Below the pieces are notes generated by a model. It did no database searches. It saw nothing but the letters and a program-made list of their open reading frames with translations, and was not told where the DNA came from. From assembly GCA_965226555.1 (NCBI GenBank), contig CBDDDG010000001.1, positions 128,001-192,000 on the forward strand: a stretch of DNA of 64,000 bases. The letters are read 5' to 3'. Numbering within the stretch: the first letter of the stretch is position 1; every line of letters starts with the position of its first letter. Positions 1 through 64,000 of the stretch are shown here, one piece after another. The stretch is from Salinispira sp. GTDB taxonomy: Bacteria > Spirochaetota > Spirochaetia > DSM-27196 > Salinispiraceae. A program made the translations under genes and the position numbers.

Positions 1-529
1 GAATGAGGTCTGGGCATCGGACCTCACGTACCTGCCCGCCGGCGCAGGATTTGCGTACCTTGTTGTGGTTCTGGACATCTATACCCGGGAAATTACGGGC
101 TGGAATGTCAGTGATTCCATGGAGAGCACACAGACGGAAAAGGCTCTGTTACAGGCCGTACGGAGAACTCCCGGGGAGTTGAATAGCTTGGTCTTTCATT
201 CAGATCAGGGAACGCAGTATTGCGCGCAGAGCATTCGAGACAAACTGGAAATGTTACATATTACCCAGTCGATGTCGAGAAGGGGGAATTGCTACGATAA
301 TGCCTTTGTGGAAAGTTTTTTCCACACGCTGAAGAATGAGCTTGGTAAGCCGAGGTTTCAGAACCTTCAGGAGGCGCGGAAGATAGTTTTTGAATACATC
401 AACTGGTATAACCGAGAGAGGCTTCATTCTTCTCTTGACTATATGAGTCCGATGAATTATGCTTTGAAAACAGCAGGAGAATCCTGTTGTGTTGCTTAGC
501 GGATTGTCCGAATTTTCGAAGCAAGATCA
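1..529 (+). mobile_element. IS3-family insertion sequence, 3' part (OrfB integrase core; left part outside window)
   Basis: ORF to 499 has W..D.TY upstream, 'FHSDQGTQY', 'SMSRRGNCYDNAFVESFFHTLK' and 'YNRERLHSSL' motifs. Right end tgtccgaattttcgaagcaagatCA ends in CA at 529, as is typical of IS3. Confidence 0.9.
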
Positions 530-684
530 GAAAGAAAAAGTTCTCCATGAAATTTCTATAGATTCTTCGCATGAAATTTTTATGAACATTGAATCATGTT
601 CTCAAAATGAATAAATTATGACTTCATTGAAAATTTACGAAAAGAATTATCGGTATAAAGCACCCCAAGGAGCAGGATAGTACA

Positions 685-2502
685 ATGCTTAAACAACTGT
701 TATTACTTGCCCGACCCGGACGCGGCAAACAATTCATATTCGTAACCCTCATTATGCTTGCCAGTACAATAAGTGAACTTGCTATGTTAGGATTCTTGGG
801 GCTTTTTATTACCTCCATACTAAATCCTGACGGAATTGCCGATAATGAATTTTTTCAGTTTCTGGATCAATTATTATCAATAAACATTACACAGAATTCT
901 CTAACCTACATTATTACCTTTCTTGGTATTCTGGTTATTTTTGCTGCTGTTTTTAAAAGTCTGGTGCGTATATTATCTATCTATGCCATGAGCCGGTACA
1001 GCGAGGCTGTCGCTGGCGATGTTGTGTATGACGTTATACATAATTTACTACATGCCAATTATGAAAAAGTGCTCCTCCTCAATCGTTCTGAAATCATTCA
1101 GAATATTGAATGGAGAATGCATATAAGAGCATACCTACTTTCAATAATTTTTGTCATTGGTGAAATATCCGTGAGCGCGTTAATAATTACCGGCCTCATA
1201 ATAACCAATCCGCTTCCGAGCATGGTTTTACTCGTTCTGTTAGGACTCTTTGCCGTATGGGTATTTACCTTTTTAAAGCGGATAATTGATGTAAAATCTC
1301 AACAGGTTACACAATTGGCAGGGAATATTTTCACCGAACTTCGACATTACATTAATGGTTTCAAAGATTTACTCATTTCGTGTTCCGAAGAAAACATTCT
1401 CAGGGAAATCAAAACTAAATTCACCGTGTTTTCCAGAATTTCGGGCACTCAAATATTCTTTTCACAGTTGCCTGCAATTATTGTTGAAGCATTGGGTTTT
1501 ATTGTTCTTGCGGGACTGAGTATTGTTTTACTCAATACGGAGCTATTTTCAATAACCGACCTCATAACATTACTTACGGTTTTCGCTGTTGCGCTATGGA
1601 GGGTCATACCCGGCATGGTTCGCTCAATGAACCGTTTTGGGCAAATACAGGTGTCCCGTCCCTATATTCAACGAATAATTACTACCATAAACGAGTTGGG
1701 AAAGTACCCCCATGAATGGCAGAGTACGGGAAAAAACATTAGCAAAATACATACTCTTTCTTTTAGTAACGTAACCTACCAATACCAGACCCGACCTGAT
1801 GCTGCCCTCAAAAACATTACCTTTTCGGCAAAGAGAGGAGAAAAAATTGGCATTATTGGTTCTTCTGGATCGGGCAAGAGTACGTTGGTAGATATGTTAA
1901 TAGGTCTCATTTCGCCCCGGAATGGTGAAGTGCGTGTTAATGATACTTCCCTCATGCAGGTTAACCGCGATAACTGGTTAAACCAAATTGGGTATGTTTC
2001 GCAATCTCCCTTTTTTTGCGACAGCAGCATTGCAGAAAATATTATTTTTGGACATAACGGGGCAAACGCTAATGAAAAACACCTGCGGCATGTTTGCGAC
2101 TTGGCGTCCATGAATTATATTAATGACCTGCCCAATGGATTACATACGCGAATTGGTGAGAAGGGTGTTCAGCTCTCAGGAGGGCAACTTCAGCGCATTG
2201 CCATTGCTCGAACACTGTATAGAAACCCCGTTCTCATTATTTTCGATGAAGCCACCAGCGCGCTTGATAACAGTACTGAAAAATCAATTATGAATACCAT
2301 TTACTCCATACAGGGAATAACCATGTTTATTGTTGCTCACCGGCTTAGTACGGTAAAACGTTGCGACAACATTCTCTGGATTGAAAATGGAGAACTGCAA
2401 GACTATGGTCCGCCCGATGTTGTTATTCCGCGGTATGAATTATATACTGCCCAACATACACCGCAATATGAACCGCCCCTGGTTTACGAAAGGGAAATGT
2501 AA
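685..2502 (+). CDS. ABC transporter permease/ATP-binding fusion, probably glycan/polysaccharide export (PglK/HetA-like)
   Basis: N-terminal TM helices, Walker A GSSGSGKST, LSGGQLQR signature, IIFDEATSALD; lies next to Wzz-like and glycosyltransferase genes. Confidence 0.85.
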   Translation: MLKQLLLLARPGRGKQFIFVTLIMLASTISELAMLGFLGLFITSILNPDGIADNEFFQFLDQLLSINITQNSLTYIITFLGILVIFAAVFKSLVRILSIYAMSRYSEAVAGDVVYDVIHNLLHANYEKVLLLNRSEIIQNIEWRMHIRAYLLSIIFVIGEISVSALIITGLIITNPLPSMVLLVLLGLFAVWVFTFLKRIIDVKSQQVTQLAGNIFTELRHYINGFKDLLISCSEENILREIKTKFTVFSRISGTQIFFSQLPAIIVEALGFIVLAGLSIVLLNTELFSITDLITLLTVFAVALWRVIPGMVRSMNRFGQIQVSRPYIQRIITTINELGKYPHEWQSTGKNISKIHTLSFSNVTYQYQTRPDAALKNITFSAKRGEKIGIIGSSGSGKSTLVDMLIGLISPRNGEVRVNDTSLMQVNRDNWLNQIGYVSQSPFFCDSSIAENIIFGHNGANANEKHLRHVCDLASMNYINDLPNGLHTRIGEKGVQLSGGQLQRIAIARTLYRNPVLIIFDEATSALDNSTEKSIMNTIYSIQGITMFIVAHRLSTVKRCDNILWIENGELQDYGPPDVVIPRYELYTAQHTPQYEPPLVYEREM

Positions 2503-2512
2503 ATCTATAATG

Positions 2513-2911
2513 ATGGGTACTATGGTATACACAAAGAGATACCCGGAGGAGACTCGGGAGAATACCCGGTGGTCGAATATTCGCTGTCGTGTGGAACCTG
2601 TGTTTGCGCAGCGAAAGGGGGCATTGAGATTTCGGCAGGTCAGGCGGAAGGGACTGAAAAGAGCGAGATTTGAGATTGGTTTGGGAAATATGGTCTACAA
2701 CATGCAGAGAATGTGTTTTTTGATCAATCGGTTGCAGTCGGGATAAGGCAACACCCCGAAAAAGTATGAAAGAAACAAGCGGAAAACACCGAAAAACGGG
2801 GGCGCAAAACAAAAACCTCTGCAAAAAATGGGCAGAAGTGTTGACATATACGTATTTTTTGGTGATACTCAGAGTACAGTGGAGCTTAAAAAAACGTTAT
2901 TTCCGCGATGC
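2513..2911 (+). mobile_element. IS5-family remnant (transposase C-terminus plus probable right end)
   Basis: 'RCRVEPVFAQRKG...RRKGLKRARFEIGLGNMVYNMQR' matches the DDE_Tnp_1 C-terminal pattern; no N-terminal part. Right boundary is approximate. Confidence 0.7.
2841..2869 (+). promoter_or_regulatory. sigma70-like promoter TTGACA-N17-GATACT
   Basis: Perfect -35 hexamer, 17-bp spacer, 4/6 -10 match; points toward the Wzz-like gene. Confidence 0.5.
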
Positions 2912-2961
2912 AGTGTGAAATACCCGCGTTTCCAGAGCTTCCCAAAATAATGGAGGAACCC

Positions 2962-3831
2962 ATGAATGAATCAACGCAGGAAGCCATAAACACTTCCGAG
3001 AATGCCGACTACCTTACAATAGGCGACATAATAGCATTTTTTGCGGCATACCGAAAACTCATTCTCATTCCCACTGTCGTGCTCAGCATACTCCTGTTCA
3101 TTTTCCTTATTTTTACACCGCTACTGACCCGCTTTGTCAATCCAAACACTAGTAATGCCTATGTAACAGTCATATCAGTTCCTTCAAGTGTTCAATCGGC
3201 ATTAATTATGCAGCAGTCAGTACAGCAACAAATTACCACCCTGTTGAACAGCCCCCCATTTCTCTTAGACGTACTTAATAGTTTTGATAGTGAATATCTA
3301 AAAATTGATTCTTATGAGAAAATTTCCGATATTGTGCAGCATAGGTGGATAGGGAGTAACTTGACTATAACGGTACGCTTGGATAATAGTGAAGACTTTC
3401 TGAAACTATTGCTGAACAAGCTAACTATGGAAATTACCGCAGAACTGAATAGCCTATACGAGCTGTACTTAGTCCGAAACGATAGCATTCTGGCGCAGGT
3501 CGAGCAATTGTTAAGTTCGTACTTCGTGGAAGAATGGACTCCCGAATCGCTCATAGGAATTAGCGTGCTGAATTTTGTTAACCAACGTTTATCGGTAATA
3601 GGTTACTTTGGCGATGGAATAATTACTATTTGGGAGAATAATCAAATATTAATAGAAGAGCCGAACGAAAATATCGGCATTAGTACATCCATCATTTTTA
3701 TGATATCTGCCATAGCAGCAAATTTCATTCTATTTTCCGTATTGGCTCTCATCGTCAATTTTTTCAGGAGCATCCAGAACAACCCTGTGGAAAAAGAAAA
3801 AATCCGCAACGCGCTGAGCTCAACGAAATAG
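2962..3831 (+). CDS. Wzz-like polysaccharide co-polymerase / chain-length determinant membrane protein
   Basis: GGAGG SD before ATG 2962; 'DYLTIGDIIAFFAAYRKLIL' N-terminus; two TM segments flanking a periplasmic domain. Confidence 0.55.
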   Translation: MNESTQEAINTSENADYLTIGDIIAFFAAYRKLILIPTVVLSILLFIFLIFTPLLTRFVNPNTSNAYVTVISVPSSVQSALIMQQSVQQQITTLLNSPPFLLDVLNSFDSEYLKIDSYEKISDIVQHRWIGSNLTITVRLDNSEDFLKLLLNKLTMEITAELNSLYELYLVRNDSILAQVEQLLSSYFVEEWTPESLIGISVLNFVNQRLSVIGYFGDGIITIWENNQILIEEPNENIGISTSIIFMISAIAANFILFSVLALIVNFFRSIQNNPVEKEKIRNALSSTK

Positions 3832-3834
3832 GAG

Positions 3835-4938
3835 ATAATAGTTGCGAAATGGCGTCCGTCCAAAACTTTCAGTTATTCTGTTCTGCGGATATTTCATCAT
3901 CCTGCTCCCACAGATAAATATGCCGAAATGCTGAAAAAAATGGGTTGTACCGTGCGCGGGCTGCGCTTTTCTCCAGATAGCCTGAACCCCCTAACAGATT
4001 TTTTTCTCGTAGTAAAATTGTTTTTTCATTATCGCTATTACAGACCCGATATAGTTATGCTATATACCGTTAAACTTAATATTTATGGTTCCATAGCAAG
4101 TCAACTCCTTGCAATTCCGCAAATAAGCACTGTAACCGGACTTGGACCAACGTTCGATACAAATAATTGGCTAACCAGTTTTGTGAGCGCATTGTACCGT
4201 ATCGCTTTATGGCCTGCGGAAAAGGTATTTTTTCAGAATGAATCGAATGCCGAGACCTTTGCCTCACGCAAAATAGTGAGAAGAGAACAAATTGTACGCG
4301 TTACTGGTTCTGGAGTAGATCTAACACATTTCACCCCAGAGCGATCTCCCGGTTCCCATCTGTTTCAACAAGGAACAAACTTTCTCCTCATAGCGCGCAT
4401 GCTCTGGACTAAGGGAATTGGAGAATATGTTGAAGCTGCGCGGCTCATAAAACAGGAATATACCAATGTTGAATTTTACCTGTTAGGGCCATCCGGTGCG
4501 GGAAATTCGGCAGCAGTATCTCAGGCGCGCATTGACGAATGGATGAGTGAGGGACTTGTGCAGCACTTGGGAGTTTGCGATGATGTGCGGCCCTACATAG
4601 CCTCCGCAAGCTGTGTGGTACTTCCGTCATACTACCATGAGGGATTATCCCGCGTACTCATGGAAGCAGCCGCCATGGCCGTACCCGTTATTACAACAGA
4701 TTGGGCGGGTTGTCGCGAAACTGTAGAAAATGGCATAACAGGGTATCTCTGTCAGCCGAGGAATGCCGTATCTCTCCACGAACAAATAAAGAAATTTATT
4801 TCCCTCTCTGCCGATGAACAGCAAACAATGGGCGAACAGGGACGGAAAAAAGCCGAGCAGGAATTCGACAAGAAAGTTGTTGCAAAAAAATACATGAGCG
4901 AAATGAAACAAATTCTTTTTCAGGATCATAAACAATAA
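3835..4938 (+). pseudogene. GT4 glycosyltransferase (PglA/CapM-like) with eroded N-terminus
   Basis: ORF 3928-4938 has YTVKLNIYG, GSGVD, KGIGEYVEAA and EGLSRVLMEAAA..PVITTD..GCRE. The expected N-terminal strand is present only as frameshifted fragments (IVAKW, NF, GYFII|APTDKY) with no start codon. Confidence 0.6.
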
Positions 4939-5206
4939 TGCAAAATATAAAGCAACCCATATGTTCTCAAATCAAGGAGTTTATAACCAATGACGGTAAT
5001 CGGTAAAGGCACAGTACTGTCTATTCCAAGCGATATCCAGAATGGGCTGTCTTTTAATCTGGTAAATAGAATAAGACGCATTTGAATAGTCCAACATTCA
5101 TTTGGAATGCGCTGAATATCTGAGCATTCCTGAAGGAACTGGCATGTAAGGTTGAGCAAAATGTTGATATCATCCGCTCTGCGCGCAGGCCGAGCGGCGC
5201 CAATTA

Positions 5207-5494
5207 TTAATGCGATCCGTTCCGCACTGTCCGCATTTCCTCATCGCTCAGCCCGGTAATTCTCTGAACAGCCTCTGTCGACAAGCCTTCCAAAAACATA
5301 CTGCGGGCGTTTTTTCTCCGCTCCTCAATATGCCCCTCAGCGCGACCTTTCAGAATACCCTTTTCCATACCCTTCGCAATGCCCTCAGCCCGGCCCTTTG
5401 TGATACCCTGCTCAAGACCCTCAACACGGCCTTTCAGAATACCCTTCTCCATGCCTTCCCTGACGAAGGCGTTGGTTATGTTATATGTCCGCAT
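5207..5494 (-). CDS. Predicted intragenic RpnS small protein (95 aa), copy 1
   Basis: GAAGGAGaaaacagtATG in frame within rpn. Equivalent starts at 6917, 8153, 9575 and 11160. Confidence 0.65.
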   Translation of the reverse strand: MRTYNITNAFVREGMEKGILKGRVEGLEQGITKGRAEGIAKGMEKGILKGRAEGHIEERRKNARSMFLEGLSTEAVQRITGLSDEEMRTVRNGSH

Positions 5495-5940
5495 ACTGTT
5501 TTCTCCTTCAGGATATAGTTTCCTGTTAATTTTCTCAAACTGTTCATACAGTCCCAAGTCCTTCAGGTAGCCCAGCACACTCTCTGCCAGATCAGTAAAG
5601 TCTTGTGAAGACAGACCGTTCAGGAGCTGCGCAATTTCTTTCAGCCCCTCAGTGTCCATTTCATTATCTCGCATTATATACCACAATGCAGTCGATGTAT
5701 ATCGGTTTTCATCGGAACGCCATGCCAACTGTTTCTTTGTCATTCTACAAAGATCGCGCACAATGTACGACACTTTCACCCTGACATCTACCGTGCCTTC
5801 AATCATAGATTCGAAAGCAGCATTTCCATGCGAACTGTAAAATGTGAGTGGGAGGTTCCATTCCTTTTTTCCATGGTAGAGCAGCAGTATATAGATAGCA
5901 TCATTTTCATTGTACACATTGCTGTTTCTGAGGGCATGCT

Positions 5941-6071
5941 ACAGAAACTTTTGCTACTGGAAATTGTGCAGAGCACAATTTCCAGTAGCAAAAGTTTCAA
6001 ATTCGGAATGCTTTCTTTGTGCTTAGCATTCTCCTATTTCATAGAAAGTTTTGCCTGTGGCAAAACTTTGT
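5941..6071 (+). mobile_element. 131-bp palindromic mini-element (MITE/REPIN-like) inserted in rpn copy 1
   Basis: Empty site gcatgct|gataatt is visible in copy 2. Perfect 26-bp-arm hairpin, ~45-nt core, 11-bp-arm hairpin; no target duplication. Confidence 0.85.
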
Positions 6072-6641
6072 GATAATTATCGATTTGAGTGAGCGCATGT
6101 TTATGCTGGTAGCTTTTGTGTTCAATAATGAACAGGGCTTTCCGGTCGGGGTCTGACAGGAAGGGGGCGCTGACAACGAGATCGCAGTGAATGTTCTTTT
6201 TTCCCGCAATGTAGCTGGGGTTTTCAATGCGGATTTTGTCCATGTCCAGCTTGGCAAGAGTTGTATCCTCACAGAACAGCCGCAGCAGGTCGAGAATCAT
6301 ACGGGGGGTTCTGTAGTAGGCGATCTTGAAGGCTATGTCGTGGATGTTGCCTGTGCTATGGGATGATTTTTTCATATTCTTCCTCCTACATCTGTGACGG
6401 GAGAAAAACGAGATATGAATGACAAAATGAGAAATTTTTGTGAAATTTTGTAATTATTTTTTTAGAAGGGTATGTTCCCGGAAACATCCGAGCATGATGA
6501 ACAGGCAGTTCAGGATCTGGCGCGAGAGTTTATGCAGACAGGAGCTGCAACGCGGGTCGCGCTGCAACTCCTGTTTAATTTAATCTGTTCCAGACGCATG
6601 GGTGAGCCGGATGCGTGGTCGAGCAGGCCGAGCGGCGATAA

Positions 6642-7667
6642 TTAATGCGATCCATTCCGCACTGTCCGCATTTCCTCATCGCTCAGCCCGGTAATTCTCT
6701 GAACGGCCTCTGTCGACAAGCCTTCCAAAAACATACTGCGGGCGTTTTTTCTCCGCTCCTCAATATGCCCCTCAGCACGACCTGTTCGCAGACCTTTCAG
6801 AATGCCTTTCTCCATGCCCTGCTCAAGACCCTCAGCGCGACCTTTCAGAATACCCTTTTCCATACCTTTCTCCATACCTTCCCTGACGAAGGCGTTGGTT
6901 ATGTTATATGTCCGCATACTGTTTTCTCCTTCAGGGTACAGTTCCCTGTTAATTTTCTCAAACTGTTCATACAGTCCCAAATCTTTTAGATAACCCAGCA
7001 CACTCTCTGCCAGATCAGTAAAGTCTTGTGAAGACAGACCGTTCAGGAGCTGCGCAATCTCTTTCAGCCCCTCAGCATCAATCTCATTATCTCGCATTAT
7101 ATACCACAACGCAGTCGATGTATATCGTTTTTCATCAGAACGCCATGCCAACTGTTTCTTTGTCATTCTACAAAGATCGCGCACAATGTACGACACTTTC
7201 ACCCTGACATCTACCGTGCCTTCAATCATAGATTCGAAAGCAGCATTTCCATGCGAACTGTAAAATTCGCGCTGGAGGTTCCATTCCTTTTTTCCATGGT
7301 AGAGCAGCAGTATATAGATAGCATCTTTTTCATTGTACACATTGCTGTTTCTGAGGGCATGCTGATAATTATCGATTTGAGTGAGCGCATGTTTATGCTG
7401 GTAGCTTTTGTGTTCAATAATGAACAGGGCTTTCCGGTCGGGGTCTGATAAGAAGGGGGCGCTGACAACGAGATCGCAGTGAAGGTTCTTTTTTCCCGCA
7501 ATGTAGCTGGGGTTTTCAATGCGGATTTTGTCCATGTCCAGCTTGGAAAGCGTTGTATCCTCACAGAACAGCCGCAGCAGGTCGGGAATCATACGGGGGG
7601 TTCTGTAGTAGGCGATCTTGAAGGCTATGTCGTGGATATGGCCTGTGCTGTGGGATGATTTTTTCAT
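6642..7667 (-). CDS. Rpn-family nuclease/putative transposase, array copy 2 (intact)
   Basis: AGGAGG SD then ATG 7667; HD..FK, D..EHK PD-(D/E)XK core, LYHG..W, EG-repeat tail and C-terminal HTH. Confidence 0.9.
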   Translation of the reverse strand: MKKSSHSTGHIHDIAFKIAYYRTPRMIPDLLRLFCEDTTLSKLDMDKIRIENPSYIAGKKNLHCDLVVSAPFLSDPDRKALFIIEHKSYQHKHALTQIDNYQHALRNSNVYNEKDAIYILLLYHGKKEWNLQREFYSSHGNAAFESMIEGTVDVRVKVSYIVRDLCRMTKKQLAWRSDEKRYTSTALWYIMRDNEIDAEGLKEIAQLLNGLSSQDFTDLAESVLGYLKDLGLYEQFEKINRELYPEGENSMRTYNITNAFVREGMEKGMEKGILKGRAEGLEQGMEKGILKGLRTGRAEGHIEERRKNARSMFLEGLSTEAVQRITGLSDEEMRTVRNGSH

Positions 7668-7925
7668 AAACATTCCTCCTACATCTGTGACGGGAGAAAA
7701 ACGAGATATGAATGACAAAATAAGAAATTTTTGTGAAATTTTGTAATTATTTTTTTTAGAAGGGTATGTTCCCGGAAACATCCGAGCATGATGAACAGGC
7801 AGTTCAGGATCTGGCGCGAGAGTTTATGCAGACAGAGCTGCAACGCGGGTCGCGCTGCAACTCCTGTTTAATTTAATCTGTTCCAGACGCATGGGTGAGC
7901 CGGATGCGTGGTCGAGCGCCAATTA

Positions 7926-8903
7926 TTAATGCGATCCGTTCCGCACTGTCCGCATTTCCTCATCGCTCAGCCCGGTAACCTTCCGAACGTCATCTGCTGA
8001 AAGTCCTATGGAAAACATACTGCGGGCGTTTTTTCTCCGCTCCTCAATATGCCCCTCAGCGCGACCTTTCAGAATGCCCTTCTCCATTCCTTTCAGAATA
8101 CCTTTCGCAATGCCTTCCCTGACGAAGGCGTTGGTTATGTTATATGTCCGCATACTGTTTTCTCCTTCAGGGTACAGTTCCCTGTTAATTTTCTCAAACT
8201 GTTCATACAGTCCCAAATCTTTTAGATAACCCAGCACACTCTCTGCCAGATCAGTAAAGTCTTGTGAAGACAGACCGTTCAGGAGCTGCGCAATCTCTTT
8301 CAGCCCCTCAGCATCCATCTCATTATCTCGCATTATATACCACAACGCAGTCGATGTATATCGTTTTTCATCGGAACGCCATGCCAACTGCTTCTTTGTC
8401 ATTCTACAAAGATCGCGCACAATGTACGACACTTTCACCTTGACATCTACCGTGCCTTCGGTAAGGGATTCGGAAGCAGCATTTCCATGTGAACTGTAAA
8501 ATGTGAGTGGGAGGTTCCATTCCTTTTTTCCATGGTAGAGCAGCAGTATATAGATAGCATCATTTTCATTGTACACATTGCTGTTTCTGAGGGCATATTG
8601 ATAGTTATCGATTTGAATGAGAGCATGTTTATGCTGGTAGCTTTTGTGCTCAATAATGAATAGAGCCTTCCGCTCGGGGTCTGACAGGAAGGGGGCGCTG
8701 ACAACGAGATCGCAGTGAAGATTCTTTTTTCCTGCAATGTAGCTGGGGGTTTCAATGCGGATTTTGTCCATGTCCAGCTTGGCAAGAGTTGTATCCTCAC
8801 AGAACAGGCGCAGCAGGTCGGGAATCATACGGGGGGTTCTGTAGTAGGCGATCTTGAAGGCTATGTCGTGGATATGGCCTGTGCTCTGGGATGATTTTTT
8901 CAT
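7926..8903 (-). CDS. Rpn-family nuclease/putative transposase, array copy 3 (intact)
   Basis: As copy 2, but with a different C-terminal HTH segment (MFSIGLSADDVRKVTGLS). Confidence 0.9.
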   Translation of the reverse strand: MKKSSQSTGHIHDIAFKIAYYRTPRMIPDLLRLFCEDTTLAKLDMDKIRIETPSYIAGKKNLHCDLVVSAPFLSDPERKALFIIEHKSYQHKHALIQIDNYQYALRNSNVYNENDAIYILLLYHGKKEWNLPLTFYSSHGNAASESLTEGTVDVKVKVSYIVRDLCRMTKKQLAWRSDEKRYTSTALWYIMRDNEMDAEGLKEIAQLLNGLSSQDFTDLAESVLGYLKDLGLYEQFEKINRELYPEGENSMRTYNITNAFVREGIAKGILKGMEKGILKGRAEGHIEERRKNARSMFSIGLSADDVRKVTGLSDEEMRTVRNGSH

Positions 8904-9588
8904 AAACATTCCTCCTACATCTGTGACAGGAGAAAAACGAGATATGAATGACAAAATGAGAAATTTTTTCAAAAAAGTGAAAGTTTCTTCCTGAAGAGGT
9001 AAGTTCCCATACCATATAGACGGGCTACATTGAATGGTAAATGATACAATGAGAAATTTTTGTGAAATTTTGTAATTATTTTTTTTAGAAGGGTATGTTC
9101 CCGGAAACATCCGAGCATGATGAACAGGCAGTTCAGGATCTGGCGCGAGAGTTTATGCAGACAGAGCTGCAACGCGGGTCGCGCTGCAACTCCTGTTTAA
9201 TTTAATCTGTTCCAGACGCATGGGTGAGCCGGATGCGTGGTCGAGCAGGCCGAGCGCCAATTATTAATGCGATCCGTTCCGCACTGTCCGCATTTCCTCA
9301 TCGCTCAGCCCGGTAATTCTCTGAACGGCCTCTGTCGACAAGCCTTCCAAAAACATACTGCGGGCGTTTTTTCTCCGCTCCTCAATATGCCCCTCAGCGC
9401 GACCTGTTCGCAGTCCTTCCTGCCGACCTGTCTGCAATCCTGTCTGAAGTCCTTCCTGCCGACCCTTTGTGATACCCTGCTCAAGACCTTCAACACGACC
9501 TTTCAGAATACCCTTCTCCATACCCTTCGCAATGCCTTCCCTCACGAAGGCGTTGGTTATGTTATATGTCCGCATACTGTTTTCTCCT

Positions 9589-9718
9589 ACTGAAACTTTT
9601 GCATTGGAAAATTGTGCTTCGCACAATTTCCAGTAGCAAAAGTTTCACATTTGGCAGACCTCGTTGCGCTTGGCATTCTCTCATTTTGTAGAAAGTTTTG
9701 CCTGCGGCAAAACTTTGT
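9589..9718 (+). mobile_element. 130-bp palindromic mini-element, variant core
   Basis: Same termini (actgaaacttttgc...gcaaaactttgt) and two-hairpin layout as 5941-6071; absent from copies 1, 2, 3 and 5. Confidence 0.85.
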
Positions 9719-10151
9719 CTAGGATATAATTTCCTGTTAATTTTCTCAAACTGTTCATACAGTCCCAAGTCCTTCAGGTAGCCCAGCACACTCTCTGCCA
9801 GATCAGTAAAGTCTTGTGAAGACAGACCGTTCAGGAGCTGCGCAATTTCTTTCAGCCCCTCAGTGTCCATTTCATTATCTCGCATTATATACCACAATGC
9901 AGTCGATGTATATCGTTTTTCATCAGAACGCCATGCCAACTGTTTCTTTGTCATTCTACAAAGATCGCGCACAATGTACGACACTTTCACCCTGACATCT
10001 ACCGTGCCTTCAATCATAGATTCGAAAGCAGCATTTCCATGCGAACTGTAAAATGTGAGTGGGAGGTTCCATTCCTTTTTTCCATGGTAGAGCAGCAGTA
10101 TATAGATAGCATCTTTTTCATTGTACACATTGCTGTTTCTGAGGGCATGCT

Positions 10152-10281
10152 ACAGAAACTTTTGCATTGGAAAATTGTGCAAGCACAATTTCCAGTAGCA
10201 AAAGTTTCAAATTCGGAATGCTTTCTTTGTGCTTAGCATTCTCCTATTTCATAGAAAGTTTTGCCTGTGGCAAAACTTTGT
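10152..10281 (+). mobile_element. 130-bp palindromic mini-element at the same site as in copy 1
   Basis: Core and right hairpin are identical to 5941-6071; the left arm differs. Confidence 0.85.
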
Positions 10282-10944
10282 GATAATTATCGATTTGAGT
10301 GAGAGCATGTTTATGCAGGTAGCTTTTATGCTCAATAATGAATAGAGCTTTTCGGTCGGGGTCTGACAGGAAGGGGGCGCTGACAACGAGATCGCAGTGA
10401 ATGTTCTTTTTTCCCGCAATGTAGCTGGGGTTTTCAATGCGGATTTTGTCCATGTCCAGCTTGGCAAGAGTTGTATCCTCACAGAACAGGCGCAGCAGGT
10501 CGGGAATCATACGGGGGGTTCTGTAGTAGGCGATCTTGAAGGCTATGTCGTGGATATGGCCTGTGCTGTGGGATGATTTTTTCATATTCTTCCTCCTACA
10601 TCTGTGACGGGAGAAAAACGAGATATGAATGACAAAATGAGAAATTTTTTCAAAAAAGTGAAAGTTTCTTCCTGAAGAGGTAAGTTCCCATACCATATAG
10701 ACGGGCTACATTGAATGGTAAATGATACAATGAGAAATTTTTGTGAAATTTTGTAATTATTTTTTTTAGAAGGGTATGTTCCCGGAAACATCCGAGCATG
10801 ATGAACAGGCAGTTCAGGATCTGGCGCGAGAGTTTATGCAGACAGAGCTGCAACGCGGGTCGCGCTGCAACTCCTGTTTAATTTAATCTGTTCCAGACGC
10901 ATGGGTGAGCCGGATGCGTGGTCGAGCAGGCCGAGCGGCGATAA

Positions 10945-11916
10945 TTAATGCGATCCATTCCGCACTGTCCGCATTTCCTCATCGCTCAGCCCGGTAATTC
11001 TCTGAACAGCCTCGGTCGACAACCCTTCCAAAAACATACTGCGGGCGTTTTTTCTCCGCTCCTCAATATGCCCCTCAGCGCGACCTTTCAGAATACCCTT
11101 TTCCATACCTTTCTCCATACCTTCCCTGACGAAGGCGTTGGTTATGTTATATGTCCGCATACTGTTTTCTCCTTCAGGGTACAGTTCCCTGTTAATTTTC
11201 TCAAACTGTTCATACAGTTTTGGATCTAGATCTTTGATATAGCCTAACACACTTTCTGCCAGATCAGTAAAGTCTTGTGATGACAGACCGTTCAGGAGCT
11301 GCGCAATCTCTTTCAGCCCCTCAGTGTCCATCTCATTATCTCGCATTATATACCACAACGCAGTCGATGTATATCGTTTTTCATCGGAACGCCATGCCAA
11401 CTGCTTTTTGTCCATTCGCCTCAGATCGCGCACAATGTACGACACTTTCACCCTGACATCTACCGTGCCTTCAATCATAGATTCGAAAGCAGCATTTCCA
11501 TGCGAACTATAAAATTCGCGCTGGAGGTTCCATTCCTTTTTTCCATGGTAGAGCAGCAGTATATAGATAGCATCATTTTCATTGTACACATTGCTGTTTC
11601 TGAGGGCATATTGATAGTTATCGATTTGAATGAGAGCATGTTTATGCTGGTAGCTTTTGTGTTCAATAATAAAAAGAGCTTTCCGCTCGGGGTCTGACAG
11701 GAAGGGGGCGCTGACAACGAGATCGCAGTGAAGATTCTTTTTTCCCGCAATGTAGCTGGGGTTTTCAATGCGGATTTTGTCCATGTCCAGCTTGGCAAGA
11801 GTTGTATCCTCACAGAACAGCCGCAGCAGGTCGAGAATCATACGGGGGGTTCTGTAGTAGGCGATCTTGAAGGCTATGTCGTGGATGTTGCCTGTGCTAT
11901 GGGATGATTTTTTCAT
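10945..11916 (-). CDS. Rpn-family nuclease/putative transposase, array copy 5 (intact; upstream leader cut by IS)
   Basis: As copy 2, with the shortest EG-repeat tract. Confidence 0.9.
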   Translation of the reverse strand: MKKSSHSTGNIHDIAFKIAYYRTPRMILDLLRLFCEDTTLAKLDMDKIRIENPSYIAGKKNLHCDLVVSAPFLSDPERKALFIIEHKSYQHKHALIQIDNYQYALRNSNVYNENDAIYILLLYHGKKEWNLQREFYSSHGNAAFESMIEGTVDVRVKVSYIVRDLRRMDKKQLAWRSDEKRYTSTALWYIMRDNEMDTEGLKEIAQLLNGLSSQDFTDLAESVLGYIKDLDPKLYEQFEKINRELYPEGENSMRTYNITNAFVREGMEKGMEKGILKGRAEGHIEERRKNARSMFLEGLSTEAVQRITGLSDEEMRTVRNGSH

Positions 11917-12007
11917 AAATACTCCTCCTACATCTGTGACAGGAGAAAAACGAGATATGAATGACAAAATGAGAAATTTTTTCAAAAAAGTGAAAGGGTG
12001 GATTTTG

Positions 12008-13277
12008 TTTTGAAATTGGGATATAAACCTTTGGACAGACCCCTCCTCCCCAGTGTAAAACGAAGGTTATTCGTATACACTGGGGGTTGTATAAAACATA
12101 AAAGGAGGGAAACAGTGAACAGTAGTATCACATATTCTCAGTATCATCTCAAGTCTCGGAAGTATCAGGCGGCTTCGATGTATGATTGGCGGTTGCGGAT
12201 GGTTCGGTATGCCCAGGAGCATTCGATCAAGGCGGCTGCTCGGGAGTTCGAGGTGTCGCGCAACACGGTGCGGCGGTGGGTTCGGCGCTTTGAATCCGGC
12301 GAGGGGCTTGAAGACAAGAAGCGGGGCACGACCAATCATCCGATGAAGATGAAATTCGGGCACCGGTGTCATCTCGAGAGTCTTGTCCAGACCAAGAATC
12401 GGAATCACAACAAAATCATTGGAACTCAGGTGCAAAAGCAGTTGCAGACGGAAGTTGGCGGGAAGTACAGCCTGCCGACGATTATCAAGACGCTAAAGCA
12501 GATAGGGGCGCGGAAAACAAAGAAGCCGAAGGCGCTACCCAAGAGAGATTTGCGGGAGGTAACCGACAGGATGAAGTTCGGCGAGTGCATTCAGATTGAT
12601 ATCAAGTATCTGACGGACATTCCCGCTATGCGGTTTTCTCAGAAGTGTTTAGACGTTCCGAAGTACCAGATAACCGCCCGGGATCGGGCGACAGGGGCTC
12701 TGTGGTACGCCTTCGCCAATGAGAAGAGCAGTATGGTAACAACCTTGTTCGCCGAGTACCTGCTGGAGCACCTGCGGAATCGCGGCGGAGACCTTGTCAA
12801 CGGCATAACGGTTCAGACCGATAACGGGGCAGAGTTCACCGTTCGGCATCTGAGCAAGACCCGAACGTCGGGGTTTGAGCAGGCGCTCATACAGGCGGGT
12901 GTCGAGTATCGGCGTATTCCGCCCGGGCATTGCACATGGAACAGTTCTGTCGAGTCCTCGCACCGGCTCATTGAGGATGAGTTCTACAGTCAGGTGATGA
13001 ATCCAAAGCTCAATGAGTTTCTTAAGGAAGCCGAGGAGTATCAGATAGATTTCAATTACCGGCGGTTCAACACCTACCGCAAAGGGACTCCGCTGGATCT
13101 TTTGAGGCAGCGGAATACCAATGTGGATAGTGATATTCTCCGGCTCAAGCCGATCATAATGGAGCAACGGTTCACACGGCCGACGCTTGAGCGATGGAGG
13201 GCTTGGCACTCGGAAGAAATGATCGCATAATAGGTCAAAGTGGGGTCTGTTCAAACCTTAATATCCCACTTTTATAA
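12008..13277 (+). mobile_element. IS481-like insertion sequence; transposase probably GTG 12115-13230
   Basis: N-terminal HTH (AAAREFEVSRNTVRRW) and rve core QIDIKY / QTDNGAEF / VESSHR. Imperfect IRs gggatataaacctttggacagacccc and ggggtctgttcaaaccttaatatccc; AGGAGG before GTG. Ends are approximate. Confidence 0.8.
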
Positions 13278-13301
13278 ATGCACAATACTTTCGAAATGTT
13301 T

Positions 13302-13366
13302 GCCCCATGGCAGTAAGTCACATTCCTCGTAATTGCGAATGTGGCCGATCCCATGGGCCTTTTTTT
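13302..13366 (+). ncRNA. Candidate structured RNA/terminator leader before a NYN-domain gene fragment
   Basis: Outer stem cccatgg/ccatggg, inner stem gtcacattc/gaatgtggc, followed by a U-tract. Confidence 0.4.
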
Positions 13367-13406
13367 ATAACAAGAAGAAATTTTTTGCTTTATGGGAGGT
13401 ATCATT

Positions 13407-13532
13407 ATGGAAACAAAAATTGCTATTTTAGTAGATGGTGGGTATTTCTACAAAAGATTACCATCGGTACGGAAAGATATTCTCGATCCGCTCTGTCTCA
13501 TGTATGCCAATCGCCGCTTGAAAAAACCATAA
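13407..13532 (+). pseudogene. NYN (PIN-like, LabA/DUF88) domain protein, N-terminal 41-aa fragment
   Basis: GGGAGGT SD, then METKIAILVDGGYFYKRL (the first strand and Asp of NYN proteins), then a premature end. Below the ORF-track cut-off. Confidence 0.65.
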
Positions 13533-13556
13533 TTATTTAGTACAGTAATAGTACGA

Positions 13557-15032
13557 ATGTCCGCATCCATATCTTTTCGAAATATAACAAGGAACATAGC
13601 GCGCAACAAGTTCATTCTGACCTTTATTTTTGTTATATTTGCGCTGTTGCTTATGGTCAACAGCTTTGTGAGCACAATATCCGATTCCTTTTATAAGCTA
13701 TACACAACATCGCTTACGGCCGATCTTTCCATATCGGCCAGCGGGGAAGATTTCACCCTCTTTGGAAACTCTGCCCTCCTTGTTGGTGAATTTCTGCCGG
13801 TGCCCCTTATCGCGGATATTGAAAACATTATTGAATTTCTGAATGCGCATGAGGCGGTGAATAACTGGGCGGGGGTGCTTACCCTTCCCGTTCATTTGAG
13901 AACAGGCAGCGCATCGGGTACCTACATTGCTTTTGGGGTCGATTTTGACGCATACCGGAATGTGTTGCCGGGCATCCACCTGCATTCCGGCGCATGGCCG
14001 GAGCGGGGCAACGGGCAGCGCGATGGGCTGGCCTACACAATGCTGCAGCAGCATCAGTATGAAAAGCTTGGAGAACCTGCAATAGGATCGCAATTACTTC
14101 TCACAATGAGTGACGGCAGTAGTTTTACCATTCGGGAGACCACATTATCGGGGACCTACAGCTATTCGGCTGAAGATGCGCTTATGCAGAACATTATTCT
14201 CACAGATGCCGATATTATCCGCTCGCTTGCCGGGTATGTTTCTTTCCCGCAGAATGGTACTATATCAACAGAGCAGCAGGAAGGTGCGGAGGTAGATGTG
14301 GATGACCTGTTTTCAGAATTACCGCAGGAAAGCGCTCCTCAGAATTCATTGTCCGCTGAATCGGCACTTGAATCGGCCATTGAATCGGAGGGCTTGCAGC
14401 TCAGCGATGTTGAGGATATTTTGAGTCTCACCCCAGAGAGGCTGGCGGGCAGGCAGATTAAAGAATCGGCATGGCATTTCATTCTCATTGCGCGTGACGA
14501 GGCACATTCATTTAATAGGGCAAAATTTGAGCAATTCGGAATTACTCAGGAGCACCGGCTTCTCAACTGGCGTAATACCGCCGGCGGCGATGCCCTCATT
14601 ACCTTTTTTCTGCAGATTCTTGTAAACGGGGGAGTGGGACTGGTTTTAATGTGCATAGCCTTTGTTACAATGAATATGATATCGCTCTCAATTCTGGAAC
14701 GAAAAAGGGAATTTGGCACCATGAGGGCGCTTGGAGCCACAAGAATGAGAATTGCCGGATACATGGCGGGCGAAGTATTTTTTATGATAGTTCCGGTAAT
14801 TGTACTGGGGCTTCTTTGCGGATCATTGTGTACCGCCATTATTAATTCCCGCGCTATTGTTTTGAATGATAGGTACATCAGCCTCTTATTCGGCAGTAAT
14901 ACCCTCAGGGGGAGCATTGATATGCGGCTTATTGTTTCCCATATTGTTTTGGGTATGGTGTTTATTCTCCTGTGTATTCCGTATCCGCTTACAAAGATTC
15001 TAAATATACAGCCGTTCAAAGCGATGTCATGA
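13557..15032 (+). CDS. ABC transporter permease, FtsX/MacB/LolE-like
   Basis: 'RNIARNK' start, large periplasmic domain, 'ERKREFGTMRALGA', C-terminal TMs. Confidence 0.85.
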   Translation: MSASISFRNITRNIARNKFILTFIFVIFALLLMVNSFVSTISDSFYKLYTTSLTADLSISASGEDFTLFGNSALLVGEFLPVPLIADIENIIEFLNAHEAVNNWAGVLTLPVHLRTGSASGTYIAFGVDFDAYRNVLPGIHLHSGAWPERGNGQRDGLAYTMLQQHQYEKLGEPAIGSQLLLTMSDGSSFTIRETTLSGTYSYSAEDALMQNIILTDADIIRSLAGYVSFPQNGTISTEQQEGAEVDVDDLFSELPQESAPQNSLSAESALESAIESEGLQLSDVEDILSLTPERLAGRQIKESAWHFILIARDEAHSFNRAKFEQFGITQEHRLLNWRNTAGGDALITFFLQILVNGGVGLVLMCIAFVTMNMISLSILERKREFGTMRALGATRMRIAGYMAGEVFFMIVPVIVLGLLCGSLCTAIINSRAIVLNDRYISLLFGSNTLRGSIDMRLIVSHIVLGMVFILLCIPYPLTKILNIQPFKAMS

Positions 15033-16345
15033 GCCCTGTACTGTATTTGTCTTTCAGGAATTTTTTCCGGCATAATAGCCGCTACATCATCATATTGTAC
15101 TCGCTCATTACCGTAACCGTTGTGTTTGTTATACAATTTGCCGTTATGTCCGGGCTGCGGCAGAGTGTTTTGTCGAAAACATCGAGGTATTTTGCCGGAG
15201 ATGTTGTTATACAGGCCTATAGGTTTACCAATGGCAATGGAGCGAGAATTTTAATGCCCGATCTTTCGGAGCTCTACCAGTCCACCGAAGCCGATAAAAG
15301 AATTGAAACATGGGCGCAGCGAACCCTGTATTTGAGTACCCCGCGCATATTCTTTAACGGCAGTAGTGTTAAACAGCGCAGAATCATTGGCGCAGAATGG
15401 GGGAGCGAAGCTCATGTTCTGCGGGAAATGTCATTCGTTGATGGAACTGTTCCCGAAGAAGATGATCGCAATGGAATTCTCATATCAACGGCAGTATCGG
15501 AATTGCTCGGAGCGCGGACGGGCGATCAGGTGCTTCTCAAGGGCGCCAGAGGTAACAATCAACAGAACACCCGCCTATTCATTGTGCGGGGTATTTTTGA
15601 TGAGGGGAGTTTTTTTGGTTATGCGAGTTATGTTCCCCGTCAGGCATTGAACGAATTTCTTGGCTACTCTGATCATGTTGCCAACGAAGTAGGGGTGTTT
15701 TTGAACAGACCCCATAGCAAAGGGGCGCGTGAGACCTTCGCGCAGGATATCCGTGAGAAACTTGAAGCGGAAACCGCATATACTGTTTTTCCGGTGCTGA
15801 ACTCCCAGACCGAACGAGATCAATACCTGCGTGGAAAAACAGATAAAGACGGTATTTTTCTGGCAGTGCTCACGGTCGATGCGCAGGCATCTGAAATTAC
15901 CGAGTTACTGAGAGCGCTCATAATTATCGCGGTAAGCATTATTAGTATATTCGGCATACTCATTGCCATTGGTGTTTCAAATGCCTTCTCCACTATTGTA
16001 TATGAGCGGCGTACCGAAATTGGCATGCTCCGAGCTCTGGGAATGCTTCCCGGGCGGGTGGTCGGTCTTTTTCTCGGCGAAATTATATTTCTGGTTATTA
16101 TCGGCTGTACTATTGGCATTGTGCTGGGGATAATGATACTTTATATTGCAGGCAGTCTTATCGATGTTTCTCACAGCGCATTTATGTCCCTGTTTTTACA
16201 AAACGGAAAAATCCCATGGCACATTTCTGTGGGCGCTGTGCTGGGTATTTTTGCCCTGAGTTTTGGCGCCTGCCTTTTCGGCGGTTTACAGGCCGTGTAT
16301 AAAACATCTACCATTTCCCCCGTGGAAGCCCTGCGGCAGGAATGA
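15029..16345 (+). CDS. ABC transporter permease, FtsX/MacB/LolE-like
   Basis: ATGA overlap with the previous gene; 'ERRTEIGMLRALGM' and 'ISPVEALR'. Confidence 0.85.
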   Translation: MSPVLYLSFRNFFRHNSRYIIILYSLITVTVVFVIQFAVMSGLRQSVLSKTSRYFAGDVVIQAYRFTNGNGARILMPDLSELYQSTEADKRIETWAQRTLYLSTPRIFFNGSSVKQRRIIGAEWGSEAHVLREMSFVDGTVPEEDDRNGILISTAVSELLGARTGDQVLLKGARGNNQQNTRLFIVRGIFDEGSFFGYASYVPRQALNEFLGYSDHVANEVGVFLNRPHSKGARETFAQDIREKLEAETAYTVFPVLNSQTERDQYLRGKTDKDGIFLAVLTVDAQASEITELLRALIIIAVSIISIFGILIAIGVSNAFSTIVYERRTEIGMLRALGMLPGRVVGLFLGEIIFLVIIGCTIGIVLGIMILYIAGSLIDVSHSAFMSLFLQNGKIPWHISVGAVLGIFALSFGACLFGGLQAVYKTSTISPVEALRQE

Positions 16346-16369
16346 GGTTGGCGAGAATCGGAGGTATCC

Positions 16370-17134
16370 ATGAACATACGAATTGTGTTTTTCATTTTGA
16401 TATGCCTGATATGCGCGGGAGGAATGGCAGCGGCAGAAGATAATGCGGTGCTTGCCGGTATTGATGCGCAGGTTTTCTATACGAGCGACTTTTCCGCAGA
16501 GTATACCATTACCCAGTATAAACCCAACCAAGGGAGCAGCGTGACCACTGCCGCTCTGTTTCGGCGCGATCCTGCCGATAAATACCTCATTCTCATTCTT
16601 GAGCCTGAAATTGATAAGGGAAAGGGATATCTGAAAATTGCGAATAATCTCTGGCTCTATGACCCGGTGAGCCGCCGTTTTAATGTTACCAGTGCCCGAG
16701 ACCGATTTGAAAATTCGAACGCAGCCAATGCCGATTTTACCCGTTCCACGCTGGCTGCCGATTATACCATTGTTAATGAAACCCGGGAGCAGCTGGGGGT
16801 GTATACCACCCGCGTATACATGCTTGAGGCGCGGCATAACGAAGTTACCTATCCGAAAATGAAAATATGGGTAGATGAAAATGAGTTGGTACGGAAATTT
16901 GAAGACTATAGCCTCTCAGGTCAGCTTCTGCGTACAACAGCAATTCCCCGCTATCTGATAGTAGGAGACCGCTACGTGCCTGTTCACATTGTCATTGTCG
17001 ATGCTCTCAGGGGAGCGGAGGTCAATGGAAAATTTCAGAATGAGAGAACAATTATAACAGTAGAAAAACCAGGCTTCAGCCCCCTCCCCGATCTTTTGTT
17101 TACCAAAGCATATCTGGAACGAGTGAGCCGATAA
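16370..17134 (+). CDS. Outer-membrane lipoprotein-sorting protein (LolA-like)
   Basis: Signal peptide; 'ILEPEIDKGKGYLK...NLWLYDP', 'SLSGQLLRT', 'FTKAYLE'; context with two permeases. Confidence 0.8.
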   Translation: MNIRIVFFILICLICAGGMAAAEDNAVLAGIDAQVFYTSDFSAEYTITQYKPNQGSSVTTAALFRRDPADKYLILILEPEIDKGKGYLKIANNLWLYDPVSRRFNVTSARDRFENSNAANADFTRSTLAADYTIVNETREQLGVYTTRVYMLEARHNEVTYPKMKIWVDENELVRKFEDYSLSGQLLRTTAIPRYLIVGDRYVPVHIVIVDALRGAEVNGKFQNERTIITVEKPGFSPLPDLLFTKAYLERVSR

Positions 17135-17140
17135 AAACAG

Positions 17141-18439
17141 ATGAGCAGAAAAATGAGCCGCTATATTCATGGCAAAAATTTCGTATGTCTTTTTCTGTTG
17201 ATGTTGATGCTGCCGGTGATGTATGTGTTCCCGCAGGATGCCCTTGATGATCTTTTTTCTTCACCGGATGAAACCCTGAGCGATGACGGTGGCGGGGGCG
17301 AGGACGATGGCGATGGCAGCGGCGCTGAGGGCAGCGAGGACAGTGGCGCTGAGGGCAGCGAGGACAGTGGCGCGGACGGTGCTCTCGATGTTCTTGCCGG
17401 TATCAACACCGGCACCACTGTTAAAGGTTCTGTTTCCATGAGCGGCTCCGTGGTTGCCGGTTTTCACAACTGGGATTTTAGCACCGCCGGCGAAACGGTT
17501 TCAGCGTATTATGAACTACAATCGGGTGTTTCGCTCGATGTCCGCCCAACAAAGGAGCTTCGCTTCTTTTCATCTCTGAGCGTTGGGCTCGATGCGGATG
17601 ACGTAAACATTACCGCCCCGGCAATAGGCGCGCTCTTTGTCGATTATACCCTCGCAGATACCGTGTTTTTCAGCTTCGGCAAGCAGGGGCTTACCTGGGG
17701 GCAGGGAAATGTAATTGCGAACCCCGGTAATCTTGTGGACGGCATATCTAATGGAATATCATTAAAAGCCTTCATTCCGCTGGGAAACAACGGCCTGAGC
17801 GTGGTGATATATCCGGGCGGAACAAGCAGCAGCCCCAGGAATTTTGCCTATGCTGCCCTCTTCGAATTTTCGGCGGGGCCGCTCAATTTCGGCCTGTCCG
17901 GAAAGTTTCAGCGGGAGCTGGATCAGGCGCTCAGTGTCAATGCCTATCTCAAAACGGTTATCGCTGGCATCGATGTTGCCCTCGAAAGCCGGGTTGATTT
18001 TGACACCTACCCCGAACGCGAGGGCTATGTGCCGCCGAAAGTGCAGGCGGTCAGTAATGTGTTCTGGGAATCGGATATTGGGATCCGTCTGTTTGGTGAG
18101 TATTTTTTTGCATACGGCCCGCAGGAGGTCATACACATATCGGAAACGGAGACGGTTCCAGCCGAAGCGGGTACGCACATTGGGGGCGTCGGCATGCTCT
18201 TTCCAGATTTGTTTGGAGGCGATTGGAGCCCGGGCCTCCGATGGTTTCATAACTTCAGCGATGGTTCCGGGCAGGTAGCCGCGGGAATAACAGGCACAAT
18301 TGCGCCGAATCTTCGGCTTAACATCGCTATTCCAGCGGTATACGGCGCGTCATACGGACATTATCAGCGAAACAATGCAGACCCTGAAGGGCGCAGATTA
18401 TCCGTAGTAACCCAGCTTACGCTCAGCGCATCATTTTGA
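17141..18439 (+). CDS. Exported protein, probable outer-membrane beta-barrel with acidic N-terminal linker
   Basis: Signal peptide, alternating beta-strand pattern, C-terminal Phe, 24-bp GAEGSEDS duplication. Confidence 0.55.
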   Translation: MSRKMSRYIHGKNFVCLFLLMLMLPVMYVFPQDALDDLFSSPDETLSDDGGGGEDDGDGSGAEGSEDSGAEGSEDSGADGALDVLAGINTGTTVKGSVSMSGSVVAGFHNWDFSTAGETVSAYYELQSGVSLDVRPTKELRFFSSLSVGLDADDVNITAPAIGALFVDYTLADTVFFSFGKQGLTWGQGNVIANPGNLVDGISNGISLKAFIPLGNNGLSVVIYPGGTSSSPRNFAYAALFEFSAGPLNFGLSGKFQRELDQALSVNAYLKTVIAGIDVALESRVDFDTYPEREGYVPPKVQAVSNVFWESDIGIRLFGEYFFAYGPQEVIHISETETVPAEAGTHIGGVGMLFPDLFGGDWSPGLRWFHNFSDGSGQVAAGITGTIAPNLRLNIAIPAVYGASYGHYQRNNADPEGRRLSVVTQLTLSASF

Positions 18440-18481
18440 CTTTCTGTACAGAACCCTTTATCATGCAGGTTCAGGAGTACC

Positions 18482-19378
18482 ATGATTATACGTGAAGAAC
18501 TCATCCAGGAAATAATGAAAATTATCCTGCAGGCGGGAGATGCGGTGCTTGCCGTGTATAATGACGATTATTCTGTTGAGTATAAGGAGGACAGGTCACC
18601 GGTAACCGAAGCCGATCGGATGTCCGATGAAATTATCCGGCGCAGGCTTGAAAATCTCCAAAAAAACATACCCATTGTTTCCGAAGAAAGCGAACAGCCC
18701 CCAACGAAGGAACGGCAGCAGTGGGAAGAATTTTGGCTTGTTGATCCTCTTGACGGTACACGGGAATTTATGAAGAGAAACGGAGAGTTCACGGTAAACA
18801 TTGCTCTGGTGCGGAAGGAAGAGAATGATTCGGTATGGCTTCCGGTTTTCGGCATTGTGTATGCTCCCATAATGGATGAAGCCTATTTGGGCTGGATATA
18901 TGGCGATTCGCATAATACTGATGTTCTGCCCGGGCAGGCCTATAAAATAATGAATATGAGAAATACCCATGCCTATTGGCGGGAAAATGCACAGCGGCTG
19001 GTTCCACTACGGCGAATGGATCGTGTGAACCTGCCTCTGCACATTGTGAGGAGCAGGAGCCATCGCAATGAGGAAACATCAACATTCATCCGGAAACTGA
19101 AAAATACTATGGGTGAGGTTAAAATAATGCAGCGCGGAAGTTGTCTGAAAATGTGCGAAGTCGCATCTGGAGCGGCGCATGCATACCCCCGATTTTTCCC
19201 GACCATGGAATGGGATACTGCTGCTGCCCATGCCGTATGCAGGGCGGTGGGTGTTTCTGTCATCGATACAGAACACTGCAGGACGCTTACCTATAATAAG
19301 GACGAGCTCCGCAACCCTGGCATTCTCGTTACCGGTATCCGGCAGATTGAGGAATTTTTATGCGGCCATATCAGCTGA
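18482..19378 (+). CDS. cysQ: 3'(2'),5'-bisphosphate nucleotidase
   Basis: SPVTEAD, SEE, WLVDPLDGTREF, GEFTVNIALV, TMEWDTAAAHA. Confidence 0.9.
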   Translation: MIIREELIQEIMKIILQAGDAVLAVYNDDYSVEYKEDRSPVTEADRMSDEIIRRRLENLQKNIPIVSEESEQPPTKERQQWEEFWLVDPLDGTREFMKRNGEFTVNIALVRKEENDSVWLPVFGIVYAPIMDEAYLGWIYGDSHNTDVLPGQAYKIMNMRNTHAYWRENAQRLVPLRRMDRVNLPLHIVRSRSHRNEETSTFIRKLKNTMGEVKIMQRGSCLKMCEVASGAAHAYPRFFPTMEWDTAAAHAVCRAVGVSVIDTEHCRTLTYNKDELRNPGILVTGIRQIEEFLCGHIS

Positions 19379-20265
19379 ATCATCTGCGAACCCTCGAATC
19401 GGAGGCCATATATGTTCTCAGAGAAGTTGCATCGGAGTTTGAACGTCCGGTTATGCTTTTTTCCGGCGGCAAGGACTCAATCTGCATGGCGCATTTGGCG
19501 CGCAAGGCATTTTACCCCGGAAAAATTCCATTCCCGCTTTTGCATGTCGATACCGGACATAATTTTCCTGAAACCATAGAATTTCGCGACCGTTTTATTA
19601 CAGAAATTGATGTGCGGCTTATTGTTGCCCATGTTCAGAATTCTATTGATGCCGGGCGGGTCGTTGAAGAACACGGTCCGCATGCCAGCAGAAATGCTCT
19701 TCAAACGGTTACCCTGCTGGATGCCCTCAGAGAACATAATTATGATGCGGCAATGGGAGGCGCGCGCCGCGATGAGGAAAAAGCCCGCGCGAAGGAACGG
19801 TTTTTTTCCTTTCGCAACCGTTTCGGTCAGTGGGATCCGAAAAATCAACGCCCGGAATTGTGGAATATCTTCAATACGCAGAAACACAAAGACGAACATT
19901 TCCGCGTGTTCCCCATTTCCAACTGGACTGAGCTTGATATTTGGAGCTACATCGCGCTTGAAAATATATCCATACCATCGCTCTATTTCACGCACCGTCG
20001 GGAGGTTCTTTTCCGTAACGGAACAATACTTGCAAACAGCGATGCTATTGAAAAACTTCCCGGTGAACATGCTGCCACTATCAGGGTTCGTTTCAGAACC
20101 ATCGGCGACATGACCTGTACCGGCGCCGTACGAAGTTCGGCGACCAGTGTGGAGGAAATTATATGTGAGCTTGCTTCAACCCGCACGACCGAACGGGGAA
20201 ACCGTACCGACGATAAGCGCAGCGAGACCGCTATGGAAGACCGTAAAAAACAGGGATACTTCTGA
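19360..20265 (+). CDS. cysD: Sulfate adenylyltransferase subunit 2
   Basis: LFSGGKDS, GARRDEEKARAKER, WDPKNQRPELW, MEDRKKQGYF. Confidence 0.95.
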   Translation: MRPYQLNHLRTLESEAIYVLREVASEFERPVMLFSGGKDSICMAHLARKAFYPGKIPFPLLHVDTGHNFPETIEFRDRFITEIDVRLIVAHVQNSIDAGRVVEEHGPHASRNALQTVTLLDALREHNYDAAMGGARRDEEKARAKERFFSFRNRFGQWDPKNQRPELWNIFNTQKHKDEHFRVFPISNWTELDIWSYIALENISIPSLYFTHRREVLFRNGTILANSDAIEKLPGEHAATIRVRFRTIGDMTCTGAVRSSATSVEEIICELASTRTTERGNRTDDKRSETAMEDRKKQGYF

Positions 20266-20439
20266 CCGCAGCTTTGCCCGCCGCAGATGCGCGCGCTGTG
20301 AACAGGAGCTTTGCTGACCGCAACTTTGCAAAAGTTTCTGATATTGTGTAATATATTGAAAAATGACGGTGGAAATGTGAGAATGTATTGATGTTTCCCT
20401 GAAACATCTTATCAAAACTAACTTTTTTAGGAGAGTAAA

Positions 20440-22590
20440 ATGATACTTTTCAATACACGTACTAAAACAGGGAAGTACTCCCTGTTTGTCGTATTCTTAG
20501 TGGTGCTTGCCGTGCTGCTTGCTGGGTGTCCAATGCCGGAACCAAGCCCTGAACCCGATCCAATGACGGAACCGGAACCAATGACGCCGGGCACCATGGA
20601 CGCCCCAACCCTTGAAGCGGGGAATGGTCAACTAACGGTTAACTGGACTCCGCCCGCTGATAACGGTGGCAGCCCCATTACCGCGTATGAACTTCGCCAT
20701 AGCGATGACGGCGGGAGCAACTGGTCGGAGGATATTACTACAGCCGACGCGCCAGCCGCAAGCGCCGCCATCACGAACCTGACAAACGGCACCCCCTACG
20801 TCGCGCAGGTGCGCGCACGGAACAGCGCGGGCGCAGGCGACTGGTCGGGATCGAGCGATGGAGCAATACCTATTACCGTTCCCCTCGCGCCGAATGCGTT
20901 TACGCTCGCAGTGAGTATGCAAACAATTACCGCGTCATGGGCTGCTCCGACCGATACTGGAGGCAGCGCCATTATTCGCTATGAACTACAATATCGCGTA
21001 GTCGGAACACGCGCGTGGGAATCTGCCACCGCCGATGCCGACACCTACACCCTCACCATCCCCAACCTGACAAAAGGTGCAGAGTATGAGGCGCAGGTCT
21101 ACGCTGTCAATGGTCAGGGCAATGGCAACCCAACGGAAATTATGAAAATAACAATTCCGGCTACCAAACCCGCAGCGCTGTCCGCTCCTACGCTCACAGG
21201 CGGAAACGCCCAGATCACCGCAGCATGGACGGCGCCCGATGACGGCGGCAGCCCCATTACCGAGTACCATGTGCAGCACAGAACAAGCGCCGCTAGCACA
21301 TGGTCAACGACCGATACAGATAACATCGCCACTATTACTGATGGTACCACGAGCCACCCCATTACCGGGCTGACAAACGGTGCCTCCTACCACGTACGGG
21401 TGCGCGCGGTCAACGATATCGGCACTAGCGACTGGTCTACACCTGCAACGGGAACAACGGTAATTTCTGCGACACAGACTACTTCTTCGGGTACGGCAGC
21501 GACGGTAGACCTTTCGGCTGCCGCTATGACCATTATTGCCGATGAGACCCCAACCGTTGCTTTGACCGTGGTGGAACCGGGCACTCTCGCGGTTAGTGGA
21601 TCAGGAGACATTACAGTCACCGCCGCAACTGCGCCCGGTACGGTCACCCCTCCGACAGTTGATTCGGGTACCGGAGCTGTTACGGTTACCGCGACGACAA
21701 CGGCAGGAACATATCTGGTATATGGCAGCAAAGCCGGAGACATACTGTTTGCCGAATATTTTTACGTTACCGTGAGTCCTGCTGATAACGCTGCACTGGA
21801 CACAGCGGTAGCTGCGGGAATAAGTAATTGGGGCAATACTGCCGATCTCAACTACATTGTTACCACGGCAGTAACGGATATGACCGATATTTTCAAGGGT
21901 ACACTTGGCGATCCAAACATGTTCAATGGCGATATCTCCGGTTGGGATGTCAGTAAGGTAACGACTATGGAAAATATGTTCAATTATGCAAGCGCATTCA
22001 ATGGCGATATCTCCGGCTGGGATACCAGCGCGGTAACGAGTATGAACTATATGTTCAGTTACGCATTCGCATTCAATGGCGATATCTCCGGCTGGGATGT
22101 CAGCGCGGTAACGAATATGTTCCATATGTTCGATGGCGCAAGAGTATTTAATGGCGATATCTCACTCTGGGATGTCAGTAAGGTAACGAATATGATCTTT
22201 ATGTTCAGTTACGCAAGCGCATTCAATGGCGATATTTCCGGCTGGAATACTCGCGCGGTAACGAATATGAACTATATGTTCTGGGATGCATTCGCATTCA
22301 ATGCCGATATTTCCGGCTGGGATGTCAGCAATGTAACGGGTATGGGTTATATGTTCAATAGCGCAAGAGCATTCAATGCCGATATCTCGGGCTGGGATGT
22401 CAGTTCGGTAGCGATTACGAGCAATATGTTCAATGGAGCAAGGGCATTCAATCAAAATCTTGAGGAGTGGAAGGATCATTGGTCGACTGCTGCCGGGACG
22501 CTTGATGCCGCTGGCACATACACCGGAAACAAAGCAGATATGTTTACGGATTCCGGCGTAACAGGTAATCTGATTCCGTCATGGTTTTAG
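20440..22590 (+). CDS. Surface lipoprotein, 3x fibronectin type III plus DUF285/BspA-like repeats (paralog 1)
   Basis: Lipobox LLAGC, PE linker, FN3 motifs (W..P..GGSPIT.Y; Y.V.VRA.N..G), 25-aa FNGDISGWDVS.VT.M..MF repeats. Confidence 0.9.
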   Translation: MILFNTRTKTGKYSLFVVFLVVLAVLLAGCPMPEPSPEPDPMTEPEPMTPGTMDAPTLEAGNGQLTVNWTPPADNGGSPITAYELRHSDDGGSNWSEDITTADAPAASAAITNLTNGTPYVAQVRARNSAGAGDWSGSSDGAIPITVPLAPNAFTLAVSMQTITASWAAPTDTGGSAIIRYELQYRVVGTRAWESATADADTYTLTIPNLTKGAEYEAQVYAVNGQGNGNPTEIMKITIPATKPAALSAPTLTGGNAQITAAWTAPDDGGSPITEYHVQHRTSAASTWSTTDTDNIATITDGTTSHPITGLTNGASYHVRVRAVNDIGTSDWSTPATGTTVISATQTTSSGTAATVDLSAAAMTIIADETPTVALTVVEPGTLAVSGSGDITVTAATAPGTVTPPTVDSGTGAVTVTATTTAGTYLVYGSKAGDILFAEYFYVTVSPADNAALDTAVAAGISNWGNTADLNYIVTTAVTDMTDIFKGTLGDPNMFNGDISGWDVSKVTTMENMFNYASAFNGDISGWDTSAVTSMNYMFSYAFAFNGDISGWDVSAVTNMFHMFDGARVFNGDISLWDVSKVTNMIFMFSYASAFNGDISGWNTRAVTNMNYMFWDAFAFNADISGWDVSNVTGMGYMFNSARAFNADISGWDVSSVAITSNMFNGARAFNQNLEEWKDHWSTAAGTLDAAGTYTGNKADMFTDSGVTGNLIPSWF

Positions 22591-22592
22591 TA

Positions 22593-22621
22593 GTTTCATA
22601 GCCCGCAGGGGCTATTGAAAC
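22593..22621 (+). repeat. Conserved post-stop hairpin GTTTCATAGCCCGCAGGGGCTATTGAAAC (also at 39386-39414 and, on the minus strand, ~59552-59580)
   Basis: Immediately follows the stop codon of all three FN3/DUF285 genes. Confidence 0.8.
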
Positions 22622-22708
22622 CCTGCAACTCCGGCAGGCGCGGGTTGGGGTGTTCATAGCCCGCAATGGCCATGAGAAAATTTCTCACCTACTTTCAGGA
22701 ATTGTTAC

Positions 22709-23797
22709 ATGTTTGTATCGACCATTACCTACATTGCGCTTGCCTTTGGCATTAACCTTATGTTAACTCCCATCATCATTCGAATAAGCCATAAATATAA
22801 CTGGTACGATACTCCCGACAACCGGAAAATTCATACCGAAAAAACTCCCCGCATTGGCGGAATAGGCTTATTCCTTTCCTTTAGCCTCTCCGTCCTCGTT
22901 CTTGCCCTCTTCCGCCGCTTCACCGATCAGTTCATACCCATGCAGTTTTTTACAAGCAGAAATCTGCTTCTTTTCCTTGGTTTCATTCTTGTTCATGTCA
23001 TTGGCCTCGTGGACGATTTCCATAACATTCCCGCCTTGTACAAGCTGGGCGGGCAGATTCTTGCGGGCGCCTTCGTTGCGCTCGGGGGAGCGCTTATCGA
23101 TGGAATATATCTGCCGATAGCAGGCATTACTATTCCCCTCGGTCCCATGAGCGGTGTGGTAACAATTTTCTGGCTCATTTCCATTTCAAATGCGGTTAAT
23201 CTCATTGATGGTATGGATGGCCTTGCCGGCAGCACGGTGCTCATTGCCTCCGGGGCAATAGGGCTGGTACACCTGCTTGCGGGAAACAATGCCGGTGCGC
23301 TGTATAGTTTCATACTTTGCGGGTCGGTTCTGGCATTTCTGTTTTTCAATAAACCGCGAGCGCATATATTCATGGGCGATTCCGGTTCGCTGTTTCTGGG
23401 TTTTGTGCTTGGTTCGCTGGCATTTATCGGCCCGGGCGATTCATCGGTTCCTTTACGGCATTTCGAAGAGGGATTTATTATTACTTCAACAGTTTTGATC
23501 ATTCCTATTGCCGATATGTTTGCTTCAATACTGCGGCGTATTAGAATGAAGAAGCCAATTTATGCTCCAGACAAGGCGCACATCCACCATAAACTTTTAT
23601 CGCTCGGTATGTCGCCGAAGGCAATTCTGGCAGTTGTTACTGTCGTCAATCTTCTTATGGCTGGAGCAGTTATTGCTCGGGAGTTTTACATATTGAGGAA
23701 TGAGACAGTTGCGGGAGACATTCTCCTGCTCGCTGCTTGGCTGGCGGTCATTATATTGTTTCTCATACTACATTACGTACATCAACGGCGTGGATAA
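22709..23797 (+). CDS. MraY/WecA-family undecaprenyl-phosphate sugar-1-phosphate transferase
   Basis: D.P..RKIH...PRIGG, GLVDD, NAVNLIDGMDGLA, IFMGDSGS, D..HIHH. Confidence 0.9.
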   Translation: MFVSTITYIALAFGINLMLTPIIIRISHKYNWYDTPDNRKIHTEKTPRIGGIGLFLSFSLSVLVLALFRRFTDQFIPMQFFTSRNLLLFLGFILVHVIGLVDDFHNIPALYKLGGQILAGAFVALGGALIDGIYLPIAGITIPLGPMSGVVTIFWLISISNAVNLIDGMDGLAGSTVLIASGAIGLVHLLAGNNAGALYSFILCGSVLAFLFFNKPRAHIFMGDSGSLFLGFVLGSLAFIGPGDSSVPLRHFEEGFIITSTVLIIPIADMFASILRRIRMKKPIYAPDKAHIHHKLLSLGMSPKAILAVVTVVNLLMAGAVIAREFYILRNETVAGDILLLAAWLAVIILFLILHYVHQRRG

Positions 23798-23876
23798 GCG
23801 CGCAGACGCCGCAGGCAGGGGCGCAGATAGCTTAGCTCGCGCCCGGATGGATAAATGCCGCTCGCGTATGCACTAT

Positions 23877-25628
23877 TCAAATTGACAATCCCAGAAGAAT
23901 GTTCAGATAGTTTGCGCTCTTGCGGGCATCTTCAACAAGTTCTGCATTCCATACCTCTTCATGGGTGTATCCTATGCCGAGGTCTATACGAAAATCGGGA
24001 GAGATGAGGAATGCAGCATGTATGTCGATGTTGAATTGCAGATTATGCTCAATAAGGTTCTGGGTGAGAAAACGGGTGTAGGGTTGTCCGGTGGGATCCT
24101 CATATGGAGCCTGAAAGGTGGGCGTACTGCCAATGTACCCCGGGTCAAAAAGATCTCCGGCGCTCCCCTGAATAATGCCCTCGCTGGCGTTGCCGTGGCG
24201 TATGAGCTGGATGCCCGCCCCAAGGCGCAGAGTATGGAACCAGTCCGGCAGCTCCCCCGCAAAGGGTCTCGCCGACCAGTTAAGCCGCCAGCGGTCGCTG
24301 TTCGGCTCAAGCCCGGGACCAATGTTTGTTCCCTTATGGGTATAGTTGCTGTAATTCGCTTCACCCCCGCGCTCATTGCCGCTGCCAAACATCTGCGGCC
24401 GTTCATCCCAATGTGTGTACATGTAGGGCATAACAGCCGTGTAGTCGGCAGTTATCTGATCCAGCCACGGGAGAAGGGGAGACCATGATACTCCGCCCTC
24501 GGCTGCGAATTTATATTTGGTGTCGAACTCAAAGCGGTAAATATCATCGGCGCCAATGTCATCAATAAAAATCACCAGAGGAATGCGAAGGCTTTCAACG
24601 GGGCGAAACAGAAGCTCTATGCCCAGCAGCCCGTTATCGCCGTACCCGCTGATCCCCTGCGAGAACTGCAGAATACCCGGAAGGGGGATGAGATACAGCG
24701 GTTCTATCCGCCCGCCCCAGATAATTGTTTCAATAAAGCCGAAGCCGAACCAGGGCAGAAGGTCGGCATATATACTGTGATAGGCGAGAAATTTCTCGCT
24801 GTACACCCCGCGCCCTTCATCATCGCTGGCAACGAGGGCGCTGAACTGCGAACTGAACAAAATGCGCGATGTGAAATTGTTATTGCTGCCGAGGAAATGC
24901 TCATAGCCGAGGATAAAATGCCCCGCTGCAGGCGCCTGAGACGATATAAGTATGCCATCGTCATAAAAGGGGCCGGCATTCGCCCGGTGAATTCCCACAC
25001 TGAAACTGAAGGAGGAGCGTTCATCGCTGCTGGAGAATGACACAATACTATCCAGAAAGCCGACCGGATATAGTAAGCTGTCAAACAGCGGAATGCTGGC
25101 ATCGCCGACCGCAAACCAGTCCTCTGTTTCCCGTTCCCCCGCCGGGAGCGCGGTACTATTCTGCGAATCGAGTAGCAGGCTGATCTGCGGCAGGGTTTCC
25201 AGCCAGAGTCGGGCGGAATCGGAATCACTCAAAAGCCAATGAACACCCGGCCGAATAATGAGGTTTGTGTGAGTTCCTTCCTCAGTGAAGCGGGCTGTGG
25301 GCAGTGCCGTGAAGGAGATTGCGGGACCCTTTCTGAATGTTTCTTTTGTTTCAGAACCAATGAGTCGATCCAAATAGTCCCGCGCCTGTTTTCGCGCGGT
25401 TTCAGGCAGATCGTTACGCGCCAGCATTTCCCGAAGACGTTCGGTAACAATTCCATGCGCATAGGGCTGAATTTTCGGCAGGGAAGCAAGATAGGCGCCT
25501 GCCTCCCATCGTTCAAGGTCCCGGTAGATATCCGACTCAAGATCGGTAAGCGATATGCTTTGCGCGGTAATAAAAAACGGAAGGAATGTGCATATCAACA
25601 GGAAAATACACAGAAAAATATGTTTCAT
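23877..25628 (-). CDS. Exported outer-membrane protein, capsule assembly Wzi-like
   Basis: Signal peptide; 'GFIETIIWGGR.EP.YL.P', 'DNGLLG', 'PYMYTH', 'G..LEPNSD' recall Wzi-family barrels. Confidence 0.55.
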   Translation of the reverse strand: MKHIFLCIFLLICTFLPFFITAQSISLTDLESDIYRDLERWEAGAYLASLPKIQPYAHGIVTERLREMLARNDLPETARKQARDYLDRLIGSETKETFRKGPAISFTALPTARFTEEGTHTNLIIRPGVHWLLSDSDSARLWLETLPQISLLLDSQNSTALPAGERETEDWFAVGDASIPLFDSLLYPVGFLDSIVSFSSSDERSSFSFSVGIHRANAGPFYDDGILISSQAPAAGHFILGYEHFLGSNNNFTSRILFSSQFSALVASDDEGRGVYSEKFLAYHSIYADLLPWFGFGFIETIIWGGRIEPLYLIPLPGILQFSQGISGYGDNGLLGIELLFRPVESLRIPLVIFIDDIGADDIYRFEFDTKYKFAAEGGVSWSPLLPWLDQITADYTAVMPYMYTHWDERPQMFGSGNERGGEANYSNYTHKGTNIGPGLEPNSDRWRLNWSARPFAGELPDWFHTLRLGAGIQLIRHGNASEGIIQGSAGDLFDPGYIGSTPTFQAPYEDPTGQPYTRFLTQNLIEHNLQFNIDIHAAFLISPDFRIDLGIGYTHEEVWNAELVEDARKSANYLNILLGLSI

Positions 25629-25631
25629 ACG

Positions 25632-25967
25632 TTATGCATCCCCTTCCCTGACAGCATCTTCTATCTCTTCGATGAGAATTCCATCTTCGTCCGATTTTAT
25701 GTCGATATACTTTAAAACATCCGTGCCAAATTCATCTGATAGTTTGCCAAAGGCACTGGAGATGAAGGAAGATGGATACCCCCACGTACCGTCAAAATCA
25801 ATCCAGACCTTTTTCTTTTCTGCTATTGCCTTTTTTACATTATGCTTTAAATAATCTTCAAAAAACTCCTGCCCGGAAAACTTACCATCGCTTCGTTCCC
25901 GGGCGCCAACAGAATCGCTGAAGTCAGTGGCAACAATAATTTCTATTCTATCCTTTTGATCCTTCAT
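25632..25967 (-). CDS. STAS-like domain protein (DUF4325)
   Basis: DFS...GAR...DG.FSGQEF and IDFDGT.GY.SSFI..AFG.L patterns. Confidence 0.8.
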   Translation of the reverse strand: MKDQKDRIEIIVATDFSDSVGARERSDGKFSGQEFFEDYLKHNVKKAIAEKKKVWIDFDGTWGYPSSFISSAFGKLSDEFGTDVLKYIDIKSDEDGILIEEIEDAVREGDA

Positions 25968-26174
25968 TGCTCCAAACCCTCACTTTGGGATAATATATAG
26001 CACAAAGTTTTGCAAAATGCAAAAGTTTCAGCATATACATCATTTATTGACAGTGTTTCATGAAAATTCATACTGGGGATGATGGGGTCTGCTCAAAGGT
26101 TTATATCCCATATATCCCACGAGTTCTTTTTTTTCCGCTTGATATCATACAGATATTCTGATATATTTCTCGTA

Positions 26175-26315
26175 TTGATTTTCAGGGCAGGGTGATTCTG
26201 GGCAATGTATTGTTCAGAAAATTCCTGACCGGCGGTGAAAGCCCGCGACTCCCTTAGGGGATTGAACCGGTGAAATTCCGGTGCCGACGGTATAGTCCGG
26301 ATGGAAGAAAATCGA
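26175..26315 (+). ncRNA. FMN riboswitch (RFN element)
   Basis: AGGGCAGGGTGA..AATTCCTGACCGGCGGT..AGCCCGCGA..GA..CCGGTGAAATTCCGGTGCCGACGGTATAGTCCGGATGGAAGA, upstream of ribD. Confidence 0.95.
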
Positions 26316-26442
26316 CAATTCATGCCGTGCTCATGCTCCGCGTGTTCATTACCTCTGTCATTGATGGTACATTAATTGACGGAGGCAGATTGTTCCTTTC
26401 ATGCCCTCCCTGTTTTTCTATCCTTATTTCAGGAGAGCTGAC

Positions 26443-27636
26443 ATGAGTGATGAACAGTGGATGGACAGGGCTATTGCTCATGCGCGGAAGGGGCGGGTTT
26501 CTCCCAATCCGCAGGTCGGCGCCGTTCTGGTTGAGGATGGGCGGGTTCTCGGGGAGGGCTTCCATGAAGTGCACGGCGGAGCTCATGCCGAGCGTAATGC
26601 CATTGATGATGCCGTCCGCCGCAGCGGTACAAGCACATTCCCGAATGCAACACTCTATTGCACCTTGGAACCCTGCTGTTATACTCATCCATCAAAGCGC
26701 CAACCGCCCTGTACCTCCGCAATTATTGAAGCGGGTATTTCACGTGTTGTTCTTGCCCATCGCGACCCCAATCCGCATGTCCGCGGAAGGGGCTGCGATC
26801 TTCTGCGGAAGCAGGGGATCGTTGTTGAAACAGGCTGCAGAAGACAGGCTGCGCAGGAACTCAACTCCGGCTTTATTACCCGCATGCTGAGCGGAAAACC
26901 TCATGTGCGCATAAAGCTTGCGCAGTCTGTCGATGGCCGTATTGCGAGCATAACAGGAGATTCCCGCTGGATCAGCGATGAACAGGCACGGCGCCGTGTT
27001 CATGAGATGCGGGCAGCCTCCGATGCTCTTATGGTCGGTGCAGGAACCATCCGCGCCGATGATCCCCGCCTCGATGTTCGGCATGTTGAAGGAGCAAACC
27101 CCCGCATTATTATTCCCGATCCGCTGCTCTCTGTTTCTCCCGAATCTCGGGCAGTGAAGGAGGGGACAATTATTTTTCACACCGCAGCTGCTCCCGGGGA
27201 GCGCCGCCGCATCTTTACGGAGAGCGGCGCCGAGTTATGCGAGCTTCCGCATCAAAATCGGCAGGCAAATCAACAGAACGATCAGCAGGCAAATCAACAG
27301 AACGATAAGCAGGCAAATCAACAGAAAAATCAGCAGACCGAGCACATTTCACTGAATGATCTGCTTCTGGAATTGGGCAGGCGGCAGATAAATACCCTTC
27401 TCGTTGAGGGCGGGGCAGGCATTGTTACCTCGCTTATACGGGAGGGTCTGTTTGATGAGCTTATTCTGTTTATTGCGCCCATGGTGATCGGGAGGGGATT
27501 GGCAGGCATTGGGGAGCTGGGAATACGGAATGTTGAGGAATCTGAGCGCCTGAACCATGTGAGCTGGGAAGTGATCGGAGATCAGGTAATGTTCAGAGGA
27601 AGAAGACGGGGAGCAGTATGTTTACAGGAATTATAG
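26443..27636 (+). CDS. ribD: Riboflavin biosynthesis deaminase/reductase
   Basis: PNPQVGAV, HAE, TLEPC, PPC, KLAQSVDGRIA, LLVEGG; AGGAG SD before ATG 26443. Confidence 0.95.
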   Translation: MSDEQWMDRAIAHARKGRVSPNPQVGAVLVEDGRVLGEGFHEVHGGAHAERNAIDDAVRRSGTSTFPNATLYCTLEPCCYTHPSKRQPPCTSAIIEAGISRVVLAHRDPNPHVRGRGCDLLRKQGIVVETGCRRQAAQELNSGFITRMLSGKPHVRIKLAQSVDGRIASITGDSRWISDEQARRRVHEMRAASDALMVGAGTIRADDPRLDVRHVEGANPRIIIPDPLLSVSPESRAVKEGTIIFHTAAAPGERRRIFTESGAELCELPHQNRQANQQNDQQANQQNDKQANQQKNQQTEHISLNDLLLELGRRQINTLLVEGGAGIVTSLIREGLFDELILFIAPMVIGRGLAGIGELGIRNVEESERLNHVSWEVIGDQVMFRGRRRGAVCLQEL

Positions 27637-28238
27637 AAGAAATTGGAGTAGTGAAGAGTGTGCAGACTATGTCGGGGGGGCGCCGCCTGCGCATTGAGGC
27701 GCCCGGGTCGCTAGGTAAAATTGGGAGTTCCATTTCGGTGGATGGCGTATGTCAGACTGTTGTCAGACACGATACGCGCTGTTTTACGGTGGAATGTCTG
27801 GAGGTAAGTCTGCAGAAGACGACCCTTGGAAATCTGCGTGAGCATTCCCGTGTTAACCTGGAGCGCGCGCTGCCTGCCAATGGAAGACTGGACGGACACA
27901 TTGTGCAGGGGCATGTGAACGGCAGGGGAAAAATTGAGGATATTGAGCAGCGGGGAGACAACCGATATATTTCCATTTCACTGTCTCCCTCATTGGCGTC
28001 TTCATTGGCACCGCAGCTCATGTCTGCCTGCATTCCTGAAGGATCCATTGCGGTTAACGGTGTGAGCCTTACCATTGCGGAGATGAGGAAGGAATCAATA
28101 CTCATTAATATCATTCCCCATACCTGGGAACATACAACATTCCATTTTTCTCAGGTCGATGATGATGTCAATGTTGAAACCGATATTTTTGCCCGTTATA
28201 TTGAGCATTTTTTTAATGTAGTGAGGGAACGCAGATGA
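27618..28238 (+). CDS. ribE: Riboflavin synthase
   Basis: MFTGIIEE N-terminus, VNLERAL, GHIVQGHV. Confidence 0.95.
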   Translation: MFTGIIEEIGVVKSVQTMSGGRRLRIEAPGSLGKIGSSISVDGVCQTVVRHDTRCFTVECLEVSLQKTTLGNLREHSRVNLERALPANGRLDGHIVQGHVNGRGKIEDIEQRGDNRYISISLSPSLASSLAPQLMSACIPEGSIAVNGVSLTIAEMRKESILINIIPHTWEHTTFHFSQVDDDVNVETDIFARYIEHFFNVVRERR

Positions 28239-29524
28239 TTGATAAGACTGATAAGACTGATATGAAGGCTGTTCTGAATGAACTGAAAGACGGCAGGATG
28301 ATTATTGTTACTGATGATGAGGACAGGGAAAATGAGGGCGATTTGCTCATGGCAGCTTCCTGTGTCCGTGCCCGAGATGTCAATTTCATGGCAAAATACG
28401 GCAGGGGACTGATATGTCAGTCCATAACCGCTGAACGGGCGCGCACTCTGGGGCTTCATGCCATGGCGCCGGATAACAATGCTGCTCTCAGCACTGCCTT
28501 CACGGTGAGTGTCGATGCCCGCGGCACGACAAGCACCGGTATTTCTGCCGCCGACCGCGCTGCCACAGTGCGCACCATTATCCACCCCAATACGAAACCC
28601 GATGATCTCCTGCGCCCCGGGCATATTTTTCCGCTTATTGCGCATGAAAAGGGAGTTCTCGGCCGCAGGGGGCATACTGAAGCCGGGGTTGATCTGGCGC
28701 GAATGGCCGGACTCCAGCCCTCAGCGCTTATCTGTGAAATTATGGATGACGATGGGACAATGGCGCGGGGAGACCGGCTTAAGGAATTGGCGGCTAAGTG
28801 GGGCGTAGCTATGGTTACTATTCAGGATATTATCGATTTTCGCCTGCGGAATGAATTGAAGCGTGTTGCCGAAACCAGATTACCCACCGATTATGGCGAT
28901 TTTCACCTCATTGCCTATGAACCCGAGGCCTTTGCCCTTATAAAAAAGACTCCCGCGAGCGCGCCGAGCGCGCCGCAAAACCCCGCTGGCGCTGCGGACT
29001 CATCCCCGAAAGGCGCTGCGAAGGGCAGCCGGGGCGTTGCGGGCGCGCCGGGAGCTCATCCGCGTCCGCGTCCGCTGGTGCGCATTCATTCCGAGTGCCT
29101 CACCGGTGAATCCTGGGGTTCTCGGCGCTGCGATTGCGGCTTTCAGCTTCACCATGCCATGAGCCTCATGGAAGAGGAGGGGGCTGGGGTCATTGTGTAT
29201 CTGCGCCAGGAGGGGAGGGGAATTGGGCTCGTGAACAAAATCAGGGCCTATGTTCTTCAGGATGAGGGTATGGATACTGAAGAGGCTAATCGGCATCTGC
29301 ATTTACCGATAGATGACAGAGATTATCGTCTGGCCGCTGCAATTCTGTCGGACCTTGATATCGGCAGCTGCAGACTGCTCACAAACAATCCTGAAAAAAT
29401 TAATGCCCTTGAAGGCTTCGATATGCAGCGTGTGAGTCTGGAGGCTGAACAAAATGCCGATAATCGGTATTATCTTAAAACAAAGAAAGAAAAATTCGGA
29501 CATTTATTATCACTCCGTAAGTGA
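28235..29524 (+). CDS. ribBA: Bifunctional DHBP synthase / GTP cyclohydrolase II
   Basis: [40 protein letters not shown]. Confidence 0.95.
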
Positions 29525-29536
29525 GAGGAGAAATGT

Positions 29537-29998
29537 ATGACTATCACAGAGGGTATGCTTGATGCCCGGGGCAAAAAATTTGCTATTGTACAGAGCCAAT
29601 GTAATGGTATGATCACATCCAGCCTTGTTGAGGGAGCGGTGAGCTGTATTATCCGCCACAATGGGCAGGATGAGAATATCAGCGTGGTGAAGGTGCCGGG
29701 AGCATTCGAAATTCCGCTCATCACCAAAAAACTGGCCCGTAGCGGACAGTATGATGCTGTTATCTGTCTCGGAGCGATCATTCGGGGGGCAACGCCTCAT
29801 TTTGAGTATTTAGCAGCGCAGGTCACCAGGGATGTGAGCGCCATTGCGCTGGAAACATTGGTACCGGCGGCTTTCGGTATTCTGACAACCGACAGTATTG
29901 AACAGGCCATAGAACGGGCCGGCACAAAGTCGGGCAACAAGGGCTGGGAGGCAGCTGCGGCAGCCATTGAAATGGCATCTCTCATTGAAAAACTGTAA
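29537..29998 (+). CDS. ribH: 6,7-dimethyl-8-ribityllumazine synthase
   Basis: VPGAFEIP, LGAIIRGATPHF, NKGWEAA. Confidence 0.95.
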   Translation: MTITEGMLDARGKKFAIVQSQCNGMITSSLVEGAVSCIIRHNGQDENISVVKVPGAFEIPLITKKLARSGQYDAVICLGAIIRGATPHFEYLAAQVTRDVSAIALETLVPAAFGILTTDSIEQAIERAGTKSGNKGWEAAAAAIEMASLIEKL

Positions 29999-29999
29999 T

Positions 30000-30069
30000 C
30001 CGCATCAATCCGCCAGCCCCCGCATCAATCTGCCAGCCCCCGCATCAATCCGCCAGACCTCCCGCATCA
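30000..30069. repeat. 20-bp tandem repeat (cgcatcaatccgccagcccc) x3 plus a partial copy, filling the ribH/trkH convergent gap
   Basis: Directly visible. Confidence 0.9.
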
Positions 30070-31518
30070 TTTCTGCCAGAACTTCGGAAGAAACAGCACC
30101 AGCACCGTGTAAATTTCCAAGCGTCCGAGCATCATCATGGCGCTGAGGTACCACTTTATGGGATCGGAGAAAAAGGCATAGTTCCTGCTCGGTCCAATGA
30201 GGCTGAAGCCCGGGCCGATGTTTCCGAGAGTTGCCAGAGCCGTGGTGAGGCTTGTAAGCAGATCATGGCCGTCGCTGCTCACGACGATGGTGGTGAGTAT
30301 GATGAAAAAAAGATAGAGAATAACAAAACCGGAAATGGTATGCAGGGTTGTTTTCCGTAAGCGGCGCTTATCTATGTGTACGGTAAAGACTCCCCGAGGG
30401 CGGATGAGGTAGTACATTTCCGTGAAGCTCTTTTTGAGAAGGGCGGCAATTCGTATGACTTTTACCCCGCCGCCTGTGGATCCGGCGCAGCCGCCGATGA
30501 ACATAAGCGCAAACAGCAGGGCCTGACTGAGTCCGGGCCAGAGCGCAAAATCGGCTGTGGCATAGCCGGTGGTCGTAAGAATACTGGCTGTCTGAAAACC
30601 CGCATGGCGGAGGCTGGTAGAAAAATGCGCGTAGGTTCCCGAGCGTTGAAGATTGACTGCCATTATGAGTCCCGCAACAAAAAATATACTGAGATACACC
30701 TTCAGTTCGCTATTTTGCCGGAGAATACGGAATTGTCCGGTAAGCAGCCGATAATGCATAATGAAATTCATTCCGGCAAGTATCATGAACAGGGTAATAA
30801 CGTTCTGAATGTAGGGGCTGGTGTAATGGCCGACACTGGCATTCTTCGGACTGAAGCCTCCGGTTGCAAGTGTACCGAAGGTGTGCGTGAGGGCATCGAA
30901 GAGGTCCATGCCGCCAATCATGAGGAGCGATGTCTCCAGCACTGTCATACCAAGATAGATCATCCACAGAATTTTCGCCGTTCCTGCGATGCGGTTGGTA
31001 AGGCGATCAACATCGGGGCCGGGAGCCTCCGCCTTCATGAGCTGCAGCCCGCCAATTCCGAGAAGAGGGGAAAGGGCAACTGCGAGTACCACAATTCCCA
31101 TGCCGCCGAGCCAGTGCGTGAGGCTCCGCCAGAACAGGAGAGGGCGCGGGAGAGCTTCAATGTTACTGAGAATTGATGCTCCTGTTGTTGTGAAACCGCT
31201 CATCGTTTCAAAAAACGCATCGGTATATGCGGGAATGCTGCCGTCAATAACAAAGGGAAGGGCGCCGATGGCGCTCATCAGAATCCATGCAAGGCTTACA
31301 AGAAGAAAGCCATCGCGCGGGGTCATTAGTTCCTTATGCCGGTGAGTAAAAATCAAGATAACAAGAGAAAGCGATATGCCGACGAAGAAGGGAAGAATAA
31401 AGGGCATCATGAATTCCGGGTTGCCTTCAATGAGCGCCACCATCATCGGAGCCAGCATGAATATACTGACCATGAAAATAATTACTCCCAGCGCCCGGAA
31501 AATTGCCTGCCAGTTCAT
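30067..31518 (-). CDS. trkH: Trk potassium uptake membrane protein
   Basis: FFETMSGFTTTGAS, WLGGMGIVV, ATGGFS, GGCAGSTGGG, LGNIGPG, GRLE. Confidence 0.95.
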   Translation of the reverse strand: MNWQAIFRALGVIIFMVSIFMLAPMMVALIEGNPEFMMPFILPFFVGISLSLVILIFTHRHKELMTPRDGFLLVSLAWILMSAIGALPFVIDGSIPAYTDAFFETMSGFTTTGASILSNIEALPRPLLFWRSLTHWLGGMGIVVLAVALSPLLGIGGLQLMKAEAPGPDVDRLTNRIAGTAKILWMIYLGMTVLETSLLMIGGMDLFDALTHTFGTLATGGFSPKNASVGHYTSPYIQNVITLFMILAGMNFIMHYRLLTGQFRILRQNSELKVYLSIFFVAGLIMAVNLQRSGTYAHFSTSLRHAGFQTASILTTTGYATADFALWPGLSQALLFALMFIGGCAGSTGGGVKVIRIAALLKKSFTEMYYLIRPRGVFTVHIDKRRLRKTTLHTISGFVILYLFFIILTTIVVSSDGHDLLTSLTTALATLGNIGPGFSLIGPSRNYAFFSDPIKWYLSAMMMLGRLEIYTVLVLFLPKFWQK

Positions 31519-32927
31519 ATAATTGATGGTTCTCCGCTGTTTACCAGTTCTTCAATGCGGGGAACGTGCTCCTTTCTGGCAAGAATGATAATGTGATCCT
31601 CCGCCTCAATAAGCGATTCGCCAACAGGAATAAAGGTTTCATTCTGCCGTTTGATGTAGAGGATGATGGTTTCCGGCGGTAAATAGATATCTTTGAGCTG
31701 ATTTCCGATAATTTCACTCCCCGGGTCAACCTGAAGTTCCAGGAAGTCGATAATTCCCTGAGCTGCGCTCTGAATTGAGGTAATGTTTCCCTTGAGCAGA
31801 TAGCGGACAATGGAATTTACCACGGTGTTTTTCAGGCTTATCGTAATGCCGAGGCCCAGTTCATTCGCTATACGGGTGTAGTTTTCAGTCCGTACAAGTG
31901 TTATGGCCCGTTCAATGCCGATTGTTCGGGCATAGAGGCTGGTAACAATGTTCAATTCCGGGTTTTCGGTGGCGGTAACGAGCAAATTACATTCATTTAA
32001 TCCCTCTTCCTCAAAAATACTCTCTTCGCTTATGTCGGCATGTATTACCAATGCTTCGGGAAACAGCTCACTGAGCTGCTTACATTTTTTATAATTACGC
32101 TCAACTACCCTCACCGAACGCGGACTCTTCCGCTGAATGAACTTGCTGAGTTTTCTAAAAAATCCGCCTTCCTGACGCTTCATGAGATAGTGGAGAACAG
32201 TTTTCCCTATTGATCCTCCGCCGACAAGCAGAATTTTATTTGTGGGGGGCGCCTCTTCGCCAAGATGCCGCTGAATCTCTTTAAAATCATTCTCCCCTGC
32301 TGCAATGTAAATTGTATCGCCCTCAAGAATAACCGAAGAACCATCGGGAATAACAATACTGCCGTCCCGCTGAATGACCGGAATAATGAATGTTACCGCA
32401 AAAAGTTCCGCAAGATTGTGGATGGTTTGTTTGACGAGGGGTGAGTTTTTATCGATGGTAAAACATTGAATTTGAATGTCAAGGTTTTCAAAAAGCATGA
32501 CGTAGTTGCGGGTACCGCTATCCACCTGCTGCATTATGGCCCGCGCAGCCTCAACTTCGGGGTTGATCATATAATCGATACCCCAGTAGGCGCGCCCCGC
32601 CATTTGGCTGTCCAGATACGCTGCGTTCCGCACACGGGCAAGTTTGTTGGGAATGTTGAATTCCGCGGCAACAAGGGTGCAGCAGATCATGTTGATTTCA
32701 TCGGATCCGGTGAGGGCAATGAAGTATTGGGCATGTTCCGCCCCTGCTTTCCGCAGCACATCAAGATTGTTGCCCGTACCGGTAATAACTATGCAGTCGA
32801 GACGTGACGATGCGTAACGGGCGGCAACCTCATCGTTTTCGATAATGGTTACATTCTTCCCTTCTTCGATAAGCCTGTCTGCAACCTGAAAACCAACAAG
32901 CCCCGCGCCAACAATTATAATACTCAT
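31515..32927 (-). CDS. trkA: Trk potassium uptake NAD-binding subunit
   Basis: MSIIIVGAGLVG start and two RCK domains. The upstream ORF extension is spurious because it overlaps rpn. Confidence 0.9.
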   Translation of the reverse strand: MSIIIVGAGLVGFQVADRLIEEGKNVTIIENDEVAARYASSRLDCIVITGTGNNLDVLRKAGAEHAQYFIALTGSDEINMICCTLVAAEFNIPNKLARVRNAAYLDSQMAGRAYWGIDYMINPEVEAARAIMQQVDSGTRNYVMLFENLDIQIQCFTIDKNSPLVKQTIHNLAELFAVTFIIPVIQRDGSIVIPDGSSVILEGDTIYIAAGENDFKEIQRHLGEEAPPTNKILLVGGGSIGKTVLHYLMKRQEGGFFRKLSKFIQRKSPRSVRVVERNYKKCKQLSELFPEALVIHADISEESIFEEEGLNECNLLVTATENPELNIVTSLYARTIGIERAITLVRTENYTRIANELGLGITISLKNTVVNSIVRYLLKGNITSIQSAAQGIIDFLELQVDPGSEIIGNQLKDIYLPPETIILYIKRQNETFIPVGESLIEAEDHIIILARKEHVPRIEELVNSGEPSII

Positions 32928-33128
32928 CAGCGAGGAGTATACCGAGATCGTATTGAATTGTCCATGGAAAAGAAATATCCCAAAAGAAATATCCGATGCG
33001 AATTCAACCATACGCGCGCCACTTTTCTGCCCACTTACCCCATTCCCGAAAAAATAGAAATTTTTACATTTTTCAAACTTTTTTTGCAAAAACTCAATCA
33101 CCACGAACATTTCCTCCGTTATCAGTAT

Positions 33129-34013
33129 ATGAAGAAAAAGAAACGGAATCAGGCGGCTCATCGAAAGCCGCGAAAACAATGGGATGAAACTCACAAATTC
33201 TTGTTTGCCGATGCGGAATCCATATATCAACTGCTGCAATTTGTCGATGATGACTGGATCACCTCTATTCGCCCTGAGAACATTACGATTGTGAGCAACG
33301 AGTTCATTGAACGGGAACTCGGATGCAAGAATCTGAAGAAGCTCATGCGCAAAATATCGGATATCGTTGCGAAAATTTCCTTCCGATACGGGAATGAAGA
33401 GAAAACCGTCTATATCATTCTGGAACATCAATCGACCGTCGATTATTCCATGAGCAGGCGCCTATTCGAATATCCTGTTATTGATGTGCATAGGCTCCCG
33501 CATGAAAAAATACTGAAGTCCCACGGTCGTGTGGCTGCCTATTTTTACCTTGCGCGCTACAACAAAGATTTGAATAATGAGGATAATTGCGCTGAATTCA
33601 CGAAGCATCTTTTGAACATTCTCCAGCATGACACTGGCGAAAAGGTGAAGGAGTCCTTGTTAATTATGAGCGATGTGCTCTATAATACACACATCTCAGA
33701 GACGAACGTTAACGATTACACTATGAAGGAGGTAATTGATATGATTACAAAAGAAGGAATAGAAATACTGTTCCCGTGGCAACTGAGAATTTACAAAGAG
33801 GTCAAAGCCCAGGTCAAGCAGGAAACTCAGGAGGAAATACAGGAAGGTCGTCAAGAAGGTCGCGCGGAGGGGCATATTGAGGAGCGGAGAAAAAACGCCC
33901 GCAGTATGTTTTCCAAAGGATTTTCAGCCCATGACATTCAGGATGTTACTGGGCTGAGCGAGGATGAAATTCGGACACTGCAGAATGGGTCGGGGAAGAA
34001 CGGATCGCGCTAA
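33129..34013 (+). pseudogene. Divergent Rpn-family protein with an apparent in-frame internal deletion; RpnS frame 33741-34013 intact
   Basis: WD..HK.LF, SDIV, LEHQS present, but it lacks the P.V.YNG..W segment seen in the other Rpns. AAGGAGGTaattgatATG internal start. Confidence 0.7.
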
Positions 34014-34104
34014 AATAATAGAAACTGCACATGCTTGGCAAAACATGGTAGAAAGTTTTGCAAAATGCAAAAGTTTCTGGTAGAATAGCGCGTACGCACG
34101 AATA

Positions 34105-34236
34105 CAATGGCCCGGGCTATCTCCCTGACGGGATATCCTTTTCGTCGATAATAGGCAATATCCTCATCACTTATCCGTATCCAACTGATTACACTGTCTG
34201 TGCACCACCTTTTTGTCCTCCTGTTTACAAAATTTT
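34105..34236 (-). mobile_element. IS30 5' fragment, 132-bp direct repeat of 36923-37054
   Basis: Near-identical DNA encoding IAYYRRKGYPVREIARAI. Confidence 0.8.
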
Positions 34237-34364
34237 CTGTTAGTGGTTTTTTCTTATACTCACTATATCTCAGAGGGCGGGGAGGTGGTGCACTTATGGT
34301 TGAATTCGCACTGCTAAGAAATATCTCTTGACACATTGTAAGATTATTGATTACACTTTCTCTA

Positions 34365-34523
34365 ATAGAAAGTTTTGCTACTGAAAATTTTGCTCTGCAA
34401 AATTTTCCAATGAGGATTCTCTCATCTGGTATGTCTGATTCTCTCAAGGTATAGAAAGTTTTGCTACTGGAAATTGTGCTTGCACAATTTTCCAAGGCAA
34501 AACTTTATCAATGCAAAACTTTC
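34365..34523 (+). repeat. Palindromic mini-element, hairpin-core-hairpin form
   Basis: Two tagaaagttttgctactg..aaatt.tgc..gca.aattttccaa units around a core ending ctctcaaggtatag. Confidence 0.8.
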
Positions 34524-34533
34524 AAGGAGTTTT

Positions 34534-35844
34534 ATGATGATAAATTATAATGATCATCCGCGCCGGAAACATTTCGGATTGTATATGCTTACGGCATTTT
34601 TTATTGCGGGAATACTTCTCACTGCCTGCGATATGCGCGGGTTTTTTGACGATGGTATTCACTATATCACCGGCACGGAATACGACCTCTACGGTTATGA
34701 CGCGAACGGCTACAACGCGGCCGGTTTTAATGCTGACGGTAATCATCGTAACGGAACAAAATATGGGCCGGATGGCTTTGACGAACAGGGTTACGACAAA
34801 GACGGCTTTAACGCTGCGGGCTATGACGCGGCCGGGTACGACAAAAATGGCTACAATGCAGAAGGCTATTCATCAAACGGGTACGACAAAGACGGCTTTA
34901 ATGCTGCGGGCTATGACGCGGCAGGGTATGACAAAGATGGTTATGACATAAACGGCTTTAATGCCGCGGGCATTCACCGCGACACTGGCACACAGTACAA
35001 CCTAAACGGTTATGGCAAAGATGGCTACAATGCGGCCGGTTTTAATGCTGACGGTAATCATCAGGATACTGGAACGAAATATGACCTGCGCGATTTCAAG
35101 AAAGACGGCTACAATGACGAAGGTATTTACCGAGACGATTTCCCTACCTTGGCGCAGGAAAATGCTCACCCCCGCAGCATCTGGACGGACGGAACAACAA
35201 TGTGGGTTCTGAATAATGATAACAACCAAAATACTCCCGGAAAAATCTATGCCTACAACATGGAGACCAAGGAGCGCGATGCGGATGAAGATTTCTCCTT
35301 TAATTATAACCCCCAAACCATCTGGTCAGATGGTGAAATAATGTGGGTGCTGGATGAACAATCAAAAACAATCTATGCCTACGACATGGAAACCAAGCTA
35401 CCTTATGGAAATGAAAACTTTAGCATAACTATTCCAGCGGGTGGAAGCATCCTTGGCGGCATCTGGTCAGATGGTGAAACAATGTGGGTGACTGTTGGCA
35501 GTACTGCGATCATCTATGCCTACAAGATGGCTAAGAATGAACGCGGAACTCGCGATGCCGCTAAAGATTTTGACAGGGACATACTTGACGATGAGAATCA
35601 ACTAATTACAGACATTTGGTCGGATGGGAGCACGATGTGGGTGCTCGATTATGGCGTCGACAAAATCTATGCCTACACTCTGGATACCAAGGAACGAGAT
35701 TCCTCAAAAGATTTCAATAATCTTGTTACAGGAAGCACTAACTTCTCTTCGGATGGAACAACAATGTGGGTGCTTGATCGTGTCAATAAAAACATTTATG
35801 CCTACGACTTAGCGACCGGGGCGCGTCCGCCCACGGGGGAATAA
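34534..35844 (+). CDS. Lipoprotein with G(Y/F)(D/N)xx pentapeptide repeats and a C-terminal repeat (probable beta-propeller) domain
   Basis: AAGGAG SD, lipobox LLTAC, many GYDxx/GFNxx units, five (I)W(S/T)DG.TMWV...IYAY repeats. Confidence 0.8.
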   Translation: MMINYNDHPRRKHFGLYMLTAFFIAGILLTACDMRGFFDDGIHYITGTEYDLYGYDANGYNAAGFNADGNHRNGTKYGPDGFDEQGYDKDGFNAAGYDAAGYDKNGYNAEGYSSNGYDKDGFNAAGYDAAGYDKDGYDINGFNAAGIHRDTGTQYNLNGYGKDGYNAAGFNADGNHQDTGTKYDLRDFKKDGYNDEGIYRDDFPTLAQENAHPRSIWTDGTTMWVLNNDNNQNTPGKIYAYNMETKERDADEDFSFNYNPQTIWSDGEIMWVLDEQSKTIYAYDMETKLPYGNENFSITIPAGGSILGGIWSDGETMWVTVGSTAIIYAYKMAKNERGTRDAAKDFDRDILDDENQLITDIWSDGSTMWVLDYGVDKIYAYTLDTKERDSSKDFNNLVTGSTNFSSDGTTMWVLDRVNKNIYAYDLATGARPPTGE

Positions 35845-36083
35845 GCGGCGCGTATATGCTGGAGGATTCTATGTACGATGCAATTGTTTCGCTCACTGAA
35901 GAATTAAGCGGACTGATCAATGCGATAACTGCGCAGCAATCCCCATTGTTCAATGGAGTTCTTTGGGGATTTATAATTGCCTTTTTACTGAACACCATTG
36001 GCATAATTGATTTTTATAATTATGCTGAGACGGTCATATCTGATCATGATAAAAATATTACAATTAATTGGGGAGATTAAATC

Positions 36084-36398
36084 ATGTTGACAGAAAAGAA
36101 ACCATTAGTAGAAGTGGCAAATATCAATACAACAATAACAAGTAATGATACTGCTGAACGAATTCTCAACAAGATAAATCGTGAGCTTGAGCATACTGAT
36201 GAAACGGTAGATGTCGATTTTAAGGGTGTTCTGGCAATGACAACATCGTGCGCGAAACTGATTTTTGGCACACTCTATGTGAGCAATGATCCTAAAGTGT
36301 ATTTTAAGAGGATAAGAATCATTAATACCACGAGCGATTTCAGATTGATAATTAATTATGGTATTCAGAGTGCGCTTAGTGATCAGGAAGATGTCTGA
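36084..36398 (+). CDS. STAS-like (DUF4325-like) protein
   Basis: V.VDFKGV..MT.S.A..IFG.L pattern; low GC. Confidence 0.6.
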   Translation: MLTEKKPLVEVANINTTITSNDTAERILNKINRELEHTDETVDVDFKGVLAMTTSCAKLIFGTLYVSNDPKVYFKRIRIINTTSDFRLIINYGIQSALSDQEDV

Positions 36399-36399
36399 C

Positions 36400-37054
36400 A
36401 GTTTGCGCACCGCTGAAACTCCAGTATTTTCCCTGCGTCAATCATATTGAAATCGCAGGACTTGGGAAATTGTCGGCGTATGAGACCGTTGGTGTTCTCT
36501 ACCGTTCCCTTTTCCCAACTGTGATACGGCTGGCAAAAATATACCTGCATACCAGTCAGCCGCTCAATGTTCTTATGGCGAGCGTTCTCGCTTCCGTTGT
36601 CGAGAGTGAGCGGCCTACGCAGGGCGGGGGGCAATGACCCGAGCAGCGAAATGGCATGATGAGCAAAGGTAAATGATGTTCTATCCGCAAGCGGAGCAAT
36701 GAAGGTCATCCGGGTTGCCCGTTCAACAAATACCGCCACAGCGCTGCGCTGACCCTTTCCAATTATACAATCGCCTTCCCAATGTCCTTCCTCGACACGG
36801 GCGTCAACCTCCTTTGTTTTTCCGACGCTCCCGCGCCTTCCGCTGAGCCTGATGAGCTACATACCGCCCGTGATCATTCCGGTTACGGTTCACTTCGCGG
36901 TAAATGGTCGTATGGCAACACCCAATGGCCCGGGCTATCTCCCTGACGGGATATCCTTTTCGTCGATAATAGGCAATATCCTCATCACTTATCCATATCC
37001 AACTGATTATACTGTCTGTGCACCACCTTTTTGTCCTCCTGTTTACAAAATTTT
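36400..37054 (-). mobile_element. IS30-family transposase pseudogene (HTH plus integrase core, internally deleted)
   Basis: REIARAIG...TTIYREVNRN, GHWEGD, TLDNGSE, YFCQPYHSWEKGTVENTNGLIRR.FPK. Confidence 0.9.
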
Positions 37055-37179
37055 GCTCCTGGAAATTGCGCAAGCACAATTTTCCAATGCAAAACTTTCT
37101 ATGTAATGTTGACATTCGCCCCCCCCAATGTCGATATTATGTGCTATACTCTAAATAACATCTTAATTGGAGGTAATGT

Positions 37180-39386
37180 ATGCAGATTGTAAGCATTAAC
37201 CAAGAACCAAGAACCCTTTAACACCCTCTGTGCTGTGGGGTTTTCTCATCATGATGACATTGCTCGTCGCGGCCTGCCCAATGCCGGAACCGGAACCAAT
37301 GCCGGAACCAGTGCCCATGGACATGGATACATCTCCCTTAATAGGCGTGTGGACCGCGGATAATGAGTTTCATACCATAGAATTCACCGCGACAACGTTC
37401 ATAGACCGTGTTTCGGGTTTGACCTGTGATTACACGGATAACGGAAACTCAATTACGCTCAGTAATTGTATGGGAGTCGAAGGAGCGGAAAACCGTAATG
37501 GGGCAACGGTAGAGTATACCATTGATGGAGATACGTTAACATTGGAGGGCAATGTCTATACCCGGCAGAATTCAGATGTACCTGAACCAACCGTGCCGGG
37601 CACCATGGCTGCTCCAAGCCTTGAAGCGGGGAATGAGCAACTAAGGGCTAACTGGACTCCGCCGGAAGAAACCGGCGGCAGCGACATTACCGCGTATGAA
37701 CTTCGCCATAGCGATAACGGCGGGAGCAGCTGGTCGGAGGATATTACTACAGTCGCCGCGCCAGCCACAGAAACCATCATCACGAACCTGACAAACGGCA
37801 CCACATACGTCGCGCAGGTGCGCGCACGGAACAGCGCTGGCGCAGGCGAATGGTCGGAATCGAGCGCAGAAGCAACATCTATTGGCGTTTCCCTCGCGCC
37901 GAATGGGTTCATGCTTGCAGTGAGTATGCAAACAATTACCGCAACATGGACTGCGCCGACCAATAGTGGCGACAGCGCCATTATTCGCTATGAACTGCAA
38001 TATCGCGTAGTCGGAACACGCGCGTGGGAACCTGTCATTGCCACCGCCGATGCCGACACCCTGACTCTCCCCATCCCCAACCTGACAAAAGGTGCCGAGT
38101 ACGAGGTGCAGGTCTACGCTGTCAATGGTCAGGGCAATGGTAACCCAACGGAAATTAAGAAAATAACAATTCCGGCTACCAAACCCAGCGCGATGAATGC
38201 TCCCACGCTCACAACCGGAGACAACAATCTCACCGCAACATGGACAGCGCCCGATGATGACGGCGGCAGCGCAATTACCGCGTACCATGTGCAGTATAGT
38301 TCAGACGGCGAAAGCACTTGGACGGCGGTCACCGACACTATAAGTGGTACTGCCATAAGCCACCCCATTACGGGCCTAGTAAGCGGTACCTCCTACGATG
38401 TGCAGGTGCGCGCCGTCAACGCGGTGGACAATGGCGACTGGTCTGCATCCGCAACAGAAACAGTGCGGATTATTGGAACACAGGCTCCCTTTGGTACGGC
38501 AGCCTCCGTCATTCTTTCGGCTGCTATTAATACCCAAATTGCCGATGAGAGCCTCACCGTTACTTTGGCTACGGCTACTACCCCGGTCGCAGGGGTTACC
38601 GTTGCCCTGCCGACAGTTGATGCAAATACCGGAATTATTACGGTTACCGCAACAACAACGGCCGGAACATATGTGGTATCCGGCGCAACCGGAGGCGGAA
38701 CTGAACGGTTTTCCGAAAAGTTTTATGTTACCGTGAGGCCTCACGATGGTGATGGCAGCGCTGGCGCTGCTAATACCGATGGCGGTAACGATGAACTGGA
38801 CGCCGCGGTAGATGCGGGGAGATCAACATGGGGCAATACTGCCAATCTCAACTACATTATTACCACGGCAGTAAGGGATATGAACAATATTTTTGAGAAT
38901 GCAAGATTATTCAATGGTGATATCTCACTCTGGGATGTCAGTTCGGTAACGGATATGTCCGGGATGTTTCAAGGGTCTTCACTATCAAAAAGCCGATTCA
39001 ATGGCGACATCTCTGGCTGGGATGTCAGCTCGGTAACGAATATGACCACTATGTTCACTAACTCAGCATTCAGTAGCGATATCACCGGCTGGGATGTTAG
39101 TTCGGTAGTGGATATGTCCGGTCTGTTCAATCAAGCAGACGCATTCAATCAAAATATCTCCGGCTGGGATGTCAGCTCGGTAACGAGTATGGACTTTATG
39201 TTTTGGAATGCAGGAGTATTCAATCAAAATCTTGAGGAGTGGAAGGATCATTTGCCGCTTGATGCTTCCGGCACATATACCGGAAACAAAACAAGTATGT
39301 TTGTGGGTTCCGGCTTGGATTCGGGTGATACAACGGATCCGGAGACTGCTGTGACCCAACCGAAGTATCCATCATGGTATTGGTAG
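37180..39386 (+). CDS. Surface lipoprotein FN3 x3 plus DUF285 (paralog 2); the SD-backed ATG at 37180 is out of frame with the main ORF (GTG 37230)
   Basis: Lipobox LVAAC, an extra N-terminal beta domain, FN3 and DUF285 repeats; AACCAAG x2 lies between the ATG and the h-region. Confidence 0.85.
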
Positions 39387-39650
39387 TTTCATAGCCCGCA
39401 GGAGCTATTGAAACGCTGCAACTCAACTCAGGCAGGCGCGGGGCTGGTCGGCGCTCCGTGCCTGCCTTTTTTCGATAAGACGGCTGCTCGGCGTACGCTT
39501 GGGCTGGTCAGAGGCCTGCGCCTCCTGGGCTGGTCGGCGTTGCAGGCCTGTTCGCCCATGCGACTGGATCAGGCTAATATCCCAAAATAATAGAAACTTT
39601 TTGAAAAAATTTCCCATATTCACCGTTTATATTTTACCCGTCTATATAGT

Positions 39651-39830
39651 ATGAGAAACGATTATATCAATATGGTACATGATAAAAGCTGGAAATACGC
39701 TTTCAAGAATGCTCAGATATTCTGGGACTTCATATACTCCTACTTCAATAAGGAACTCGCGCTGAGAATTGTTCCGGGGAGCGCCAAGAACATCTCCCCA
39801 GAGCATATCCACAAAGGGTTAGCCGAGCAT
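39651..39830 (+). pseudogene. Rpn-family N-terminal fragment
   Basis: HDKSWKYAFKNAQIFWDFIYSYF...I resembles the Rpn N-terminus; preceded by the rpn leader motif; runs into the pntB 3' end. Confidence 0.6.
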
Positions 39831-39869
39831 TCCCTATCCGAAGACCTTTCCTCATCGGGGCAGTTTTGG

Positions 39870-41303
39870 TCAGGCCTCTTTGAATGCCGTTATCAGTTCC
39901 TCAAGCACCTTCTTACCATCACCGAAAAGCATGAGGGTATTTTCTCCGGCAAATAGAGGATTGGGAATTCCCGCAAAGCCGGGGCTGAGACTTCGTTTGA
40001 TGACAACAACCGTCTTTGCCAGATCAACGTCAAGAATCGGCATGCCGCTAATTGGACTCCCGCTTGCTTCCCGCGCGAGCGGATTTACCACATCGTTAGC
40101 CCCGAGAACAATGGCAACATCGGTGTTGGAAAAACCGGAGTTAATGATATCCATTTCCTTGAGCTTGTCATAAGAGATATTCTCTTCAGCCAGCAGGACG
40201 TTCATGTGTCCGGGCATACGTCCGGCAACAGGATGAATGCCGAATTCCACCACAATGTCCTCAGCTTCCATAAGTTCGGTAAGCTGACGCACAGCCGTTT
40301 GAGCGTGCGCAACTGCCATTCCGTAACCCGGCACAAATACGACTCTCTGCGCCATTTTCAGAATCATTGCAATTTCTTCCGGTGAAGCCGCCTTCACCTT
40401 CCCTGCGTAAATATCGTCACTATCGGCAACCGAACTATCGACCCCTGCTCCCAGCCCGCCAAAGAGCACATTCAGGAGGCTGCGATTCATTGCCTTACAC
40501 ATAATTTGTGTGAGAATAATGCCCGAGGCGCCTACCAGCGAACCGGCAATAATAAGAATGTTATTGTTAATAACAAAACCAGTTGCTGCTGCTGCCAGAC
40601 CCGAGTAGGAATTCAGCAGGGCGATAACAATGGGCATATCAGCACCGCCAATGGGTATAGTCAGAAGAAGACCAAGTAGTGACGAAAGGCCGATGAGAAT
40701 CCACAGAAATTCAAGCCTCGAAGGATCAAGAATAAGAAGCACCGCAAACACCACAATGGCAATGCCGACCAGGGCCTTCACGAACTGATCCCCCGGGTAA
40801 CGAACAGCTTTCTCCGTTACAATGCCCGCGAGCTTGCCAAAGGCAACAAGACTCCCCCAGAAGGTCAACGCGCCGATGAGCGCCGAGAGTACCGTGGCAA
40901 TAACGAATTGCAGCCCATCCGGCCCAATAATGCCGGTAATGCCCGCCCCCCCGGCAAGGCTTCCCACAGTTACCGCCTCAAAAAGCGCTGCCGTAGCAAC
41001 CAGCACCGAAGCTCCGCCGCCGAAACCATTGAAGAGACCGACCATTTGGGGCATGGCGGTCATCTGAATGGTAAGCGCGATAACCGTTCCAATAACCGAA
41101 CCAATCGCAATGCCCACAATTATCCACTGAAGGCTCACCATTTCATGGTTCAGCAGAGTCGCGATAATTGCGATGAGCATGCCCAGTGCCGAGAGAAAAT
41201 TGCCTCCCACCGCAGAACGGGGATGCGCCAGCCCCTTGATCCCGAGAGTAAAAAATATGGCGGCAATGAGATACAGCCCGTTAATAAGAATGCTGAAGTC
41301 CAT
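39870..41303 (-). CDS. pntB: NAD(P) transhydrogenase subunit beta
   Basis: MTAMPQMVGLFNGFGG, IGGADMP, VPGYGMAVA, HPVAGRMPGHMNVLLAE, GANDVVNP. Confidence 0.95.
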   Translation of the reverse strand: MDFSILINGLYLIAAIFFTLGIKGLAHPRSAVGGNFLSALGMLIAIIATLLNHEMVSLQWIIVGIAIGSVIGTVIALTIQMTAMPQMVGLFNGFGGGASVLVATAALFEAVTVGSLAGGAGITGIIGPDGLQFVIATVLSALIGALTFWGSLVAFGKLAGIVTEKAVRYPGDQFVKALVGIAIVVFAVLLILDPSRLEFLWILIGLSSLLGLLLTIPIGGADMPIVIALLNSYSGLAAAATGFVINNNILIIAGSLVGASGIILTQIMCKAMNRSLLNVLFGGLGAGVDSSVADSDDIYAGKVKAASPEEIAMILKMAQRVVFVPGYGMAVAHAQTAVRQLTELMEAEDIVVEFGIHPVAGRMPGHMNVLLAEENISYDKLKEMDIINSGFSNTDVAIVLGANDVVNPLAREASGSPISGMPILDVDLAKTVVVIKRSLSPGFAGIPNPLFAGENTLMLFGDGKKVLEELITAFKEA

Positions 41304-41590
41304 TATTTACCTGCCTGTTTTTTCTTGAATTTTCCAAGCATTCGGTGTGTTACCACATAACCGCCAACCACGTTTATTGTCGCGAATATGAGCGCCACCA
41401 TGCCAAGAACCACCCCGGCTTCAGTACGTTCGGCTCCCGTTGCGATAAGAGCGCCGATAATCGCTATACCGGAAATGGCATTCGATCCAGACATAAGCGG
41501 TGTATGCAGAATGGGGGGGACCTTTGTAATAAGCTCAAATCCGAGAAATACGGCGAGCATAAAGACCGTTAGTAAATGTAGTAAGTTCAT
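41303..41590 (-). CDS. pntA: NAD(P) transhydrogenase subunit alpha part 2
   Basis: LHTPLMSGSNAISG and INVVGGY.VT.RML. Confidence 0.95.
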   Translation of the reverse strand: MNLLHLLTVFMLAVFLGFELITKVPPILHTPLMSGSNAISGIAIIGALIATGAERTEAGVVLGMVALIFATINVVGGYVVTHRMLGKFKKKQAGK

Positions 41591-41665
41591 TGATTCTCCT
41601 CGAAAGTTTTGCTACTGAAAATTGTGCTCTGCAAAATTTTGTTCACGCAAAACTTTCTCATCTAT

Positions 41666-42817
41666 TTATAATTCCAGTGTTTTGCGAAGTTCAGCATTGG
41701 GAACTTCCCCATTGTGAGTGATCATGGTTGCAGCAACAATTTCATCATCCAAATTGAGTGAAAAGACTCCTTCCTTATCGAAAAAATTTAGAAAAAAGGT
41801 TTCCAGATTTTTTCCGTAGAGCTGGCTGGCGTGGAAGGGAAGGCTGGCAGGAATGTTGAGCGGGGCGATAATATTGATGCCATGGAGATGCGCTGTTTCC
41901 CCCGGTTTTGAGCATTCACAATTACCGCCGCGTTCAACTGCCATATCCACAACAACACTGCCGGGTTTCATTGCCTTTACCATGTCCTCGGTTATGAGAA
42001 CAGGACTTTTTTTACCGGGAATTGCTGCTGTTGTTATAACAATGTCGCTATCTTTCAGAACGCCGGTCATAAACTCACGTTGCTTTTTGTAAAATTCTTC
42101 ATTCATTTCCCGGGCGTAGCCCCCCGAACTTTCGGCGTCGCCGGTATCTAAATTCATTTCAACAAATTTTGCCCCGAGGCTCTCCACCTGCTCCCGAACG
42201 GCGGGGCGCACATCGTAGGCGCTCACAATTGCGCCGAGGCGTTTTGCGGTCGCAATGGCCTGGAGTCCGGCAACTCCGACTCCCACAATAAACACCTTGG
42301 CCGGTACGACCGTGCCGGCTGCCGTCATCATCATAGGAAAGATTTTGGGAAGGTGATCCGCTGCAATAATTACCGATTTGTAGCCGCTGAGGTTTGCCAT
42401 GGATGAAAGCACATCCATGCTCTGCGCCCGGGTAATTCGCGGAATGAGTTCAAGTGAGAAGCTGGTAACTTTTTTGTCGCGGTAAATAGTAAAGCTTCTA
42501 TCCGGCTGATATGGATCCATCATACCGATAATAATTTGCCCTTCATGGAGCCGGGAAGCGGTATCGGAGCCTTCTTTACCGGCAGCGGCTGCGCTCCTCA
42601 CGGTACCTATGACCTCGGCATTGGAAAAAAGGTTTTCCATGCTCACAAGCGAGGCGCCCTTTTCCTTGTAGGCTTCATCGGTGTATCCCGACACATACCC
42701 CGCGCCCTTTTCAATAATAATTTCATGCCCGGCCTTTATGAGTTTTTGAACCTGAGCAGGAATCATGGCAACCCGGGTCTCTCCGGGAAAACGTTCCTTT
42801 GGTACGCCAATAATCAT
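41666..42817 (-). CDS. pntA: NAD(P) transhydrogenase subunit alpha part 1
   Basis: MIIGVPKE, PRITRAQSMDVLSSMAN, GVGVAGLQAIATA. Confidence 0.95.
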   Translation of the reverse strand: MIIGVPKERFPGETRVAMIPAQVQKLIKAGHEIIIEKGAGYVSGYTDEAYKEKGASLVSMENLFSNAEVIGTVRSAAAAGKEGSDTASRLHEGQIIIGMMDPYQPDRSFTIYRDKKVTSFSLELIPRITRAQSMDVLSSMANLSGYKSVIIAADHLPKIFPMMMTAAGTVVPAKVFIVGVGVAGLQAIATAKRLGAIVSAYDVRPAVREQVESLGAKFVEMNLDTGDAESSGGYAREMNEEFYKKQREFMTGVLKDSDIVITTAAIPGKKSPVLITEDMVKAMKPGSVVVDMAVERGGNCECSKPGETAHLHGINIIAPLNIPASLPFHASQLYGKNLETFFLNFFDKEGVFSLNLDDEIVAATMITHNGEVPNAELRKTLEL

Positions 42818-43043
42818 ATCGTCCCCTTTGTATATTGATTCTGTACCGATACTGTGTAAGAAAATTTTGCAGAGCAAAATTTCCAGGAGCAAAAGTTTCT
42901 ATTATTTTGACAAAGCATAATGTGTTTTGTCCTGCGTGTCAATCGTCGTGGGAATGATATTGAAAGAACGTGCTAGAAGATACGGAATATCCTTGCGGGA
43001 CAATGCAGAGGGTCTTTATTAGCTGTTTCGCAGGCTCAAAAAC

Positions 43044-44486
43044 TTATTCTCTTGCTGCAAGGGCTCCTTCAATATCCCACAGGCGCATGGTGTTATCGTC
43101 ACTGCCGGAGAGCGCTTGGCTGCCGTCTGGTGAAAAGGCAACAGAATAGACGCTGCCACTGTGCCCGCTGAAGAGCTGAAGCTCGTCTCCGCTTGAAATA
43201 TCCCACAGGCGCATGGTGTTATCGTCACTGCCGGAGAGCGCTTGGCTGCCGTCTGGTGAAAAGGCAACAGAACGTACCCAGTCACTGTGCCCGCTGAAGA
43301 GCTGAAGCTCGTCTCCGCTTGAAATATCCCACAGGCGCATGGTGTTATCGTCACTGCCGGAGAGCGCTTGGCTGCCGTCTGGTGAAAAGGCAACAGAAAG
43401 GACGATGCCACTGTGCCCGCTGAAGAGCTGAAGCTCGTCTCCGCTTGAAATATCCCACAGGCGCATGGTGTTATCGTCACTGCCGGAGAGCGCTTGGCTG
43501 CCGTCTGGTGAAAAGGCAACAGAAAGGACGATGCCACTGTGCCCGCTGAAGAACTGAAGCTCGTCTCCGCTTGAAATATCCCACAGGCGCATGGTGTTAT
43601 CGTTACTGCCGGAGAGCGCTTGGCTGCCGTCTGGTGAAAAGGCAACAGAAAGGACGATGCCACTGTGCCCGCTGAAGAGCTGAAGCTCGTCTCCGCTTGA
43701 AATATCCCACAGGCGCATGGTGTTATCGTCACTGCCGGAGAGCGCTTGGCTGCCGTCTGGTGAAAAGGCAACAGAACGTACCCAGTCACTGTGCCCGCTG
43801 AAGAGCTGAAGCTCGTCTCCGCTTGAAATATCCCACAGGCGCATGGTGTCATCGTCACTGCCGGAGAGCGCTTGGCTGCCGTCTGGTGAAAAGGCAACAG
43901 AACGTACCCAGTCACTGTGCCCGCTGAAGAGCTGAAGCTCGTCTCCGCTTAAAATATCCCACAGGCGCATGGTGTTATCGTCACTGCCGGAGAGCGCTTG
44001 GCTGCCGTCTGGTGAAAAGGCAACAGAACGTACCCAGTCACTGTGCCCGCTGAAGAGCTGAAGCTCGTCTCCGCTTGAAATATCCCACAGGCGCATGGTG
44101 TTATCGTCACTGCCGGAGAGCGCTTGGCTGCCGTCTGGTGAAAAGGCAACAGAATAGACGCTGCCACTGTGCCCGCTGAAGAGCTGAAGCTCGTCTCCGC
44201 TTGAAATATCCCACAGGCGCATGGTGTTATCGTCACTGCCGGAGAGCGCTTGGCTGCCGTCTGGTGAAAAGGCAACAGAATAGACGCTGCCACTGTGCCC
44301 GCTGAATATCTGAAGCTTGTCTCCGCTTGAAATATCCCACAGGCGCATGGTGTCATCGGCACTGCCGGAGAGCGCCTTGCTGCCGTCTGGTGAAAAGGCA
44401 ACAGAACGTGCCCATTCACTGTGCCCGTCGCCAAAGAGCGGCATTGCAAGTAAACATACGATGAATATAACTAAAACCTTTTTCAT
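43044..44486 (-). CDS. Secreted WD40-repeat protein, 11 near-identical 42-aa (126-bp) repeats
   Basis: AGGAGG SD, signal peptide, GH....SVAFSPDGSQALSGSDDNTMRLWD repeats. Confidence 0.95.
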   Translation of the reverse strand: MKKVLVIFIVCLLAMPLFGDGHSEWARSVAFSPDGSKALSGSADDTMRLWDISSGDKLQIFSGHSGSVYSVAFSPDGSQALSGSDDNTMRLWDISSGDELQLFSGHSGSVYSVAFSPDGSQALSGSDDNTMRLWDISSGDELQLFSGHSDWVRSVAFSPDGSQALSGSDDNTMRLWDILSGDELQLFSGHSDWVRSVAFSPDGSQALSGSDDDTMRLWDISSGDELQLFSGHSDWVRSVAFSPDGSQALSGSDDNTMRLWDISSGDELQLFSGHSGIVLSVAFSPDGSQALSGSNDNTMRLWDISSGDELQFFSGHSGIVLSVAFSPDGSQALSGSDDNTMRLWDISSGDELQLFSGHSGIVLSVAFSPDGSQALSGSDDNTMRLWDISSGDELQLFSGHSDWVRSVAFSPDGSQALSGSDDNTMRLWDISSGDELQLFSGHSGSVYSVAFSPDGSQALSGSDDNTMRLWDIEGALAARE

Positions 44487-44868
44487 AGGTTCCTCCTAAG
44501 AGTGTAATTACTGGAAATTTTTGGAAAACAAAAATTCCACAGAAGTATTAAATACTGCCAATTCAGAAATGTCAATGATAATAGAGAAAAGTTTTGGGAT
44601 ATTAAGGTTTGGGAAATGCTCACTTTTGCAAAATTCTCATACATAGTTGACGCGTTGTAACAGAACTTCCCCAACAAGGTTTTTTTAGACCATTGCAGGA
44701 ACTCTCATACGCATTCATGATCTACTAATCATCAACACATCACAGAATTCCTGAGTATTTTACTCATTGAGAAACTGTGCGTCAAGCACAATTTCAATCG
44801 TAGGCCAATTCAACCATGCTCGCGCCGCCATGCGCGCAAAAGTTTCCCTTAGTCTATACCAGAGGGAG

Positions 44869-45219
44869 CTAAAGCTTCTTCAAGCATTGCGCGGTGTTCA
44901 GTTCCCTGCCGATGATGTTGTAGGCAAGGTAGGCCGATCGGGCATCGCCGGAACCGGCAATGCTGCGCGCCGAGGGAATGGGGGTAACGGGAATGTTGCC
45001 GCTTCGCGCGAGGCGGCTTACTGTTCCGCCTTCCTCATCGAGAACAATAAATGGCGGGTACGTAAGCGCCCGGCGTATATCTGAAAGAATTTCGGTACTC
45101 AGTTCGGCATTGTTCGTCTGTTGATTTTTCCGAGTGCCATTACAGGACAGCGGTATAATGAGGAGAATGAATAAAGTAAAAATAGAATATAACCGTATAA
45201 AAAAATATACATTCATATG
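44869..45219 (-). pseudogene. GH3 beta-N-acetylhexosaminidase (NagZ-like) lipoprotein remnant
   Basis: PLSC lipobox followed by PPFIVLDEEGGTVSRL...PSA....GREL; most of the domain is missing. Confidence 0.65.
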
Positions 45220-45313
45220 ATAATATACTATCCGCTCAAAGTTCGGAATTTCTAATTGCTTATCAGAAAATAAATTAGATTGCTCACAAAACAACTTTTA
45301 GTTGGCATGAAAA

Positions 45314-45979
45314 TTGCTTATTAAAAGGAAACGGGCTATTGTTGTGAATGAACGAAGTATACCACTAATTATATCACAGAAAAAGAGCGGGATGATTATT
45401 TCCGATGAAATTCAGACGGAAATTATCAGAAAGTCAATACATCTTTCTTCAGCCTTTGTTCCCGTTCTTGCTCAACTCTTCGGACGGACGATTATAATTC
45501 TTTTGCTTCTTTCAGGAATTCTCGTGTACACCCTTGCGGAGTTCCTTCGCCACCGGGGGAAACAGACTTTCTGCATATCACGGCTCACACAGCTTGCTTC
45601 ACGGTCTCAGGATGAGGGGCATTTTGTTCTTGGACCGGTTACCCTCGGCATAGGAATTGTTCTTGCGCTTATGCTGTATCCCGAACCGGCTGCCTCCGTT
45701 GCCATATACGCGCTTGCCTTCGGCGATGGGCTTGCCAGTCTTTTCGGTAAGGTATTCGGCACGATAACCATACCCTTCACGAAGGGAAAATCGCTTGAAG
45801 GAAGTAGTGCCTGCTTTGCGGCAGTATTTCTGAGCAGTTTTTTCATTCTGCAGAACCCAGCGCAGGCCCTGAGCATTGCCCTTTTTTCAACCATTCTCGA
45901 AACAATTCCCTTAAAAGATTTCGACAACATCCTGCTTCCAACCGGCGCAGGCCTTGTTGCCTTTGTGTTGCTTGCCTAA
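45314..45979 (+). CDS. CTP-dependent diacylglycerol/polyprenol kinase family membrane protein
   Basis: EIIRKSIHL, LAFGDGLASLFGK.FG, KSLEGS, DN.LLP. Start is uncertain. Confidence 0.85.
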   Translation: MLIKRKRAIVVNERSIPLIISQKKSGMIISDEIQTEIIRKSIHLSSAFVPVLAQLFGRTIIILLLLSGILVYTLAEFLRHRGKQTFCISRLTQLASRSQDEGHFVLGPVTLGIGIVLALMLYPEPAASVAIYALAFGDGLASLFGKVFGTITIPFTKGKSLEGSSACFAAVFLSSFFILQNPAQALSIALFSTILETIPLKDFDNILLPTGAGLVAFVLLA

Positions 45980-46001
45980 TCTTTCGATACATACCACCCA
46001 T

Positions 46002-46030
46002 AAAAAGCCCCCGTTCCCATGGGCTTTTTT
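46002..46030. terminator. Probable intrinsic (bidirectional) terminator
   Basis: aaaaagccc...gggctttttt. Confidence 0.55.
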
Positions 46031-46093
46031 GGCATATTAGTGCCCGGACACAAAATGAAACACCGGACTACTCCGGGCAGTGGAGGATAACTC

Positions 46094-47452
46094 ATGAGCA
46101 AAATGCAGAGTACCATACAGAATCGTACGATTTTCTGTAAGGACAACTTGGAAGTGCTGAAGGGTATGGATAGCGAAAGCGTTGATCTTATCTATCTTGA
46201 TCCTCCCTTCAACAAGAAAAAGACGTTCACAGCCCCCCTAACATCAACGGCAAAAGGGGCGAGTTTTAAAGATATTTTTCAGGAAGAAGATGTGAAATCC
46301 GAATGGGTGGAAACGATACGCGAGGATAATGTTTCTCTGTATGAGCTGCTCGATTTTGCCCGGAAGGCTGAGGGGAGGGCGTCATATAATTTTTGCTATT
46401 TGTCCTATATGGCAATTCGGCTAATAGAGATACATCGACTACTGAAAAATACCGGCAGCGTCTATCTCCATTGCGATCCGACCATGAGCCATTATCTCAA
46501 ACTCTCCATGGATTGCATTTTTGGAGAGAAAAATTTCAGAAATGAAATTGTGTGGGCATATCGAAAAATGCCAAACAATATACAGGCATGGCAGAGAAAC
46601 CATGACATTATATTATTTTACACAAAAACTTCCCATTTTTATTTTGAAAAAATAGAAGGAGAAGCAACCGAGGGAAGTAAGAAAACCCATTTCTCTGGGA
46701 TGAAACGAGGATACAATGCCAATAATTCAAAAAAGATGGTAACGGTATTTGACTGGGCTAAATATAACAAAGCTGTGGCCGACGGAAAAATGCCAGCCGA
46801 TCTTCACGTTCAGGAATTTACCGGCGGTAACCCGCCTGAAAAAGATTGGTGGAATGACATAAAAATTCTCGGAGGCCCAAAGAATAAAGAAAAGATAGGC
46901 TATCCAACCCAAAAGCCATTACGCTTGCTTGAGCGCATTATTCAGGCATCATCTCCCATTGGAGGGGTTGTTCTGGATCCTTTCTGCGGATGCGCAACGA
47001 CGTGTATTGCCGCCGAAAAACTGAAAAGAAAATGGATAGGAATTGATATTAGTCAAAAAGCTTATGAGCTCGTGAAATCTCGACTTGGTTATGAAGTCGA
47101 AATGGACGATACGATGTTCCATGAACAATTGGTCAATTTTAAGACCGATCCGCCGACTCGAACCGATGGCTGGGTAAGCGCTCAAGAAATGAAGTGGATA
47201 TATGTCATATCGCATCCGAACTATTCTGGCGAGTACAAGGTGGGCATTGCGAAAGATTGGCAGGCGCGACTGAACAGCTACCAAACCAGCGATCCAGACA
47301 GGGCATTCGCCATTGAGTATAAAAAACTCGTGCCAAAATTCAGAGAAGTTGAGCGGCATGTTCACGAGAAATTTCCCAATAAATATGAATGGGTACGCGC
47401 CGATCTTGCCGACATTGTGAAAGCGATTGATGAGTACCTTACTTTCGAATAA
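46094..47452 (+). CDS. N4/N6 DNA methyltransferase (beta class) fused to a C-terminal T5orf172/GIY-YIG-like domain
   Basis: IYLDPPFN precedes YPTQKP and VLDPFCGCAT; tail WIYVI...YKVGIA.....RL..YQT..P...E..VH....EW. Confidence 0.85.
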   Translation: MSKMQSTIQNRTIFCKDNLEVLKGMDSESVDLIYLDPPFNKKKTFTAPLTSTAKGASFKDIFQEEDVKSEWVETIREDNVSLYELLDFARKAEGRASYNFCYLSYMAIRLIEIHRLLKNTGSVYLHCDPTMSHYLKLSMDCIFGEKNFRNEIVWAYRKMPNNIQAWQRNHDIILFYTKTSHFYFEKIEGEATEGSKKTHFSGMKRGYNANNSKKMVTVFDWAKYNKAVADGKMPADLHVQEFTGGNPPEKDWWNDIKILGGPKNKEKIGYPTQKPLRLLERIIQASSPIGGVVLDPFCGCATTCIAAEKLKRKWIGIDISQKAYELVKSRLGYEVEMDDTMFHEQLVNFKTDPPTRTDGWVSAQEMKWIYVISHPNYSGEYKVGIAKDWQARLNSYQTSDPDRAFAIEYKKLVPKFREVERHVHEKFPNKYEWVRADLADIVKAIDEYLTFE

Positions 47453-48563
47453 GAAACAGGAATTCCTTATTCGGCAAAGCACATTCGCGCAACCATTCAT
47501 TCGTCCATTTCATTGATGCCATGACGTTTCTTTTATATTCCACATTAAGCACACCAACAATGTCGCCGTTTTTTGCGATAACTTCGTTCAGTTCTTCCCT
47601 TGTAGCCCGCCCCCCGGAACTATAAGATAGCAATATCCATTGGCATGGAGTTTCTTTAAGTAAGCGGTCAAGCGCGTCTACCACAATAAATTTTCCGGAT
47701 TCCGCACGGCGAAAATCCTCGAACACCGATGCCGCAACTTTGTCGGAAGTGTCTTTGCGGCGCAAGGCTTTGCCAAATAATGTCGGACAATCGTTTTTAC
47801 AAATGGTCGTCCACACATGATAATACGAAGCATATCGCACTCGCGATGCGGGCATTTTTTCATTGTTTGAACCATATGGCGGGTCAAAATAGGCGAGATC
47901 CGCATGCACTTTTGGAAGAGCGTCAAACACATCCCCGCACAGCACCGTGTTTTTTTCTGCATTTTTCCAAAGTTTTGGAACCTTCAATTGTAAATCTTTA
48001 AAAGACCGCGGCGACCAATTTTTCAGATAGGAAACAAAATGCCCAAGGGTGCTATCCACTTCATCAAGCGCTAAAATCAGGCTTACCAAAGCGATACTTT
48101 TTGAAATTTCATCAAGTCCGAGTTCGTCAATTTCGCGTCGAATTGCGTCCAGTTTTCGGGTGTTTTTTTTCTGCCATGGCTTTTTTGTGCCGTCATTTTG
48201 AACAGCGGTGCCAAATGAGCGCGCCTGCACTTCGCCGCCATAATTTTCGGTAAACCATCCGTCTTCGGGCGGCAACGCATTCAAATGGTCAATAAGCGAT
48301 TGGTATTCGCGTGGATTTTTCCAATTCTTCAAATAACACGTGGCGAATGTTTTCGACCATTCCGCCACATCGTTGGACACCACGCGGTATCCCGCTTGCG
48401 CAAATAATTGGCTAACTCGCGTTGATCCCGAAAAACCGTCAAAAACGCTTTTTGCCCCGGTCGTGCTTGACATATCAAGAATCTGCGGCAACAGTTTCAG
48501 TTTTGAGCCCGCATAATTAATGCCTTCGGTTGTCGGCACAACAACCGAACTATTTTCATGCAT
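47439..48563 (-). CDS. DNA adenine methyltransferase (D12/Dam-like, alpha order)
   Basis: NYAGSKLKL, FDGFSGS, YFDPPY, LLSYS. ATG 48563 overlaps the upstream stop codon. Confidence 0.85.
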   Translation of the reverse strand: MHENSSVVVPTTEGINYAGSKLKLLPQILDMSSTTGAKSVFDGFSGSTRVSQLFAQAGYRVVSNDVAEWSKTFATCYLKNWKNPREYQSLIDHLNALPPEDGWFTENYGGEVQARSFGTAVQNDGTKKPWQKKNTRKLDAIRREIDELGLDEISKSIALVSLILALDEVDSTLGHFVSYLKNWSPRSFKDLQLKVPKLWKNAEKNTVLCGDVFDALPKVHADLAYFDPPYGSNNEKMPASRVRYASYYHVWTTICKNDCPTLFGKALRRKDTSDKVAASVFEDFRRAESGKFIVVDALDRLLKETPCQWILLSYSSGGRATREELNEVIAKNGDIVGVLNVEYKRNVMASMKWTNEWLRECALPNKEFLFLIRK

Positions 48564-49854
48564 CTTGCATGTTATCAACAACGCCGAAGCCCAATAGTAC
48601 AGAGCGGAGTTTCTGTTCCAGAATCTCGTAGCTGAAGTACTGCTTGGCAAGGTCAAAGTTTTTGTCGGTCATTTTGCAGGCTGTTTCCGGGTCTCGCAGA
48701 ATGTTGCGAACTCTGTTCACGACATCCTCGGTAATGTAGCTGTCCATAATAATGGCATCGAAGCCGAGGGGCTCAATGTCCTGAACAAAAATGGAGTAGC
48801 GGTTTACCATGAGCGGTTTTCGGAAATAAACGGTTTCCAGAAATGCGTTACCGAATCCTTCGTATGATGATGGGTAGGTTACAAAGTCGGCATGAGGATA
48901 TATATCCCAGAGGCTGTACACCTTCTGCCCCTTTTCATTTCGTCCCCGTTCCGCGCCAATGATATCGGGACAGACCAAAAGATCGACTTCAAGCAGTTTG
49001 GCATAGGATATTATGCGTTGATAGTAATCCTGTCCCTCGTCTTTTGTCTGATGACTAATAAGGAGCTTTGCCTTGGGATTGTTCAGACGGTGCAAAAGTT
49101 CTACCGCATGTTCAATGCCCTTTCGCGCAACAATTCTTGTTGGCTGGAGAAAGAGAATATCATCCTCGGCAATGCCGATGGCTCGACGGAAATCTTTGTT
49201 GTACTCATCAATACCCGTTACCGGGGTATGATAATCGTGGACATTCGGCACAACCATCGAACTGAGACCGGTTCGGTAGCTCAGCGATTGCTGCGCCTCA
49301 CTGTTGATAACGACATGCGCCATATTTGAAATTTGCGGGGGGAAGGCCATGGCAATATAATCGGGAATGTTGTTTACCAGAAATCGGGTCCGTTCCCAGA
49401 AAAAATCGTGATGATGGGCTATGGCGGGCATGTCGCTTTCCGCTATTATTTCGGTTATTGCGAGGGCGAGGGGGATGTTCATGGGGATGGCGAGGGCGTT
49501 TTCGATGATGAGAACATCGATGCTGAATTTTTTAATAAATGTGTATATATGCGATTTTAACAACTTCCGCATACAGTGAATTTTCCCGGTGAGTTCTTCG
49601 CTGCGGTTCTTTGTTCCAAAGACCTTGGACTGTATTTCGGCAATTTTCGGATGTTCCCAGAAGGCCTCGGGTGCGACCATGGTTTTGTCGGGGTTCCAGT
49701 CGGAAAGTCCGGCAAAGAAATAGCAGGAAAAACCCATGTTACTGAGAACCGACACCCACTTTTCCGTTTCAAGGCTTACCCCATCGGTGCCCTGAAATCG
49801 TGTTGAAATAAAGCCGAAGTTAATACTCTGCTTTTGTATACCTTTCATATACAT
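48556..49854 (-). CDS. GT4 glycosyltransferase, mannosylglucosyl-3-phosphoglycerate synthase-like
   Basis: GFISTRF.GTDGVSLET.KW, HHHDF.WER, LQPTRIV.RKGIE, YPS.YEGFGNAFLE; gpgS context. Confidence 0.7.
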   Translation of the reverse strand: MYMKGIQKQSINFGFISTRFQGTDGVSLETEKWVSVLSNMGFSCYFFAGLSDWNPDKTMVAPEAFWEHPKIAEIQSKVFGTKNRSEELTGKIHCMRKLLKSHIYTFIKKFSIDVLIIENALAIPMNIPLALAITEIIAESDMPAIAHHHDFFWERTRFLVNNIPDYIAMAFPPQISNMAHVVINSEAQQSLSYRTGLSSMVVPNVHDYHTPVTGIDEYNKDFRRAIGIAEDDILFLQPTRIVARKGIEHAVELLHRLNNPKAKLLISHQTKDEGQDYYQRIISYAKLLEVDLLVCPDIIGAERGRNEKGQKVYSLWDIYPHADFVTYPSSYEGFGNAFLETVYFRKPLMVNRYSIFVQDIEPLGFDAIIMDSYITEDVVNRVRNILRDPETACKMTDKNFDLAKQYFSYEILEQKLRSVLLGFGVVDNMQDA

Positions 49855-49884
49855 ACTTGTGCTCCTCGAAATTTTCTGATGATT

Positions 49885-50892
49885 TCAGAATGCACATAAT
49901 ACGCTGATGTTGTCCAGTGTATCAATTACATAGTCTGCCTTTAGTCCCCTGCATCGCGGATCCGATGTCCGTGGGCGGAAACTGCGTTGGTCTCCCGCAA
50001 AAAGAACGGTTCTAAAACCTGCCTGAGAGGCAGCCCAGATATCGTTGAGCATATCGTTGCCGATATACAGCGTTTCCTTCGGTAATATGCCCTGTTCGGA
50101 AAGGCGCGTTGCCATGGTGTTGTAGAGCAGGGCAGATGGTTTTGCCTGTCCTTCCTGAAAGCTGTATATGATCAGATTCGGATGGAAGCCCAGCTGTTCA
50201 GGTGATTTTTTGAGAAAGGCCTGGAAGAGCGCTGGAGTATAGAACTGCGCATTTGATACGATGCCCAGCGGAATGCGGAGGTTGATGAGGCTGCTCAGCA
50301 TGGTACGCAGGCCGGGCATGGGCGCAACGGGGTTTATCACACTTTCATATTCTGCCGCAAACAGCGGAAGTGTATCGTCAGGCATATGCGATACTAAGCC
50401 TATGCCGCGCCAAACATTCCGTATATCAACTTCAGGGTACGGTATGCCGGCTGCCTTTTTTTCGGTATGTTCTGCAATAATTGCCTGCCGGAGGGCGTGC
50501 GCAATTTCCTGCGGATCGGCTGAGATATTATAGCGGCCGAAAACTGTGCAAAGCGCGTGTTCTCTGTTCATTTCATCGCTGCCCGATCCCGCCGTGCTGC
50601 CCGATCCCGCCGTGCTGCCCGATCCCGCCGTGCTGCCCGATCCCGCCGTGCTGCCCGATCCCGCCGTGCTGCCTGTAATGCCGCTGTCCTGAAGGCTGAT
50701 ATCTCCGCTGGAAGATATAAACAGGGTGCCGTAAATATCAAAAATGATCGCCTTTACCGACCGCTGCGGTGGAAGGTTAACATGGGCGTAGGCTCCGAGA
50801 TCTTCGGTAACCGGAATAGGTTCCGCCTTCAGGGAATGTGATCTGAAAATTGCCGCAATTTTTTCATGATCCGGAAACATGCTGATACTCAA
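49885..50892 (-). CDS. HAD-family phosphatase (compatible-solute phosphate phosphatase candidate)
   Basis: FDIYGTL, SNAQFYT, KPS, YIGNDMLNDI; 18-bp x5 TAGSGS insertion. Confidence 0.85.
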   Translation of the reverse strand: MSISMFPDHEKIAAIFRSHSLKAEPIPVTEDLGAYAHVNLPPQRSVKAIIFDIYGTLFISSSGDISLQDSGITGSTAGSGSTAGSGSTAGSGSTAGSGSTAGSGSDEMNREHALCTVFGRYNISADPQEIAHALRQAIIAEHTEKKAAGIPYPEVDIRNVWRGIGLVSHMPDDTLPLFAAEYESVINPVAPMPGLRTMLSSLINLRIPLGIVSNAQFYTPALFQAFLKKSPEQLGFHPNLIIYSFQEGQAKPSALLYNTMATRLSEQGILPKETLYIGNDMLNDIWAASQAGFRTVLFAGDQRSFRPRTSDPRCRGLKADYVIDTLDNISVLCAF

Positions 50893-52541
50893 GAAGATGT
50901 GATCAGAAAAATATTGGCCGGATCAAGGAAGGACTGAAGCAGTACTTCCCTGTTCAGTGGAGGGGAATGTGTTCCAAAGGGCTTGTGAATTATTGCATGA
51001 TAAATTGCCTGAAGCCGGCTGCGGTATTGTGAGTCGCCATAGTTTTTGTATACTGTCTGGTAATTGTGTTCTATAACATCTCTGTCCGCACTCCCGCATG
51101 AATGAAAGGGGCAGGAAAAGAGTTGCGGCACCGATGCTTTTATCGTTTGCGCGCGTTCCGTGTCTGACGCGAGCCTTCGAATAATTTCAGCCTGGTTCAT
51201 TTTGTCAAGCCGGGCAAAGTCGATGTGTGGTCTGGAACCGTACAGCATGGAAAACTGCTGTGCCAGATTATCCAAATTGCGCCGAATATTTTCTGCGGCA
51301 CTATCCAGCCCCTGATTTCTCAGGGCGATGGCAAAGCATGTGAAACGCTTCTGCGATTCTACAATCCATGTTTCCTGAAAGAGGTTCATATCCACTTCTT
51401 CAACAGGCACAGGAATTTCATCGTACATATAGTTCATGTGTATGCCGCTTGCCGTAAAATCGGTATTCACATATGGAATAGTTCTGCCGGCAACGGCTTT
51501 TTGCAGTGTCCATGGTTCAAGAAATGTAAAACCGAAGCCCTCCTGCACAGAAGTGCTGATAAAAAAATCTGCCCGTTCAAGAGCTGCTGCGAATCCTTCC
51601 CGTTCTGCAATGTTAAATTCCACCGGAGCCTTTGTTTCCTTGGCAAAGTTTTCCCAGAAACGGTAGGAGGGGATATCGGCAGGGTTCTTCGGTTTGAGTG
51701 TTATGCCAAAGGTGATGTCATTGAATAAGACCGAGAGGAGAATGAGTTCACCGATATTTTTTCGCCGAATACCGCGAACAGGATAGAGCGCAAATCGTTT
51801 TGATCCTTTACCGGAATGCCTGCCGCTGCTGCCGTCCGGCGCCGCTGGCGCTGCCTGCTGCGCCGCTCCCGCCGCTGCTGCTCCCGGCGCCGCTCCCGCT
51901 GGCGCTGCCTGCGCCACCCCCGCTGCCGCCGCTCCTGCGCCCGGCGCCGCTCCGGCTGGCGCCGTCGCCCCGGGAAGAGGGCTGACCAAATTGGGAATAA
52001 TGTGAATTCTGTCATCGGGAATTCCTGCGCGGGAAAGGGCGCTTTGATCACGGCTATTAATACATCCGTAATGAACATCTGCGGGATAATCTGCCGGAGG
52101 ATACATGGCAGGCCGCCAGTCCTCGGGGAAGTCGTGAATTTGGAGAAAAAGCGGAATTCTGCGTTCCCGGAGAATGTTCAGCGCCGGTAAAAGATCGCTG
52201 TTCTTTGCCAGAGTCGCGTTATGGGCGTGGATAATAGTTTTTTCATGACTTTTTGTGTGAAAAAAGGTCTCAATGCTGTGAAGAATTTTTTCCGTGAGCA
52301 GCAGGGCAGGGCTGGGGGTAGCGGTACTATCCGTTGCGGCTGTATCGTTTCCGTTTACATGACTGCGGTGAACATCGTAGTGAAGTTCAGGTATAATTAC
52401 GACATCCGGCAGTTTCATGGGGTTGTCCCCAGCCAGAATGCAGTGTTTCCAGCCTGCCTGTTCACATACGGCTGCCTGTTGCTGTATTACACGGGTTACA
52501 CCACCCGGTATCAGATGATAATGAAGAAATACTATGTGCAT
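50889..52541 (-). CDS. GT-B fold glycosyltransferase of unknown specificity
   Basis: HYHL.PGGVTRVI, HN..L.KN, HDFPED.RP, YPVRGIRRKNIGE, EGFGF.FLEPW. Confidence 0.8.
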   Translation of the reverse strand: MHIVFLHYHLIPGGVTRVIQQQAAVCEQAGWKHCILAGDNPMKLPDVVIIPELHYDVHRSHVNGNDTAATDSTATPSPALLLTEKILHSIETFFHTKSHEKTIIHAHNATLAKNSDLLPALNILRERRIPLFLQIHDFPEDWRPAMYPPADYPADVHYGCINSRDQSALSRAGIPDDRIHIIPNLVSPLPGATAPAGAAPGAGAAAAGVAQAAPAGAAPGAAAAGAAQQAAPAAPDGSSGRHSGKGSKRFALYPVRGIRRKNIGELILLSVLFNDITFGITLKPKNPADIPSYRFWENFAKETKAPVEFNIAEREGFAAALERADFFISTSVQEGFGFTFLEPWTLQKAVAGRTIPYVNTDFTASGIHMNYMYDEIPVPVEEVDMNLFQETWIVESQKRFTCFAIALRNQGLDSAAENIRRNLDNLAQQFSMLYGSRPHIDFARLDKMNQAEIIRRLASDTERAQTIKASVPQLFSCPFHSCGSADRDVIEHNYQTVYKNYGDSQYRSRLQAIYHAIIHKPFGTHSPPLNREVLLQSFLDPANIFLITSS

Positions 52542-52565
52542 TGTGTGTTCAGTCTTCCTTTCGGA

Positions 52566-53570
52566 TTATGTATTGGGATAAAATCGTTCCTGATATTCCT
52601 TGAGCTCAATAATGGGAGGACGCTCCCGCGCCCGCATTTCTGTCGTAATGTTTTTGTAATTTTCATCTTCCATAGCATATTGGAGAATTTCGTCAAATAG
52701 TTCAGAGTTCAGGTTGATAAGCCCCATCCGTTCTATGCGGCGAATAAATGTCTGCATTACACCGAATGCCATGCGTCCGAGGGCAAGGGTATCCTGATTT
52801 CTGTGCACACGCTTGTCCAAATCGACCTGAGCGATAACATCCATACCCCAGCGTTCATAAATATCGAGCAGCATGGATGTTTCAATACCGTAACCAATGG
52901 GAAAACTCACCTTTTCCAGTATATCGCGGTATCCGGCATATTCACCGCTGAGGGGTTGAATAATCTGACTGAGCCGGGGAGTGAAGAGGCTGAACAGCGG
53001 CCGTATTACCAGCTCAGTAACCCGCCCGCCTCCGGTCGGTTTTACCTGTCCGGCGTCTATGCTGAGCGGCCTATCATAAAAGGCCTTCACATAGCGGACA
53101 TCGTCCCGGAGCAGCAGGGGGCCGAGCAGCCCGTAGGCGAAGCGGTGGTGAATGTTCTTAATATCCGCATCAATATATATAATGATATCGCCCTTCAATA
53201 CATAGAGCGCCTTCCAAAGATTTTCTCCCTTCCCCTTATTTTTCTCCAGTTCCGGAAGAATTTCATCGGCGAGGTAAACATCGACCCCGTAACTTGCCGC
53301 AATTTCCCTGGTTCTGTCGGTGGAGCCGGAATCGATTACCGCAATTTCATCAATGAGCGGATGGCGAATGACCAACTCCGATTTTATAATAATAATTTCC
53401 TTGGCAATGGTCTTTTCTTCATTAAAGGTTGGAAAGCAGAGGGAAATTTTGAGCTTCCGCTTTTTTTTCATGTTGACGAGGGCCTCAATGTCGTTGAAAC
53501 GTGAGTGATGATAGGTATTGTTACGCAGCCAGTTTTTATTCATCAATAATCCCCTGATCAATTGCTTCAA
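52566..53570 (-). CDS. gpgS: Glucosyl-3-phosphoglycerate synthase
   Basis: PTFNEEKTI, IDSGSTD, GKGENLWK, DADI, GGRVTEL..RP, QPLSGEYA, GYGIE. Confidence 0.9.
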   Translation of the reverse strand: MKQLIRGLLMNKNWLRNNTYHHSRFNDIEALVNMKKKRKLKISLCFPTFNEEKTIAKEIIIIKSELVIRHPLIDEIAVIDSGSTDRTREIAASYGVDVYLADEILPELEKNKGKGENLWKALYVLKGDIIIYIDADIKNIHHRFAYGLLGPLLLRDDVRYVKAFYDRPLSIDAGQVKPTGGGRVTELVIRPLFSLFTPRLSQIIQPLSGEYAGYRDILEKVSFPIGYGIETSMLLDIYERWGMDVIAQVDLDKRVHRNQDTLALGRMAFGVMQTFIRRIERMGLINLNSELFDEILQYAMEDENYKNITTEMRARERPPIIELKEYQERFYPNT

Positions 53571-54735
53571 TAATGCCGATGAGCTGGGCTATGCCCTTCA
53601 GGAGAGGGGGTATGGCAATTCGGGCATTTTCCTCGTGGTAGTTCTCGCCGTAGGTGAGGCCGATGGTTATGGCGGGAATGCGGTGTTCAAGAAAAATGGA
53701 GAGCTCCGATTCACTGGATTCTATTATTGGGCTAATTTCCAGAGCTTCAAGAGAGTTAACGGCGGTTTTTACCAACGGATGCGTATATTCCAGACGGTTT
53801 GCGCTCACATTTGAAAGTATGGTTGTGCTGATGTTTACCAAATTTTCATGTTTAACACTGTCAATAATATCTTCAATTTGTGAATAGACCTTCTGAACCA
53901 TCGTGTCGGCATTCGACTCAATTTCAAGGCCCATCTGCGCGGACAGCGCAAGATCGCCATGTTTTACTCCCCCGCGTATTTTACCAATAATAATTTGGGT
54001 GTGCGGACGTTGGGGGAGATGAATTTCCAGTATTTTGTTCATAATTTCATTAAGAATGATGATGGCATTGTTGCCGTATTTGTTTTCCCAACCGGATATT
54101 CTGGGAATGGTACAGGTAATGTTTGTCCGCATCATGGCACGGGAAAAATAATTCAGGCGTCCAAGCTCAACGCCCTCCAGTACAACGCCGCCCCGTATAG
54201 GATGCTGCCAGTGTTTCAGGAATCCCCGAATACCGCTCAGGTTCTGTTCTGCCAGAGATTTCGCCAGACCGAGAAGGAGAATGTCGGAATTGAGGGAAAT
54301 GCCCAGCTCTTCAATAATTTCCGGCAGGCTGAGGAGAATGCCGAGGCTTATGGAATTATCAATAATACCCGGGCCGCTTATGAATTCATCGCTCACTAAA
54401 AAGCTTACTTCCTGGTCAAATTGATAGGCGGTGTCCATGTGGGCAGCAACTGCAATACATGAGCCGCCGCTCCGGTTTCCCGTAATTATTCCCACGGCAT
54501 TTCCCGCGGGGTCGGTGCTCACTTCCTGCAGGCCAAGTTCAGAGAGGCGCTGGAGATAGGCTCGCACACGGAGGTTCGTTGTCGGAATAACCAGATCATC
54601 GGCCTTTGTGTTTATCTCGACCGGCGGAATTTGCCCAATGAGAATGGAGTTTGTAATAATCTGCTCCCGCATGAGTTCAATTTTTTCAACATATTTCGGA
54701 AGCCGTTCCATGATGGCCTGCGACAGTTTTTTCAA
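53536..54735 (-). CDS. M20/M28-family metallopeptidase-like protein
   Basis: AAHMDT, GPGIIDNS, dimerisation domain, G.NYH; the canonical EE motif appears degenerate. Confidence 0.7.
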   Translation of the reverse strand: MKKLSQAIMERLPKYVEKIELMREQIITNSILIGQIPPVEINTKADDLVIPTTNLRVRAYLQRLSELGLQEVSTDPAGNAVGIITGNRSGGSCIAVAAHMDTAYQFDQEVSFLVSDEFISGPGIIDNSISLGILLSLPEIIEELGISLNSDILLLGLAKSLAEQNLSGIRGFLKHWQHPIRGGVVLEGVELGRLNYFSRAMMRTNITCTIPRISGWENKYGNNAIIILNEIMNKILEIHLPQRPHTQIIIGKIRGGVKHGDLALSAQMGLEIESNADTMVQKVYSQIEDIIDSVKHENLVNISTTILSNVSANRLEYTHPLVKTAVNSLEALEISPIIESSESELSIFLEHRIPAITIGLTYGENYHEENARIAIPPLLKGIAQLIGIIEAIDQGIIDE

Positions 54736-56681
54736 TTTTGTACCTCCAGCCAGAGAACTTCCCAGGGAGCCATGGGAATGGTAGTTGTGCCAGTGCCGCC
54801 CGCGCTGAGGCTGATGGTCGCGTTCGTGCTGATGCTGATCCGGTTTCCTTCGAGGAGGTCGGAGAGGAATTTTGGCTGCGCCGTAGTTCCGGAATGTGTC
54901 GATTCAGGAAGATTGATGGCGGCCTGCGCCGTAATGCCGGAAGTATTGATGAGGCAGATAATGCGCTGACCGGCGTCTTTTTGATTAGCGCCTTTTTGAC
55001 CGGCGCCCTTTCCCGAAAATAGTGTTTCTTCACGAAGTACAGCAAAAATCTGAGGCGCCCCCGCGTTAAGTACGCATTGTCCGGCTGCGGGGTGAAAGGC
55101 CTTTTGTCCTCTCCGCACAGTGAGCATGCGCGCCCATCCATGGAAAACCTTGTGCCGCAGACTCCCGGGATCATCCAACTCCTTCATAAGCTCATTGAGA
55201 AAGAGCTTCTGCCGGTTAATACTCCGGTTTGCTCCGGTAAGTGCAACACCTTCCTGCCAGTTTTCACTGCCAATGAGGCTGTGAACGTAAATTCCCGGTA
55301 CTCCCGCCACAGAGAGGAGTATGGCCTGACTGGCAAGAAATTTCCGAATGCGCAATTCTTCGGGGAGTTCCTTTTCGGCAATGGCGCTGAAGTAGTTGAT
55401 ATTGAGTTCATAGGGAATGTTTCCACTGGGAGTAGCCTTGTAACTTATACGTCCGCCTCTATCCGTAACGGCGGTACAGAGACCATCGAGCTCCTCACTG
55501 CTGAGTATGCCCTGCGCAGGGGTTAAACCAATGCCGTCATGACTCGCGCAGAAATTGAAATAGGTACATGTTTGTCCAATAGTCCCCTGATGGATAGTAC
55601 ATGGAGGCGCGCTGGGTATTGTCCGCGCCCAGTTGCTGAGATGACCCGCATCGCCGCGCAGAAAGGCATCGAGAATGAGCGGCGGAAGGCTGAACTGGTA
55701 GATCATATGGGCTTCATTGGAACCGTTCCCGAAATAGCTCATATTTTCTTCATGGGGAACATTGGTTTCGGTAATGAGTATGACCCAAGGAGCGACAGCT
55801 TCGAGAATATGACGATACAGTTGCACAAGCAGATGAGTTTTTCGGTGATGAATGGAGGGTGTGCCCAGTTCCTTCCACAGGTAGGCGATGGCATCGAGCC
55901 GGATAACCTGAACACCCCGTTCAATAAGAAAAAGGGTAACATCAAGCATCCTTACAAGAACATGAGGGTTTGCGAAGTTCAGATCGACCTGATCGGCGCT
56001 AAAGGTTGTCCAGATATTCAGTTCTGCGCCGTCTGCGGCAGTAAAGGCTGTGAGCAGCGGGTGGGTCCGTGGACGGACAACGCCTGCAACATCGGTATCG
56101 GCCGGAAGATTAATAAAAAAATCGCGGTACTCGGGTGAATTATTGAGGAAGTCCTTGAACCATGGTCCCTTTGCCGAACAGTGGTTAAGTACCAGATCGG
56201 CCATGAGGCGGAACTCGCGCGCAATAGAAGAAATATCCTCCCAGGTTCCCAATTCAGAATTTACTTTGTAATAATCGACAATGGAAAAGCCATCGTCCGA
56301 ACTGTAGGGGAAAAAGGGCAATATATGTATGCCGCTTATAACATTCTGCAGGTAGGTTTCGGCAAATTTCCGCAATGAAGGGAGGGATCGGGTGTTTTCC
56401 GCAGCCGATTTTTCGGGAAGAAATGTATCGCCATAGGTAATGAGGAAGGCATCGGTTTCATTCCATGGAAGATTACCGTCCTGCGGCGCCGGATACGCTG
56501 ATGCATATTTTTTGCCGGCGGCTTCAAGTGCATGCCGATGTTCCGCAATGAGTTTTTCAATGTTCTTCAGAGTAGGTCCGGCGCTCCGGTTTTCATACAG
56601 TGCTGATATGAATTGTTCAATATTCAAAAACATTCTCCCCGAAAGTTTTGCCGCAGGCAAAAGTTTCTCCCCATTTCGCAC
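54732..56681 (-). CDS. GH13_18 sugar phosphorylase (glucosylglycerate phosphorylase-like)
   Basis: LITYGD, HILPFFPYSSDDGFS, WTTFSADQVDLN, RLDAIAYLWKE, TETNVPH.EN, ASHDGIG, PYELN. Start is uncertain. Confidence 0.85.
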   Translation of the reverse strand: MRNGEKLLPAAKLSGRMFLNIEQFISALYENRSAGPTLKNIEKLIAEHRHALEAAGKKYASAYPAPQDGNLPWNETDAFLITYGDTFLPEKSAAENTRSLPSLRKFAETYLQNVISGIHILPFFPYSSDDGFSIVDYYKVNSELGTWEDISSIAREFRLMADLVLNHCSAKGPWFKDFLNNSPEYRDFFINLPADTDVAGVVRPRTHPLLTAFTAADGAELNIWTTFSADQVDLNFANPHVLVRMLDVTLFLIERGVQVIRLDAIAYLWKELGTPSIHHRKTHLLVQLYRHILEAVAPWVILITETNVPHEENMSYFGNGSNEAHMIYQFSLPPLILDAFLRGDAGHLSNWARTIPSAPPCTIHQGTIGQTCTYFNFCASHDGIGLTPAQGILSSEELDGLCTAVTDRGGRISYKATPSGNIPYELNINYFSAIAEKELPEELRIRKFLASQAILLSVAGVPGIYVHSLIGSENWQEGVALTGANRSINRQKLFLNELMKELDDPGSLRHKVFHGWARMLTVRRGQKAFHPAAGQCVLNAGAPQIFAVLREETLFSGKGAGQKGANQKDAGQRIICLINTSGITAQAAINLPESTHSGTTAQPKFLSDLLEGNRISISTNATISLSAGGTGTTTIPMAPWEVLWLEVQN

Positions 56682-56781
56682 CCATTATACGCTCATTTTC
56701 CCTGCGTTCCAAGCCCCCGCCCCGAATACTGCCATTTTGCTGATGTCAATAAAATTTTCAGGAGCAGAACTTTGTATTATT

Positions 56782-57198
56782 CTAACAGTGTTCTTGAAAA
56801 TGTTTGTCAGCCGCGTTTTGCAGTACCCTTATTATTTTGTCTTTATCGGTATCAGTGAATAAGGGTTTTGACCATTCTTTTCGAATGTACTTTGGAAAAT
56901 CGCCATTGGATATTACCTTGCCAGAGGCATTGTTGGACTGCTGGGTAAAAAGACTCTCCAGTGTTTCTTTCTGTAATTTGTTAACAAAAAAATCAAAACC
57001 TATTTTCTCTATTTTGCAATGCGCTTCATTTCCCCCCGCATACTGCGTTGAACAATACTCTTGTACTTTATCTGCAAGATTGAAAATGACAGAAAAATAT
57101 CCTTTTAGCTGTTCACGTTCTTTGGCAGATAGACCGCCTGCTTTCCTTACGAGTATTTTCTCTAAATTTTTTCCTGTGAGAAATGGGGTATATGGCAT
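56782..57198 (-). CDS. Hypothetical protein, candidate toxin partner of the Panacea protein
   Basis: 138-aa low-GC ORF starting 7 bp after the Panacea gene stop. Confidence 0.5.
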   Translation of the reverse strand: MPYTPFLTGKNLEKILVRKAGGLSAKEREQLKGYFSVIFNLADKVQEYCSTQYAGGNEAHCKIEKIGFDFFVNKLQKETLESLFTQQSNNASGKVISNGDFPKYIRKEWSKPLFTDTDKDKIIRVLQNAADKHFQEHC

Positions 57199-57205
57199 TG
57201 CTGTG

Positions 57206-57796
57206 TTACAACTTACTGAAAAACAATTCTTTATCTCGATCTTGTTGTTTCTTTTCTTCTCTCAAGGCTGCACGAATAGCCTTTAAGGAAATTGGTTTGA
57301 CGCCAAGTCCCGAATTGGTAGGGTCTTCCCATTCTGTGCAAACCGTATGCGCAATTTTCACTGTTTGCCATTCATCAAAATAGCGGAACATTTCTCCATA
57401 TTTGCGAGCTATGGACATTTCCGCATCATCCAGAAGATGTGGTTCTTCCTTTATATCTTTCCACAACAAAACATCATAGCCCTTTGTCCGTATGTGATTT
57501 TTCCAGAATGAGTTTATTTTTATTTTATCGTTAACCACATCGCCATTCCGTATGAGACTCAGAGTATTTGACAGAACCGGCCCCAACTTCATTGAGACAT
57601 AATAGTCGTTGGTAATAAATCGTTTCTGTTCCTTATACATTTCCCTGTCGCAAAAATAGAGAAGTTTCATGAGCTTGAGGTACGGCATCGTATAGTGCCT
57701 CTTGCCCTTACCCTTCTCTCCCGCGCATTTCAGCAATTCAATTGCCAATGCTGTTGTTTTTTTTTCGTCAAAAACCCTTTCATCCGCTGTGATCAT
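57206..57796 (-). CDS. Panacea (DUF4065/SocA-like) antitoxin-domain protein
   Basis: LKLMKLLYF.DR...I..D.Y.SM.LGPV.S and H....EW.DP; GGAGGT SD. Confidence 0.85.
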   Translation of the reverse strand: MITADERVFDEKKTTALAIELLKCAGEKGKGKRHYTMPYLKLMKLLYFCDREMYKEQKRFITNDYYVSMKLGPVLSNTLSLIRNGDVVNDKIKINSFWKNHIRTKGYDVLLWKDIKEEPHLLDDAEMSIARKYGEMFRYFDEWQTVKIAHTVCTEWEDPTNSGLGVKPISLKAIRAALREEKKQQDRDKELFFSKL

Positions 57797-57904
57797 TTCA
57801 TTACCTCCCTTGTTATGGTAAATAGTTTCTTTGTTTCATCCCTAGTTATCTTACCATAAAACCTCTTTATTATCCGCTATGCGCGCAGGCCGAGCGGTTC
57901 CAAC

Positions 57905-58981
57905 TTAATGCGATCCGTTCCGCACTGTCCGCATTTCCTCATCGCTCAGCCCGGTAACATCCTGAATGTCATGGGCTGAAAATCCTTTGGAAAACATACT
58001 ACGGGCAGTTTCTCGAATGCCTTCTTCACGACCTGTTCGCAGTCCTTCCTGCCGACCTGTCTGCAATCCTTCCTGCCGACCTGTCTGAAGTCCTGTCTGA
58101 AGTCCTTCTTGCAATCCTTCCTGCCGACCTGTCTGAAGTCCTTCTTCGCGGCCTTCCTGCCGACCCATCTCCGCAATGCGGGCTTTGAATGTTTCCGCAT
58201 TCATTCTGAACATTTTCGCTACCTCCTTACCTCTCGGTTCTTTTGTTCTTTCTAACTGGTTCATTAACGTGTCTAAGTCTATAACAATTCCAAACATAGA
58301 ATCTACCACGCCGACAAATTCCTCTATCAGCTCCAGCGATTCCTCATTCAGCATTTCTGCTATCGCTTTCTCCACCTTCCGAATGTCCCAATCCGTATTC
58401 AGCAGATTTTTCGAGTACAGATCAAGGTACATAACAGCCGCAAACATTCTTCCCCGCTGCTGCAGCTGCTCCGCAGAATAATCGTTCTCACTTATCAGAT
58501 CGTAGGGAAAGGGGGCAAGATACTGCGGGAATTTCCGTTTCCGTTGCTTTCTGACATTCCCGGGCACCTTCCATTTTCTCGTACCATTATAAAACACAAT
58601 GGGCAGAAATATCAATTCGCAGTCATCGGGAATTGCGCCGGAGCGGTGAATGTTCCGATAGAGAAGGTTTGTGTACTCCGACATGCGGAGGGGCATGTCT
58701 TTGTCCACTCCGGACTGATGCTCAAGGAGCACATAAATGACAACATCTCCCGTGTGATCCTTCTGCGTTATTTTGCAGACAATGTCGGCCATCCGTGTTT
58801 TCGCATGGTCGATGAAAAAGGTACCGTTTTCAATGGTTATGTCCTCGGTTCGCAGTTTTTTCGTCCATGCGCCTCCGACAAAGCGTTGAAGAAATTGGAG
58901 CATTATTGCGGGTTGGAACAGCAGGGATCGGTATCCTTGGTCGTAGGGAACGGGGGCGGGTTTTTCTTTGAAATCGATCAT
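57905..58981 (-). CDS. Divergent Rpn-family nuclease (intact) with RpnS frame 58213-57905
   Basis: YD..YR.L, ADIV, LLEHQS.VD..MPLRM..Y, PIVFYNG..W; internal TAAGGAGGTagcgaaaATG. Confidence 0.9.
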   Translation of the reverse strand: MIDFKEKPAPVPYDQGYRSLLFQPAIMLQFLQRFVGGAWTKKLRTEDITIENGTFFIDHAKTRMADIVCKITQKDHTGDVVIYVLLEHQSGVDKDMPLRMSEYTNLLYRNIHRSGAIPDDCELIFLPIVFYNGTRKWKVPGNVRKQRKRKFPQYLAPFPYDLISENDYSAEQLQQRGRMFAAVMYLDLYSKNLLNTDWDIRKVEKAIAEMLNEESLELIEEFVGVVDSMFGIVIDLDTLMNQLERTKEPRGKEVAKMFRMNAETFKARIAEMGRQEGREEGLQTGRQEGLQEGLQTGLQTGRQEGLQTGRQEGLRTGREEGIRETARSMFSKGFSAHDIQDVTGLSDEEMRTVRNGSH

Positions 58982-59579
58982 ATAATCCTCCTGAATGTTT
59001 CTTCTGAACGTTTCTTTCTGAATAGGGGATCTCCCATGGCGACATGGTCCCATGGTGAATTCTCTCCTCTATATCTGTGACGGGTAAACTGTCATTTTTG
59101 ACTGTGTTTTTGGAAATAATTTGCAAAATGTGTGATTTTTTTTGGGGCTACGGGAGGGGATGGCTCGGGAATGCGGGTAGTGGACGGGAAGGGGTGCGCT
59201 CAGGATAGCGCGTCTATGGCGATATCCGACTGACTGCGTAAGCGATAGCCCGAAAATTGAGCTGCGTGGGTCAGCGTGTACCATGCCGATATAATCTTTT
59301 TCCATACCATATAGACGGGTAAAATATGAACGGTGAATATGAGAAAGTTTTTGAAAAACTTTCTATACCTTGAGAGTATGCTAAGCACAAAGACAGCATT
59401 CCAAATGGGATATTGACCTGATCCAGACGTATGGGCGAGCAGGCGCGGAGCGCCGACCAGCCCAGGAGGCGCAAGCCTCCGACCAGCCGCCACTTGATCG
59501 AAAAAAGGCAGGTGCGGATTTTTTCCGCGCCTGCCTGAGTTGAATTGTAACGTTGCAATAGTTACTGCGGGCTATAAAA

Positions 59580-61067
59580 CTAAAACCATGAGGGAATCAG
59601 ATTACCTGTTACGCCGGAACTCAAAAACATATCTCCTTTGATTCCGGTATATTTGCCATTAGCATCAAGCAGCCAATGATCCCCCCACTCCTCAAGATCT
59701 TGATTGAATGCGCTTGCCAAAAAGAACATAGTTGTCATATCCGTCACCGCACTGACATCCCAGCCCGAGATGTCGGCATTGAATGCTCTTGCACTATAGA
59801 ACATAGATGTCATATCCATTACTGAGCTGACATCCCAGCCGGAGATATCGCCATTGAATGAGCTTGCGACAGCGAACATATTGTTCATATCCGTTACCGA
59901 ACTGACATCCCAAAGCGAGATATCGCCATTGAATGAGCTGTTAGTGAATATAGTGCTCATATCCGTTACTACCGTGGTAATAATGTAGTTGAGGTCGGCA
60001 GTTTGTCCCCAAGCAGTTATCCCCGCATCTATCTTCGCTTTCAGATCAGTATTAATTTCTGAGGCATCATTACCTTGAGGACTCTCGGTAACATAGAAAT
60101 GTTCGGCAAAGAGTATGTCATCGGTTTCTGTTTTAATGCCGTATACCAGATATGTTCCTGCTGTTGTACCTGCGGTAACCGTAATTGTAGTACCGGTAAG
60201 CGGTTCATAAGTCGGCGGGGTGATCCCTGCGGGCGGAGGTACGTAGGTTACATCAATGTCTCCCATTTCATTAACCGTGTGAGTGCCCGTCGTCACATAA
60301 AGGGCTGGTTTCTCACTGGCAATAATTTCATTAAGGGCAGCCGAAAGGCTTACATTTACTGCCGTACCCGCAGAAGTCCGTATCGCAGAATCTGTTGGTG
60401 TTTTCGTTGCGATTTCCGACCAGCCGCCACTGCCGACTGCATTGACGGCGCGCGCCCGTACTTCGTACTCGGCGTCGTTTGTCAGGCCGTCAATGGTGTG
60501 GTCGTGTTTGCCCGGTGCCGGAGCAATTTCCGTCCATGCTCCGCCACCTGTGCGATACTGCAATTCGTACCCGGTAACGGGGCTGCCGCCGTCATCTTCC
60601 GGGGCAGTCCATAGAGCAACAAGCCGCTCAGTGCCCGCATAAAGGGTTGGGGCATCCGGCGCGTCAGGAACAGTGGCAGGGGGAGTTTCAGCGGCAGATT
60701 CCGACCAGTCGCCAGCGCCGATTTCATTGACGGCGCGCACCTGTACCTCGTACTCGGCTGTCTTTGTCAGTCCGGTAATGGTGTGGCTTGTGTTTGTGCC
60801 GATACCGGAGCTAATTTCCTTCCATTCTTCCTCGCCTGTGCGATATTGCAGCTCATACCCGGTAATGGGGCTGCCGCCATTGTTCGGCGCAGTCCATGTA
60901 ACAATGAGTTGCTCATCCCCCGCTTTAAGGGTTGGCGCAGCCATTGTGCCCGGCACGGTTGGCTCGGGTTCAGGGGTCGGTTCCGGCATGGGACATCCAG
61001 CAATCAATATAATAAACATTGCGCAGAATAGAAAAAGGTTCCTCATCCGCATAAAATTAACATTCAT
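59580..61067 (-). CDS. Surface lipoprotein, FN3 x2 plus DUF285 (paralog 3)
   Basis: AAGGAG SD, lipobox LIAGC, FN3 and DUF285 repeats. Confidence 0.9.
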   Translation of the reverse strand: MNVNFMRMRNLFLFCAMFIILIAGCPMPEPTPEPEPTVPGTMAAPTLKAGDEQLIVTWTAPNNGGSPITGYELQYRTGEEEWKEISSGIGTNTSHTITGLTKTAEYEVQVRAVNEIGAGDWSESAAETPPATVPDAPDAPTLYAGTERLVALWTAPEDDGGSPVTGYELQYRTGGGAWTEIAPAPGKHDHTIDGLTNDAEYEVRARAVNAVGSGGWSEIATKTPTDSAIRTSAGTAVNVSLSAALNEIIASEKPALYVTTGTHTVNEMGDIDVTYVPPPAGITPPTYEPLTGTTITVTAGTTAGTYLVYGIKTETDDILFAEHFYVTESPQGNDASEINTDLKAKIDAGITAWGQTADLNYIITTVVTDMSTIFTNSSFNGDISLWDVSSVTDMNNMFAVASSFNGDISGWDVSSVMDMTSMFYSARAFNADISGWDVSAVTDMTTMFFLASAFNQDLEEWGDHWLLDANGKYTGIKGDMFLSSGVTGNLIPSWF

Positions 61068-61105
61068 AGTTAACTCCTTATATAGGGTTTAAGATTCTTG
61101 CATAG

Positions 61106-62829
61106 GAGCCTGTCGTACATAAATACCTCATGTTGTTTGATGTGAGTCGATGGATGTGGGAATGATGGTGGGAATGAGTATTGCCGTCAGTTATCGCGTT
61201 GTTTTCTTCAGGCGCGGGGTGGCATCGTGAACCCATTCGCGCTTCGATGATGCCAGTTGGAACTATGCGCGGGCGCAACGGGGGGAGTTTTTCTATTATC
61301 CATAGGTCATTTTCAGTCGATGAAGTCTCTTGCAATTATAAGCCAACGCGACAAGTTCCCATTCACTCGTAACATGTGCAAGGCCTCTGTGGAGAAATTG
61401 TCGAAATCCCATGCACTGCTTAATAATCCCGAATACCGGTTCCACCGTCTGCTTCCTGCGGGCATAGAGTTTTCGGTTCTCGGACTTCTGAAATTTGGCG
61501 TTCATATCTTTTATCCATGGCTTGGATTCTTTTGGAGGCGTGGTGTTGGCCTTCTTCTCTTCCGGTCGATAGTCGTATTCTCGCGGATTATGTGTCTCTT
61601 CAGCCCGAACAGACACCAGAACATCTATCCCCATTTCTTCCTCTACTGTTTTCACTTCATCGCCATTGACAAAGCCCGCGTCAGCAAGCGCTCGCTCGGG
61701 CTTCCCGACATCTGGGGGAACAGAGAGACAATCGTTTACCAGTTCATTCCGGTCAGATGAACACTGGGAAACACGCGTCCCGACAATTAATTGCGTGCCA
61801 TCGGCATCGACTACCGCCTGAGCATTATAGGCCTGCTGTGTTCCCGATCCCTTTGTCATAATACGGCTGTCAGGATCAGTGTTGTTGCATGCCTGCTCGC
61901 CCTTCGGCAGAATCTCCTGCGCCTTCGCTGAAATGTCTTCAGGATCATCATCGGCAAAAAGTGTTTTCTGTCCGTCCGCAGGCGGGATCGCCCGATCAGG
62001 AGGCCCTTCGCTCTGAGCGTCTGTCTTCGCTCCCCCGCCGGGGGAAACATCTTCCGTATCATTTGCTCCATCTTTTTTCTCCGCTTTCTCCTGTTCTCTT
62101 TCCTCGCGGACACGCGCGCGTCTTTCCACTTCAGCTCGCGCATGGATCATCTTTTCGCGGAGTTTCTGCCTTCGGGCAATCTCCTGTGGTAATCTGTTCG
62201 CATCCTCATCGTCTGCGGTATCGGCCGCTTCTGCCTCCACTAACAATTTCTGAATGTCCTCATCAAGCCGTTTCTCCAGCTCCTCAGCCCGATCATAGCT
62301 CACATTTTCGAATTTACTCGCATTGGCTTTAATGTGTGTCCCATCTATACTGACCGTCCCGACCTTCAGAATGCCTATCTCTTTGGCAAGCAGCAGAATA
62401 CGGATAAACGCTTTGTGTATCGCTTCTGTATTTTTTCGGCGAAAGCGACAAATAGTATCGTGATCGGGATGCGTGTTGCCGGTCAGATAGAGCGCACAGA
62501 TATTCTCGTACGTTGACCGTTCTATCCGGCGACTGCTAAATCGTCCTTCCGTGTAGCTATATATCAGCAAGGCAAGCATCATTTTCGGATGATATTGCTC
62601 GCTCCCGCTTCCCCGCCTATTGATATGAAAAACGGTACTGTCTATGGTGCTTACCGCTTCGTTAATAAAATTGACCAGATGATCTTCGGGAACCCAATCT
62701 CTCATATCAAGAGGCATCAGGAATTGTTGATCTTGACTACATGACTTAAATCGTTGCATGAAAAAACTATATCAGATTCTCCAATCAAACGCAATACCAC
62801 TATCAACCCGGGTAAAGTCCGACAGGCTC
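61106..62829 (-). mobile_element. IS1182-family element, transposase 61296-62759, 4-bp TSD ATAG
   Basis: IRs GAGCCTGTCGTAC and GTCCGACAGGCTC; ATAG at 61102-61105 and 62830-62833. DUF772-type N-terminus (YHPKMMLALL.Y, PDH.TI..FR), IDGT, TDPDSR.M, ADAG, R...VEPVFG.IK. Confidence 0.92.
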
Positions 62830-62968
62830 ATAGAAATTTTTGCTACTGGAAATTGTGCTTGCACAATTTTCCAAGGCAAAACTTTGGTATAGTAACAGTT
62901 TCAGAACATCTATGCAATAACTTTCTCAGAGTATAACAGAAACTTTTGCATTTTGTAAAACTTTGTAG
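62830..62968 (+). repeat. Palindromic mini-element hairpin (62830-62887) and minimal form (62936-62967)
   Basis: Same arms and termini as the rpn inserts. Other copies at ~20321, 26002, 34049, 37046, 39591, 41602, 42860, 44508, 56641 and 59342. Confidence 0.8.
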
Positions 62969-63003
62969 TAGTATGTAGGATATTCTATGTACAGGAGGCT
63001 CAT

Positions 63004-64000
63004 ATGAGATCTCATTTTTATACTGGCACGCTGCCGCAAACCTATACCGGATCGTTGCCGCAAACCTATACCGGCGCGGTGCCGCAGTCTGCGAAACCTG
63101 CCGTTTTTTTCGTCATTTTTTGTTTATGCCTTTCCTCCATGTTGTTTGCGGGGGGGGGCATGGAAGAGCCCGGGGTTCATGAACCTATTGGCGGGCCGCA
63201 GGCAATTACATACCCCGCGGTGGTCCTGGATGATTTTGGGAATTCCGTCAGTATTGAACAAAAGCCGCAGCGTATTGCAAGCCTTACTCTTTTTACCGAT
63301 GAACTTCTGTTTGATCTTGTGGCGCCCGACCGCCTTGCTGCCATTACCTATCTTGCTGCCGATGAGGTCTATTCAAATGTGGCAGACAGGGCGGCAGAGG
63401 TTGAAAACCATCTGGATCTGAATGTTGAGGCGATCATTGAGCTTGATCCCGATATTGTCTTTGTTGCCAACTGGAGCGATGCGGGCAAGGTTGAACAGCT
63501 CAGAAGGGCGGAAATTCCCGTGTATCTTATCGACACTCCAACGACACTTGAGGATATCTGGGAGAAAATATCCTATCTCGGCTGGCTGCTCGATGCTTCG
63601 GATAGCGCGCAAAGCATTATCGCGCGTATGCGTAATACGCTGGGTCCGATACGCAATGCTGTTGCGGATATTCCGGAAAATGAACGGCTGAGAGCCATGG
63701 ACTACAGTAGCTGGGGAAACTCAAGCGCAGCGGGAACAACCTGGGACACCGTGCTGGAAGCCGCTGGTGTTATTAATGCCGCAGGAGGCCTTGCAGGCGA
63801 CAACTACGGTCAGGCGCAGATGTCTCGAGAGCTGATTGTTGCATTGAACCCCGATGTTTTGTTCCTGCCCGGCTGGATATGGGGTGATCCTGAAGGAGCG
63901 GCAAAATTTGAACAGAATGTGAGAAATGATCCTTCGCTTGCGGGCATTAATGCTGTTGAGAACGATAGAATATACCTTGTTCCGGAAAACCTTAAGTCGA
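63004..64000 (+). CDS. ABC transporter substrate-binding protein, BtuF/Fe-siderophore class (runs off the window)
   Basis: AGGAGG SD, LFAGG signal end, D.FG..V.I...PQRIASL, E.IIEL.PD.V; open frame to the window end. Confidence 0.85.
   Translation, partial: MRSHFYTGTLPQTYTGSLPQTYTGAVPQSAKPAVFFVIFCLCLSSMLFAGGGMEEPGVHEPIGGPQAITYPAVVLDDFGNSVSIEQKPQRIASLTLFTDELLFDLVAPDRLAAITYLAADEVYSNVADRAAEVENHLDLNVEAIIELDPDIVFVANWSDAGKVEQLRRAEIPVYLIDTPTTLEDIWEKISYLGWLLDASDSAQSIIARMRNTLGPIRNAVADIPENERLRAMDYSSWGNSSAAGTTWDTVLEAAGVINAAGGLAGDNYGQAQMSRELIVALNPDVLFLPGWIWGDPEGAAKFEQNVRNDPSLAGINAVENDRIYLVPENLKS

Follow-up and report, generated by a model that had tools for sequence, protein, structure and literature searches.

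A five-unit array of Rpn nuclease genes with putative tail antitoxins, one of 114 rpn clusters probably anchored to lipoprotein genes in a Salinispira genome

The closest described counterparts of the locus studied here are the RpnL-RpnS systems (Zhong et al., 2023; PMC10400941), in which a PF04754 nuclease gene contains an internal promoter, Shine-Dalgarno (SD) sequence and ATG, and the first helix of the tail carries four-residue repeats in a fold like that of 7TH0. Tandem arrays (Parabacteroides; Figure S1B of that paper), stand-alone RpnSs and an rpnD-type pseudogene have all been reported, as has the lack of terminal repeats or target duplications, and each of these features recurs in the present genome. 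Because the internal start, the repeat variation and tandem arrays are already published there (including the legend to Figure S1B), neither the Rpn design nor its tandem arrangement is new, and the array by itself is an ordinary example of the published system. Two questions are left unanswered by that paper and its commentary (PMC10400984): the route by which rpn genes spread, and the cause of their repeat variation.

The 64,000-nucleotide stretch of Salinispira sp. DNA that we analyzed (the window) contains five head-to-tail rpn units, as reported in a first-pass annotation, all on the minus strand with starts at 6375, 7667, 8903, 10585 and 11916. Only units 2 (6642..7667), 3 (7926..8903) and 5 (10945..11916) encode a full-length RpnL, of 341, 325 and 323 aa, respectively. 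Unit 1 (5207..6375), a subfamily A rpn broken at codon ~102, and unit 4 (9264..10585), broken by two miniature inverted-repeat elements (MITEs), end after 113 aa because a 130-131-bp hairpin element is inserted. The spacer between units (6376..6641 between units 1 and 2) has a 180-bp core that is 99–100% identical from unit to unit, and its only other location in the genome (G000:C2:124346-124510) immediately follows a DUF285 lipoprotein gene. Nuclease parts of the five units are mosaics with 92.7–97.8% DNA identity (2–7% divergence), and the three intact ones have 234–237 of ~250 residues in common. The earlier description of near-identical units differing almost only in their repeats was thus too simple: two units are broken, the nuclease parts are mosaic, and the end module of the unit 3 RpnS differs from those of the other units. 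Its summary of one nuclease paired with many tails is a rough approximation, as the nuclease parts have also diverged and are disrupted in two of five cases.

Just upstream of unit 5 lies an IS481-like element (12017..13268, plus strand; named from its best NCBIfam match, which is below cut-off), accompanied by an ABC-transporter operon and no lipoprotein gene. The array is neighbored by a polysaccharide cluster and transporters rather than by defence genes. Two divergent rpn genes occur elsewhere in the window: a subfamily C copy with a 162-nt internal deletion (33129..34013, plus strand; internal start 33741) and an intact subfamily B copy (57905..58981, minus strand; internal start 58213) with 28% identity to unit 2. 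Directly upstream of the latter is an fn3/DUF285 lipoprotein gene (59580..61067, minus strand), the window's example of a lipoprotein-rpn pair; a Panacea-domain gene also adjoins this rpn. A tree of 60 subfamily A nuclease regions had little resolution and placed the array units in three positions; for the same regions, a single clade of array units was not rejected (p-AU 0.39).

Assignment to the Rpn family was borne out by PF04754 (Transposase_31, COG5464), which scored units 2, 3 and 5 at 38, 42.6 and 41.9 bits (cut-off 21). For TIGR01784 (T_den_put_tspse), the window's B and C copies score above the cut-off and unit 2 below it (32.6 vs. 52.1). One phage record bears a distant homolog. A phmmer search of unit 2 against the PDB gave no match, whereas a profile built from 118 homologs matched RpnA-S (7TH0, E 1e-5). 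Single-sequence folding was unusable (pLDDT 41); the AlphaFold model (pLDDT 87) has a tail that aligns with 7TH0 at all 46 residues (Z 6.0, rmsd 1.5 Å) and an N-domain matching PD-(D/E)XK nucleases, namely NucS, XisH and restriction enzymes (Z 5–6; 2vld, Z 6.2). All structural Z-scores are below 8, and Foldseek returned no match at E 0.001 or better.

Array units carry the PD-(D/E)XK residues as well as the fold. In unit 2 the motif reads D13-D65-E85-H-K87-S; D65 is invariant among the 118 homologs, E85-H-K-S is at least 90% conserved, and EHKS with Q97 is the norm. Going by motif order, D13, D65 and E85 correspond to D11, D63 and E82 of the E. coli recombination-promoting nuclease RpnA (Kingston et al., 2017; PMC5350276), which also has a variable C-terminal tail, and K87 and Q97 occupy the positions of RpnA Q84 and R94. 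RpnA-Q84K is reported to be inactive (PMC5350276); subfamily A has K at that position. The catalytic Asp is retained in 68 of 73 scored copies. The nuclease domains are under purifying selection: pN/pS is 0.22 in 22 copies of subfamily A and 0.17 in 31 copies of subfamily B. Broken and intact copies are not distinguished by their private changes (20 synonymous to 31 other, vs. 17 to 21).

The in-frame internal ATGs proposed from the first reading, each preceded by GAAGGAG/TAGGAG-AAAACAGT, are present at 5494, 6917, 8153, 9575 and 11160, and open reading frames of exactly 95, 91, 75, 103 and 71 aa with 10, 9, 5, 12 and 4 four-residue repeats, respectively (predicted RpnS of unit 1, 5207..5494; of unit 4, 9264-9575, intact). 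The stronger internal SDs it had noted in the divergent genes are likewise found at both of their internal starts. These SDs are stronger than chance predicts: unit 4 has a value of -7.3 kcal/mol and the other four units -8.1, which 2.7% and 1.9%, respectively, of 9435 genomic internal ATGs match; medians for the five subfamilies run from -8.1 to -12.6 kcal/mol, and 2% of the 9435 control ATGs reach -8. Of 117 homologs, both foreign and from this genome, 105 have a Met at the RpnS start position, compared to 10–61 in 15 control windows. Unit 2 has a sigma-70-like promoter site (7096..7124, minus strand; 10/12 matches), with 179 nt between its end and the RpnS start, and equivalent sites at 5673-5701, 8332-8360, 9884-9912 and 11345-11373 (minus strand) complete the set for all five units. 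TATAAT lies no more than 400 nt upstream in 25/29, 31/31, 7/7, 0/4 and 1/2 intact copies of subfamilies A to E, compared to 95/1155 control ORF interiors; in subfamily D the promoter-like site is TTGACA-TATTAT, and every one of the five subfamilies combines a strong internal SD with a promoter-like -10. Judged from these signals, the array units have a putative in-frame internal start, with its SD and an internal promoter, ahead of a variable tail.

Within the tail, the four-residue tract begins at RpnS residue 14, inside helix 258–296 of the model, which agrees with the RpnL-RpnS pattern of four-residue repeats starting 8–20 residues after the Met in the first helix. Length changes among tails with a common end are multiples of 4 aa without exception (51/51 in subfamily A, 48/48 in B), and nearly all tails are distinct (65/68 in A, 50/50 in B). 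Subfamily C tails have 7-aa repeats.

The inserts that break units 1 and 4 are IS5-family MITEs: the element has terminal inverted repeats, duplicates its target and has an autonomous cognate. The two-hairpin insert of unit 1 (5941..6071, minus strand) and one of the two in unit 4 (10152..10281, minus strand) share their insertion site at codon ~102; the other (9589..9718, minus strand) lies in the ribosome-binding site of the unit 4 RpnS, where one of its ends provides the TAGGAG, and this allele is present in 15–17 paralogs genome-wide. Exact 5-bp target duplications flank 18 of 44 MITE sites (0.68 when shuffled) and are degenerate at the three inserts within the array. The cognate is a 1340-bp IS5-family element with a transposase (NF033581), and ends near-identical to those of the MITE; seven of its 10 copies are flanked by a 5-bp duplication. 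In and near rpn, hairpin elements are more frequent than expected (93/490 overlap vs. 29). MITEs look depleted in tails, with ~15 events on the nuclease side and one in the tail, a difference that is borderline when only length is allowed for (p 0.02–0.05); AT content is 54% on the nuclease side and 48% in the tail.

Several other accounts of the hairpin element were considered. Its orientation within rpn (14/15 co-oriented) is not significantly above that outside rpn (29/39; Fisher p 0.15), so special selection on orientation was rejected. At least one stop in each of the 16 listed copies of frame-keeping length speaks against a Rickettsia-type translated palindromic insert. For a REP/REPIN/RAYT or IS200/IS605 PATE origin, no Y1 (HUH) transposase was found (PF01797; 0 matches among 5 candidates in the 93.5% complete genome). 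Matches in Rfam were limited to microRNA hairpins, attributed to chance and below gathering scores. The 27-bp form is more simply explained by internal deletion from the 126-bp form than as a self-transposing unit.

Since MITE insertion broke the nuclease and left the tail, the tails of units 1 and 4 are likely orphan antitoxins, to judge by their intact reading frames. There is a precedent in the E. coli rpnD pseudogene, which still makes RpnS (PMC10400941, legend to Figure S2). Genome-wide, 83 of 166 loci have an intact tail behind a broken nuclease, with an SD of -6 or better retained in 79 of the 83, although intact tails are over-counted because the catalogue was anchored on the RpnS start motif. 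Of 25 subfamily A orphans, 22 have an intact copy of the same length, a match that is uninformative because tail lengths are dense and only one tail is identical to that of an intact copy.

The array accounts for little of a much larger expansion. The 2.98-Mb genome contains 114 clusters with 166 internal starts, which fall into five subfamilies, and 72 genes that are fully intact; a first look with PF04754 gave 161 candidates, compared to a maximum of 23 in any of 300 other spirochaetes. IS elements, MITEs and lipoproteins are likewise expanded. The nuclease is broken at 93 of the 166 loci, and a single MITE allele occurs in up to 18–20 copies. Paralogs exchange segments and tail ends, as read from the pattern of shared variants: end modules are common to subfamilies with only ~28–40% identity, all four pairwise combinations are seen for three subfamily A MITE alleles, and the four-gamete test fails for 65% of distant site pairs. 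Mismatch-repair loss was rejected as the cause of this shuffling, as mutS and mutL are both intact. The view of an amplifying, self-diversifying repertoire, first proposed for the array, is therefore supported on a genomic scale far beyond it; overall, the first-pass annotation was partly confirmed in its observations and partly supported in its interpretation.

A co-oriented fn3/DUF285 lipoprotein gene lies 0–900 bp upstream of 50 of 109 clusters (3.6 expected) and downstream of two; no fn3/DUF285 gene lies upstream of 53. Conversely, 58 of 118 lipoprotein genes are followed by rpn, and the same lipoprotein 3′ end precedes all five rpn subfamilies. The 3′ ends of rpn clusters are ragged and show no duplications beyond chance (4 of 38 vs. 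1.8 shuffled, maximum 7), and 3′ flanks are single-copy in 88 of 108 clusters. Around the genes we found no fixed ends, terminal inverted repeats or target duplications, and there is no excess of duplication-bearing inverted-repeat pairs spanning rpn. Because of the 5′ lipoprotein linkage, the ragged 3′ ends and the missing target duplications, spread is better described as homology-anchored than as transposition, and the likely route for the clusters is recombination with its anchor in the repeated genes for surface lipoproteins.

We regard it as probable that the array is a five-unit Rpn cluster, three units intact and two MITE-broken, with separately made tail antitoxins, and one of 114 clusters that spread through lipoprotein-anchored recombination. 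We predict toxicity for the full protein, a PD-(D/E)XK nuclease with a helical tail. An internal promoter-like site and strong SD would supply RpnS alone, which may use its repeat-bearing helix to bind the full-length form, in the manner demonstrated for E. coli RpnA, and a MITE upstream of the internal start would kill the nuclease, spare the tail ORF and its SD, and so leave a stand-alone antitoxin gene. The observed trading of segments, MITE alleles and tail-end modules could proceed by gene conversion. The most likely origin of a new copy would be a conversion tract that begins within the shared 3′ end of an fn3/DUF285 lipoprotein gene, crosses rpn and stops at a ragged point, after which local unequal crossing-over may build arrays.

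By analogy only, phage defence is the likely selected function, although the repertoire may instead be a passenger of recombination at lipoprotein loci. A stronger version extends the view of the first-pass annotation: copy number and repeat variation would be maintained because different phages are sensed or resisted by different nuclease-tail pairs, and the lipoprotein linkage would be incidental. This version we hold only tentatively and think somewhat unlikely. RpnP2 guards E. coli against T-even phages, and repeat number sets the specificity between RpnL and RpnS (PMC10400941). The near-uniqueness of the tails, purifying selection on the nuclease and the Panacea-domain gene beside the subfamily B copy are in its favor, but most loci have lost the nuclease, the broken alleles have themselves been amplified, the array's neighbors are not defence genes, and IS elements, MITEs and lipoproteins have expanded too, as in a genome under relaxed purging.

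A more doubtful proposal is that Rpn is itself the engine, its nicks starting recombination that copies and rearranges lipoprotein-rpn cassettes as a surface-protein contingency system. The strong one-sided linkage fits, as do the expansion of both families in this genome only, among those searched, and near-free exchange among paralogs of ~92% identity in a genome whose mutS and mutL are intact. Rpn proteins are reported to promote recombination independently of RecA (PMC5350276), and PMC10400941 speculates that RpnL initiates its own duplications. However, none of 87 foreign loci has an fn3/DUF285 gene near rpn, and hitchhiking accounts for the linkage without catalysis. We would give equally modest weight to the fuller idea that rpn and fn3/DUF285 genes form a self-spreading cassette system, in which Rpn nicking would initiate homology-anchored recombination that duplicates and rearranges both families, the built-in antitoxin would deter loss of each new copy and MITEs would turn surplus toxins into an orphan-antitoxin bank. 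If true, this cassette reading would explain rpn movement without a transposase function and tie rpn to spirochaete surface variation.

That rpn is an autonomous transposon with the hairpin elements as its non-autonomous partners is very improbable and largely refuted: copies at 114 places with mostly single-copy 3′ flanks and hairpin enrichment near rpn would suit it, but rpn has no fixed ends, target duplications or excess of spanning repeat pairs, and the MITE has its own IS5-family partner. A transposase role for Rpn, whether on its own gene or on the hairpin element, was thus rejected. That the array or the copy number stems from misassembly or mixed strains is just as improbable, for although the genome has 6.7% contamination and some clusters appear twice with shared flanks, the units are distinct (at most 97.8% identical) in MITE states and tails, most clusters have unique 3′ flanks, and frame-keeping length changes in 99/99 common-ended A and B tails speak against a noisy consensus.

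In the literature searched, which included few subscription journals, we found nothing relevant to a comparable expansion or lipoprotein link. With 4–12 repeats in 7 kb, the array offers a natural panel of nuclease-tail pairs for antitoxin specificity, and the genome preserves footprints of spread: a fixed 5′ lipoprotein anchor, ragged 3′ ends and unique MITE markers reassorted among paralogs. TIGR01784 is likewise a multi-copy Rpn family in spirochaetes, though PF04754 candidates are far fewer in those sampled. The hairpin elements resemble other IS5-family MITEs in their short terminal inverted repeats, 5-bp duplication, cognate transposase and outward promoter-like site, and differ from them in a modular double hairpin with 27-, 54-, 98-, 126- and 168-bp forms and in alleles that, within rpn, multiply with the gene rather than through new transposition. 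Compared to the RpnL-RpnS systems of PMC10400941, the scale here is ~6 times the largest count quoted (166 tails and 72 intact genes vs. 26), and the variation is between paralogs within a single genome, not between strains. Further differences are end modules swapped between subfamilies, orphan tails arising through MITE insertion, a position behind fn3/DUF285 lipoprotein genes, the EHKS/Q active site, and the longer repeats of subfamily C.

The genome comprises 2.98 Mb in 26 contigs (completeness 93.5%, contamination 6.7%); three FlaA matches identify it as that of a spirochaete, and the window covers positions 128001-192000 of contig C1. The array consists of five rpn units of subfamily A (window 5207-11916), all on the minus strand in head-to-tail order, with a glycosyltransferase gene on one side and an IS481-like element on the other. 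The first-pass annotation had predicted tails (RpnS, the putative antitoxin read from an internal in-frame ATG) of 95, 91, 75, 103, and 71 aa, and all five lengths were reproduced from the sequence; they contain 10, 9, 5, 12, and 4 four-residue repeat units, respectively. The array is nevertheless less complete than that annotation described. Intact genes are confined to units 2, 3, and 5 (341, 325, and 323 aa; PF04754 above cut-off), while in units 1 and 4 a 130-131-bp insert cuts the ORF off after 113 aa. A further insert in unit 4 lies inside the RpnS ribosome-binding site, and the Shine-Dalgarno (SD) sequence TAGGAG previously reported for this unit is indeed present, but is supplied by the end of that insert. 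Nuclease regions are 92.7-97.8% identical across units, the 180-bp spacer core is 99-100% identical, and in comparisons among units the best-matching partner of each shifts along the gene.

Genome-wide, searches with five tail-start motifs (subfamilies A-E) located 166 sites (A 69, B 53, C 15, D 12, E 17), all 166 with ATG as start codon. Median predicted pairing with the genome's own anti-SD was -8.1, -12.2, -12.4, -8.7, and -12.6 kcal/mol for A-E; 160 of the 166 reach -6, compared to 8% of 9435 control ATGs internal to long ORFs; 2% of these 9435 reach -8. Met occupied the internal-start position in 105 of 117 homologs, vs. 10-61 across 15 control windows. All five units also carry a promoter-like site (10/12 matches) whose end lies 179-185 nt upstream of the internal ATG, or 309 nt in unit 4, where an insert intervenes. 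A perfect -10 was found within 400 nt in most intact copies of A (25/29), B (31/31), and C (7/7), in 1/2 of E and 0/4 of D, and in 95 of 1155 control segments; subfamily D has an 11-of-12 promoter-like site instead. Because copies within one subfamily are non-independent, the effective sample is five, and these predicted signals are consensus matches, which do not by themselves prove use.

Nuclease and tail are both intact at 72 of the 166 loci, and a further 83 are orphan tails (nuclease broken, tail intact; SD kept in 79), with one intact nuclease with a broken tail and 10 loci broken in both, although this census favours intact tails because it is anchored on the tail start. Pieces of rpn detected by tblastn cover 161,900 bp (5.4% of the genome) in 114 clusters, 15 of them with three or more, and the 3' flank is single-copy at 88 of 108 clusters tested. 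PF04754 gave 161 first-look candidates here, and none of 300 other spirochaete genomes gave more than 23; these figures are candidates rather than scored copy numbers. A search with unit 2 in 40 relatives returned weak matches only, in 16 of them. A repeat-rich helical ORF (G000:C14:256988-257992; G000 is this genome, C a contig) and seven related ORFs often adjoin, or are spliced into, rpn fragments; Pfam and NCBIfam searches gave no match for this family.

The insert family has 490 blastn loci in the genome and was not found in the 40 relatives searched. An exact 5-bp target duplication occurs at 18 of 44 non-redundant insert sites (shuffled mean 0.68, maximum 7), and likewise with forms of 27, 54, 98, 126, and 168 bp. 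A 1340-bp IS5-family element (NF033581, 228 bits vs. cut-off 140) has ends near-identical to those of the inserts, and 7 of the 10 copies having both ends are flanked by the same duplication. Judged from these duplications and shared ends, the inserts are IS5-family MITEs, and their movement does not require Rpn. They contain a promoter-like TTGCNN-16-TAAAAT and, outside rpn, 29 of 39 point toward the gene downstream. Within rpn, about 15 distinct sites lie on the nuclease side vs. one in the tail, a borderline bias (p 0.02-0.05, weighted by length only); in four subfamilies a MITE lies at most 12 codons before the internal ATG. Subfamilies A, D, and E also each have a MITE at the homologous codon immediately preceding the catalytic Glu (G000:C2:40576, C26:17063, C23:11574), with one element common to A and D and a different one in E. 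At least 16 palindromes of 27 bp flanked by exact 5-bp target duplications occur genome-wide (in the window at 34051-34077 and 56641-56667); they are the shortest members of the family, probably collapsed from longer copies. A second small, GC-rich repeat of ~40 bp has 91 matches (e.g., G000:C21 ~353073 and C14 ~99092), of which 59 lie no more than 800 bp from rpn; it occurs in tandem runs and also as an insertion in an IS5 copy and in the 168-bp MITE. A 466-aa ORF in ~9-11 copies (G000:C12:33889-35286), without match in Pfam and NCBIfam searches, is probably an unclassified transposase.

Nearly every tail is distinct (A 65/68, B 50/50), and tails with a common end differ in length only in steps of four (A 51/51, B 48/48). 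The two commonest of six end modules are found across subfamilies A-D, and the module matches that of the nearest nuclease neighbour little more often than by chance (12/22 vs. 8.9; 19/30 vs. 17.4). In a set of 58 near-complete A rows, the four-gamete test fails for 65% of site pairs separated by >300 nt. At codons 82, 193, and 245, MITE alleles turn up singly as well as in every pairing; since each has its own diagnostic sequence, reassortment is a simpler explanation than repeated insertion. Both mutS and mutL are intact. Subfamily C copies (e.g., G000:C10:162401-163645) have seven-residue tail repeats (QETKEMR/QEIQEKR type) beside four-residue ones. Fragments from the 5' ends of other rpn genes are nested in leaders upstream of many copies, and stand-alone subfamily E tails directly follow A or B genes (examples of these arrangements at G000:C11:65323, C18:65014, and C10:75544). 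Elsewhere in the window, a WD40-like protein (43044-44486) is built from a 126-bp unit repeated 10.6 times with 96% identity.

The 3' ends of dispersed intact copies are ragged, with no excess of target duplications (4/38 vs. 1.8 shuffled, maximum 7). Similarity between these copies often extends >1.1 kb upstream, into what is usually an fn3/DUF285 lipoprotein gene. Such a gene lies co-oriented within 900 bp upstream of 50 of the 109 single-strand clusters (3.6 expected), with six divergent and two downstream; conversely, 58 of 118 lipoprotein genes have rpn behind them and two have it in front. At 45 loci spanning all five subfamilies, rpn is preceded by a shared lipoprotein 3' end and terminator-like hairpin. 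The window's subfamily B copy (57905-58981, minus strand) exemplifies the arrangement, and a Panacea/SocA antitoxin-domain gene (57206-57796) lies directly downstream of it. The array has no lipoprotein gene upstream; its spacer recurs only at G000:C2:124346-124510, behind a DUF285 gene. Homology-anchored illegitimate recombination would leave one homologous and one ragged end, a footprint that fits these copies, which may have spread in this way; we found no literature tying this process to the Rpn system. DUF285 candidates number 218 here vs. at most 14 in the 40 relatives, and an fn3/DUF285 neighbour was absent from all 87 foreign rpn loci. The lipoprotein family itself spans ~118 loci and ~232 kb of matches (in the window 20440-22590, 37230-39386, and 59580-61067), with no such expansion in the 40 relatives.

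In an alignment of unit 5 with 117 full-length homologs out of 150 listed, D65 is invariant, and H12, E85, H86, K87, S88, Q97, and Y101 are conserved at ≥90%. The alignment profile matches the E. coli RpnA-S structure 7TH0 (E 1.1e-5). A structure model of unit 5 (pLDDT 87.3, pTM 0.77) places the repeats in one long predicted helix (residues 258-296), and its similarity to 7TH0 (Z 6.0, rmsd 1.5 Å over 46 residues) and to PD-(D/E)XK nucleases (Z 5-6) is middling. Intact copies have pN/pS of 0.22 (22 A) and 0.17 (31 B), and 68 of 73 scored copies retain the catalytic Asp. Unlike E. coli RpnA, the array proteins carry K at the position of Q84; RpnA-Q84K is reported to be inactive (PMC5350276). EHKS with Q is the usual form in the clade of the array proteins.

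The array is a member of an already published system. PMC10400941 describes the internal start and internal promoter of rpn, repeat-tuned neutralisation, tandem arrays, stand-alone RpnSs and a pseudogene still producing RpnS, phage protection, and rpn genes without transposon ends; a figure title (Fig. S4) states that the C-terminal domain is required for activity. Release, the driver of the repeats, and trans-inhibition are listed as open in PMC10400984. We found no report of a comparable rpn expansion or lipoprotein link in the literature searched, which included few subscription journals, and the largest rpn count quoted in PMC10400941 is 26. The interest lies in the surrounding genome, with its extreme, shuffled Rpn family, orphan tails made by MITEs, and one-sided tie to surface lipoproteins.
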